From contig NC_059436.1 in the NCBI RefSeq assembly GCF_021028975.2, positions 34,286,001 to 34,350,000 of the forward strand: a stretch of 64,000 nucleotides of DNA. The letters are read 5' to 3'. This document shows, one piece after another, positions 1 to 64,000 of the stretch (positions within the stretch are counted from its first letter, which is position 1; every line of letters starts with the position of its first letter). Source of the stretch: Sphaerodactylus townsendi. Its lineage: Eukaryota. A program made the position numbers and the translations under genes. Below the pieces are notes generated by a model. The model made no database searches. It was not told where the DNA came from and worked only from the letters and a program-made list of their open reading frames with translations.

Positions 1-217
1 TCAGTAATGTTTACTGCAACCAGCATAAGCTCCCCAGAACCTTGGGCGGACAATTACTCCTTTGCTGTAGCTGTTACCAAAGATGTTGGGGACTGAAAAT
101 AAAACATGTGCTTGACCCCTAGGTCACAGCCCCCATCCCTGGATTATTCACAGCCCTATTTAGCATAGTCTTATTTGGCACTTGGATGTGTTGGCACGCC
201 CAAGGCAGAATACTTAC

Positions 218-326
218 TTTTCCAGGGCTCAGCCATGTTTGCATAAGTGATGACTCCACAGACAACTAAGAAAGCAAATATGAAGAGGATCACGTTCCGT
301 TGGAGACGGGACAGCTGCTTCCATTT
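218..326 (-). CDS. MAN1B1: MAN1B1 (ER mannosyl-oligosaccharide 1,2-alpha-mannosidase) coding exon 2, 109 nt, includes the type II transmembrane anchor; gene continues beyond the left edge of the window
   Basis: Minus strand reads cag|AAA TGG AAG CAG... = [36 protein letters not shown], then A|gtaagt. It matches human [28 protein letters not shown] and joins exon 1 in phase 0. Confidence 0.93.
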
Positions 327-2361
327 CTGAGAGTGAAACAATGCTATAGATTAGATGAGGTTTGCAGCCCATGATATGGAGTAGAATCAACATAGCCGGC
401 CTCCAAGCCTCTCTGCAAGTTTCTTCAAATAGCATTCATTGCGGCCCTGTTTCAACTCCTTCTTTTCCTCTCTCTGAGAGGCAGTAGAGAGAAAGCACCT
501 CCTGAGTTATTATTCATGCCATGCCATTAATGGACCTGGCACTTTACAGAATCCAAAGCAGGAGAGCTGCACCAACAGAGGAGAAATTGAAAAGAGCTAC
601 GGAAAAGTGATTTTAATTAACCCAGGTCTCTTTGTCAAAGGTATTCTTCTACCCTGTTCCCAAGATACAGATCCCTTTCTGCAGCAAAGGGAACATAGCT
701 GTGGTTCCAAATAGACTGAGTAGACGGCAAAAAGTAACATTCATTTCCCACAAGACCCCATAAGCAAATAAATAAAAATCCCTGCCCAAGCAGCTTACAG
801 CTGGAAGTCTGGTAGCAGTGAAGAATTGCTAGGCAACATTAAAGGGGAATAAGCATAAGCAACTACAGATAGGGAACAATGAATGGGAATTGAGGAGAGT
901 AACATAATTCTCTCCACAAGCCTTTGATCCCATCCTGATTTTATCACATTTCCACTCTTGCCTCTGTCTCCCACAGCTCAACTTCTCTATAAAAACATCA
1001 CCTTTTTCTTCTACATGGCCTGACACACTATATCAGTAGCAACACTGGATCTTACTGGATGCTGAAGTGTTTTCCAGGCGGTGTGGCCATAGTCTAGTAG
1101 CCTAACATTTTGCCCAAATCTATGACTAGCAACTTTAGAGGCATGTCACAGGAAGATGTGTTTCTCTCTATGGCACATAGCCTTCGACAATACACTGCTG
1201 TTTTACTTCACCACGCTCCCATTTTGAGTGGGGCTTGGTGACAGCTGTCAAAAGGGAAAAAAAAAACCCTGCCAATTCTTTACTCCACAGACCTTTCTCA
1301 AAGGGTGACAGCATGGATAGGAGCCACGGGGGTTTCAACCCAGATGTCGGCCTTGTTTTTGTTCTGATGTTCCTCCATGTTCAAGAATGCCACATTGCTG
1401 GATTGGGGGTTGTGGGGAAAGCAACAAAGGAAGGCTGTTTGCGTTCTGGTTGGCCACTATGGAAACAGGACACTAAAGGGCTCCAGAAATTCTGCAACAA
1501 TTGGCTTTCAGTTACCAGCTCTGTTATTATCACGTAAGAGTAAAAACAGATTCTAGGGCTCTAACATAGGGCCACCGGTGGTATTACTGGTTCTCCCATT
1601 TGCTCTGCCCAGCAACACTATCCTGGGAAAGTTTACATGCATGCATTTAACAGTAGCATGACAGGACAAAAATCCAACAAATGCAGCTTTTCCAGCAACC
1701 AGCATCCTGTCCTTGAGTTTCCAGCCTTGCAGCTTTAAAATACATAGGAAGTCTTGCCGGCAATTTTTAGTAGAGGAGGAGGAATGTGAAGTCCAGAGCA
1801 ATTCGGTTTTACTGGTTCTTCTGCTTCCTACATTCCTAATGGTTCCAAGTATGGTTTGCAAGTATGGTATGTCCACCACCCCATCATACAACCACCATAA
1901 AAAAATTAAACCACCTGAAAAGGCTGACAGATGTTGCTTTTCCTATAACCAGGGGTAGGAGAAGAGAAGCAGCTGCACTTGGGGTTCTTGCCATGTCTCC
2001 AACAGTTAAAGAGTTAGGCTGAGCTCCAGAACAACTCGAGCATACGAAGAAATCAAACAGGTGGAGCTTTTGCTGCAATGGGAGTAAAGGACTGTACCTG
2101 GTGGATTCCTACCCTGCAGCTGTTAAAAGCTCAGACTCTCCTGCTGTAAAAAGCAATAAGTAGAACGACCACTGTAAAACCTTTCCCCAACAACCTGCCC
2201 AGCACGCTCACGGGCTAGCCCCAAAAAGACAGTCATGAACTTCCCACCCCCGCCTACAAAAGACGCAGTGGAGGGGTCTACCCATGTGCCGCCTTGCCCC
2301 TGCCGCAAGGGGCGCTGCTGAGCTGCTCCACCACCCGCGACTCTATGGCTCCCCTCCTCAC

Positions 2362-2511
2362 CCGTAAACAAGACCGTCTCCGCCAGGCCTTGCTGTTGTT
2401 GTAGCCGCCGCCTCCTCCCGCCGCCGCCTGAAGCCCTCCACCGCCAGGGCTGAGCGTTACCGAGATGAAGTCCCGCCTGGGCGGCGGCGGCGGCAACGAA
2501 GCCGAGTACAT
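2362..2511 (-). CDS. MAN1B1: MAN1B1 coding exon 1 (50 aa cytoplasmic tail)
   Basis: GCCACCATG Kozak. [21 protein letters not shown]...[14 protein letters not shown]|gtgagg matches human [33 protein letters not shown]. Lies in a CpG island. Confidence 0.93.
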
Positions 2512-2530
2512 GGTGGCCAGCGACGGTCCT

Positions 2531-2563
2531 TCAAACGCTGACGGTTCTTTCGGCGGTCGCCAT
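2531..2563 (-). other. Candidate uORF ([10 protein letters not shown]) in the MAN1B1 5' leader
   Basis: gtaATGG context at 2563 and TGA at 2533-2531. Out of frame with the main ATG and ends 19 nt before it. TSS unknown. Confidence 0.5.
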
Positions 2564-2734
2564 TACTCCTCCAGCTGTTGTCAAGGCTATAGAGATGTTG
2601 GGAGAGAGCGGCTTTTCCAGTGTGTCTCCCTTCTCCCACAAACGAAGCTCTATGGTGTCGCTCATAGCAACATCCCCCAGTAGGCCTCGCTTGGTAACAC
2701 CTCGCTTCACACTCGTCTTCCGTGCAAAATAGCA

Positions 2735-2922
2735 GATGCTAATCTACAGATGGTGCCTGGAGATCTCCTGGGAAATACAGCTGATCTCCACACTACAGAA
2801 AGTAGGAGAAAATGGCAGCTTTGGAGGGTGGGCTGCATAGCATGATACCCACTTAAGGCCCTTCTTGCAAACTCCACTCCCAAATCTCCAGGATGTTCCC
2901 AACCCAGAGTTGGCAACTCTAG
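2735..2922. mobile_element. Non-autonomous DNA-transposon-like repeat with AGGGTTGCCAA/TTGGCAACCCT termini (degenerate copy)
   Basis: Shares ggagatctcc...ctgatctcca...ccaacccagagttggcaac with copies at ~52030, ~62480 and ~63300. Confidence 0.55.
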
Positions 2923-5900
2923 CAAGTTGGTGTAAAATAGGTAAAACAGACGTTCCTAATTGTAATTTCTCACCTTTTTTCCTTGAAGTACTTTTCGCAG
3001 GAAAATTTCTGCTGCCAGTTATACTCTTTTCCACTAAAAGATGATAGTAGAATTATATATTAAAACACCATTTCCTGGACCTTCTTGGTTCCAGAATGCT
3101 CCACTTGGTTCCTACTGCCTTGCAGAACTAGGTATGCATTAGGACCCAAGCAAAGCATTCTAGAACCAAAAAGGTCCAGGAGATGGGAGATTAATGAACC
3201 ATCCTACTGTCATTTTTTGGTGGAAAAGTGTATAGACGCTGAGAAGAGACCCAAGAGGATATTCACATGGACTATAAAAGCCACTGGTAGTATAACCCTA
3301 AACAGTTACATCCTTCTAATTCCATTGACTTGAAAGGATCTAAAAGATTGCACTGTGAATGATTTTTGGCCCTCATTCTTAACCTATGTCCAGGGTGTTT
3401 TGCTGTGATGATGAAATGAATGTTAGAGAAAAGGTAGGCCGAAATGTAACAAATAGCCTGCCTCTCAGTATATTGCAATTTACAAAATAAACCAAATATG
3501 CCATCTAAAGTGCTCTTAACTAGCAGTGACATATGGTTTTCCGGCAAGGGTTATATTCTGTGCTGGGATTTGTGGGCTTCATTTGTGCTCAGTGCTGCTG
3601 TGACAAAGGAAATGCAGGTTAGAAATCTGGCAGATAAAAATTTATGGCAACAGTGGTGTCCCAAAAGATTGTCAGCAGGTCTGTTGGTCCAATGGAAAAA
3701 TCCCTCAGCAGCATTTGACAAGGGATAAGTCAAAAACTGGATGTATCAAAAAAGCTGATGGGTGGATGTAAAAGCAAAACAATGTTTTGTGATATGACCC
3801 CCCCCCCCTGCAGTTTGTGGTAGTTTTAAAATAGAGAACCACAGGCCTTACTATTTCTGAACTAGGCGGTGCTACGCACATGAAACACTTTAAGGGCTGC
3901 CATGATAGAGAAGTTAGCTAAAATTGTGAAATTCTCATACTTCAGCCCCTACATAAAGCTACCCATTAGCTTCTATTGCATACCAAGCTTTGTTAGCATG
4001 ACTATAATGTTTATTGTTTGCTCTGGACCTTTCCCAATTAGTTAGTACCAGTATTTTCCACTATTTTCAAAAGCCATTTGTAGCCACTTCTTGCCTCTGC
4101 TGCCACTTGAAACGTATGCTTCCACCACACAGTATAAACTCATTAAGCCTGGAACATTTCTTGTGTTCCCTTTTAAAACTGCTGCAGACTTTGACGTTTT
4201 CCTGTCAAGTACTAGATCATTATAACCAACAAACAGTCTGGCAAAATGGGTGGGGGGGTGTTTGAAAGCTCATATCTGTGAAAAAATTTGGCTGGTTCCA
4301 ATAAAAATCATATTGCTTTTTTAAAATTTTATTTCCACAAAGAATGTATTATGACATTTATGCTGTCATCTTTTGTATAGTTACAGTCACCGTACTTCCA
4401 CATGCATACACGCATACACACTCACCCAGGAAAAAGGTTAATTGAATCCAGTGGGCCTGATTTCCTGCATAAGAACACACAAAGGATGAGACTCCAGGTA
4501 TGAAATATCCAGAACCAAAAGACAGCCCAACAACTCAGCTGTCTCCATAATCCCAATAATCCCCATAATCCAAGATGTAGTTGTTGGGCATGTGAATTTA
4601 AACCCCCTGAACTGTTTCGTCATTCTTGCCAGATGACTATACAAGATGATGGCAATACAAGATGTACTGGGTTTAGGAAAACAGGATAGCTGGGTTTCCC
4701 AAAGCTTTACATGCTTGCGTTCCCTCATCATCCATCACTTGTTTTATAAAGTTTAAGAAAATAAACAAGCTGAAACTACTTCAAGTATTCATCACACTCC
4801 TTCCTCTCCAGGTACAAGAAAACATGGTTGCATCTCCGTTGATGGTCTTGTGCCATACAACTGGTAAAGCCCAGATTGCATATCTGAAGCATCATGTGGC
4901 CCAAGTACAGGGTTAAGAGGATGGCTGTTTCAACATGAATGTCTCCTACAGCATCTTATTCTTCATGAAAAGGTAAGGGCAGGAACCTTTTGCATTCTTG
5001 TTTCACCCTTGTGGACAGCAAGTGCCTTTATTCATTCACAATAATCAAAGATATGCCAATACTGAAGTAACATCCATGTAATCTCTAATCACTGCAATTT
5101 AATACAGCAGAAAATCCAGAACAGCCTCCTTTTTATCCTCGCTCTAAATAATAATATCCCTCCTGAAAAACCCAGGTGTACCCATTTTCAAAATTAAAAT
5201 ACCATTCAGGCCATGGGAAATCTCCCATCACTCATACAAAATTTAGTTTCTACACTATATAAGAAATTAAAAATGTATATAAACAAGTTTTTGATATTTC
5301 AAAAAATGTGAAGGACCTGAAAATGTATTACAAATAAATCTTCATGTATCGACTCTCTTCCAAGAATCAAAGCACACATATCTGTGTCAGCACAGGGGAA
5401 ACATATATTGCTATTGCTTTTCACGTGCAGAAGACAGTACTCTGAAAATAACAGAGGATGCAGAATTTGTTTAGCCGTTTTTATGTCTCACCTTTCATTT
5501 TTTGTTCATGTTAAAAAAGTATAGCTAGGAAAATACAGTTAAAATGTGGCAGCTGTGCCTACTGAAATCTCAGAAGCTGGAAAAGAGACAGATTCATATT
5601 TTAAACAGCTGGGATGGTTTCAGGCTGTTTACAGAAACAAAAACATACTTACACAAAAAAGTATAGAATAAATTAAGCTACATGCAACCATGCAAATATG
5701 CCCAGACTGTTAAAAGTATACAAATTAGACCAACATGGAGATGAACTGGATAAAGATTTGGAAAAGGCACCAAATCCTCTGTACCCATATGGTTGCAACA
5801 GTCCGCAGAGAAGAAAAGCCCTATAATGAACTGTCAGGTCTTTAATCCCCATCACTGCATTTTTTAATTTTACCACTGCTGACATCAAGCTGCTGTTTTT

Positions 5901-6298
5901 GATGTGTGTTTTTTAAAAGGCTCAAGTGTCAGCCCTACTTTGAAAAATCTTTAAGAAATAGTAGGCACAAGTATTTCTCCCCCTGCCCCACCCCCTTCCT
6001 CCCTCTCTAGCACATGTAGCATCTTCAGGACAAAAGTCACGTTTCAAAAGACCCAGAAAGAATATGGCATGCTACTACCTAGCTTCAAGGTTTAAGGAAA
6101 GAAAAAATTCTGTTCAGGCAGAGCAGCAGTAAAATGCTTGCTCAGTGATTGTGTGGTGGCAGGATGAATGCCAGTCATGTTGGACCATCAAATCACTTGC
6201 TTCCATAAGACAAAAAAAGTATATGAAAGAAACTCAAAAATAAAGAATTTCCCAGAAAAGGCTAGTTGCCAGAGTTTATCTCCTGAGAGAGGTCTCCT

Positions 6299-6388
6299 TC
6301 ATTCATGCTGTGCTATGAATTTCTCTACATCTTCATCCAGAAGAAAAGGTGACTGAAGAATTTTTGCTTTCAAGTATGCATCTAGACC
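6299..6388 (-). CDS. UAP1L1: UAP1L1 exon 9 (terminal, includes TGA)
   Basis: aag|GGT CTA GAT...: GLDAYLKAKILQSPFLLDEDVEKFIAQHE*. Phase 0. Confidence 0.88.
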   Translation of the reverse strand, partial: GLDAYLKAKILQSPFLLDEDVEKFIAQHE

Positions 6389-6699
6389 CTTAAAAAAAGG
6401 GAAGAGGAATAATGTAAATATTTCAAATAATTATTTTGTTGATCTCTCAAGTTTTTAATGTTTCTAATAATGCTCTAACATCTCAGGAATTCTGCAGAGA
6501 ATGTAACTCAAATTTTATAAAGAATATACACCAAAATGAACATATTTTGTACTCTGCCCTATTGAGTAGGAGCAGAATGAATTCTTCAGGAAATTTCAGG
6601 GATCCACTTCAATTGTACCTTTATTTCTAAGCCAGCGCAAAGGTATATTGTTACTTTCTTTTACAAGATAACCATGGTCTACACAAAATCTATGCTCAC

Positions 6700-6766
6700 C
6701 TCCCCAAAGTAAGAGACTAGAGGTGAAATTTCACACACAACAGGTGACTCTTCATCTTCTGATAAA
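6700..6766 (-). CDS. UAP1L1: UAP1L1 exon 8 (67 nt)
   Basis: cag|T LSEDEESPVVCEISPLVSYFGE|gtgagc. Contains the UAP family CEISPLVSY-GE motif. Confidence 0.92.
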
Positions 6767-7143
6767 CTGAAAAAGAAAGCAGACATGAGTGCAATAAAGA
6801 GAAGCACTAAGGCATGCACAGAGTGCCTTCCTCACACCACTGGAGTAACCACAGGAAGCCCTTTCATATCTGGGATCAGGAGAGATTCTATGTCAGAAAG
6901 GGAAATATTTCAGCAAGCTTCAAGGCTCAGCCCCTCTAGCTTTAAAAGTCAGCAGCTGAATTCGTACCTGTGACACTTCTTTTGCCTCCCCCATTGTAAA
7001 AGACCATGTCTCAGAAACTACAAATCATGCTGCAAACATTTTGCACTGGAGACACCAGATTTCCAGTTCTGCTCCAAAACTGCTAATCTGAACTACAATT
7101 TCCAGAATTCCACTGAAAGAACAAGAGAACAAGCCACACTTAC

Positions 7144-7329
7144 CTGTATTTCTCAGGTATTCTTTGACCATTGGCTTCAACAAATGTTGCTCCAGCCTTC
7201 ACAGCCCAGCGGTAGTGTTGGAACAGGAGTGCCTGCCGTGTCGTGGTGGGCGTATCTTTGTTGGCAGTGTCTGCATTTTTCAGTGGAGAGAATTCATCTT
7301 CTCTTGGAACTTCAAAGGCCACAAAATTT
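7144..7329 (-). CDS. UAP1L1: UAP1L1 exon 7 (186 nt)
   Basis: tag|A NFVAFEVPREDEFSPLKNA...IPEKY AG|gtaagt. Contains the EFSPLKN motif. Confidence 0.93.
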
Positions 7330-7517
7330 CTATCAACAAAGGAGAACTTAGAGGCTTAGAACTAGCTGCCAAGAGCCAACAACATGCTTCAGAAGAGGAA
7401 GAAAATGTTAACATAGGATATAACAGAAACCGAAGTTGGGAAATTAGGAAGGAAGGCTGCCGATCTTGGGTTTTCCCCACCCCACTCCTTGCTGGCAACT
7501 GGTTTGGGCTTTAACTA

Positions 7518-7780
7518 GAAGAGAAGAATAATAGTTTGAATTTATATCTCACTTTTCTCCTCCCCTTCTTCTCCCCACAACAGACACCTTGTGAGGTAGG
7601 TGGGGCTGAGAGAGTTTGCAGAGAACTGTGACTAGCTCAAGGTCACCCTCAGGCTTCATGTATAGGAGCGGAGAAACAAATCCAGTTCACCAGATAAGAG
7701 TCTGCTGCTCATGTGGAGGAGTAGGGAATCAAACCCAGTTCTCCAGGTTCGAGTCCACTGCTCTTAACCATTACACCATG
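7518..7780 (-). mobile_element. tRNA-derived squamate SINE (Squam3-like)
   Basis: Minus-strand head TGGTGTAATGGTTAAGAGC...(A box) and GGTTTGATTCCC (B box). Body is shared with about ten copies in the window. Confidence 0.75.
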
Positions 7781-8492
7781 CTAACTCAACTCAACGAGGT
7801 CTGCATTTGAGAAGGCTTTGAGTTCTAACAGGATGTAAACAATTAAAAATGCCATTGTAAGAAAACAGAATGGGGAAAAACAGAAATAAGCTTAAAATCA
7901 TTTTAAATGTTCCATTGGGGAAAACTGAAGCTGAAATATTGAACTAAATGATTGCATTGCCTCAATGTACTCCGGTCACTTCCAAGCCATGTGCCATGAT
8001 GTACTGATAAATAGTTCCTCTGTAAGCCCAAACACTAGTCTATAGAAGAGGCTGCCCCTCCAAGGTAATTTGACCATTGCATCAAGTACAACCAGTGCTC
8101 TGAATGGCTCCCCCTAGAGCCACACAGCAAATTTTGTACCCTCTGAAGAGGATGCCAATCCCTTTGTGAGTTGCAGCTCTGAACAGGCTTTCTTTCCACC
8201 AGAAGACACCTCCAGATCCATGATTCACAAACAAAAAGAGCAAGTGGGGGATAATCTCTTAGTTTACACAAAGCAAATCTCTGAGGATGGGCACTAATTT
8301 TTAATTCAGAGTAATAAGTTACCTAAGGCACTGATTATCTAAGGCACTATACAATAAGTTATCTAAGGATCCACTCTTTCCAGCTACCACTTCTGTCTCA
8401 AAGGATACCAGCTAATGCAGTCTTCCCCATCAAAGAGTACAGGATAGAAAAAATGAAAGAGAAAGAGTGGAGAAGAGAGATCTGCCACTAAC

Positions 8493-8633
8493 TTAGAAAA
8501 CTGGAACACATCAAACACAAACTTCTCCAGCTTTATCCCGTTGGGTTTTAGAGGCTTTACCAGATTGCCCTTCTCATCCACAAACGGCACCTTCTTGATA
8601 GCCACATGATGCTTCAGCTGGGGTTCGAATTTC
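8493..8633 (-). CDS. UAP1L1: UAP1L1 exon 6 (141 nt)
   Basis: tag|[49 protein letters not shown]|gttagt. Confidence 0.93.
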
Positions 8634-8844
8634 CTAGTGGGGCGGAAGAATACAACCATGAGCAAATGAGTCCCCTCTTCCCCCAGACAATGTTCTGAGG
8701 TTTCTGCAGTACTAGCAGTGCCAGGCAAGTATCCTCAACAAAGCTACAGTTCTTGGTGTTATCCATCTTCCAGTGTATAGGGATGAGGCAGCAGCATTCT
8801 TGGACAGGTTGAAGCCCCTCTGGACTTCAGAATACACCTTAGAA

Positions 8845-8990
8845 CCGTGGTGGCGAACCTTTGGCACTCCAGACGTTATGGACTACAATTCCCATCAGCC
8901 CCTGCCAGCATGGTCAATTGACCATGCTGGCAGGGGCTGATGGGAATTGTAGTCCATAACATCTGGAGTGCCAAAGGTTCGCCACCACTG
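8845..8990. mobile_element. hAT-type MITE, near-perfect 146-bp palindrome, in UAP1L1 intron 5
   Basis: TIR C(C/A)GTGGTGGCGAACC. 8-bp TSD CCTTAGAA at 8837-8844 and 8991-8998 (nnnTAnnn). Confidence 0.9.
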
Positions 8991-10314
8991 CCTTAGAATG
9001 TATCTTGTTTGTTAACTTCTGCAACCTGACTGTCAGTCCTTGACTGGCCCCCTCTGCTCCCAGCAGGCAACAGGGCAATCTTCCATTTCCTGATGTAGGA
9101 CTGCAAGAAAAGGCCACTTTTCTATGTCCTGCTGGTATCTTGCAGGGCTGTCACTGCACAAGGGAGCCTCGTGCCACTGCCTCACCATGTGAATCTCTCA
9201 CCAGCTGCAGACAGCTGAGTGTGACTCATCTGCTCTCCTGTAAGCCCTGTCATTGCTGGCAAGAATGGAAAGAGCCACCATCCTCCCGTTGGAGGGGAAA
9301 GAGTATACGTGCGTGGAGGGGGTGGGCGGGCATGGAGTATACTGGAAGGCATTTTGCACCTTAAAAAACCTGCAGCCAGTACTGAATAGTATGAAGGGGG
9401 CATTGTGAGTGGCTATGTAGGGGTTCCTAGGTAAATTTACCAGCATGAGAAGGGTGCCCAGAGACAGAGCATTCAACCCCACTGGCATAGAGAGGCATGC
9501 AGAAGGAAGCCATGCTCCATTCCAGACTACATGCAAAGCAACTGACTGATCTGGGCTGTCAGCTTGGCTGCTTGGAATATGCAGAACAGTTTCCATTGAC
9601 TAAGCATGATGTTTTCACAAGTTGCCAAAGAGTTTTGGGAGGGATTTTTTGCGGGGGGGGGGGGGGGGTATACTTTCAGCAGAGCCTGAAACTTGGCTTT
9701 TAGATAGAAAATTAAGCCCTTTTGGAACCTCCCCTTCTGCACAAATATAGATCTGTCCTGCAATCTATCTAAAGGTGCTGGACAGGTCAAATCTCTGCTT
9801 TTTAAACATCTGACCAACAGTCACAGAAAAAGGCCTGCAAATTATACACACAGAAACTTTTTTTTATTTTTATTAGAATCATATGCCACCCTCTGACAGG
9901 CTCAGGGTGATTTCCAACAGATTCTAATATATACATAAAGCCACAAATACTTTTCTGCATCTAAATTTAGCTCCTAGACCTTCCTTTTTATCATAGGGCT
10001 TTGGAATGAGTGCGGTTTGTTTTCTTCATATAATGTGTCGCAAGTTGTTTAAATTGCCAGCTTCTGACCCACACTGCCCTCCCTCCCTGTTACAACAGAA
10101 AACTTCCAATCAAGTGACTGAAATATCAAATATAATGCCACACAATTTGCAGAACCTGACCTGAGATGTCAAGCTCTTTTTGGATCTCACCTTCTGTAAC
10201 ACTACAGTTCTTGAAAGTTTTGTGTCCCTTTCAAATCTCTATTCACTTCCAAAACTCTGAAATTATCTATCAGGAGCACCACCCTCCAGGCCGGGTGGGC
10301 ACTATAGAACTTAC

Positions 10315-10508
10315 TCTGCTATCTCCTGGAGGAAGCCAAGGGTGAAGAAGTGATTGCAGATATTACCGGAGCTGTATGTCAACCGACCATCTGGGTTCCG
10401 CATCTGTGCAGTTTCCAAGGTGATCTCACTGTATTCCACTACCTGGCATATTCCATCCACACGACACACTACCCCAACAGGCTCTGTGGGGTATGCTTTC
10501 TCCACTAC
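10315..10508 (-). CDS. UAP1L1: UAP1L1 exon 5 (194 nt)
   Basis: cag|[29 protein letters not shown]...GNICNHFFT...IA GA|gtaagt. Confidence 0.94.
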
Positions 10509-11921
10509 CTGCAAATACAGGATTAACACCTGATCAGGAACTTAGGGAAGAAGGGATAGCCCAAGAAACAGGACGCTACTGGTCAAAGTAAACTCTGTGC
10601 CAAACCAAATGAAACTTGCCAACTTCAAGTGTTCATATATCTGCTTACTGTGTATAAAATTCTTTACTTTGTGCAAACCACAGAAAAGGGCAAGGGGTTT
10701 TGCAAGGTATCAAAAATATACCCACCTCCTTCGCATTTATTCATTCATTTCTATAAAGTCTAGAAATTCACTTTTCATTTTTTTAAATGGGAGGGAAAGT
10801 ATAAGATGTTGTCTTAGGTGCCAAAGTTATAGACTTCTGAAGCACACAGAACTCCATATGTGTGAACAAAACCAAGACAACTATTTTGAATCCCCAAGAA
10901 AAGCACCCTCCTCTGCTGCCACTTTGCAGCAAATACATGAATTCATGTCTTTGGTAGCCTCTGGTAATCCTTCCCACATAAAATAAATATAGAAGCAGAC
11001 TTTTAAATTACTCATAGATCTCTTGCAGATGTTTAGAACAAATAAAATCACACACACCAGCTATTATCTCTACTATATTTAGTAGTAATGAATCATGCCA
11101 GTCAGAACAGCTAGAGAAACAGACCTCCCACAGACAAGGTATAAGTTCCACAAGAATCCAACACGCCCCCCCCCCCCCAATCACTATAAATTATCCAAGG
11201 ACCCCTCACATGGCCTGATGAGCAGGGACCACAGAATGTTGATTTTCAAATCCCCCTACCAGCAATTATCTGTGGGTGTCCAGCATGTCCCTTATAATAG
11301 CAAAGTTGATAGGCAAGGGCCTGTTCTCAGCCTACTGCCCAGATTTGCAGGGAAGAAAAATAGTTGTTCAATAAACTATACGCACCCACACCGAAATGCT
11401 GTCTCATACGAATAGAGCAAGTTCCTGCCCTTGAGGCCACATAAATGTTAAGGATGCCTGAATCCTCATGTACGAGAAAAGAAAGACAGAGAAGGGGGGG
11501 GGGATTGGCCTACTCAAAGGAACAGTATCAGGAGGGTTTCCCTCTTCACAGGTCCCTGGTGCAAACATCTCACATTGGCAACGGCCAGTCAAAAGACAAG
11601 GCATTTTTCTCTTTAGAGTGAAAAGCAGCGAGGGGTCACAGATTTTTGTAAGCTGCTTTGAAGGAGGAAGAGAGGGAATATTAAATAAACAAATAAAACA
11701 TCCCATTAATGGCTTAGTAGAGACAACAGAGTGAAAAAATGTTTGCAAAGAACCTCCAAAAAGACATCATAGAAGGAACTAACTAAAACACAGCTTTTTT
11801 AACACCACAAATTCTGGGCTATCAAGCAGAGTCACAGCCAACAGATTGGGGAAACCACTTCCACCAAACCCTACAGCTATTCCAGTCCCACACGCTACTA
11901 ATCAGTAAGCAGCAGGGATCA

Positions 11922-12176
<255 letters not shown>

Positions 12177-12318
12177 CTATCCACATTGGATTAAGACAAA
12201 TATCACATTTCCAGGACTAGTTCAGAAGTGGCCTTGCCTCATTTAGCACCAACTTCTTTATCCTTCTCCAGAACTGAAGGCTACTTGTGAAGAGTAGCAG
12301 CTGACTAGTACAGCATAC

Positions 12319-12494
12319 CTGGAGCCATGGCAAGTTTGCCCTTCTCTTCCAGGATGGCCTTCCCATCAAACGTGACAGCAGGAAGCATCCTCTGCTCAAA
12401 CATGACGACGTTTGACTTCTTCAAGTTAAAATAATTATGCTCCTGGAAGAACTTCTCAGTTGGCCCCAGTGTGAACTCGCTTGTCATAATATAC
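12319..12494 (-). CDS. UAP1L1: UAP1L1 exon 3 (176 nt)
   Basis: aag|[23 protein letters not shown]...FEQRMLPAV...MAP G|gtatgc. Confidence 0.93.
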
Positions 12495-14156
12495 CTTCAG
12501 AGAAGGAAAGAAAAAAACCTCCATACGAAAATGCAACACAATTACCACCTTGCAGGAAGATGTAGTCAACTCAAACAAGCACAATTCCGGCTCAGCTCCC
12601 CCCCCCCCTTTTTTTTCCTTCTTCTGGTAACTGGGCATGCCTAACACATGAAACTGAGGCACTTTTAAAAACTCAGATAAAATACATGAATTCTTCATGA
12701 AACTGCATTATACCAAGTCAGACCAGTGGTCTGTCTAGCCCAGTGCTGTAGACTGTGAATGTCTGTGGGTGTTTAGGGTCTTGGGCACAGATAAACCTTT
12801 CCCATCAATTACTGCCTGAGAGGTGCCAGGGACCTTCTGCATGAAAAGGAAGTAAGCACAGAGCTACAGCCCTACTAGTATGAAGCTGTCTTACAGTAAA
12901 TGTGCCATCACAATATGGGGATTAGTGCACCATTAGGCAATGTCAAGCCCCGGATCTGTAGCCAACACCAGACTCAAGTGATTTCAATCAAAAGCCTATT
13001 GACAGACGACAGCATGGCCTTAGAAGAAGCCAGTTCTAAAGACTGACTTCTCAAGCCCCTTTTATGCCCACCAAGGTCCCCCCCTTCCCTTCATCCCCCA
13101 GAAATATCAAAGCAAGGCATTCTAGAACAGGAATGTGAAAGTTGTCAGTTCTCACGATCATAGGAGGGCTATCAGCCCAACTGGCGCTTGGGCACAATCT
13201 ACATTACTACCGGTTACAATGTACAAAGACAGCCAGAAACCAAGAGTAGAGAAAACCCAAAATTTCTTCTTCCTTTCAAAGGAATATGGAGCACTGATAA
13301 GAGAAACCAGTTTGAGTGTAGTGAATTACACCCCAGGAAAAGAACAAGTTTGATAAAGTCTGGGTGAAATAACAACTAATCCGGAAGTGTTATTGCCTAC
13401 TGTGCATTTTCTTTGTAAAGGCAGTTGGCCTAGTACACTTTTTTTGGAAAATATTTAATTATCGTGAAGGTATCTGTGTATGCCTGAGTGGGATATGGGA
13501 ATGATATAATTATGTCACCTGTATATTTTATACTGTATACCAGTGAGTAAAAGGAAGAAGAAGTTTGGACAGTTATTCTTGGAATCTGTAAGGTGTTTTC
13601 ATCCTTTAGATTCCAGGTGCACAGTGGTGTGACTATTATTATAGTGAATATGACCATTGATCCATCAAGCTCTGGACTGACAAACTGGCAGTGGCTCTCT
13701 GGGGTCCCAGGCAGAGAAAGTTCTTTCCTATCCCCTGCTAACAGTGTTCTTTTAATTGGAGGTGCCCGAGACTGAACCACGGACCTTCTGCATGCACAGC
13801 AGATGTTCTAACACTAAACCTTGGTCCTTAGCCCATGAAAATACCTTTTATGCCCAAAGCAGACCCACCCACATCCTCTCTTTCCCTGATCCCTCCTTTC
13901 ATCCGTTGCTCACTATGTGTAAGTTGTTCAAGACAGAGACCTGTTTATTGCAATATTTGGTATAGTTTGTTATATATTTCAGCCTCTAGGGAAAGCATCA
14001 TAGTAATAGCTTCTTGTGTATTCCATGATGTTAGATGTCTTTAGATATTTCCACTGGCCTGGCAGCAAAGCAGAACTCTGGAGCATCACCCCGTAACTTC
14101 AGAGTAGTTGCCAACTGTGGAGTTACACTTATCAGACCCACAATGCCAGCCACTCA

Positions 14157-14495
<339 letters not shown>

Positions 14496-14683
14496 TCACC
14501 TTGGGCCAATCACACACTCAGTCTCCACCCTGGCAAGTATTTGGATAGGAGGCCTCCAAGGCATACCAAGGTTACTATGTAGCTAAGGGTGGCCCTAAAT
14601 CAGCTGTGATTGGACAGCAAAACAAAAAGGAACACCCAAAAGCAGTCATAGTCCCCCTCTATAAATACCAGCAAAATTCCTTT

Positions 14684-14957
14684 TGAAGAAGTTTGGATTT
14701 ATACCCCAGCTTGAGGAGACTCAAGGTGGCTTACAAGTTCCTTTCCCTTCCTCTCCCCCCAACAGACACCTTGTGAGGTAGGTGGGGCTGAGAGAGTTCT
14801 GAGAGAACTGTGACTAGCCCAAGGTCACCCAGCTGGAATGTAGGTGTGTGGAAATACATCTGGCTCACCAGGTAAGCCTCTGCCACTCAGGTGGAGGAGT
14901 GGGGAATCAAACCCAGTTCTCCAGATTAGAATCCACCCACTCTTAACTACTACACCA
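14684..14957 (-). mobile_element. Squam3-like SINE
   Basis: Same body: cacctt gtgaggtaggtggggctgagagag...ggggaatcaaacccagttctccagattaga. Confidence 0.75.
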
Positions 14958-15269
14958 CACAGATGTGGCATCAAAAACAAAACAAGGTTTTGGGTAAGCC
15001 TCAGGAGCAGGTCCAGTATGATACCATGAAAGGGCATAAAGTTAATCAGGATTTTAATTTTGTTTGCTATTATTGAAACTCCTTGCTGTTTTAAATGATT
15101 GCTTGGCTGATTTACTTATCTGTTATCGTTTTATAAGTTTATTTTTCAAAAAACGTATACCTCTGATAGCTGCCTTGAAGGCTCTTCCGTGGAGATTTGG
15201 GAGAGACGTTTGTAAAGAAACACACCTCACGTCCAAGATCAAACCGCTCTGCCCTGTCATTTATGCCCG

Positions 15270-16270
15270 GAATCTGGCATTGAAGATAGACTGCCTCTGC
15301 CCACGGAAGCCCCATTCCGTACTCCCGACTCCCATGTGACAAGTATCAAGATCTTCCAGCTCCTTGCGAGCACCCAGCCCTGTAGTGCCAAGTTTCCGGA
15401 GGGCGCCAAGCCAAACCGGGCGCCGCCTACCTTCCTCCTCCCACCTCTCCAGCGTCGCCGCGTCGCTCCTGCTGACGCCGCCCAAGAACTGGGCAGGGAT
15501 GGGCTCCAAATTGCCGTCCAGCCTTCCCTGGCCAGACCCGCCTTGCTCCCGCGCGCAGGCCTCCGCCGCCAGCTTGCAATGCTCGCCCAACTCTCGGGCG
15601 TCCAGCTGCACCAGCGTCTGCCGGAGAGAGTCCCGCTGGGCCGGTTCCAGCTCGGCCCAAAAGCGCAGCAGGTGAGCCTGGCCGACGCGCTCCAGGCGCG
15701 CCCGGAGCTCCTCTTCCGAGGGCCCCATGGCCTTTCCCCGCGCTGGCTGGCTGCTGCTTTTGGAGTTCCTGTTCCCCCAGCAATGACGGGTCGATGCAAA
15801 CGTGCAAAGTCGCCTTTTCCTGGACACCTCCAGCCAATGCTCCGGAGCGCGCGGGCCGCGGGCTTTTCCTCCTGGCCGCTGGCGAGCCCGGGAGCTGTCC
15901 TTCCTCCTCCTGAACCTTGTCCTCCAGCCCTCCTCGGCTGCCGAAGGGCCTCCGTCCAATCAGATAGCCGGGCCACTGAAGAAAGGGGTTGGGATGCCAC
16001 TGATCGGCAGGAAAAGCGGCGCGTGGAGGGCGGAGAAAAGTGCGGGGCAGCTGCGGGCGGCACAGCTCGCCTCCGACGACCGGCGAAACGCCCCTTTCCA
16101 GCATCCTGTTTTCAGGCAGGACTCAAAGTCGACTCAAAGTCAGCTCTGATCGACAGATCCCACTCAGCGAGTTCAAGCCCCGAATTCGCCTCGAACCTAT
16201 AATAAAATAGACCACCGTGGATTTCAGACTGTGCCACGGTGGCACGGGCCCTTTGAAACTGGCCTCTGGA
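15270..16270. promoter_or_regulatory. CpG island / promoter of UAP1L1
   Basis: Very high CpG density over and upstream of exon 1. Confidence 0.75.
15431..15728 (-). CDS. UAP1L1: UAP1L1 exon 1 (UDP-N-acetylhexosamine pyrophosphorylase-like 1); the 9 exons total 1530 nt = 509 aa plus stop
   Basis: gccATGG start. MGPSEEELRARLERVGQAHLLRFWAEL...LERWEEE G|gtaggc. All phases are consistent. Assigned to UAP1L1 rather than UAP1 by its N-terminus and its position between MAN1B1 and SAPCD2. Confidence 0.92.
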
Positions 16271-16470
16271 ACAGGTGGAGCTCTGGTAGGTTTCAAGTAG
16301 ACAAGTAGGTTTCATCCCCATGGGCACAGGACCCGCACTCACCAACCCTAAATTTTTTGGGGGGGGGGGGGCGGCATCCTCACTGCCCCTTCTCCTTTTA
16401 ATGCAATTGGGGAATAAGTTGATTGAGAAAGAGGGGCTGCTTTGTTTTTGTGATGATTCGCTGTGCAGGC

Positions 16471-16497
16471 TGTGTGTGTGTGTGTGTGTGTGTGTGT
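16471..16497. repeat. (TG)n microsatellite
   Basis: Directly visible. Confidence 0.9.
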
Positions 16498-17504
16498 TCC
16501 ATTAAAATTAAAATTCCATTAAAAGCAGTGTGTGTGTGTATAAAAGAATAAAAGGAAATGCAGCCTTGAACCTGTAATGCAGCCTGGAACTTGTTTTGCA
16601 AGACTTTACAATACTTTCCAGGCTCTGTTCCAAGATAGTTGCAAACTGTAGACTTGGGACTGCTCCATCATACCTAGGAACATTCCCTCCCCCTTTATGT
16701 ACTAAACCTCCAGCCCGAAGAAGAGCTTTTCTGGGCACTTCACAAGCTCATCATTTTGTGGTTTCAGGTTGCTCTAATAAAAAGGTATTATGGTGCTGTT
16801 GTTTTTGGATTAAAGGACAGTTCTCTGATAAGGAAGGTTGCTGGGAAGGAGGGCACAGAAGGCCCCTCTTCTGACCAGGCATCAGAGAGATCCCTGTTTA
16901 ACCTCTATAATGAACAAGCTCCCCTTCCCTTCAGAAGTTGAGCCCTGCAGGGATGGCCAAGACCAATCTGCGTGGCCTGCTCCACATCCACCATCCATGC
17001 AGTCCCTCGCTCTTTCCCTTGCAGCTGGTGGATCATCTGGGGGCCATTCAGTGATGCAGCTGCAACTTCTGCCTGCTAAATGTTCAAGACTGGCATTTTA
17101 ATCAGTGAGGGTATCAGCTGGGTGGATATGCTGCTCTCCAGTCCTCAGCAGTTCAAGGGGCATCTGGTCATGGGCAGCCAGGAGTCTGGCGTCTCAAGGC
17201 TATGCTATGGGTACCCCAAAACCAATCTGGGAGCCAGAAGCCCCCGACCCACTCAGGGATGCTCAAGTGTGGAACCAAGCCAGTATCCTCCAGCAATTTG
17301 ACTTCAATGTACAAAGCACACGAAGGGCAGGAGGAAGCTACTGAGTGACTAACATGCTTCAGAATATAGTTACATCCCTGCTGGATAAGACCCAGTTCAG
17401 CATCCTGTTTCACAGAGTGAATGTCCCCCTGGAAGGGCTACAAGCAGAGGCAGTCTGAACACAGTTTACATCACAGCTACATTTTCTACTGGATGTCTGT
17501 GCTG

Positions 17505-19310
17505 CTTTTATTTTTATTTATTTTTTATTTTTTATTTAGATTTCTATACCACCCTATCCCCAAGAGGCTCTGTGTGGTGTACAACATAAAATCAATACAA
17601 TATTAAATAAGGGAGCAAACCATACAAATCCACCACAACAAAATACATAGGCTCCATCCATTTAAATAATCATTAAGACTTACTAAAGTTCCATTAAAAA
17701 CAGCGATTAATACAAGAAAAGGCATCCAATAAACCCATTTTTCAAACCCTCCCCCCCCAAAGGGGGAATGGCTAGACCCCTCCATAGGGGGGTTGCCCAG
17801 ATGTAAAGGGCAGAAGAGTGGAAAGCGGGCACCACACTCAGCGGCTGGTCACTCCAAAGGCCCGGTGGAACAACTCAGTCTTGCAGGCCCTGCGGAATTC
17901 GCCAAGATCCCACAGAGCCTGGACAGCTGGAGGAAGAGTGTTCCACCAGGCTGGGGCCAGGGCCGTAAAGTCCCTGGCCTGCGTGGAGGCCAGCCGCATC
18001 ATTGAGGGGCCGGGAACCACCAGCAAATTGAGCGCAGAGGCCGAGTAGGGACATATGGGATAATGCGGTCCTGAAGGTACAAGGGTCCCAGGCTGCATAA
18101 GGCCTTAAAGGTCAAAACCCACACCTTGAAGATGATTTGGAATTCAACCGGGAGCCAATGCAGCTGGCGCAACACAGGCTGAATGTGATCTCGAAAGGTG
18201 CCCTCATGAGCAGACGTGCTGCTGCATGTTGGACCAGTTTCAGTTTCCGAATCAACCGCAAGGGAAGGCCCGCGTAGAGCGAGCTACAATAGTCTAACCT
18301 GGAGGTGACCATTGCATGAATCACAGTGGCTAGGTCTGCCTGGAAGAGGAAGGGAACCAACCGCCGGGCCTGACGAAGATGGAAAAATGCAGGGTTGTAA
18401 GGGCCACCTGGGTCTCCATTGAAAGAGATGAATCCAGGTGGACCCCCAGACTGCGGACGGAGGAGGTCAGCGTCAAAGTGACCCCCTCCCACACCGGCAG
18501 CTGGAAATCCCCAACCTCCCCCCCGTGGCCAAGCCAGAGGATCTCTGTCTTCGATGGATTCAGTTTTAACCGGCTCTGCTGCAACCAACCAGCGACCGCC
18601 TCCAGACAATGCTGTAGAGCTGCAGGGGCGGCGACCACTCCCCCCTCCATCAACAGAATGAGCTGAGTGTCATCAGCGTACTGATGACAGATCAGCCCAA
18701 AGCTCCGTACCAGCTGAGCAAGTGGTCGCATATAGATGTTAAATAACTGCAAGGATAATAACGCCCCCTGGGGTACACCGCAATGAAGTGGGCACTTCCG
18801 GGAGGCTTGATCCCCGCACCACACTTGCTGACTCTGGTCCCGGAGGAACGAAACAATCCACTGAAGGACAGTGCCCCGCACCCCGGAAGCAGCCAGGCGG
18901 TGGGCCAAAAGGTCGTGGTCGACCACATCAAACGCTGTGGTAAGATCTCACAAAATCAGCAATGCCGATCCACCTCGGTCAAGCTGCATATGGAGCGAAT
19001 CTGTGACAGCGACGAGAACAGTCTCCGTCCCATGCCCAGCACGGAAACCGGACTGGAAGGGATCGAAGGCCGATGTGTCATCCAGGAAGCCCTGAAGCTG
19101 CTCCAACACCACTCTCTCAATTACCTTCCCCAGAAACGAAAGATTCGAGACGGGGCGGTAATTGGCCAGATCCCCCGGATCTAATGATGGTCTTTTCAAG
19201 AGTGGGCGGACCACTGCCTCCTTCAACCCATCCGGAAAGACTCCTTGCTCAAGGGAGCCATTGATGATATTCAACAGATGGGGTCGTAGCTTTCTAACCT
19301 CCACTCCCTC
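17505..19310 (-). mobile_element. 5'-truncated L2-clade LINE (reverse transcriptase, C-terminus and 3' UTR), inactivated
   Basis: [54 protein letters not shown] and SRLDYCSSLYAGLP. In-frame TGA near 18948 and a frameshift near 18400. (TAAA)-rich tail at 17505-17540. Confidence 0.88.
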
Positions 19311-20149
19311 AAGCAACTCACAGCATTTGGGAAATTAAAGAAGTTTCATTTCTTAAAATTACATTTCACATTAAAATCACAAAAAAATGGATTAAGAAAA
19401 GATGAAACCAGAGAGAGAATTTCATTTTAAAATGTTGATTTTGAAGCAAATCGAAAGCAACCTTTCAGAAACCAACAGCCCTCCCAAGATGTGTATATTT
19501 AGTTCCTCTGAATATGTGGGAGGTACAAGTGGAGACTTAGAGGTTGGCCAGGGGTTTGATTCCCTTGTACTCCTGAGCAGGGCTGTCTTAACTGCCTTAT
19601 AGGCCCGCAGGCAAAGCAGTACACTGGGGCCCCTAACCACACAACTACTCACAGGAATAAAAATGTAGTGTGTGCAATATGTACACATACACGCACGTGT
19701 GGTTGCAGAGGTGACCATGATACTAAATCAGAGGTAAATGCCAATATCCACTTGTTATAAAAAATTAACATCGTTCCTTATCTTTAGCAAAACACAAACT
19801 AAATATGCATTTTCCAATAACAAATATTTATAGTTCTGTTTGGTATTTATTGACAGCAAGTCATGACATACATAGATTGGCAGGGGCCCCTAATGTATGG
19901 GCCCAGCGTCCTCATGGATTAAGACTGCCTGCTCCTGGATCCTGTGTGGGGCAGTTGGTCTTCCCAAACGGTCACAAAGGATTCTATGAATCTGCCAATT
20001 TTCCATCTGAAGTGAAATCTGGGTAAGCTGAAGGCCATCCTTACAGCTTCTGACTGTGAGTTCTCTAAGGTAATTCATGTGAAAAACAAAAAGGTATTGA
20101 ATCTGTCAGTTCCGAATGGATTCTCCTTTGCCTTGGCAGTGAAGTGGAG

Positions 20150-21090
20150 GGAAGGATCAAGCAGGCTCAGCCGGGTTTGGGGGAGTTCAGCCGTTTAAGC
20201 CCCCCTCACTTTCTTTGCCCGAAGCTTGAGGCGAACAAAAAACGCTATGCGCACGGTATGGCAACTACCATCCCGGGAAAAATCAAACGGGCTCGCTGGT
20301 TCCTCAGCCAATCCGTTCAGAGGGCTCTTTCCGCGCTAGCCAATGAGGCAGAAGAGGATGCAAATGAATCTGACGTCACAAAGGGAGGTCCCATTCATTC
20401 CCTTAGAACGTTCGGAAAACTTTTGGAGTCGGAATTTAGCGTAACAATTTTCGGGACTTTTCCCGGGAGGGGAAGGAGGCTTCCATGGCGCCGGAGCGCG
20501 GCAGTGACGGGCGCCCGCAGCTCCCAGAGGATTCGCCTTGCAGCACCGAGGGACTGCCGAAGGCTTTCTTGCAAAGCCTGCGGACCCTCTTCGACATCCT
20601 AGACGATCGCCGGAGGGGCTACGTGCACCTGCGGGAGATCGAGTCCCGCTGGCTGCAGCAAGGCCCTGAGGCCAGAGAGTTACCCCGGGGTGTTTTAGAA
20701 GGGCTACGGCGAGCCGCCCCGGCCAGCGGCTACCTCACCTTCGAGAGGTTCGTACTGGGATTGCGAGCGTCTCTGCTCAGTTCGGACAAAAGGAGCAGTC
20801 CAGCGATCGTCGCCAACGGCAAAGTCCCGGGGCTCAGAGAGGAAGGCAAAGTTGCGGAGAAGGGGCTGGAAAGAGGGGGAAGCGCTTCTCGGAGCCTGGA
20901 AAAGATCCCCAACTCTCGGGTGGAACCGATTCAATGCAAGAGAGAGGGTGAGTGTAAGAGAGAGAGGAGGCGATGCTAAACGGGAACCTCGGTGTTCCCG
21001 GGGAATAAAACACCTAAAGCCTGCTAAGGGCATAGGTATTCCTAACTATCGATGAGAGTATCTTCGAGCGAGCGCAGAGTGCGTTTGAGT
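20150..21090. promoter_or_regulatory. CpG island / SAPCD2 promoter with CCAAT boxes (20308, 20340) and a palindromic CRE TGACGTCA (20371-20378)
   Basis: Motifs read directly, upstream of ATG 20485. Confidence 0.7.
20485..20947 (+). CDS. SAPCD2: SAPCD2 (suppressor APC domain-containing 2) exon 1
   Basis: tccATGG start. STEGLPKAFLQSLRTLFDILDDRRRGYVHLREIESRW...ASGYLTFERFVLGLRASLL matches the SAPCD2 N-terminus. Donor G|gtgagt. Confidence 0.93.
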
Positions 21091-21287
21091 CTATCCTTGG
21101 GCCAATGGATCTCTTTCAGCCTGTTCTACTTCACTTAATTTGGGGGGGGGGAGAGAAATATGGGGTGAAAATGAATTCCCCAACATTCAGGATTAAACAC
21201 ATCAGACCCTCTCTTTTTGTAGGTGTTCATCACCACATGGGGAGACCGGAGGAGGGTTTCAAGGATGCCCCTGTTCTGAGAATATTG

Positions 21288-21405
21288 AATTGTCAAATGC
21301 TTTCATGGCCGCAATCACAAGGGTGCCAGCCACAGATGCAGGCGAAACGTCAGGAGAAAATGCTACTGGAACACGGCCATACAACCCAGAAAACCCACAA
21401 CACCC
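21288..21405 (+). mobile_element. Short Penelope-like (PLE) terminal fragment with the 3' half of a hammerhead motif
   Basis: 14-bp TSD TTCTGAGAATATTG (21274-21287 / 21406-21419). Contains GCCAGCCACAGATGCAGGC GAAA CG TC AGG and begins with an inverted copy of the element 3' tail. Confidence 0.7.
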
Positions 21406-21472
21406 TTCTGAGAATATTGCTGACATGACAGCAACCAGGATCAGCATGTGAAGACTCTTTATGTATATTCCA

Positions 21473-21730
21473 GCTGTTGTGGGTTTTCCGGGCAATGTGG
21501 CCGTGGTCTGGTAGTTTTTGCTTCTAACATTTTGCCTGCATCAATGGCTGGCACTTTCAGAGGCATATCATGTCACAGGAAACACATCTCACCATGACAT
21601 GCCTCTAAAGATGCCAGCCATAGATGTGGGTGAACAGTCAAGAGTAAAAACTACTGGACCCCAGCCATACAGTCTGGAAAACCCACAACAACCGTTTGAT
21701 TCCAGCCATGAAAGCCTTTAACAGTACATT
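21473..21730. mobile_element. Fold-back (inverted dimer) PLE-like element with degenerate hammerheads
   Basis: Arms at ~21473-21575 and ~21590-21695 are mutual reverse complements. Same family as the 51.8 and 54.0 kb copies. Confidence 0.7.
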
Positions 21731-21932
21731 TTGTACATTCCCTTTGGTGTAATGTAGGGATCAAATTAAGTTGCTCATTCTAGAATGAATCTGAGAAGCA
21801 GACTGAAGGGTGGGGTGGGGGGAGAGGACCATGCGGAAACAGCCAATTCCCCATAGATTCTTTCTCACTGCATTCATAGTTCATTCCCAAGATCTCATTA
21901 ACTAGATTTCAACTCTTTATTGCTTTTAACAG

Positions 21933-22087
21933 CTCTGGCTTGCTGTCCCTCCACAGGAGGAGATGCTGGCTGGCAGCTGCCACAAAAGGAGAACGCCTCT
22001 AAAGGTCTGGGGGAAGCCCGAAGGCAACAGAGAGGCCGCTGTGGACACAGGAGACACACCCTCACCAACGGTGTGGACTACGGCATG
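21933..22087 (+). CDS. SAPCD2: SAPCD2 exon 2 (an alternative in-frame acceptor at 21957 is also possible)
   Basis: ttttaacag|CT...HRRHTLTNGVDYGM|gtaggg. RRHT-xxGVD motif; phase 1 in, phase 0 out. Confidence 0.85.
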
Positions 22088-22658
22088 GTAGGGAGGCAGT
22101 TCTGGCCCCACACCTGGGATGGAAAATCTACTTTCACTTCCTGTTTCATGGTATAAATGACAGCCGGGATCTGGAGACCGTATCAAGTCCGCACAAGCAT
22201 TTGGACCACAACTGATGCATTCCTAATCCCCCCCCCCCCCCCGCCACCGCCCCTTTTAAACCTCAGCTCAGATTGGATAAAAAATGCATTTGAAAATCCC
22301 CTCTGCTGCAGAAGCAGCTTGGCAGGGGCCGTGAGAGTCTGCTGCTCTTGGGGAAACATAAGCTCAAAGTCCCCTTTTTGTTGCGCGTTGTCTAATCCGG
22401 GTTTAATCGGGATTGTGGGTGTCTTTTAAAGTGCAGGTGAATTCAGACTAGCACAGCATGACTAGAAAGACAGAACTGGCACTGAGCTTCTGCTGCAGGT
22501 ATCCATAGTGCTGATATGACTTCATCTTCATCAAGCAGGCTTGCTCGCTTCATCTTCATCACCAATTATATATTTATTCATATACAAGTCTAGGGTCACA
22601 AAAATTTATAATTCCTACATTCAGTTGCAGAGCGATGACATTGGGTGATGGGCTAGCA

Positions 22659-22774
22659 CAGAGATGTCCACCTCTGGCGCTTCAGGTGTTCATGGACTAC
22701 AATTCCCATGCCAGCAGGGGCTGATGGGAATTGTAGTCCATGAACACCTGAAGCACCAGAGGTGGACACCCCTG
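22659..22774. mobile_element. hAT-type palindromic MITE in SAPCD2 intron 2
   Basis: 8-bp TSD GGCTAGCA (22651-22658 / 22775-22782). The internal ggactacaattcccat core is shared with the 8845 element. Confidence 0.85.
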
Positions 22775-25026
22775 GGCTAGCATGTGCAAATCCACCCTGA
22801 CTGAAGGATGCCTTCTTGCCTTCTTTGTGGACTCCAAATACCCTTTTTTATGGATGCATTCCTAGCTGTCTCCTTTTTCTGCTGAACGGATCCATCCCTG
22901 TGCTCAGTGCATTATTGGCAAAGGTACACCAAGTGGCTACCCCCAGAATTATGGAACTCCCTTCCGTCTGACACTTGCCCAAGTCCAGGACTGGTCGTTT
23001 TCCCAGTTGCACTTTGAGGTCTCTGTTGGGATTGACTCTTTAGCTGGCCCGGATTAAACTGGAAAGGGATACACTTAATTAGATTAATTTTGTCAGTTCA
23101 ACATCAGTGTGTTTTAAGAAGAATATCCGACCTCTGAATAGAAGAAACCCTGGCCTCTCTTTACCCCAGAATGCGAGTCTTTTGCTTCTCTCCCCCTTCC
23201 CGATGTGGAATGTATTTCTCACTCCATTAGTGCGTTTCTGTGTGTTTGCTTTGGGCTAACAGCAGGCTTGCTCGCTCATCCTTCACTGATCCGGATTGAT
23301 CGGCCTAGTGGGATCCCTTGTGGCTCACTGCAGCTGGAATGAGGCTTTTTGCTACTCAGGTGGCCTGTTTCCCCTCATCCTCCCTCCCTCTGTGGTGGGT
23401 ACAAGCTGCTCTCCACTGTCTGTTTCCCCTGATCCTCCCACACCCCTGGATCTTTGATCAGTTGCGGACAGGATGCCCTCTGCCTGCTCCCTGAGCAGGG
23501 AAACCTCTGGAGGGATGCTGGCTTTTTCTCCTGTCACCATGGTAACTGGCCAGCCCTGGCCGAGAGGAACCCGGGGAGGTCATTCAGCTGCGGATGGCCA
23601 AGGCAGCTGGATGGGGATCTTTGCGACCTACAGCACCCTCTTTGTCCCTCTGACCAACAGCCTGTGCAGCCGCAAAGCACTCAAGTTTTTCCTCTGGGTA
23701 TGTCCTTCAATGGGTCGGGCATGCAAGGGTGGCGTTGTGGTAATTGTACACTTTAATTCTAGGCTTAGGCGTTCTGTGGGGGGGTTGTGTATATTTTGGG
23801 GCAGAATAGTGGAGAACAGAAAGGCATTATGGGCTGACAGCTGGTGGTTGGAGTTTCAGACTGGAATTGGGGAGATCTGGATTCTTCAAACTGCACACTG
23901 AGTCATTGATGTTGGGCACATTGTACTGGCAGTTATATTGCATGGTTGTTGTGATGATGAAACAGAGGAAAAGAGAACTGGTTGTCGCTCTGAGCTCCTT
24001 GGAGGAAGGGAGGAAGAAAAAGGGGATAGGTGTGTTGCTGTGGCTCACTTTTAAAAAGAGAGAACACAGGATTGAATCGGGTCTGCTTGTATGTCATGGT
24101 TCTATGGAATGCAGTAGAAGATGGTGATGGCCACAAAAAACTCTCAGCTTCACAAGACATTCTGCTTTGGGGTTACTTGAGTTTGTTTCGCCCCAGGCCT
24201 CTAACCCTCATGGTTGCCAGGAGATGATTTAAAGTGTTTCGGCAGTGATATTTCAAAACTTCATTGCTGAAATATGATTTGCAGTAATCAGAGGGTGGTG
24301 CTCCAGACATTGTTTGTACAATCATCTCAGGCTAGTCTACTAGTTTTAAGTAACAAATCTGAATTTGTGTATAAATCATACATTTTCCCCCCGGGATCTT
24401 GCCTCCTCCTCAGCAGAAAGGACACTCTCCTATGCCGCTGTTCCTATGGCCAGGTGGCCAAAAGTCATGGCACTGTTCACTAAATTTGATTAATTTGAGG
24501 ATGCTATAAAAACATAGTACAAATCTATGGTTAGCAAATCAGCTACAAACAGTTGTTTGAAACCCAACTAACTTAAAATCTCAATTTGTTGGACTTTCTG
24601 CAATCAGAAGTCACAACTCACCAGATTCAATCCAATCAAGATCTTCTTTCCTTGTAGACCTTTGAAGGAAATGTAAGGTTGGTTGGGCTTCTTTCTTTTT
24701 GACTGATTCTTCCTCTTCCTGAATTCTTGTTCCTGTTGTGTTATTTTACTATATGCGTGTGCACATATGAATTTTGTGTGTCTTGCCCTGTGAACTTGCT
24801 TGTGCATTTTGATCTTCTTTGGTGCCCTATCTGTATAAGAGTTTTTTGGTGGTGGCACTCTGTATCTCTGGGACATTCTTTCCTGGGACATACACCTGGA
24901 GCCCTGCTGCTGGAATTCACATGCCAGGCAAAGGGTCTCTGTGTGTTTCATTCTGTTTTGGACCACATTCTGTTTTGGACTTTTTGTTTTCTGTACAGGA
25001 AATCTCAGTCCTCTTCATTTTATGAT

Positions 25027-25108
25027 GATTTTCATTTTGTTTTGGCATGCTGGTGATGATTTCCTGAAGATTTTCATTTTGTTTTGGCATACTGATGATG
25101 ATTTCCTG
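25027..25108. repeat. Tandem duplication of a ~42-bp unit (GATTTTCATTTTGTTTTGGCAT...GATGATTTCCTG)
   Basis: Two adjacent near-identical copies. Confidence 0.8.
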
Positions 25109-25623
25109 CTGAGATGTTTTGACTGTAATATTTGTTTGCTGCTGTTCTTTTTTTTTGATGGTAGCTATTTTGGGGTGTATATTTTAATGATGAATTCCTT
25201 TGGATACATTTAATTGGAAACTGCATATGTTCATTTAATGAATGAAAAATTGCAGGCTGCCCTGACGAGCTTTATAAGCAAAATGTTTGAGGGCTAAAAA
25301 AACCACTCCTTGCTATGAAGCCTGTCTTGTGTCAGATTGAGTTTCTCTCATCCTGGGGCAAACTGTGCTTGCTTTAACTTCTGAGTGATTAATAAAGGTA
25401 CAGGAGCCCCATCATCTTCCAAGAGGGCGGTGAAGCTCTTGCCCACTTGAGAACCAAGTTCAGACTTTAAGAGGTTTGCCCTACATGTGGAGGGAGGCTG
25501 CATGAAGGAGAAAGCACTATGAACATGCTCAGAGGTACTTGTTCCCCATAACACTCCATTTGTCATCTGCCTGGCTGAGATTATCCAACCATGAAGAGCA
25601 GTGCCCCCCCGCCCACACACACA

Positions 25624-25880
25624 CTTTTCTCCCCTGTAAGGAGACTCTATGGCTTGCAAACTCCTTTCCCTTCCTCTCCCCGCAACAGACACCTTGTGAG
25701 GCAGGTGGGACTGAGAGAGTGCAGAGAGAAATGTGACTCGCTCAAGGTCACCCAGCAGGAATGTAGGAGTAGGGAAATAAATCCGGTTCTCCAGATAAGA
25801 TTCTGCCACTCATGTGAAGGAGCAGGGAATCAAACCCAATTCTCCAAATTAGAGTCCACTTGCTCTTATTCACTATGCCA
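25624..25880 (-). mobile_element. Squam3-like SINE
   Basis: Shared SINE body and tRNA-like head. Confidence 0.7.
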
Positions 25881-26284
25881 AAATGGAAGATATATAAAGC
25901 CCAGAGGGCTCCCCAGTCCTTAAATCCTTATGGAAAGAGATGAGTTGCAGGCTAGGGGGGATAGGCTGTTCTTACATTGTAGCCCTTTTTTCCCCATTAG
26001 AGCAATATGGACAAGAATTTCGATCTTTCAAAAAGGTAAAGAAAGTGATAGGAACAATGTTGGGCCTCTGGCCCCCAAATCCCCAAGAGTTCAAAGAGAA
26101 AAGTTGTCCTAGCCCTGAAAGAATGGCATCTCCTGGGAGCTCCTTTGAAATAATAATGGGATTGAGAAAGCTCCCAAAAGTAGAAGGCAAATTGTCTCCT
26201 TGGACATGTAAATGTACACAGTGTTGCTTCTATGACATGATTGTGGGAGGGGCATGGAACATCTTTGGCTTTGTGTCTCGGCAG

Positions 26285-26431
26285 CTGCAACAAATGAAGG
26301 AGTTAGAAAAAGAGAAGGATTTTCTGCTGCAAGGGCTGGAGATGGTAGAGCAGGCCCAAGAGTGGTACCACCAGGAGATCCGCATCCTGCAAGAACGCCA
26401 GAAGCAACTGGGCAAAAGCAAAGTTCACAGT
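26285..26431 (+). CDS. SAPCD2: SAPCD2 exon 3 (coiled coil)
   Basis: cag|LQQMKELEKEKDFLLQGLEMVEQAQEWYHQEIRILQERQKQLGKSKVHS|gtgagt. Confidence 0.93.
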
Positions 26432-27174
26432 GTGAGTAAAGGAACGGCTCCCTTGGGGTGTTTCCTGCAAGCAGGAGCAGCTTGCAAGGAACCGGTTGCC
26501 CTTGGACCTCCCTCCTTATGGGAAGGAGGTCCCCGCAGCATGACTTCATCCAGTTATATAGCACGGGCAGGGTTTCAAAGTCCATTTGGGTGTGGTGTGC
26601 TGTTATGATCTGCCCATTTCTGAGAGTTAGCTGCAGAAAGGGATCGGGGTTACAGTGCTGGCTTGTTTGGTAATTTGGTGTAGCCACTGCAGATTCACAG
26701 GTGGGCTCCCAATTCAGTACTTACAAGAGGACTAATGTGGCTTCTCCCCAGTTCCCTCCTTTTGAAAAAGAAGGTGAGGAACTATAGGAGTGGGAGCAGA
26801 GCTTGGAAGTTATGCTCAGGTATAGTCAACCCTGCATATTCAGCTGCAGGATGTTGAAAGAACCCCTGAGAAGGGCCAAGGGAAGCAAGCTGGAAGGCTT
26901 GGGCAGGAATGGTGCAGGCACACGTCCACGTTCACAAGCAACCAGCAGGGCCGCATGGCTCGTACCCTGAAGCTTTTCCTGCCCTGGATTCTGTGACCCA
27001 TATACATTATGTAAATTGAGCAAATGTGCATGATTTGTATTTCATTCTTGGATCTGCTTTTGCTGGTAACGAGAAAAGGAGCAAAGAGATTTGCAACAGT
27101 CCAGTGGTGGGGGGTGTTGTTTACTCCATAAATAATATTGTTCTCCTCCCCCCCACCCATGTCTTCTCACCCAG

Positions 27175-27276
27175 GGCTTGCTTGCTGCAGGCAGTCAGAG
27201 CCAGCTGAGCCATCTCCTGCCCAAGCTGCAAGAACTCAACCGCTGTCTCTGTGAGCTGTTGTCTCTCTCAGCCAAG
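27175..27276 (+). CDS. SAPCD2: SAPCD2 exon 4
   Basis: ccag|GLLAAGSQSQLSHLLPKLQELNRCLCELLSLSAK|gtgagg. Matches human LLPKVQEVARCLGELL. Confidence 0.9.
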
Positions 27277-27399
27277 GTGAGGGCTTCAAATGCAGGGTAG
27301 AAATGGGGGGGGGGGGAGGAACTGTGGTGTTTAGACCATTCCTTCTTCCAGCGCCAGGTGTTTTCTCTCTGCTTCCTCTTTGACTTCTGTAATTTCAAT

Positions 27400-27545
27400 G
27401 GACTGAGCTAGTCACAGACCTTCGGAACTCTGTCAACCCCACCTACCTCACAAGGTGTCTGTTGTGGGGAGAGGAAGGGAAAGGAGCTTGTCAGCCACCT
27501 TGAGTCTCCTTACAGGAGAGAAAGGTGGGATATAACTCTTCTTCT
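27400..27545 (+). mobile_element. 5'-truncated Squam3-like SINE
   Basis: ccccacctacctcacaaggtgtctgttgtgggg...ctcttcttct tail. Confidence 0.7.
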
Positions 27546-27666
27546 AGAAACCAAGTTTTTCAAAAGCTGGGATTGCCAGGATGCTGTGGGAAATGCCAGT
27601 TTCTGTGAGTATCTGAAAGAAATATGACTCGCAAAGTTACCTTCCTTTCTTCCCTCCCTTTTCCAG

Positions 27667-27789
27667 CCTCTAAACTCCTGTTCTGCAGCCACAAACATCC
27701 CGGAATGCGTGGCTGTGTCTTCGCCTCCACTGGCTGGGCCCCAGCAGACTATCAATATGTTGAAAGAACAGAACCGGCTTCTTACCAAG
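27667..27789 (+). CDS. SAPCD2: SAPCD2 exon 5
   Basis: ttccag|PLNSCSAA...PQQTINMLKEQNRLLTK|gtgagt. Confidence 0.9.
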
Positions 27790-27932
27790 GTGAGTGAGCA
27801 GCAAAGACCGGTTCATGCCAGTTTCCTTGTGCTCTTTGCTCTCCAGCAAGCCCAGCTTCTTCCAAGGACAGCTCCTCTCTGCCATCCTGGACCAGCTGCA
27901 TGTCAGTAACAGGTCCCCTGTTTGCTCCGCAG

Positions 27933-28061
27933 GAGGTGACGGATAAGAGTAAGCGGATCACCCAGCTGGAGCAGGAGAAGTCGGCCCTCATCAAGCAGCT
28001 GTTTGAAGCTCGGGCCCAGAACAACCATGAGACCAACCAGTTGGATTCCACCTTCATCTAG
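27933..28061 (+). CDS. SAPCD2: SAPCD2 exon 6 (terminal), ends in the PDZ-ligand-like DSTFI*
   Basis: gcag|EVTDKSKRITQLEQEKSALIKQLFEARAQNNHETNQLDSTFI TAG. Confidence 0.94.
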   Translation, partial: EVTDKSKRITQLEQEKSALIKQLFEARAQNNHETNQLDSTFI

Positions 28062-28683
28062 TCTGGGCCTTTGGCTCTTCTCTTGTGGGAGGGGAGGCTT
28101 TCCAGTGGCTGACCTCAGTCATGGTCATAAGCTGCTCACAAGGTCTGAGGTTGTATTACGTTAGTTCTGTTTGGTTGACACAGCTGGACCTCTTAACCAG
28201 GCCTGCCGACTGCTTCTCTGGTCCTTCAGACAGGAGTGTGGGGTGGCATTTCTCCATACAGCTGAGCCCCTGGAACCACATTTTGTTTACTTCTCAAGAA
28301 AACATGGGGTTCACTTTTGTTCGTTCTTTGACATTGTTCCACTGTGTGTGTTCACACAGCAGATCCTTTGCCCCAGTTCTGACACTCTGATTTCATTTCT
28401 CAGTGCTGAAGTCCTCTCCTTCACCCTTCCAGCAGCATAGCCTCTTATTTGAGGTGAGAAAAGAGCTTGTAAGATTTCAAGACCGTCACTCAAAAGCTCC
28501 TAATCCGATTGCAAGAACCACACTCCAAATGGAACTCCAGAATGTATTTCAGAAGCGATCACCGATCCCAGAAATGGTCTCTTTTGCTAACATGTTGGGA
28601 TAGGCCTTTTCTCTGTTCAAGACAAGAACGCTCCTGAGTCTATGCATTTTTAGACAGACATGATTGTTTGGAAGGAGGTTTCA

Positions 28684-28689
28684 AATAAA
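28684..28689 (+). terminator. Candidate proximal poly(A) signal of SAPCD2 (a distal AATAAA lies at 31943)
   Basis: AATAAA about 620 nt after the stop codon. Usage is not demonstrable from sequence. Confidence 0.35.
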
Positions 28690-30922
28690 CAGTTGCGTTT
28701 CAGATTGTTCCTCCAAATCTTCAGCATCTAAGTGCAATCCCCATCCCCTGAGAGCATCACCCTACAACTTGACTGGATCTACCTGTAGCCTGGTGCCTTG
28801 ACAGACATGGAATGCAGAGAAGGGTGAGGTGAGGCCAGAAGTAACTCATTGTTTACCTCTGAACTCTACAGCCAGGGACAAGAGTCTCAGATCTGGGGGG
28901 GACGCTGAACAGAGAAGTGCTTCCACCCTTATTACTGAAGCAGGGCAGAAGAAGGCACCGAGCACCATCATCTGGATCTCTTGCTCCTCACACTCCAAGC
29001 TTGGCAATGCTGTCTTGGCCCAGGATCATCAGCTTGGTTGGGGACACTCTGTCACCTTACACTCCCCCAGCTGAAAATGCTGGCTCTTGATAGCCTAAAT
29101 CTTTTGCGTAGCTGAAAAACAACTCCATAGTTAATCCCCCCCCCTAATTCTTTCAATTAAATAAGTCTTGCAAACTCCATAGTGGGAAAGGTGGGGTTCA
29201 AAGGACCACCCTGAGAAGGGGGTGGGAGTGATGGGTTAAGACATAACCCAGCCCCTTCCCCAGCTCTGGCAATTCCTGGCATCGCAGCTGTAGTTTCCTT
29301 TCTTTCCTTCTCTTTTCTGCTTCTGAGTCTGGGAAAAGGGAGGCCAGAACTGGCCAGGAAGGCCGTGTGGTTGGCTCCCTCGACTAGTTCCCATGGGGAG
29401 GGTTTGGGTATACTTAAGATGTCTAAATGTGAACAGCTGAGAATGAAGGATGAGTCGGTCTGTTTACTCCCTTCCCTCATCTGTTATCCAAAGAAGCTGT
29501 GACTTCTCACAGTTGGAAGACAGGATACTGGGTATGACCTATTTTTCTGAGTCAGGCTGATGGTACTTAAGGTCAGGTGTACTGGTACTGTGCTTTTTGC
29601 ATCAACATTGTAGGTCTAAACAGGCCCAAGAAAAGCCCGGTACAGAATGGCCCAAGAGTGTCCTTTTGTTAAAATGGCACATTGGCTCAGGTAACTGTTC
29701 TCTCTTTGTGTGTATGGTAGCATATCTTTGCTGCAAATGAACTAACTGCTCATTGGACACGACAGATAACCCAAGCTGCATCTTCCTCTTGGTTCCTGGT
29801 ACCAGCAGGGGGTGTCGTGAAACCATATTAAAATTCAAAGTTGTGTTCTAAATTATAGAGTGGTTTTTAAGGTACAGATAGAGAAAGGTTCTTTTGTTCG
29901 GGGAGGCGAAGAGAACATCTGCTTCCCCACTTCAACCTTGGATTCAGTGACGGCTACTTCTGTCCTGATGACCATATGGTTTTAGAAATTTAGGCACAGT
30001 TGAAACAGCAGAAGTTGCTTGGAAGTATGAGACATGAGGGCAGGCACAGGGAGTCAGTAGTTTCTGGGGCTGGAAGATTTTACAGATCTTGCTCGTGCCT
30101 AGCAGGCAGAACTCTCACTGCTCAGTATGCAAACATCAGAGCTTCTTCTGCCTCCCCTTTGCATACAAAAATGTTGCTCTCTTCTTGACCCCTTAGCCCC
30201 CAATTGTACAGCTTCCAAATGCCCAAGGGCCCTTTTTAAGCAATTTTCTCACAAAGACAAGTATGTTTGTTTGTTTAAATTTCCAAATGTTTCTCCTTAA
30301 CTTGAAGCTTCAGGAAGCTTCGCTGAGGAATGTTTTGTCTGCTTTCCAGCTGTGACGTTGTACATTTTGTAGTATCTTCTGGAGCAATCACAAATCTTTC
30401 CTTTACCAGTAACCATCTCCCCCCTCCCCCCGCCTACCTGCTTTTCCTCCCACGCATCCTCCTATGGATGATTCATGTCTCCAGGATAACTCGGTGGACT
30501 CCATTTCATTATGCTTACAAATAGTGTTTACCTGATGTTGTTATTGTCCACATTGCTTGAATCATCCCTGTGATCTTGTCTTGTTCTACCTCGCCTAAAC
30601 CTAAATTCACTCCTGAGGCCAGTGGTGCTTCCATCCTTTTCAGCATTTAAGAAACCCAACTGATCAGTAGTACCAAAATTGTTGCTGTAATTACCTTAAT
30701 GAATGCCAGCAGTTCAAGCTCATTTGTGTACATTCTGATGCAGGAAGGTGATTTTACACCTTCCCGGGTTATGATGTCATCCTTTATCCTAAATAGCCAA
30801 ACCCTCTAGTCATCATGCAATAGATAGTTTGGTCTGAGCTCTAACTATTATCTGTTCCTTCCCATCACTGGTACAATCTTGCCTCCTGGCTCTTGCACAT
30901 AGTTGCTCCTATTCCTCAACTT

Positions 30923-31246
30923 AAGAAGAAGAAGAAGAAGAAGAGTTTGGATTTATATCCCCCCTTTCTCTCCTGTAGGAGACTCAAAGGGGCTTACAAT
31001 CTCCTTGCCCTTCCCCCCTCACAACAAACACCCTATGAGGTGGGTGGGGCTGAGAGAGCTCTGAAAAGCTGTGACTAGCCCAAGGTCACCCAGCTGGCGT
31101 GTGTGGAAGTGTACAGGCTAATCTGAATTCCCCAGATAAGCCTCCACAACTCAAGTGGCAGAGCTGGGAATCAAACCCAGTTCCTCCAGATCAGAGTGCA
31201 CCTGCTCTTAGCCACTGTTCTTAGCCACTACGCCACTGCTGCTCCC
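30923..31246 (-). mobile_element. Squam3-like SINE, full length, with (CTT)n tail
   Basis: Near-identical to the 46971-47344 copy. Confidence 0.8.
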
Positions 31247-34200
31247 AATTTCTTGCTTTTACTGTCCCTCTTCTGCAACATCCTGTCTTTTCTATTCTCA
31301 TCCTCTTTAGTTGTTGTTCTTTCAGTCTCCTTGTGTGTCTCCTGTTGATCTTTTGCCCATGCCAAACTGACCTCTATCACCTACTCTTCATCACTGACAC
31401 TTTAACTCTGAACAGCTTGAATGTTTATGAACATTCTGTGGCACCTCCATGATGCACTAAGGTCAGGAATGAGAGAACTGAGAACCGCTGCCAGTTTGTA
31501 GTTGTAATTGTACAGGTATGTATGTGTACATATGTGTGTATGTAACATTTTAACCTGGTTGTATTTTATATACTTTTGTTTGTTTTTACAGTTTTCAGAC
31601 ATAGGACTGAGAATTTTTTCCGAAGGAAGGGCATCTGCTGCCTTTATATGTTTGGTTCTGGTGCTCTCCTTGTTGTGTAAAGAATACCTTGAATTGCTTC
31701 ACTGCAGGATTCCTCTGCACACACCTATTTTGTACCCTAGCACTGTGCTGTACACATATTTTCCCTTCTTCCAGGAGCTGTGATCCTTGGTACACCCTGT
31801 CTAATATGTTTACAATCTGAACTCCTGTATGTAGCTGTGATCTTATATGTAGTGTTTGTAATTGTTGTCTTCGGGTTTTTTTAAAAAAATATTTTTGCAT
31901 AAATGTGATGGGGGGGGGGGTTATAAGTCCCTACCTCACTTCAATAAAAGCAGAAGATAATCCCTATATATTTTTCTGGGTAAGTAGAGACTGAGGCTGA
32001 ATTTGAGCACCCTGGGAGATAGCCAGAGCCAAACGGGTTGATTCTGGACAAACCTGATCCCCAGGACACAGTTTGTTCTTGTAGTCTTTTTGTGTATGTA
32101 ATTTGTGTTTTTGTTGTATTTTTACATGTTACAAATCACTTGGGGGGGGTGGTGGTGGCCAATAAATATACAAGTGAAGTAAATATACTATCAATCGTAG
32201 CGTTTTGTCCTTACAGTAAGGCATTTGAGGTTGCCAAAAAAAATCTTGTTTCTGGACAGCAGAAGGAGCTGTTGTTACGATGAGAAGAAATGGCAGTTTG
32301 AGGAAGAAATTGTGTGAAGGTGACTGGCACAAGTCTCTAGCCACGTCCACTTACAGTTTTAAAGAGGACTTGTATCAAATTTTGCAAACTTGTTTGTTCA
32401 GTTCACAGATCCCTGTATTAATCTGTCTTCTTTGTGTGAATCAAACCCAGGAGGTTTTATTTTCACTGTTTTTTCTTCACCCTGAATCTATTGAGCAAGA
32501 TGTATGCCTTTCCCAGTGTTATTTGTGTGTTAGTAAATGAGCACTGGAAATATATGATGCATATAAATGGTATAAATTATGATACACACACTTGTTCAAA
32601 AACACCACTATGAAAACGGGTGGATTGAAACCTTTCAAAATAACATCTGAAAGATGTTTATTCCTTCTCGATTTACAAAAAGAAATCCCAGGTGATTATT
32701 ACAGGCCAGGGAGTTTTACAGACTTAGGGTGAAAACCAAAAAGGCCTGTCCCATGAATTTACTCACAAACTTTTCCAGGTAGGGGAATGTGAACCAGAGC
32801 CTCTCTAGTAATTGGGCATACTTTTTGTTAAAAAGACACTGTTAGCATCTACCCTTCTGAATCAGAGTAGATTGGCTTCACTTCCATTTCCCTGCAACTT
32901 CCTGACTTGATAGTAAACATAACCCAATGTGTTTTCATAGCCTAATTCATGAATGATCTTTTCTCTTTTCTACAAAGGGAAATGATTATATACAGGTTGC
33001 AACCATACCTGTTTCAGAAACCATTGCAAACCAGGTTTTTGCAAAGGAAATAAGACCTTTTTAAGTAGAATTGATTAAACTTTCTGTCCATTTGTGTCTT
33101 CCCGTTTCCTGTGTTTGGCTCCTGGCTTTGTCAGGAGAAAGGCAGGTTTGTAAATATTTTAAAGTACCAAGGATGACTGAATATTCTTAGCATCTCTCTG
33201 TTGAACTCAGGATGGTAGTGATCCACCCATTCTTTCCAAGAATGCTCTTGCTATTCTTTCTATAAATGCACTTGTGCGAATACTCGCATATATTTCCACA
33301 GTCTCAAGTAAATCTTTTCCACATTACTTATATGATTCTTTTAGGTGAAGATGTTGGAATTGAACCTGGGATCATCTGCCCCTGAGCCACAACCTCGTCC
33401 AATTACCTTACTTACCTGAGCACCTTTGTCTGGTCTGTCTTCCTCCTGAATTTATTTTTTTTAAAAGCAAGTTCATAAATCACTTGTGCTGTAAGGTTTG
33501 AATATGGAATTCTTCAGATTGCTGGCTCACCTTCCTCAAAATGTTATTGAGAGGTGGAAATTGCAGCTGTATCAAGTGGAGACTAGTACAGCAGACCCGA
33601 ATGCTCCTGGCCCAGGATATCGGGTAACAGCAGATGGCTGATCCCTTGGCCCTGCTAGATTTAAATCTTGTGGACCCAAATACTTTTTGCAGTGCTACTG
33701 AGGGAGGCTACTGGGTCTTTGCTATGATAGGTTACTGTCAGCTCACCACTTGGATGTCTATTTGCTTGTCTGTCTACCCTTTCCCCTTGAGACTAAACTC
33801 CTGGTCTCTTAGGCTACCTTGCGAGTGGGGGTGTCCAGTTTTCTATCTGCTGTGGAAGCATTTGGTAATTATTTTGATGGAGAAGGAGCTGTGTTCAAAC
33901 AAACATGAAGATGGAGAACGTCCAAGTCCCAATTTAACTGTAGCAGAAGCATTCATGGACGATAGTCCACTTTAGCATATGTGAGATTAATATTTTGGGT
34001 GTCTCTGTGAATGAGACTCCAGAATCACCATATACACATGAAGCCCTGCTCTGGGTTCCCCTGTCTTTTGAAGCAAGGTGAATATCCACAAGACAATGGG
34101 GGCTTCTGTGCTGTAGCACCACGGTTCTGGAACTCTCCACAACCACCCCGCACAAGATGAAGACCTTTAACTCCCACCTTTTGTTGTTGATTTGTGTACT

Positions 34201-34448
34201 TTGTTTTGTCATTCATAATTTAAGCATATTTTCTCACCACTGTGACTTGTTCAAACAATCTTATTTATACAGAACTGGGCAGAAAATGATTTTCATTAAT
34301 GGGGCTTTGTAAATGGCCACCTATTGGTTTAAAGGTTGGACTATAAGTGTTTGCAACAGATAGATAACTGAAATGAACTGAATGTCTGCTTCTACACTGC
34401 TCCCTGTAAGGACTGGAGCTAAAGTGGTATAAAAACCTGTTTGCCACT

Positions 34449-34545
34449 TAAGAACATAAGAAAGAGCCTGCTGGATCAGACCAGAGTCCATCTAGTCCAG
34501 CACTCCGCTACTTGCAGTGGCCCACCAGATGCCTTTGGGAGCTCA
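34449..34545 (-). mobile_element. CR1 LINE 3' terminal fragment
   Basis: Reverse complement of the CR1 3' UTR/(TTCTTATG) tail seen at 36900-36986. Confidence 0.75.
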
Positions 34546-35741
34546 CTTTCTTTCCAAAGTCCTCTGAACTTTTGATCTATTTGCAGAGTTGGGAAATCTT
34601 GTTACCAAACTTTCATTCCCTTTGTGAAACCACTTTCTTCGAAAACAATTGAGGAACTTCCAACAGATGCAAGAATGCACATCCTCCCCGCCCATTCAAA
34701 TCCTCTCCTTTAGGGTGAACTTGGAGACCTCAGTGGATTCATTTTATTTGTCTCGCTCCTTCTCGAGCCACTTGAGGAAAGGGGTGGTTCTCCTATTTAA
34801 CTAACAAGCCTGAGCTCTCCAAGCCTTGTCTGTGGGTGACCCTACTTGCCCTACTGATAGATATTGGATCACCAAGCTTGCTGTTTGTGGGAGCAATAGG
34901 AGCATTGTGGGGAAAGGGGGGGGGCATAAGGAACACTCATGTGACTTCAGTGGACTCTGCTTAGGAGTCCATGGTCAGTGAGCTCACAGCAAAGGCAAGA
35001 TCCGAACCCAGCCCTTCCTGGTTTGCAGCTGCCCTGAGGGTAATCCCGAGGAGCAGTAGTTTGCAAGGTCAGAGTCCTGACTCTTTTTTTCTAAATGCCT
35101 TTATCTCCTGAGGCGAATTCAATGCCATTCTACAAAAGATATGAAGATGCCCAGGTGATCCAGCTGATAGGGAACATCATCCGGGTGGGCTGTTTCCAAA
35201 GCATTCTGCATGAATTTCAGTCCAATCCCTTTCCCTCCCACACCCTCTTGAGATCCATATCAGGACCAATGGTGTTTCATTTGAATTTGTTCTGAAATTA
35301 TCTTGAACTGGGGGTGAGCGGTGCAAAGGCCAAGTTGGTGCCTGGCCCCCCCTTGCTCTGGATCGTGCAAACCAAAGCTAATTGTGGAAAGCCGGGTGAG
35401 TGGGCAGCAACACAGCAAACGAGGTTTAGGTGCAGTCAGTGTAACATGTTGCACATTGAGGCAAAGAAATCCAAACGGCTCTATAGTGGAGGCAGCTATT
35501 CAAGGAAAATGATCTTGGCCTTGGTTAAAACCTCAGCTCATTGGACAACATTGGTGAAAAAGGATGCTCAAGGAAAAAGCACGGGGAACGACACTCATCC
35601 CTGATTTTGCCAGTTCAGAAGGGGGGGGGGGCGCATCTGAGAAGTATGTGGCTGGTCAACACTGCTAAAAAAGAATGCTGGACTAGATGATTCTTACCCA
35701 GCAGGCTTCTTACAGTTGTAATCCATATTCTCTGCCTTGCC

Positions 35742-36986
35742 GTTGAGAAAACTCAGCAATGAAGGAATAAGAGGGGAAGTCCTCCTATGGATTCAAAACT
35801 GGTTGAGAAACAGGAAGCAAAGAGTGGGTGTAAATGGGAAGTTCTCACAATGGAGAGATGTCGGGAGTGGTGTCCCCCAAGGATCCGTTTTGGGACCAGT
35901 GCTCTTTAACCTATTCATAAATGACCTGGAAGTAGGGGTGGGTAGCGTGGTGGCCAAGTTTGCAGATGATACCAAATTATGTAGGGTGGTGAGAACCACA
36001 AAGAGTTGTGAAGAATCCATGGACCTTGATAAATTAGGTAGGTGGGCTCCAGAAATGGCAAATGCAGTTCAATGTAGCAAAATGTAAAGTGATGCACATA
36101 GGGCAGAATCCAAAACTTCACACATACAGCTGCAGGGATCAGTGCTTCGAGTCACAAACCAGGAAAGGGATTTAGGTGTCTTGGTTGCTAGTTCCATGGG
36201 AATGTCAACTCAATGCATACAGCAGCTGTAAAAAAAGGCAAACTCTATGCTGAATAGTGGAAAGGAGTTGATAATAAAACTGCAAGGATTGTCATGCCCT
36301 CTATATAAAGCAGTGGTCGCGATTCGCTACTTGGAGTACTGTGTCCAGTTCTGGTCGCATCTCAAAAGGATAAGCATGAGGAGATAGAAAAAAGTGCAGA
36401 GAAAGGAGGCAACAAAAAAGGATGATTGTGAGGACTGGAGCACCTTCCTATGAGGAGAGGCTGCAGCGTTTGGAACTCTTTTAGTTTGGAGAGGAGGTAT
36501 TGAGGGGGATATGGATTGAAGTCTACAAAATTATGCATGGGGTAGAAAATGTTGACAGAAAGTACCTCTCTTTCTCCTGTCACAATAATAGAACCAGGGG
36601 CATACATTGAAAATGCTGGGGGGAAGAATTAGAACTAATGAAAGCGAAACACTTCTTCCTTAGCGTGTGATTGAGGGTGTTTGGAATATGCTGCCACAGG
36701 AGGTGGTGATGGCCACTAACCTGGATAGCTTTAAAAGGGGCTTGGACAGATTTATGGAGGAGAAGTGCGGTTTATGGCTACCAGTCTTGGATCCTCATTG
36801 ATCTACCAAGGGTGCAAAGCGCCTTAACAGACCAGGTGATCGGGAGCAACACCGCATGAAGCTGCCATTGCGTTCACATCCCACCATGGCAGGCTCCCCA
36901 AGGCACCTGGTGGGCCACTGCGAGTAGCAGAGAGCTGGACTAGATGGACTCTGGTCTGATCCAGCTGGCTTGTTCTTATGTTCTTA
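35742..36986 (+). mobile_element. 5'-truncated CR1 LINE (RT C-terminal part and 3' UTR)
   Basis: WIQNWLRNRKQRVGVNG..SGVPQGSVLGPVLFNLFINDL..KFADDTKL. Frameshifted downstream. Tail GTTCTTATGTTCTTA. Confidence 0.9.
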
Positions 36987-38179
36987 AAGTCCAGAACTCT
37001 GCTGGCATCTGTCCACATCTCCCTCTGGGGATTTTTATGCCGCATTGAAAAGGCAGCTTGCTGGAATTGAAAAAGAACAGAGACACTCTCAGCTTTAGCT
37101 CAGGACCTGGAACAAGAACTCCACAATTGTTCTTCCCGATGCTTGTCCAATCTTCTTAGTTACAAAGTTCCTCAGGGAAGATTTCATAACCTTCCCTTGG
37201 CTGAGAGGCAGTTGGTGTTTGGAAACAGAGACACTGACACCAACTTACTCCTGGCACTTTGAAAACCACAGCTTTCCTCGACGGAGTGGTGGAGCAATTG
37301 TAACCCTCCCTTCTTCTGACAGCCTTACCACTGGAAGCTTGTCTACCGACCCCTCAATTTCCCCCCCCCTGAACTGAATGTACCTGGCCTCTGCAGCTTG
37401 TCATCATAGGATGAAGGTCCCATGAATGTGGGAATGGGCTGTGCTGTGGCCTGGTGGAGAAGCACCTGCATTTTGCAGTCCCTGGCAACTCTGCTTAGAT
37501 GGTTTCAGCCAACAGCTGCTGCTGCAGAAGGACTTTGCAGTTGTGATAAACGAGAAATGTGTTTTCTACTAGAAATGAGGAGATGAGTCAGATTTGTGGC
37601 AGGACAAGATAAGACCGCTAGATGACTAGGCTGAAGAGCAAGGCTTGTGTCAGATTGTACGTATTGAGCATGCTTAAAAGGCTAATGCATATTAACTTCT
37701 CCTCTTGCTCTGATGACCAACTGTATTATAATGAACATACAGGAAGAATATGGGAGGGGCCACATATCAAAGAGGAGCATGTAATAGGCGGACCAGAAAG
37801 CTGTGACTCTTAAGTACCCTTACTCAATGGGGGAACAGAGGGTATGGCAAATTCAGGAGAAGGGGATAAATGTGCTAAAGATACACTGTTTTGGCAGAGT
37901 CTGCCCATGTAGAGACGGCTCCCCTTTCTTTGCAAATAAAGCTACTTAAAACTCTCTTCTGTTGGCTTGATATTTGGTAAAGAAATATTGGGCACCACAC
38001 GGTGAGGGAAGACAATTTAGATCTTTGATATGGCATCATGGTTAGAATATCAGAGAAGGGCCTCTTCTGCACATGCAGAATAATGCACTTTCAATCCGCT
38101 TTCACAATTGTTTGCAAGTGGATTTTGCTATTCCACACAGTAAAATCCAGCTGCAAAGTGCATTGAAAGTAGAACCATT

Positions 38180-40323
38180 ACACTACGTAATGAAAAGAAT
38201 CTAGGATTGAGAGAGAATTATGAGAAAAAAAAGAAAATGTCTTTTAGAAATGGAAGTCAGTTTGGCTGATGAGAAGAATATGAGAGGGAACTACAAATGG
38301 TGGCAGAAGAGGAAGCAAGTTGAAAGCTGTAAGGGGAGGCAAAAGGATTATGAGGAACGCATGGCTGCGAACATCAAGACCAGCAACAAACTGTTCTTCA
38401 AGTACATCAAAAGCAGGAAGCCAGCAAAGGGGAAGCGGTGGGCCCGTTGGTGACAAAGGAACAAGGTGTGTGTGCTAAAGATGGCAGAGGAGATTGCAGA
38501 AGCTGAATGAATTCTTTGCATCTGTCTTCACCCAAGAGGAGGTGAGGAACATTCCTGCACCTGAACCTTAAAGGCCCGAATCCGAGGAACTAAGCGAAGA
38601 TAGTGTGGTAGACAAGGGAAAGGGTTACTGGCAGCCATTGTTGATAAACTAGAATATTTACCAAATCCCTGGCCCAGATTGCATTCACCCAAAAGGTTCT
38701 TAAAGAGCTGAAGCATGTGAGTGCTGATCTTCTCACTTTAATATGCAACTTATCCCTGAAATCCAGGCTCCATCCTAAGAAGACTGGAAGATGGCCAATG
38801 TCACGCAATCTTTAGAGAAAGGATCTAGGGGACCCGAGAGTACAGGCCAGTCAGTTTGACATATTTCCTGAGAGTAGAATTAGTAGAATCTATCATTAAA
38901 ATGCATTGTAAAAACATGTAGAAAGAAAGCAAGACCTGAGAAAAGAGTCATGGCTGCAGAAACATAAATCATCTTACAAACTTGCTAGAGAGTTCTTTGA
39001 GGGTGTAAGCAGGCATGTGGACAGGGTGAACGATTGGACATTGTCTGCTTGGATTTCAAAAGGCTTTTGGACAAGTTCCTCACCAGGAACTGTTGAAAAC
39101 TCAGCAATGAAGGAATAGGAGGAAGTCCTCTATGGATTAAAAACTGGTTGAGAAAACAGGAAACAAAAGAGTGGGTGTAAATGGGAAGTTCTCACAATGG
39201 AGATGTGGGAGTGGTGTCCCCAAGGAAGGATCGTTTTGGGACCAGGGGTGTATATTTTAACCTATTCATAAATGACTGGAAGTAGGGGTGGGTAGCGTGG
39301 TGGCCAAGTTTGCAGATGATACCAAATTATGTAGGGTGGTGAGAACACAGGATTCTTGAAGAGCTCCCAGGGACCTTGATAAAATTAAGGGTGGGTAGAC
39401 AAAATGGCAATACAGGTTCCAGAAATGTGGCAAAATGTAAAGTGATGCATGGGAGACTAAAAAATCCCAAACTTCACACTTTGCGCTATAGAAGGGTCAA
39501 AGTGCTATCCAAGTCACAGACCAGGGAAGGGTTTAGAATGGTTTGAGTAGTTCAGGGAATGTCAGCTCAATGGCAGCTGTAAAAAAAGGCAAACATGCTA
39601 GGGGATAATTAGGAAGGAGTTGATAATACTGCAAAGTTTGTCATGCCACTGCTCTCAAGCAGTGGTCATGCACTTGGAGTACTGTGTCAGTTCTGGTCAT
39701 GCATCTCAAAAAAGGATATTGAGGAGATAGAAAAAGTGCAGAGAGAAGGGCAACAAGATGAATTGAGGGGACTGGAGCACCTTTTCCTATAAGGAGGCTG
39801 CGGGTGGGACTCTTTAGTTTGGAGAGGAGAGGCTGAGGGGGATATGATTGAAGTCTACAAAATTATCATAGGAGGTGAAAATGTTGACAGAAATTTTCTC
39901 TCTTTCTCCAGAAATACCAGAACGAGGGGGCATACATTGAAAATCCTGGGCGGTAAGAATTAGGACTAATAAAAGGAAACACTTGCCTATTTCATAGCGT
40001 GTGATTGGTGTTTAAGAATAATATGCCACAGGGAGGTGAGTGACCACCTGGATAGCAACAGCTTTAAGAAAGAAGGGGGCTTGGACAGATTTTATGGAGA
40101 GGTGAATTTATGGCTGCAATCAGTCCTCCCAACAGATGCTGAGATTGCAAATGCCTTAACAGACCAGGTGGGAGCTACAGCCTTGAAGGCCATTAAGGTT
40201 CGCATCCTACATGTGAGCTCCCAAAGGCACCTGGTGGATACACTGCACAAGTAGCAGAGAGCTGGACTAGATGGACTTTGGTCTGATCCAGCTGGCTTGT
40301 TCTTATGTTCTTATGTTCTTATG
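38180..40323 (+). mobile_element. 5'-truncated CR1 LINE of the same family, heavily frameshifted
   Basis: DYEERMAANIKTSNKLFFKYIKSRKP. Colinear with 35742-36986 from ~39090. (TTCTTATG)3 tail. Confidence 0.88.
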
Positions 40324-40589
40324 ATTCAAGAGACCTGGCTTTAAATCCAAATTCAGCCATGGAGTTTGCTGGATTATCTCAGTCCACTCTTTTTCTCTCA
40401 GCCTAGTGTTGCTGTAAAGATAAAACAGAGCTTGTGCAAACCATGTTTGCCACCATGAGATCCAGGTCAATTAAAGGTGAGGTAATTTCTTTAAAAGCAG
40501 TGGAAGAAGGAGAAAAGAAGATGAAAATGCAGCTAATGTTCTGTCATTTTTCCTTTCCTCGTTTCTCTCGGTTAGAAAAAGTTAATTCT

Positions 40590-40735
40590 GGCTCATTCAT
40601 ACATACTGCAGGAATAATGCACTTTCATTTAAGCTAAGCAAATTATGTTTGAAGCTATGCTTGAGTCATAAAATCTTGCAAACAGTTGTGAAAGTGGTTT
40701 TGGCTTACATTATTTTTCGCGTGTGCGGGAAAGGA
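40590..40735. mobile_element. Degenerate palindromic MITE-like repeat (also a half copy at ~38058-38175)
   Basis: Shared gcagaataatgcactttc terminus with loose inverted symmetry. Confidence 0.45.
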
Positions 40736-41039
40736 GACCTCCTGATAATAAGAATAAAGATCTGCTTTTCCCACCAAAAGGTCATTCAGATCCCGCTTTC
40801 GAGCGGACAACGTCTCAGCGAATACCTCAGCCTCTTGTTTTGTCATGCGTAATACTGGTACTCAAAGGTGGAGCTACCTCAAATGACTGTGGTTTAACGG
40901 CGTGCCTGACAACATTTGTCATAAAATCGCAAATAAAGAAGCCCTGCTTTCGGATCAGGGCCAGGTGAAATCATACAGAGCTGGCTGTACCTAATGAGTC
41001 GATGCTGGCTTTTCCAGCTCCCCTCTGACCATTGCACTT

Positions 41040-41180
41040 AGGTGTCAAACTAGCGGCCCTCAAGAATGTTGTGGACTACAGTTTGGCATCATCCCCTGCC
41101 AGCCAGAAGGCTGGTGCGGAATGATGGGAACTATAATCCTGCTATCCTGAAGAAACTCTTACCGAGACTGACACCTGCCC
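41040..41180. mobile_element. Degenerate hAT MITE of the ggactaca..ccca family
   Basis: ggtgtcaaac...gactgacacc termini. Core resembles the 8845 and 22659 elements. Confidence 0.55.
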
Positions 41181-41509
41181 TGTCCACCCTCAAAGTGTCG
41201 GGTTCTTTGGAGTTCTGCGCCTTCTGGGCTTTTGGGTGGCAGGCTATGTAGGGACTCCTAAGGAGGAAGTGATGGAAATTAGCTCCAGCTCTTTAATATG
41301 TCTGCATGTCTAGGAATACATCTGGTTTAAAGATGCAGGAGCTGATCCTGAAGGAAGACTATCAAACTTCGAATGGTTTGCAGCTTTTTTTATCGCATGC
41401 GTTCAAGATACATCTTTTGCTCCTCGCCATAACTGACAAATGGCCCGCACTGCTGTTCACTAAAATGCTCCAAATCCCGTTTTACTCCAAGATGACCTTT
41501 GCCTTTTCC

Positions 41510-41610
41510 CAGTGGTGGGATTCAGCAGGTTTGCACCACTTCAGCAAAACCGGTTGTTAAAATGGTGCTTGTAAACAACCGGTTGTTAAATTATTTGAAT
41601 CCCATCACTG
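41510..41610. mobile_element. hAT MITE, 101 bp
   Basis: TIR CAGTGGTGGGATTCA / TGAATCCCATCACTG. Perfect 8-bp TSD CCTTTTCC. Confidence 0.85.
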
Positions 41611-43119
41611 CCTTTTCCTGTTGTAGTTCTGTCCTTAAAAGTACAGGCACTTCATGGGCAAAGACCCAGTTAATTAACAAACATTGCTTTGGGCATAAGA
41701 GATCAGTGAGGCATATTTTCCATGGCTCTGTTCTTCTGTTTCTTTATTCACAACTTTCTTGAGAAAATCAACCTTTACAAGGAATGGAGCCGGGGAGGAA
41801 CCTTAACAACCATAATGGGGAAACCCAAGATGTTGTTTTGCAAAAATTTTCCAAAATCTGTATTCTTCACAGAGTGTCCCAATTAAACATAACAGTTTAG
41901 CCTTTCTTGACTTTCTTAGAAAGAATAGAGTTTACCAAATATAGATGTGTGGCACAAAGGGGCTTCACAGGGAGAGTTGTTTGTGTTCGAGCTCTTGTCA
42001 TCACATGCGTGCAAAAAAAACAAGGATGTAAAGGGCAAACAAATTTTGCAAAACAATTACCTGTCGCAATGATACCAGATTGCTGCTTGACACTGAGATG
42101 AATCTATCAAAACGTTCAGTGATTACTTTGTTAGGTCAAATGTTAATGAGTGAATGCCAGTTGAAATTCCATTGGTAAGTGCTGTTTGTTTCTTGGAGTT
42201 TGGTATCCCTTGGGGGGGTGTCAAAACTTCAGTTGCTGGAGCAGCCGTTTGGGATTTGGATTTCCTGGCCTCACAACTGCCCTTGCGTCATTGCAATTCA
42301 ATCCCAGTTGCTGCAGGAGCTAGCATCTGCTTGTTGCATTTTAATCCCACCCTTCCTCTGCAAAGCTCAGAGCAACATAGGTCTTATTCCTTCTCTCTCT
42401 TAAGAGGTCAGCCTGGTTACCTTTATGACCTTTGCAGGGATTTTGGCTCATTCAAAGCCCATAGAGACCAAAAGTCTGTCTAATGTGGTGTAGTGGTTTG
42501 GGTTTGGGGCTAGGATCAGGGGGAACTGGGTTTGAATCTCCCACTTACGCCACTGGCTGCGCTTTCGGTGACCTTGAGGCCGGAAGTGTACTCTCTTTCA
42601 CCCCTAATTTATCTCCTGATGTCACTGTGAGGGATATAGGAGATAACAGTGTCAGCCACTGGAGAGAAAGAAATACATGAAGTAAACAAACCCTGCTTCC
42701 CACCACGGCCAAGCAAAATATGGCACACTACTTGGCACCCTCAGCAACTGATAGTCAAAGGTATAAGAACATAAGAAGAGCCCTGCTGGATCGGAGGCAC
42801 TTAAAAAAGGTTGCGAAGGTGAAGGAGCTGGAGCACAAAACCTCAAGTGGTAGTGGGAGAAGGAATGGAAGGTTACCACCAGCCAGCGCTTCTCAGCAGT
42901 TGAGACCAGCTTACGTTTAGGAGAGAAATCCTCCTCTTAACGCTAAACACACTCCAAGATGACACTTTTCGCTTTCCTTGCTCCTTAGCGCGTCTACTGT
43001 GGCACAGTGCAGGAATGCCGCAAAGCCAGAAGGCTGGTCTCTTTTGCTTTGCCTAAAAAAATCCAACCCCACTCCCTATTTGTGTTTCTTTTCCCCTCCC
43101 GTTCTGCCCCACAGTGGGT

Positions 43120-43300
43120 AGAAAGTGTATGTGTGTTAAGTGCTGCCAGATCACAACTGATGTTTGGCAACCCCAGCAAGGGGCCTTCAAGGCAAGTGGT
43201 TTGCTCTTTCATGTTTTGATGAGTCTTCCTTGATGCTCTCCCTTCCAAGTACTGACCCAGCAATCTTCCGAGATCTGAGGAGATAGGGCCGTACCATGAC
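43120..43300 (-). mobile_element. 5S rRNA-derived SINE with RTE/BovB-like tail
   Basis: Minus strand GCCCTATCTCCTCAGATCTCGGAAG..GGGTCAGTACTTGGAAGGGAGA resembles the 5S internal promoter region. It is followed by a caaaccac-ttgccttgaa tail and (CA)n. Confidence 0.65.
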
Positions 43301-43960
43301 ATCTTCCCTCCTCAAAAGGTGCCTGATGGAGAAACTGGATGGAAATATTTCTTCTTCAAATAGTAGAATGTAGAGGCACCCATCAAAGCTGATGGGCAGA
43401 AGTTATGACAGGCAGAAGGAAGTACATTCAATAATCATTAATTAACCTCTGGAAATTACTGCCATACGTTTTAGGTGTATCGGCCATTATCTAAACCAAA
43501 CAAGACACCCGGAGGAATTCCATGCATGAAGTTCCCTGTGCTTGCTTACTTTTAAATATCAGATATATTTTACCCTGATTTGGATCAAGAACATATTGTG
43601 TGTATAGGAAGGATTCTCTTTATGCCATTTGCCCAACATTAAATGACCCCATGAGGTTATTTGCCCCTTTGGGTCAGCAAACATACAAGTCCAATATCCC
43701 AGAACCTCTCAAAAGAGGGGCATCACAGAAATCTTTTGAATTGACAAACAGTTTAATAAGCAAACACTGCTATTTGTTGTTGTTTTGATATTTTCACTGT
43801 AACTTTGGACAGCCCGAACCATCTCAACAAAAGAAGTTTGTGTCCCTTCACCTCTCTGATAGGACAGATAAAATCTGCCCTGCCAGATGTCTCAAATGGG
43901 GTGGGTCTCTCTTGCTTTATATTACAAAAGCACCAACTGCTGGCACTGCAGACCAACTGG

Positions 43961-44290
43961 GAAGAAGGAGAAGAAGAGGAGGAGGAGTTTGGATTTATAC
44001 CCCACCTTTCTCTCCTGTAAGGAGACTCAAAGTGACTTACAAGCTCCTTTCCCTTCCTCTCCCCACAACAGACACCTTATGAGATTAGGTGCTTGGGCTG
44101 AGAGAAGGTTCTCCAGAGAAGAGCTGTGGTGTAGCCAAAGGTCACCCCAGCAGCAGCAATGTAGGAGTGCAGAAACACACCTCTGGTTCTGGCTAAGTCT
44201 CTGCCACTCCAGGTCAGGAGGTGGAGAATCAAACCGGTTCTGCCAGATTAAAAATCCACCTGCTCTTAATCCCGCCCGACCTGCGCTTTG
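43961..44290 (-). mobile_element. Squam3-like SINE
   Basis: Shared body with a GAA/GGA tail. Confidence 0.7.
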
Positions 44291-45550
44291 GCTCTCAAAG
44301 GAACAAGTGGAACAAGAGCTCCAGAGACCAGAAGAAGAGACAGGCGACAGAGGCCCGAACTGACCTCAGCTGCTGATCAGGGGCTGAGGGGTTGGAGGGT
44401 TGCTGGTAAGAAAACAAGTTACACAAAAAAATGTCCGTGTGGGAGGATGAAGGGGTTAACACTTAGAGCGAGGTGTTGGAAAGCACAGTAGCACAAACAG
44501 CGGCCAGCAAAACATTCCTCTTGCTTGTTCATATAGTTCTGGCTGAACTTTTGCGACCTGCTCACTCATCACCTCCCATTCAGATCTCCTGGTGCATCCT
44601 GCTGTTTGGGAGAGGGACAGGAAGGCCCTAGAATGGGTCGTTAGGAGGTAAGAGGCAGGTTTGGAAGAAAAAAAGCAAAAAATGGAATAGAGAGCACTTG
44701 GCATTAAAGATCCTGGGTTCTTGAGCTTGCCGTTTCCCCCCAAGTTAAAAACTGGAATTCCAGCCATGCGCTCAGGTGTCAACCATTGCGTCAATGTTTG
44801 CAGAAGCACACATGTTGCTTAGGCCATTTTCCTAAGCAAGCTCAGAAGCTTTCTGTGGCTTCCTCTGTGCCCATGGAAGACACCAGCGGCTACCGCTGGG
44901 CTTCCCTGAGGTCTGACTGCTCACCAGACTGCTGGCCTAAATACACCATTGGTCTGATTTGGCAGGACTTTTTTTTTGGCAATCTGGAGTTAGAAGAGAG
45001 GGTTGGGTGCATTCTAGCAACCAAATTAGATTTCTCTGGGGAGGATGCACCTTGCATAAATACAGAATGAATTCTGAGATACTCTTGGAATTCGCTGCCA
45101 TGATGGGTGGCAGCCTGTCTTTTGTTTGGGGACAGGGGCTGGGACTTTACAAGCACCCCGTCTCAAAGAGTCAACCATCTGCAATGTGACATAAGTGAGA
45201 TAGCGAAGAAAGGACAGGTATGCAGAGAGAAACAGGAAGAATCTGCACTCATTCTAATTGTGCACAGCAAGCTCAGAAAAGTAATCCTAAGCAGGTTGAC
45301 TCAGAAGTAAACCCCATTTTATTTAAGAGGACTTACTTCCAGGGAAGTGTTCTTAGGATTGCAGCTTTAGCTTCAATATTGAGCTGGTGTGGTGTAGTGG
45401 TTACAGTGTTGGACTAAACGCCAGGAGATCTGAATTCAAATTGAAACTAGATGACCTTAAGGCAGTCACTCTCGAGCTGTATATTTGATCAATGCTGTAA
45501 GCCAACTTGAGCTCTGTGAGGAAGAATGGCAGCTAATAAATGCTTTAAAC

Positions 45551-45632
45551 CAGCGTTTCCCAAATGGCAGGTCATGACCCAGCACCGGGTCACAAAAGCA
45601 AAATGCTTTCCCAAAAAGTTTGGGAAACGCTG
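45551..45632. mobile_element. hAT MITE, 82 bp, abutting a half-MITE at 45641-45704
   Basis: TIR CAGCGTTTCCCAAA / TTTGGGAAACGCTG. TSD CTTTAAAC / CTCTAAAC. Confidence 0.8.
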
Positions 45633-46970
45633 CTCTAAACCAAGGGTGTGCAACTCTGATCCTCCAGGTGTTCATGGACTACAATTCCCATCAGCCCCTG
45701 CCAACATATACCAATCGGAGCCCTTTGGCTAATAAAACAATAATAATTTGGATCTGAAAAGTATAGGCCAAATCTGCAAGGGGATTGGAACTCTGAACCT
45801 GCGGGGAAGCACATTAACTAAGGTGGAGAGTGAGTTTATAAATAATATACAATCCATACAAATTCCCTGCGTAGGAGGGAGTGTCAGCTGCCCTGATTTT
45901 AGTGACTGATTCTGTACTTGGCCATGCCCTGCTACTTACTTGCACCCAAGACTCTGCTTAGTCCTTTGCTTCGGACCTAATCCCTGTTCGGTTACACACC
46001 ACATCCTGATCCTATATTTTGGCTGCTATAATTCCATACTGTATGGAGGTGGCTGCTTCTATCTATCACATTTTAATCTCACGTCCCAACAAAGCATGTA
46101 TTGTTCTTCCTTCTATTTCATACAACCCTGAGAGATAAGCTAGTTGGAGAAAGAGTGTGTGTGCCTGGCCCAAAGGCACTTAGCTTCATAACTGAGAGGG
46201 GGGGGGGGTCGAATCTGTGTCTCCCCAGTCCTAGTCTTACATGCTAATACTACTCAACCCCATAGTAGGGTTTGAGAGACGAGATCTTTTGGATCCTATC
46301 CGGATTGAGGTCCCGTGATGCAAGAATGTGCACACTAGTTGACTCTGGGAATGGCCCTTCCTATTTTCCTTCCATCTGTTCCTTCTCCTCCTACAGCTTG
46401 AACCAACAGAGGGCCCGCTGAGAATTCAACATCTCTTATATAAGTAAACCCTTCTTCCTCTGACAACTGACCTTGCATTTAGGGAAGGAGCAGAACAATG
46501 TGTTTTGAGACTGTAAAAGAAAACTCTGTTGCTGCGATGGTGGGAGCAAAGCCAGGAAAAGAGGGAAATGGACAGTTGAGGTTATGCATGAAAACTTTCA
46601 CTCGCACACATCCGCCTTTGCAGTGGACATCGTACAAGCACAATCATTTCATAGTAGAGAACAGATACGTGCACGAAGCCCCACCAGGTCTCATATGGGG
46701 GATAATTGTGCCCCAGAGCCCCACAACTGCAAACCAGCAGGGTTGTGCTCCGTTCATTGCCCCTGTATCCCCTGACTTGACTTTTGTCCGTCCTGAGGGG
46801 CAGTGTCATTAATTCTGGGGCCCTGGCCAAAAAGTCCAGAATGGGCCCCCAGAATCATTGCCCCTTGGCCCCCGAAAACGGTTGGTACAGCCCCTTGGCA
46901 TATAGATGTGACTTGGATTATGGTAGGAATGTGGGAGTGTATGATGTGGAGTGATTCAAACCTTAGTAGA

Positions 46971-47054
46971 GAAGAAGAAGAAGAAGAAGAAGAAGAAGAA
47001 GAAGAAGAAGAAGAAGAAGAAGAAGAAGAAGAAGAAGAAGAAGAAGAAGAAGAA
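46971..47054. repeat. (GAA)~28 microsatellite, the expanded tail of a SINE
   Basis: Uninterrupted 84-nt GAA run. Confidence 0.95.
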
Positions 47055-47344
47055 GAGTTTAGATTTATATCCCCCCTTTCTCTCCTGCAGGAGACTCAAA
47101 GGGGCTTACAATCTCCTTGCCCTTCCCCCCTCACAACAAACACCCTGTGAGGTAGGTGGGGCTGAGAGAGCTCCGAGAAGCTGTGACTAGCCCAAGGCCA
47201 CCCAGCTGGCATGTGTGGGAGTGTACAGGCTAATCTGAATTCCCCAGATAAGCCTCCACAGCTCAGGCAGCAGAACTGGGAATCAAACCCGGTTCTTCCA
47301 GATTAGATACACGAACTCTTAACCTCCTACACCACGGCTGCTCA
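46971..47344 (-). mobile_element. Squam3-like SINE inserted into the left duplication of a Sauria SINE
   Basis: Flanked by TAGAG (46967-46971 / 47345-47349). Confidence 0.8.
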
Positions 47345-47358
47345 TAGAGGATGTGCAA

Positions 47359-47653
47359 GAGCTGCATGGTGTAGTGGTTAAGTGCTTGCACTGCCACTCA
47401 CACGGTCAGGAGTTTGAGTCCCTGTGGGTCAGCTATCCTGGCAGCTGGCTCATGGTCAACTCAGCCATCCATTCATTCCTTCGTCGGTAAATGAGACCTA
47501 GCTCATAGCTAGGGGGGGTAAAGAATAGCCGGGCAAACTACCCAACAAAAGCAATGGCAAACTACCCCACAAAAGAGGATTGCTTGTAAAATCACTGCTC
47601 GCAGTGGTACCCCAGGGTCGGACACGACTGAAGGGGAAACATTACCTTTTTAT
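47359..47653 (+). mobile_element. Sauria-type SINE
   Basis: tRNA-like head TGGTGTAGTGGTTAAG, core tcaactcagccatccat...cggtaaatgag, and BovB-like end gtcggacacgactgaaggggaa...accttt. Confidence 0.75.
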
Positions 47654-48336
47654 GAATGTGGCAGTGTATGATGTGGAGTGATTCAAACCTTAGTAGAGGG
47701 TGTGCAACTTTTCCAGTCCCTTATTCACAAGTTCGCTGCAGTAAAATTTCTGGATGGCAACCCAATAGATGCTTGTGGTGCTAGAACCAGATTTTTGGAC
47801 CAGGCACCACTAGATGTCATCTTACAAGGGACAGTCTCCAGAGCGTGAGAATGTGAGAATCGGGGTGATTTTTTTTCTGGGTGCAGCTGGGCCCCAATCT
47901 CTGCATATGCATTTGTCCTGGGGGCACCCCTCTTTGGAGAAGCTGGTACAAGAACTGGACTTTGGACCAGGAAACAACACACATCCCCTTGGAAGGCAGA
48001 GCCCCTGAATGTAGAGGCGGAGGTGTTTGATTTGTGTTATTTGTGGGTTCAGAGCTTTTAAATTGTTCTCAGTATTTGTCAGATTCACAAATAAGGAACT
48101 AGGAAATGTGAATAAGGAACTGGGAACTGGGAGCCCACTAACTTCAGCCTCATAGAGTAGGGTGGTAAGTAGCTGAGACTCCCAACAGAGTCCTGCTGTG
48201 GCTCTTGACAAATGTTTATGCATTTGTATTTTCTTTTTAAAAATCTGGAATTTGCAAGCAGGCAATTCTCCCCTTCTAGGCACAACTTTGCCACCTTTTG
48301 TTATAAAGGTATCTGTAAAATAAGTGTGCACTCAAT

Positions 48337-48376
48337 GCATCTGATGAAGTGAAATCTGACTCACGGAAGCTTATGC
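48337..48376 (+). ncRNA. Minimal type-I hammerhead ribozyme motif (PLE-associated, family 2) with one core substitution
   Basis: GCAT-CTGATGA-A-GTGA[aatctgac]TCAC-GGAA-GC-TT-ATGC. Stems I and II pair perfectly; GAAA is changed to GGAA. Confidence 0.65.
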
Positions 48377-50104
48377 TGGGATACGTTTTGCTAATCATTA
48401 ATGTTCTGCTGGATTTTGGATTAATTTTGAAGAGACTAAGGAACACCCCCCCCCCCCGCCGAAATTATTATAAATTCACCCATAGTAGCGTCTGGGGTCG
48501 AGGCTGTCTCCGATCACCCAGCAGTCTTCCCCAGCCCCCTCCCTTGCTGGGACAGCTGTCCAGGGACCACAGGATGTCCCGCAATTGGCAAACCTGCCCC
48601 TGGACTTACCAGCAAACACAGAAATTTACCTGAAGCCAGAAGAAGCTGCAGGGAACTGGCTGGATTACCTGGGCAGTAGGTGAGGCTGGCACAGCCCCAA
48701 CCCAGCAGCAATCCACAAGCCTCACTATTTCCACAGAACAAGGCAGGGCCAGCGCAGCCTAAGCCAGGCTGCAATCAGGGAGGAGGGCCCAGAACCCTGA
48801 GAGGCCAATCCTGAGCCAGCAGGACTTGACAGACAGTCTGCTGATCACTAATACTCTGGAATAGGGAGCCCAAAGGTGAGAGGAACCTTTTTGGGAGGGA
48901 TAAAAGGGACACAGGGGAGGTGGCTGGGGATGAGGATAAAAAGGCAAAAGATGAGAAGTGTGTGAATGAGTGCTGTGAACTGTTTCCTGTTAAAGTCTGC
49001 CTGCTGGAAATTGTTAATCTCCGTGTACTTCTTTGCTCTGAGAGCAGTTCACTAGGGTGCTGGCCTGCCTTGCAAGGATGGTGGGGAGGAAAGATGCCCA
49101 CTGTAGCCATATGAATCCTCCATGAATACAGCCAGTATCAGCAAGAGGACAAACTGCTCCTTCCAGGCCTGTCTGTCGGGGGCATCTGGCTAGCTTTTTG
49201 TCTTGATCCTGGCAGGGCGATTCTGATGGGAAAAAGCTCCAGACAAAGCCTTCCCAGGCTCTGCCTTCTTCGCTGCAGGCGCAATTTGTCAAATGCCTCT
49301 CCTGTTGTCTGAGTGGTCAATACATTGAGACCCATTGTCTTCCTGTCCTGACAGTCATGCCCCTTTGGACCTTTGTCCAGGGCTAGAAGCCAACTGAGGG
49401 ACAGACTGCACAAGACAGGGACGTTTTAGTCAGCGACAAATTCCTTCCACAAAAGCCAAATCCAGTGAATTGGGGATATGTGGTTGGCAAGCTAATTATG
49501 GAAGATCAAGCAACAAACCAAGATATTATGGAGAAAAGGCTATAATTAGTCATTTCCTTATCCATCAGCTGTGGATGGGAGGGAATATTTAATTTGCACA
49601 AAGGCAATTTTGTTCTCCTTTCCTATTGGGCAGAATCGGGCTCTTTGATACTGTTTAGATGTGCATCTTGTGTTCCAGTGTGAAATGATGCAGAAAGTTT
49701 TTTGGCTTGGAGGTTGAATGAGTTCTTAAAATAGGTCCTTAACTGGTCAGCTGAACTGTATGAGTTTCACCCTCTGCTCAGGTTTTCATGGGAGGTTTTG
49801 CTCCTCATTTTCCACTGAAGTGTGACAACTTGCTGTGACAAGCAGGGCCTTCTCAGTTGTAGCACCCCACTGGAGAATTCTCTACCCAAGAGGCCCAGAA
49901 AGAAATTGGAATTGATTCTCCTGTTCTATTCTTTTCAGTATCCCTGTAGGTGCTTTAGGGAACCGGTACAGCATGATGGCTGAAAAATGCGGTTGTGATC
50001 TGGGAGGCTTCCATTTCGAAAGCTGTTTCTGCCACCAACCTATGAGGTAATTCCCAGTAAGCCCACTGACCTATGAGGTAATTCTCTGAGCCTCACATAT
50101 TGGC

Positions 50105-50411
50105 AATAAAGGTAAAGGTAGTCTCCTGTACAAGCACTGGGCCATTGCTGGCACATGGGGTGGCAAGACATCCTAACATTTACCAGGTACACTGTTTAGA
50201 GTGTTGTTTGCCATTGCTTTTCCCAGTTGTCTGCACTTCACCCCAGCAAGGTGATTACTCAAAAGCCAAATTACTCATTTTAATGACCTCAGAAGGATGG
50301 AAGGTTGTGTCATTCTTGAGTTGGCTACCTGAAACTGTCTTTCATCAGGACTGATCCCAGATCTTGAACAGAGCTTTGACTGCAGCTCATCAGCCTGCAC
50401 CAGTGGGCTCC
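50105..50411 (-). mobile_element. Sauria SINE (degenerate)
   Basis: AAAGGTAAAGGT (the ACCTTT tail), tactcattttaatgacctcagaaggatggaagg core and tRNA-like head. Confidence 0.7.
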
Positions 50412-50510
50412 TATGTTTGCAATACAGAGTTACTAATATTTTACGAAGTTGTTGTGGGAAAACAAGATGAATCCAGATAGGGCAGACCCAGTTCTGGCTG
50501 ACCGGCTGGC

Positions 50511-50742
50511 GTGTGTGTGTATGTGTATGCTATCAAGTCACAGCTGAGACATGGCAACCTGCAGGATTTTCAAGGCAAGAGATGTTTGGAGGTGGTTTGC
50601 CATTGCTTTCCTCCATGTGGGCTGAGAGAGAACTGTGACTGGCCCAAGGTCACCCAGCAGGCTTCATGTGGAGGAGCGGGGAATCAAACTCGTTTCTCCA
50701 GATTAGAGTCTACTGCTCTTAACCACTATACCACGCTCGCTC
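50511..50742 (-). mobile_element. tRNA-headed SINE with a Squam3-like 5' half and an RTE/BovB-like 3' tail
   Basis: Head closely matches the Squam3-like copies. Tail is gcaatggcaaaccacctcc..tcttgccttgaaaa..(CA)n. Confidence 0.6.
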
Positions 50743-51795
50743 CTGGCTGGAGGGTGCACTGCTTTAAAGGGGCTTGTCTTTCCTATTGTGGTGCACAGAT
50801 TTCACTGAAAGGCTAAGCGCTTGAAGTTCTTGCTGGATCCTCGTTTCCTGTTGAAGAGAAAAAGTGTCCATGACAGAAAAAATTGTCCCCTCCCAGCCTC
50901 GCCCACAGCTATGGGGACCTTTTTTGCAGATGTCTGATCTGGCTACACCGGTCCATACTTCAGTAATATTTAGGCTACATTACTGCAATGCACTCTGCAC
51001 TGGACTGTCCTTAAAAGATGATCTGGAAGCTGCAGCTGACATTTTCCTGTTTGCTTTGTTAAATAGTTTTGTATTGTTTTTTACATTGTTATTATCCACC
51101 TTTGTCCTGGGCTACCTGGAAGAAAGGCAGGTACACAAATAATTTTAAATAAATAAATGCGTGCCAAACTCTTTTGAGCCCTGAAACTACTTTCCAAATG
51201 TTAAGTGCTATGAACTTTTCCTCTCTGACGTCAGTCTCTTCAGCTGTTCTATTACATCAAGGGGGGAAATGGGTTTTCAAGACAGCTTCAAACATTCTAA
51301 TCCGAAAAAGAATGTCTCAATGTGATACCTCTTGTGGAAGGAATAGGAAACCAGCTGTGCTGTAGCCTGCCAGGGGAGTGACCGAAGGCTGACAGTGTGA
51401 TTTCTCCAGAGATGCTGTGCTCATCCGGGGATAATTGGATATCTGAAAACCCTCTGTTTGTATATAATTATTGCCCTGGTTCATTTCCCCTCCCCGGGCT
51501 CTTCTTCCAAGGAGCTGATTGCAGCCAGTGTGGAGTTAGAAGGTCATACTGATGAGAGACCCAGGTTCAAATCCCCACCTCGGGCCTATCATCCTCTCAG
51601 CTCTCTAACCCAACTCAGAGTTGCTGGGAAGGTAAAATGGAGGGCAACAGAACCATGTACCCCATCTTGAGTGTCTTGAGAGGAAAGAGGATAAAAATGC
51701 TAACTGTACAAGGAACTTAGTCTGAGCCAAGCTTACTGGCTGAGGCCACTTAGTGATCTTTAAGGATGAGTAGCGATCTGAACACAGGTCTTTAA

Positions 51796-51944
51796 GTGGT
51801 TGTGGTGGTTTTTCCGAGCTGTGTGGCCGTGGTCTGGTAGATCTTGTTCTTAACGTTTCGCCTGCATCTGTGGCTGGCATCTTCAGAGGTATATCACAGA
51901 GAGAAGTGGGTTACACACTGTGTCCAGTGAAAGCCTTCAACAAT
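51796..51944 (-). mobile_element. Short PLE-like element with an intact hammerhead core
   Basis: 14-bp TSD ACACAGGTCTTTAA (51782-51795 / 51945-51958). Inverted 3' tail tgaaagccttcaacaat at the right end. Confidence 0.75.
51849..51889 (-). ncRNA. Minimal type-I hammerhead ribozyme motif (family 1)
   Basis: CCU-CUGAAGA-U-GCCAGC[CACAGAU]GCAGGC-GAAA-CG-UU-AAG. All core nucleotides are present; one mismatch in stem I. Confidence 0.7.
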
Positions 51945-52027
51945 ACACAGGTCTTTAAATCTAGAACACCCTGTCTTGTTTATATTTCCCCTGGTTCTCC
52001 CTCCAGGAAGTTGACATAGCATACATG

Positions 52028-52243
52028 TTTGGTTGCCAGTCTCCAGGTGGTAGCTGGACTTATCCTGCTGTTACCACTGATCTCCAGACGATAGAGATCA
52101 ATCCACCTGGAGAAAGTGGCCGCTTTGGAAGATGGACTCTATGGCATTATACCCCATGGAAATCCCTCCCCTTCCCAAACCCCGCCCCCTCAGGCTCCAC
52201 CCCCAAAATCTCCAACTATTTCCCAACCCTTAGCTGGCAACCC
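52028..52243. mobile_element. Non-autonomous DNA-transposon-like repeat (GGTTGCCA...TGGCAACCC termini)
   Basis: Inverted termini. Homologous to the 2735, 62480 and 63300 copies. Confidence 0.6.
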
Positions 52244-52628
52244 TGCGTACGTGGTAGTTTAGGCTGAGAGAGGGAGGAAAAGTAGCTAGTCCAGGGTCAC
52301 TCGTGTTCAGAATTTTAACCCAACTTTTCCTGATCTGTCCCACTTTCTATCTCTAGGGGCAGCCAGGGAAATTAAAATGGCCCAGAAGCAAGCCAAGCTA
52401 AGCAGCCCCTGCCGTGCTGCAAGCCACTCAGCTCAGACCCAGCCCTGAAAACTCACATCCTCCTCCTGCACCCCCCCTCCCAATTAGAAGCGGTCGCTGG
52501 TGAGGTGACATCCATCACTGCCGCTGCAGGAGGGTCTGAGCCAAGCTGCCCCTGCAGGGCTTATTTCTGCTCACTTCTGGCCACTGGTAGCCCTTCAGAA
52601 CAGTGACCTACCAGGACGTTTCTGGGTA

Positions 52629-53485
52629 CCGTATATACTCGTGTATAAGTCGACCCGCATAGAAGTCGAGGCACCTAATTTTACCACAAAAAACTGGGAA
52701 AACTTATTGACTCGCATATAAGTCGAGGGTGGGAAATGCAGCATCAATTGAGGCATCAGTAGGTTAAATGTTTTTGAATATTTACTTCAAAGAAAAACAG
52801 TAAACTGGCTTTGTAAGTGGAAAAGAGGGTCAACAAGAACAGTATGGTATCAACAATAACTTTAAAAGTACAAAAACCTTAGCTCAACCAGCAACCAAGC
52901 TAAAACACAAGAGTTAAAATCCTTCAAAACTGGATTCCTCATCATCAACTGTATGTCCAAATGTAACCCAACTTAGATTTTAAGAGGGATATTATCAGAA
53001 ATGAAAAATCTACTATTAGCTTCCATTGTAAACAATGGGGGATGGGGCATCCCCTTTGGGGGTCAATAACTTTGGATCCCCCAACCCAAACTTCACCAAA
53101 CCTAGCTGGTATCATAAAGAGACTCTCCTGATGAGACCAGCCAGGTTTGGTGAAGTTTGGTTCCGAGGGTCCAAAGTTATGGACCCTCAAAAGGGTAGCC
53201 CCATCTACTAATAGCTCCCATTGAAAACAATGGGGACACCTCCTTTGGGGGTCCATAACTTTGGACCCCCTGAACCAAACTTTACCAAACTTGGCTGGTA
53301 CCATCAGGAGTGTCTTCTGAGGGTACCCTGAAATTTTGGTGACTCTAGCATAAAAACTGCGCCCCCTGCTGGCCGGCAAAGTAAAAACACACAAAATTAA
53401 TTAATGACCTGCATATAAGTCGAGGGGAGCTTTTTCAGCATTAAAAATGTGCTGAAAAATTCGACTTATACTTGAGTATATACGG
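52629..53485. mobile_element. Non-autonomous Tc1/mariner-superfamily (Tc2/pogo-like) DNA transposon
   Basis: TA TSDs. ~25-bp TIR CCGTATATACTCGTGTATAAGTCGA / TCGACTTATACTTGAGTATATACGG. Subterminal ATAAGTCGA repeats; no transposase ORF. Confidence 0.85.
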
Positions 53486-53984
53486 TAAGTTAAATGGCCT
53501 GTCCAGCCCATCCACCTCTGAAACCACACCACTCTGGTTCTCAGAGCACACTGACCAACTGACCATGTGACTGAATTTGTTCACTTGCATCTACCTGGTT
53601 TTGGAAATACGGTTGCTTCGTTTGTTTGCAGCCTGTTTTTCCTGTTGTTAAAGTGTTATTGCCTTTAAAGCATGATATTGTACAATCTTGAATCAGGGAG
53701 AGACTGTGTGTGGCTCAGTGCTTTTTTGCCCAGGAAGTCATAGGATCAATCACCAGCATCTCCATTCAAAGGATCAGGCTGTAGGTAATAGGAAAACTGG
53801 ATCTGAAATCTTGGGAGAGTTGCTGCTAGCTAGAGTAGACAGTAGGGATCTTGGAGGGTCTGGCTCCGTGGAAGGCAGCTTCAAGTATTTTTATCTCATT
53901 GAAAGCCACCCTCAAAAGTTATTTTTAGAAGAGCATGGCAGTATTTTAAAAACAGAGTCACACTGAATGAATAAACATGTCTGT

Positions 53985-54241
53985 AGCTGTCAAAGGCTTT
54001 CACGGCTGGATTCAACTGGTTGTGGTGGGTTTTCCAGGCTGTGTGGCCGTGGTCTGGTAGATCTTGTTCCTAACATTTCGCCTGCAACTGTGGCTGGCAT
54101 CTTCGGAGGTGTTATCACAGAGAGAAGTGTGTTTCTCTCTGTGACACACCTCTGCAGATGCTGTCCACAGATGCAGGCGAAACGTTAGGAACAAGATCTA
54201 CCAGATCACGGCCACACAGCCCGGAAAACCCACAACAACCA
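53985..54241. mobile_element. Fold-back PLE-like element with two opposed hammerhead motifs
   Basis: Arms 54017-54126 and 54133-54241. Probable TSD ACATGTCTGT / ACATGCCTGT. Confidence 0.78.
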
Positions 54242-55189
54242 CATGCCTGTGGTTATTTATTATACATGTTAGAGGGCTCCTGCCTTTTGCATTCTTGAGG
54301 GAAAAGTTAGGCCCCAGTCAACCCCTCTTGCTTTTTAGCCTCTAGACAAAACCTCTGTCCAAAAAAAAAGAAGGGTTACTCCTACACGGGAGGTGCCAAT
54401 AGGAAGGAACGTATGTCACAGTTGCAAAGCCAAAATATTTTTTTAAAAAAATAATGAAAAACATGGTTTATAAGAATGTTGTTCAATCTTTGTTTTTAAA
54501 GTCTCTGGCTCTGTTTTTGCTGTTGGGTGTATTGTTTTACTACTGGCAATGCTCACACTGGACCAATGCTTTATGTACAATTCTTTTTGCCAGAAACGCC
54601 CCAGAGGGCCTCAAGCATCTAGATTGGCATGGTTTTCGTTTTTCAGGGAACAAAGACAGAAAAGACACACCTCAAGCCAATGGGACATTCCGTGTTTTTT
54701 TTTTTTGGAGAACCAGTACAAAGCAGCAACCACGAGCCAGAACTGTGGACCAGGAAGAAGCCCAGAGTTCGAATGGTGCCCCTGCCAGGCATTCATCAGA
54801 GAACCAAAAGCAAGCCAACTTCCACCTAATGCAAATAGTTAATAGCCGTCGCCTACCTGTCAGGGTTGTTTTAGGCATTACTGAGATGGTGTAAATGGAT
54901 GCTTTCAATGCTATCAAGCACTCTTTGCATGTCTGGGGGTTTTGTGCCTTGATTGTGTGGCCATTTTTTAAGGCAGCTCAGCTTCGATACCTTCAGCATG
55001 TGTGCAGATTGAAACAACGTTGATTCTCACACAAGCAAACAGAGCAAAACCTTCCAAAGATCGGCTACATAAAAAAAAGGGGGATCAGGGACATAGGATC
55101 TAACCACAGGTCCAGCTCTGTTTCCCACAGTGGCCAGCCGGGTGTCTCAAGAATGCTGACACAAACGGGGCAGGAGGACAACAGCCCTC

Positions 55190-55850
55190 CCCGTGGCGTT
55201 TGCCTCCAGCAGCTGGTAACTCAGCGGTAAACTGCCTCTGCGTAAGGAGGCTCTACTCCGCTCTCGCTGCTGCTCCCAGACGCCTGCTCTGCAAGGGCGC
55301 CGCTTTCACCAGCCCGGCCGGGTGACTGCGCCGGCGGGAGGAGCTCACCTGCCTCCTTGGCCACGGGACCGGCCCCGCCCAGCCGGGCCAGAGGCGGAGC
55401 GGCGGAGCGGCGGCGGCGGCTCGAGGCTTCTCGGAACCGCAGATCCCAGCCGGCGCTCGGCGGTGCAGCAGCATGGCCGGCGGCGCTGGCAAGAGGGTGA
55501 CTGCGGCGGTGCTGGGCGCCGTGGCTTTGGCTGCCGTGGGCGGCCTCCTGCTCCTCTGCCTCCCCAACAGGGACCTCCGCGAGGCGCCCGCCTTCAAGGT
55601 AAGCCTCTGCAGCGCCGAGCACCTCCGGCCTGAAGCCAGATCCGGTGCGGCTGCGGGCTGGGAGGGTTCACACGCTCCCCAGCCGGGAGCTGCTGCGCCG
55701 ATTGGGACCCAGTCGAGGACTTTTCATCTGGCACTGGACAGCCATTGGGACTGTCTGGCTGGATTTCTCCCTTTTCCATTCAAATCCACTTTCTCTGCCC
55801 GGCTGGATCCTTATACCTTGAGGGGGCGGCGGGGGCGCTGATTCAGCTCC
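55190..55850. promoter_or_regulatory. CpG island / ENTPD2 promoter with a GC box (GGCCCCGCCC, 55371-55380)
   Basis: High CpG density and an Sp1-type motif about 100 nt upstream of the ATG. Confidence 0.72.
55473..55598 (+). CDS. ENTPD2: ENTPD2 (ecto-NTPDase 2) exon 1, N-terminal transmembrane helix; exon 2 (YGIVLDAGSS) was not seen in the window
   Basis: agcATGG start. MAGGAGKRVTAAVLGAVALAAVGGLLLLCLPNRDLREAPAFK|gtaagc versus human ..GLLLLCVPTRDVREPPALK. Synteny agrees. Confidence 0.87.
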
Positions 55851-57094
55851 AGAACTTATTTCGCTGTTGCCCTGATTCGTCTCCAAAACTTATTTTCTCC
55901 GACTGGGCTTCTTGAGCCCTGGTAAGACTCCAGAGAGGAGTGCAACAGAGCATGTGCAAAGTTGATCTCCCCTTTAATGCAGACATGCCTTGATGGGTCA
56001 GACCAAGGGATGCCTTGTCCGCTCTTCCGGTTCCAGCACTGGCCGGCCAAATGCACATTGGAAGCCCCCAAATAAGAGATGAGGGCAATGATCTTCTCTA
56101 GTTGCTGGTTCCTAATAGGTGGTCATCAGAGATATACTGCCTCTGAACATGGAGGTTCCATTTAACTGTTGGGGTTTACAGTTGTTGCTAGATGTCCCTC
56201 AGAATTTCCCTAATCCTTTTACAAAATGTTTCAGGGCATAAAGCACAGTTCACCCCTGGTATATCTACAGTTGTGGGGAGGAGGGTTGTTAGAGAAGGTG
56301 ATTTTAGGTGCAGTTGAGCCCAGCACCCATGGCTGGGGGTTGAACAGACAATTTGCTCAAACCAAAATAGGACTTTGATCTTCCTCCATGGGTCTTTCAA
56401 GGCTAGCCACCCTCTCCTTTTCCTTTGCAAACTCATTGGAAGAGCTGTACGTCTCAGTAGAAGGCTTTGGATCGAAGGGTTTCATCCTTCACTCCCTCCC
56501 TGACCAGTTTTGTGCTTGCATGAAGTGTGGGGGGGGGGGGGTGGGGCAGGGAGGGTGCTGAACCCCATTCCAGAAAGGCTCGGTGGAACAGATGGAATAG
56601 TAGGATTCCCGTATAGGATGCTGAGGGGACAACATCTGGGGAGCTTATATCACACTTTCCCCACCTTTCTTTCTGATGAACACGTGTGGAGAAAGGTGAT
56701 CTAAAGGGGAGGTGGGTAGGATTGTGCTCTAGTTTTGTGATGCTGTAATTTGGTGTCATGACCTGAAGTTTGGGTCACCAGGAGACGGCTTCCAAGCTCT
56801 CTTCCCCCTTCTCTGTTGTCGCAAGATCCAGCAAGGTCTTGTGCTTCTAAACATGTTTCTGATTATTCTGAGAGGTTGAGGGTGGGGGAGACATTTTCCA
56901 AAAAAGGAGCACTAAAATTAGCACCTATTGCCTTGGGGCTTTTGAGTATTTAAATTTCCCTCCAAAAGTCAAGCGGCAAACACACACACACTCCAAGTGT
57001 TGGCAGAGGCGAGAGGCGTTGGCTGTCTGATGGAGAGAGAATTCAAAGGGACATGGACCAGCTCAGCCTCTGATTCCCCACCCCCTGCCCTCCC

Positions 57095-57381
57095 CAGCGT
57101 GGTGTAGTGGTTAAGAGCATGTGGATTCTAATCTGGAGAACCGGGTCTGATTCCCCATTCCTCCACCAGAGTGGCGGAGGCTTATCTGGTGAACCAGATG
57201 TGTTTCTGCACTCCTACATTCCTGCTGGTTGACCTTGGACTAGTCACAGTTCTTTGGAACTCTCTCAGCCCCACCTACCTCAGAAGGCATCTGTTGTAGG
57301 GAGAGGAAGGAGCTTGTAAGCCACCTTGAGACTCCTTACAAGAGAGAAAGGTGGGTGTATAAATCCAAACTCCTCCTCCTC
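57095..57381 (+). mobile_element. Squam3-like SINE, full length
   Basis: CCAGCGTGGTGTAGTGGTTAAGAGC A box, GGTCTGATTCCCC B box and (CCT)n tail. Confidence 0.8.
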
Positions 57382-59714
57382 TTTTCCCTATCCCTGGCAC
57401 CACAGGCAGCTGTCTGATCCCAAACCACCTCCAATTGTCTCTTCCCTTGAAAAGCCTGTGGGGTCGCCATAAGTCATCTGTGACTTGACAGCATACACAC
57501 ACAATATTAGTGCCAAAGTAATTGATTTGTGCATTCAGTTATTCTTCAAATGATGAACTTCTGTACTGTTAGAGGAACCAAATATCTTGTTATTGGTTGT
57601 CCTATTCAAGCATGTATGCCTGATTTTTGCAGATCCTGGCATGAAAACATATCTTTTGTATGATGAGAATAAACCAAACGTGCAGATCATATGTCAAGTG
57701 TTGTGAAGTGGGCTGCATGTGCAGTTGAAAACAATAGGAACTGGACCCGATTGTTTCCTTCTGCTAAATGGGCCCTTCCTCCAAAGATTTCTCACCTGGC
57801 AGAAGGGAATATGAGGTGAATCCAAGCTGAATCAGCGGAGGTGGGTGCTGTGAAGGAGTTTCTTCGCCACTTGGTCTAGACTGATTTAATACAAACCACA
57901 GTCTGATTTGTCTCCTGTCCTGTTTTCAGTGTTAAATCACAGCTGCGCTGTAGCACAAACAATAATTAAACGTGTGAATGCCTTTGACCACATGCCGAGG
58001 GCATTTCGCCTCTGACTAACTGTAGCCTGCTCAATTCCCATATTGTCAGGGGATCGTATCTAGTTGATTGAGATGCATTCCTAGATCAATGCAATTGCTA
58101 CAAGATATATGGAACCAGCCTGCTATACGTTATCACTGCTGCTCTGGGACATTCTTTCCTTGATCTTTGCTTCTTTGCTTTATGGCTTCACATGCCATGT
58201 AGAAAGCTAGGCCTTCCCCTGACACTTTTGTCTCATGGGAAATGGGATTGTCCTGTGGGGGCAGAATGCCAGGTGGCTTTATCGCTATCTGTTGCAGACC
58301 TTGGGGCAGCCTTAGCTCCACCCAACTCTTTTCTCACATTCCTTGGGAAAATGGGAGTGGGGTGGGATGAACATGGGAATAAAACAGGTAGCAAAAGCCA
58401 GGTTCCCCAGAACTGGTTTGGTCCAGCTGGGTGCTTTTCAATGCCTATCAATAAACGCTGCTGATCAACAATACAATTATTGCTTCAAGATTCAAGACCT
58501 AACACATATCATTGAAAAACAATGTTTCTAGATTGGGATGCATTCCTTCCTTTAAAAAACAACAACATAATGATTGTAGGTTTCCCATCTAGCCACCAAC
58601 AGCTTTTTAAAAAAAGATCTTTTCCCACCCTGTTTCTGGCTCTTGGGCAGACTCCAGTACATGGTTTGCTTGTGTTAAGCTTGGGACTGGCTGGTGAAGT
58701 ATAACAAGCTAAGGCAAAAAAAATGGGGGGGGGGGGGAGAAACAGACATTCAGTCTGTTGAGCTCAGGTAAGATAGACCTGCAGATAATCCAGTCATGAA
58801 CTTCTTCCCTCCCCTTTATGGAAAACAATGTCTTGAGATTTGAACTTGGTTCTACATCCTTCTGGCTGCCATTTGTCCACTACAGAAGCACCTAAAATCC
58901 AGACTGAGTTTGCAACACACACATACAACTCTTCTTTGCATGTTGGTATTCAAAGAAAAAAGGAGGTGGGTGGAGTAGAACATGTGGGCAGATCTTCACT
59001 CAGAGATGCGAATTGTTTAAAAGAGCCAGTAGGAACCGAAAGGGGCCATATTGCTTGGATTTAAATGCCAGAGAATATATTCTGGTTCCCTGAATCACAA
59101 GGGGAGTGAGTAGTGTGGAATCAACAGAGATGAATAAGGAAACCTAATAGCAAGGCATTTTTGTCTGTCTCCTATGATGCTGAAAAAGGAATAAATTTAG
59201 AAAACGTGCAAGGACGACAATAAGGTAGCATTGCCTAGTGGTTAAAGAGTTTGCCCTGGGAGAACATCTTTCTCATCACAGTGCATTTGCTGATCAGGTG
59301 CCCCCTTTTGGTGCTGAGTTTCCCTTCCTGTGAAGCAGTTTAGTTTAGAGGTGACCTACCTGCCAAAAAAGACAGTGTGGATGGTTGAAAAGAGAAGCCA
59401 GATGAGGATACAATATCCACCCTGCAATTCTCCCAAATCCTTCACTGTTTTGGAAGTTTATCAGCAAATCATCCCTTAGCCCCTTTGTTCTTTTATCAAG
59501 GTTATTTCATGTATTATTAAATATATTTGGTTTCTCCCCAAAAAGATGGCCAAGAAGGCTGGTTCCTGTCAAGGTAATCTGTATTAAGGCAAACACAGCA
59601 GAGTAGTAACCACTAAGCACGGAAACACAGTTAATCAGAAGCATCTGTTCCCATTCAACTTGGGAAATCCCTTCAGCCTTTCTTTCTGAGAGTCTTGGGG
59701 TATCTGAAAGACAT

Positions 59715-60550
59715 AGGTACTCAAACCGCTGCATAGTGTGGCTGGATTTGGAAGATGGTGTTTGGTTCTGGTTGCCTCATTTCTAAGAAGATAGAGAAGC
59801 ACTGGAAAGGATTTAGAAAAGGATAACCCAAATGATCAAGGTGTTGGAGCTTCCCTTACAAGGAAGGCTTTAGAAAAGGTTAAGGAGTTTTGGGGCTACT
59901 TGATATAGAGATGGAGTTAGTATGTGAAGGACAGCTTCCTCCTGCACCATCCAACTGGTCAGTTGATTTTTCTCAGAATCCTAGCCCTCGGGCTGTGGCC
60001 TGCAAAGGAGAGGCGGGCAATTCCAAAGATAGGGTGCTTTGAGTGGGAACACCTTTTCTACTCATGTTTATATTGTAAACCACCATGGGTAGGTTCCATG
60101 GAGAGGTCATGCATCCTTTCCCCAAAACGAATAAATGCATTGAGGAACTATTTAAAATTACACATGGGATGGAAGAAGCGACTAGATGGAGCTTTTTCTC
60201 TCTCTTCCCATAATGCTAGAATTCAGAAGCTCCCAATGAAGTTGAGGGGCAGCAGACAGAGGACAAATTATCTTTTTGCCACACAAAGCATAATTAACTT
60301 GTGAGAAATCATGATGGTGGCCACCTGTTTAAGTGGCTACAAGACTGGGCAAAATCTATCAGTGGCTATTGGCTATGATTACTAAATGGATCCTCCATGT
60401 TCAGAGGCAGTATACCTCTGGTAGTTACTGGTAACCAGCAATAGAGAAGGCTTTGGCTTTCATTTGGTGGTAGGTTCTCTAGAAGGCATCTAGTTGGCCA
60501 CTGTGGGAAGCAGCATGCTAAACTAGACAGACCTTTGGTCAGATCCTGCA
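59715..60550 (+). mobile_element. Old degenerate CR1 3' fragments
   Basis: Residual similarity to the CR1 C-terminal/3' UTR region (gttctggttgcctcat..., ctagacagacctttggtcagatcc). Confidence 0.5.
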
Positions 60551-60625
60551 AGGCTTTTCATTTTTGCAAACATTTGTGGAAAAGCTCCGTCGATCAGATG
60601 CTTGGTATTGTCCAGACCTGGCACC

Positions 60626-60705
60626 TTCATTCATTCATTCATTCATTCATTCATTCATTCATTCATTCATTCATTCATTCATTCATTCATTCATTCATTC
60701 ATTCA
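60626..60705. repeat. (TTCA)~20 microsatellite at the 3' end of an L2 element
   Basis: Directly visible. Confidence 0.95.
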
Positions 60706-62325
60706 TTTATTTTTTAAATTTATAAACCGCCCAATCCCCAAGGGGCTCTGGGCGGTATACAACACTATGTATGCAAAACATAACAAGGGTCACGATACTG
60801 ACCAAATACACTAAAATCCATTAAAACAATTAAAACCATTTAAGCAGCGGACAGAAACAATAACAATAGTAATGATGGTGATATGTCCAGTAGCCCCATG
60901 TATTCCTTTAAGAACTACTCCCAAAGAGAGAGGCGAGCTACAAACGGCTTCCTTAAAATAGCAATAAATATACAAATAAAAGAGTATAAAAAATAGTAGG
61001 AACAAAAAAGCCCAAGGAGCTACAGCGAGGGAACGGGGCGCACCTCAGTGACTGGACACTCCAAACGCCTCGGCGAATCAACTCGTCTTGCCCACAGGCC
61101 CCGCGGAGATTCACCGTGAGGTTCCGCGAGGGTGTCTGACAGCTGGAGGGAGAGTGTTTCCCATCAGGCCGAGAACCAGGGCCGTGAAGGTCCTGAAAGC
61201 TCGTGTGGAGGCCAGCTTACGCATCATTGAGGGGCTTCGAGGAACCACTAGTAAATTGGCCTCCTGCCTAATGCAGAGGTGTCGAAAGTAAGGCTTGCTT
61301 TATATGGGGTACGCGGGTCTCTCAGGTAAGATGCAGGGAGTCCCCAGGTCAGCGTAAGGCCTATAGAAAGGGTCAAAACCACACACCTTAAGATGAGATT
61401 CGGAATTCCACTGGGAGCCAATGTGTACGGCTGGTGCAACACAAGGTTGGATATGATCACGAAAGGTTGCTCCCTGTGAGCAAGGGCGTGCCAGCGCGAT
61501 GCTGGACCAGTTTCAGTTTCCAAATCAACCGGGCAGCGGGAAGGCCCAGCCAGAAGCGAAGTTACAATCAGTCTCCAACCTGGAGGTGACCGCTAAGTGC
61601 GGATCACTGTGGCTGAGGTCCGCCTGAGAGAGGAAGGGAAATACCGAGGACCTGGCAACGGAAGGTGGAAAAAAGGCAGTCCGAAGTTACAAGGGCCACC
61701 TGGGTCTCCCCATTGAAAGAGACCGAATCCAGGTGGACTCCTCAGACTGCGGATCCGGAGGAGGCCGGCGCCAAAATGGCCCCTCCCACTCGGCGGCTGG
61801 AAATCCTCTGCACCTCCCCTGCGGCCTATTTAAGCCAGCGATCTCTTTGTTCCTCAATGGATTCCAGTTTCAGCCTCGTTTGTCGCAACTAACCAGCAAC
61901 TGCCTCTCCAAACAATGCTGCTTAGAGGCTGCAGGGGCCATGACAGAAATCTCCTCCCACTCCATCAACAGAATGAGCTGAGTGATATTCAATAGGCATA
62001 CTGGATGACAGATCAGCCCAAAGCTCCGAAAGTACCAACTGAGCAAGTGGTTTGCATATAGATGTTGAAATAATAGCTGGAGCATAGGCCCCCTGGGGTA
62101 CACCACAATGAAGTGGGCACTTCCTCGGGAGGTTTGATCCTCGCGATCATTACCTCAGCTGGCGCCGGCTCCGGAGGAACAGAGCTGCAATCCATTGAAG
62201 GACAATGCCCGCGCGACTCCGGAAACGCGGCCAGGCGGTGGGGCCAAAAAAAAGAGTCGAAGTCGACTGGAAGCCACATCAAAACGCTGCTGTAAGGTCT
62301 AACAAAACCAGCAGCGCCGATCCGA
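60706..62325 (-). mobile_element. 5'-truncated L2-clade LINE, same family as 17505-19310, indel-riddled
   Basis: Colinear with the first copy (e.g. tccatcaacagaatgagctgagtg, gacagatcagcccaaagctccg). Confidence 0.85.
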
Positions 62326-62907
62326 ATATTGGGACTAAAGGGGCTATGAGAAGCAAGAAGTTCGAAGCTCAAATAGAGCGTCCTCTTGCTTCTGGATCCT
62401 CTTTCACTCCTGCAACTTCCTTCTTTGAAGTGTGACAGTTCCTTCTTTGGACCTATGACCCTGCCGTAACCCCACAGCATCAATTGCCACCCTCTAGATC
62501 CGTTCCCCTGGAGATAATGGTTACTTTGGAGGGTGGACTCGCTGTTACACGGCTGTCTGTTGCCTCATCGAAAGACCCTCCCTTCCCCAAATCCCACTCC
62601 ACCCAGGCTGCACCCTCCAAATCTCCAGGTAATTCCCAACCCAGAGTTGGCAATTGTAATCACCAAGCCATGTTGTCTGTTCTGAGCCACAATAGCTCCA
62701 GGGCCTCAGCCAGGAAACCTTGCTGTCCAAGGTTTCAGGTTGGGAAATGCCTGGAAGGAATTTGGGGTGGAAAGGACAGTGCCGTTAGAGGAAGGGGAAA
62801 AATGGCTTTAGGGCAAAATAGAAGCTCTGCCCCCCCCCCCCCCAACACACCTCACTTACCTTTTTAAAGTTAAAAGAGCAGCTGCCTCTGGTCCGTGGGA
62901 GCTGCTC

Positions 62908-63230
62908 AAGAAGAAGAAGAAGAGTTTGGATTTATATCCCCCCTTTCTCTCCTGTAGGAGACTCAAAGGGGCTTACACTTCTTGTTCACCTTGCCCTCAC
63001 CAACAAACTTACACCTGGTGGAGGTGGGTGGGGTTGAGAGGAAACTCCTGAAAAAGCTGTGGGCCTAGCTCCAAGTGTCACCCAGCTGGCGTAGTGTGTG
63101 GGAGTGCACTGGCTGGAATTCGAGCTCCCCAGATGAAGCCTCCACAGCTCAGGCAGCAGAGCGGAGAATCAAACCCGGTTCCTCCAGATTAGATACACAA
63201 GCTCTTAACCTCCTATGCCACTGCTGCTCC
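62908..63230 (-). mobile_element. Squam3-like SINE
   Basis: GAA tail plus shared body, with many small insertions. Confidence 0.75.
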
Positions 63231-63289
63231 TTCAGGCCGCGGAAGCTGCCTGAAGGGAGGGGTGGGGGGAGCAATTCCACACCTGGGGC

Positions 63290-63499
63290 ATTTGTTGCCC
63301 CCCTGCCCTGTGGTTTCTCCGCCTATGGGGCGGAGTCTGAGGAAGGTAGAATTTGGAGAGGAGATTTCAATGGGGTATAATTCTGTAGAGTCCAGTTGCA
63401 AAAGCGGCCATTTTCTCCAGCCTAACTGATCTCTGTTGCTTGGAGACAGTTGTAAGAGTGGGAGATCTCCAGCTGCCACCTGGAGATTGGCAACCCTAG
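63290..63499. mobile_element. Non-autonomous DNA-transposon-like repeat ending TTGGCAACCCTA (another copy at ~62480-62655)
   Basis: Reverse-orientation homolog of 52028-52243. Confidence 0.6.
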
Positions 63500-64000
63500 T
63501 CCAAAAAGTCCTGGGACTTTCCCCAGTATGTGCCAAGCAGGTGATTTCCACCATTAGGGCCAAGAACGCCAACTTCTGAAGCAGTGGAGACGATACCTGT
63601 TGCGTTATACGCTAAATATTTGTGTTCCTCTAAAGACTAATGTTCCTAGCAGGAAAAGCGTAACTTCAGTCAGAAGGTGAAATCTCCCTGGTGGAAACCC
63701 TATGCCAGTCAAGGTGCATAGTAAAACCTTCGCCAAGTTGCTTTTTTTTGCATCCCTCTCTCTTCCAACCGTTAAGTAAATCTTGCCTGAGGAACTGTGG
63801 GAGATCTAGACCGGTGCTCCAGTGTTTTTAATTTTATTTTCGTGTCCACACACCTATCTTTTTCTTAGCGGAAAGAAGTTAACGGGAGGGAGAAATAGCA
63901 GCCATTTGTAAACATGGTAGACACATGAAAAAATGCCATACTTGTATGCAGTGACCAAGTTTAATAGCGCGTTTAGATAGATTTGAGTTGAAAACTGGGG

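Follow-up and report, generated by a model that had tools for sequence, protein, structure and literature searches.

The locus at 51782–51958 of the window (by which we mean the whole 64,000-nt stretch of contig C12 analysed here) raises a simple question: is a 150-nt insertion bearing a hammerhead ribozyme core a mobile element in its own right, or a remnant of something larger? The first-pass annotation proposed a non-autonomous, ribozyme-bearing family. We consider it likely that the focal stub, as we call this element together with its TSDs, is a dead end left by an autonomous Penelope/Poseidon retroelement, and that it arose when two nicks each primed a cDNA on the same uncut RNA. The hammerhead lies on the minus strand, element positions are numbered from the A of the ATG (+1, window 51880, minus strand), and the genome searched comprises 1.81 Gb.

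Layout of the focal stub

The stub consists of two oppositely oriented arms between two copies of the 14-mer ACACAGGTCTTTAA, which is present exactly at both TSD positions given in Table 1. The perfect 14-bp TSD of the first-pass annotation is thus confirmed, and mismatched flanks yielded 10 hits in 600 trials of the same search. The long, tail-less arm runs from +84 and therefore takes in 28 codons of the ORF, so that an element described as non-coding turns out to contain the ATG and 28 codons of a Poseidon ORF. What had been called an inverted copy of the element's own 3′ tail is indeed a tail on the opposite strand, but it matches nothing in the hammerhead arm and is instead a second arm, whose final 3 nt (ACA) fall inside the right TSD. 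Apart from the GTGA at their junction, the +84 arm and the +118 arm do not overlap, and the stub has neither a TATA box nor ORF nt 85–172. The arrangement in two arms, the positions where they end, the TSD and the junction microhomology are all direct observations. The tail-less arm differs from the family majority at 7 of 130 nt (5.4%); this equals the family median, and there is therefore no sign of selection on the focal copy.

Table 1. Positions of the focal stub, related stubs and neighbouring exons in the window
Feature	Position	Strand	Basis or remark
Left TSD, 14 bp	51782..51795	+	identical to 51945-51958
Right TSD, 14 bp	51945..51958	+	
Tail-less arm, Poseidon pLTR/ORF junction, −50 to +84	51797..51930	-	family alignment
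Tail arm, +98 to +118, element-sense, 21 nt	51927..51947	+	family alignment
GTGA, 4-nt microhomology joining the arms	51927..51930	.	junction comparison
Initiator-like TCACT (−50 to −46), where the tail-less arm stops	51926..51930	-	
ORF codons 1-28 (MPATDAGETL...)	51797..51880	-	ATG overlaps ribozyme core and stem II
Minimal type-I hammerhead	51849..51889	-	stem I CCU/AAG, CUGAAGA+U, stem II 5/6, GAAA, palindrome ACGU
Copy-specific G-to-A, breaking the middle pair of stem I	51850	-	
UCUGUG (−20 to −15), complementary to loop II CACAGA (51872-51867)	51895..51900	-	6-bp pseudoknot possible
Old decayed stub, focal-like layout (long antisense arm, ~19-nt tail)	1069..1195		
GUC-type sister-subfamily stub	21288..21405		perfect 14-bp TSD (21274-87 / 21406-19)
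Older head-to-head stub, tail right	21472..21728		degenerate 13-bp TSD (11/13)
Second stub of the focal (GUU) subfamily, head-to-head, tail left	53985..54240		10-bp TSD (9/10)
UDPGP-family exon	14157-14495	-	
SAPCD2-like exons (SAPC2_N, Suppressor_APC)	20440-20976, 25898-26605	+	

A complete hammerhead core with a broken stem I

Read on the minus strand from 51889 to 51849, the hammerhead agrees letter for letter with the sequence originally quoted. Its core and cleavage site are all there (C3–A9 as CUGAAGA, the extra U, G12–A15 as GAAA, and the GUU triplet, with a predicted cut between 51852 and 51851), as is the 2-nt palindromic stem III (ACGU). The word "intact" is justified for this catalytic core but not for the stems: stem I is broken, and stem II, described as paired, forms 5 of 6 pairs but has a central A·A mismatch. 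That A·A is the family state, with A in 62 of 63 arms and, in the first 100 entries of the 15,874 relaxed matches, 96 A and 0 U at the stem II centre. Stem I of the focal copy reads U-A, C·A, C-G, two of three pairs with the mismatch in the middle. This mutation too is directly observed: position 51850 is G in 60 of 63 family arms, about 98% of contig depth agrees with AGG, and where the focal copy has AAG on this strand of stem I, 98 of the first 100 exact matches listed (3442 in total) have AGG. In the family-majority sequence stem I is fully paired (3/3), and 29 of 63 arms keep the core, stem I, at least five stem II pairs and stem III. Set beside the definition of a minimal PLE hammerhead, the focal copy has the core, the extra nucleotide before G10.1, the NUH and the palindromic 15.2–16.2, and lacks full pairing of stems I and II.

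Evaluated as a hammerhead fold, the focal copy scores +0.9 kcal/mol, versus −5.7 kcal/mol for a related copy (L002), and MFE folding of the focal region did not recover the hammerhead and was no more stable than that of shuffled sequences (minus-strand z of −0.26 to +1.07). An Rfam search of the window at E ≤ 1 returned 20 matches, none of them a hammerhead; minimal motifs likely fall below its models, so this result weighs neither way. At the genome scale the relaxed motif gave its 15,874 matches; in the window the core-plus-stem-II descriptor was passed by one insertion of five, the focal one. The nearest same-strand motif (arm 54017-54143) has a mutated core, and there is no intact dimer partner nearby. 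In published work on minimal PLE hammerheads, as far as the parts consulted describe it, a lone motif showed no cleavage, and dimers cleaved weakly (PMC4209133). Because it has no TATA box, no intact same-strand partner and an unpaired stem I, the focal copy is probably inert, that is, judged from its sequence, probably neither catalytic nor mobile.

A Penelope/Poseidon source element

Long copies with the same pLTR carry RVT_1 and GIY-YIG, which bears out the suggested link between this minimal type-I hammerhead and Penelope-like elements, and an RT and GIY-YIG partner with the same termini was found in L079. L079 is close to full length and interrupted by later insertions, and its parts follow one another as TSD, antisense tail-less arm, pLTR, ATG-bearing hammerhead, ORF, pLTR, tail, TSD; its frame from the ATG is open for 110 translated codons, a stretch that passes into a later insertion. 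Three of six pieces matched in Pfam (RVT_1 in L079 at E 1.5e-9 and in L078 at 4e-10; GIY-YIG in L068 at 9.4e-6, downstream of the thumb region). Pfam missed the GIY-YIG-type piece P0001, and a PDB search gave weak matches to other RTs only, with a chance match for the thumb-EN piece. No intact element was found among the 20 long loci examined, all of which are broken or carry insertions. A CX2-5CxxC zinc finger between RT and EN is given as a mark of Neptune and Nematis in the sections consulted of PMC8557442; none is present in the open thumb-to-GIY-YIG frames of L068, L073 and L066, which points to the Penelope/Poseidon clade.

The family shows the layout of EN+ PLEs: a pLTR over the ORF start, an inverted 5′ copy, a TSD and a one-sided tail of 34 nt (+85 to +118). 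The 30 best relatives of the focal stub vary in length and orientation, and the long ones extend upstream into GIY-YIG-type coding sequence. Across the full sample, 124 insertions span 75–1569 nt and the longer ones enter the GIY-YIG/RT coding region, which speaks against a separate non-autonomous family. Directly downstream of the cut site, a 96-nt stretch is colinear and gap-free with the RNA of the anole element PAc, 70 of 96 being identical and 24 of 26 at the end, in a by-eye comparison with supplement 1 of PMC11167929. Family identity is plain from these alignments, and on sequence grounds we conclude that the focal element is a stub left by an autonomous Penelope/Poseidon retroelement close to PAc.

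Several other features of this family are worth recording. Five copies (L107, L112, L130, L136, L149) lack the same 112 nt at the ORF end (−292 to −181) without GT-AG ends, and are probably a subfamily with a shorter C-terminus. A sister subfamily with the canonical GUC triplet is larger, with 13,182 exact 30-nt matches (L154–L183; window 21288-21405), and its predicted start (about −13) would place the hammerhead at the extreme 5′ end of the RNA. A tandem array at L091:1431-2996 (G000:C1, about 4702437-4704002) comprises about 13 units of 109 nt, each with a hammerhead and spanning about −21 to +87; the first units are 100% alike, and the array is dimer-competent by layout. At L082:1-6886 (G000:C1:186895000-186901885) a 3.4-kb duplication in inverted orientation has arms that are 98% identical and each contain a Poseidon stub; it is either a real palindrome or an assembly artefact. 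Finally, L034, L035 and L036, all on C1, have a common stub layout and a common 10-bp TSD, which suggests segmental duplication.

Related insertions and genomic setting

The first-pass estimate of at least five insertions in 64 kb is borne out by related copies at about 1069, 21288, 21472, 51796 and 53985. In the stub at 53985 the hammerhead cores of both arms are mutated, and the stub at 21288 is missing the CUGANGA half of the core. The window also holds palindromic MITE-like repeats (8832-9003, 22655-22778, 53041-53342, 3020-3234), with sub-threshold Rfam microRNA matches, and RVT_1 remnants at 18333-19334 (minus strand) and 35722-36084 (plus strand) that are probably LINE fragments unrelated to the focal stub. 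An abundant SINE-like family of about 270–300 nt, which we presume to resemble Sauria SINE, is present on both strands (7532-7787, 14687-14965, 25637-25888, 30923-31195, 43971-44083, 47035-47359, 57099-57310, 62908-63245). Such repeats of squamate SINE and MITE type, together with the likeness to the anole element, suggest a lizard-like genome.

Upstream in the window, a UDPGP-family exon, which we take to be UAP1L1-like, and the SAPCD2-like gene are arranged head to head; about 40 kb beyond the focal stub lies an ENTPD-family gene (GDA1_CD39 exons, C12:34378087-34387087). Orthologous copies of the focal insertion exist in organisms A, B and D, where contigs cross from the flank into the element, and no empty site lacking it was seen in the contigs of four runs (X3–X6).

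Arm ends and junctions across the family

The 124 insertions comprise 31 best hits (set A), 67 tail-anchored copies (set B) and 26 hammerhead-anchored copies (set C). These samples are biased in that set A consists of best hits, set B requires a 48-nt tail, and sets C and GUC take the first places along contig C1. Set B drew on 70 of 74 tail-anchored places, with one further place (L018) standing in set A. Rows removed as duplicates were L035, L036 and L040 (of L034 and L039), L180 (= L179), and L031 and L033 (= L020 and L001); L092–L094 and L103 were removed as the same insertions as L091 and L102, L103 being kept in the comparison of initiators and arm ends.

Arms are head to head in 75 of 124 insertions and tail to tail in 0 of 124. 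An end at +84 is paired with one at +118 in 52 of the 75 head-to-head copies, two full tails occur in 0 of 75, and ends near +84 on both sides occur in two (L027, L085). L096 is ambiguous (+87 in one count, +107 in another), and 20 further copies have an end outside both classes, many of these being internal pieces of longer copies. In the tail-anchored set all 34 classifiable partner arms end at +84, and an end at +117/118 is common to 98 BLAST-aligned pieces across the 124 loci. A TSD was found in 47 of the 75 head-to-head copies, against the 10/600 control on mismatched flanks; the 58 family TSDs found are 8–19 bp long and 69% AT.

The two arms of an insertion tend to carry the same subfamily variants. 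At non-CpG positions they agree in 31 of 35 cases at +42 (expected 18.8, p 1e-5), in 16 of 20 at −22 (expected 10, p 0.006) and in 4 of 4 at −45. Seven of eight CpG positions, where decay follows insertion, agree between arms only near chance, the exception being +22 (25/30, expected 20.4). Arm divergence within an insertion is 6.4%, compared with 8.0% after shuffling (minimum 7.0% in 1000 shuffles). The agreement at non-CpG subfamily sites is our ground for proposing one shared RNA template, although the identity of the arms could also arise by fold-back copying, by gene conversion between arms, or from two pLTRs of one tandem transcript. The cut site, meanwhile, is crossed by 73 of 101 tail-anchored arms, and stops at +28 to +32 (3/76, or 0.008 per nt) show no excess at the ribozyme cut over the flanks (0.004–0.009), on which basis we regard the RNA as probably uncut.

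Arm stops climb roughly four- to ninefold, to 0.034 per nt, at about −18 to −66. In long GUU copies a TATATA is followed by 20 nt and then TCACT at −50 to −46, a layout (TATA, 20 bp, TCACT) that the parts consulted of PMC3846280 report for Adineta Pen2a; an internal promoter without TATA is described for D. virilis Penelope in the portion consulted of PMC2377424. In the GUC subfamily the TATA/Inr-like pair lies 35 nt nearer the ATG than in GUU, and arm ends are displaced in the same sense: 18 of 27 GUU arms stop at −30 to −52 and 0/27 at −8 to −18, as against 1 of 29 and 14 of 29 GUC arms, respectively. This shift of the stop cluster with the initiator is our ground for suggesting run-off at the RNA 5′ end. 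The ungapped measure used here undercounts long GUU arms (by BLAST, 4 of 41 set-C arms extend beyond −50), the 5′ ends are scattered over about 30 nt and not confined to a single base, and a self-complementary stretch at about −44 to −34 could also collect junctions. A pile of arm ends at −63/−64 was set aside because a small deletion in the reference L079 probably produced it artefactually. Taking rough BLAST ends, junctions overlap by at least 2 nt in 29 of 66 cases and show a gap in 32 of 66; junction microhomology across copies is only moderately supported.

A double-priming model of insertion

These counts suggest how the focal stub may have formed. The element's enzyme would nick both DNA strands about 11–14 bp apart. 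A transcript containing the hammerhead and the ORF start would begin at the pLTR initiator, a start site that we infer to lie at about −48, and an RT/endonuclease, probably a dimer, would begin reverse transcription internally at both +84 and +118. The cDNA from +84 would traverse the uncut ribozyme and reach the RNA 5′ end (−46 to −50), and that from +118 would halt after about 21 nt; annealing of the two cDNAs at GTGA, with repair fill-in, would then yield head-to-head arms and a TSD. The hammerhead would be a passenger from the pLTR.

By analogy, the model finds a counterpart in the biochemistry of PAc, which our double-priming counts appear to match. According to the parts of PMC11167929 compared here, PAc in vitro nicks and extends both target strands, begins reverse transcription on unprocessed RNA at two internal sites 111–118 nt into the ORF, and requires the first 172 nt of the ORF in its RNA; hammerhead mutants still insert, and cleavage requires protein. 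On balance we lean towards a wider reading, in which the tens of thousands of stubs would form a genome-scale record of PLE insertion, each from one uncut pLTR transcript primed at +84 and +118 from opposite strands. If this is true, double priming explains the inverted pLTR, the one-sided tail, the many solo minimal hammerheads and the dispensability of cleavage, and the focal stub is the cleanest limiting case, with non-overlapping arms and one full run-off to the RNA 5′ end.

Weighing alternative readings

That the focal stub belongs to a mini-element of some 150 nt, non-autonomous and copied as a unit in the manner of a SINE or retrozyme, is suggested by the same −50/+98 junction at four loci (L001, L002, L020, L032), the GTGA recurring in L002, L020 and L032 with different flanks, by the similar layout of the old copy at 1069-1195, and by the existence of the tandem array L091 elsewhere in the genome. 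We nonetheless regard this reading as largely refuted and very improbable. The focal junction has 3 exact matches genome-wide, plus L002, compared with 3442 exact hammerhead matches, and the many copies, fixed ends and shared diagnostic variants of a SINE-like family are not seen. Of the seven non-majority bases of the focal copy, L002 and L020 share only +42T, itself found in 42 of 87 arms (L032 is too short to compare), and the focal −29/−28 variant links it instead to the ORF-containing copies L008 and L028. The focal copy is moreover a single unit, without the tandem arrangement and at least two complete hammerheads of a non-LTR retrozyme and without the TATA box and ORF nt 85–172; and since the junction is a 4-nt microhomology it can arise repeatedly, so that, from the sequences compared, the focal-type junction is best read as a recurrently formed microhomology join. 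Host co-option of the insertion for regulation, as RNA or as DNA, would fit the orthologous copies in A, B and D and its place between the SAPCD2-like exons and the ENTPD-family gene, but we hold it to be extremely improbable given a divergence at the family median, the loss of stem I pairing and a ribozyme strand opposite to both flanking genes. A less remote but still unlikely proposal is that the family hammerhead is a full-strength ribozyme, by way of a pseudoknot between loop II and the 5′ leader, and that its cleavage matters in the life cycle, for example in trimming tandem transcripts. UCUGUG can pair perfectly with the loop in the GUU subfamily (the positions concerned being kept in 58–63 of 63 arms each), GUU and GUC subfamilies are identical in core and stems and differ in their flanks, loop II pseudoknots accelerate other hammerheads (PMC3088659, in the part consulted), and the PAc hammerhead cleaves with protein help (PMC11167929, in the parts compared). 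Against this, the GUC subfamily, which is the more abundant, retains the loop but has no upstream partner for it (longest run 3 pairs in 8 long copies), no compensatory change was found between loop and hexamer (GUU-subfamily loop-U variants keep the hexamer unchanged), conservation 3′ of the ATG can be protein-coding, and the ends of inserted cDNAs do not collect at the cut site.

The most serious competitor to double priming concerns the origin of the two arms. A single tail-started cDNA might self-prime at the pLTR palindrome, as envisaged in the parts consulted of PMC3846280, with a later deletion removing most of the tail arm in the focal copy. Such fold-back accounts equally for subfamily variants common to both arms, and several junctions do lie at the −44 to −34 palindrome. 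The two-arm copies of sets B and C (n = 37) divide on this point: arm starts lie within 10 nt of each other in 15, as fold-back would have it, but in 14, as in the focal copy, the tail-less arm extends upstream of the tail arm by more than 10 nt, and for these an extra deletion would be needed; in the remaining 8 the tail arm reaches further. The focal arms, in addition, do not overlap at all, and PAc extends both target strands in vitro (PMC11167929, in the parts compared). We therefore give fold-back a minority chance, well below that of double priming on one uncut RNA.

Comparison with known systems

Earlier publications already describe the motif and its location in the pLTR, as well as the inverted layout and the tail. 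The PAc hammerhead is described in the parts compared of PMC11167929, and minimal PLE hammerheads are known from turtle and snakes according to the parts consulted of PMC4209133; for a gecko Penelope hammerhead our literature search found no relevant paper. The pLTR hammerheads of Cervera and De la Pena (2014, PMC4209133), as presented in those parts, resemble the present ones in the extra nucleotide between A9 and G10.1, the G10.1-C11.1 pair, the palindromic 15.2–16.2, the short stem I, and their occurrence mostly singly in truncated copies and as opposite-strand pairs. The differences are that stem I is only 3 bp here, that stem II has an internal A·A, and that there is a candidate subfamily-specific 6-bp loop II pseudoknot.

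With EN+ PLEs (PMC8557442 and PMC3846280, in the parts consulted) the family shares head-to-head arms, a one-end tail (30–40 bp there), a TSD of about 10 bp and the TATA, 20-bp, TCACT layout (PMC3846280), whereas the focal tail arm is cut to 21 nt without overlap with the other arm. What those parts propose is self-priming or EN-mediated resolution, not twin priming, and a twin-priming model of PLE inversion was not found in our literature search, which misses most subscription papers. Non-LTR retrozymes (10.64898/2026.07.22.740005, in the part consulted) are likewise pLTR-derived, non-coding units with type-I hammerheads, but their definition requires a tandem repeat containing two or more complete hammerheads; the focal copy is a single inverted stub, and it is L091 that fits.

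Taken alone, the focal locus is of little weight, being a decayed copy of a known element class with a known ribozyme motif. The family counts bear on an open question, namely how PLEs, the closest relatives of telomerase RT, form inverted ends and a one-sided tail, and double priming predicts that the two start sites on a single RNA are used strand-specifically and that cDNA synthesis runs off where transcription begins. The counts also carry a caution for ribozyme screens, in that most such matches are passive truncated pLTR copies. In L1 twin priming, two nicks and two cDNAs on one RNA give an inversion joined by microhomology; here, by comparison, the proposed priming sites are internal and fixed, and in most copies the two arms overlap.

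The closest system is PAc (Poseidon_Ac of Anolis carolinensis, PMC11167929). It differs in its ATG-to-cut distance (26 nt, versus 29 nt here), and the focal locus is set apart by the GUU triplet of its subfamily and by its reduction to a 150-nt stub whose stem I is broken; the inverted two-arm layout is not derived in the parts of that paper compared. In those same parts the likeness is extensive: the PAc ORF begins at hammerhead stem II, its inserts end 111–118 nt into the ORF, the tail lies between two RT start sites, and its targets are AT-rich.
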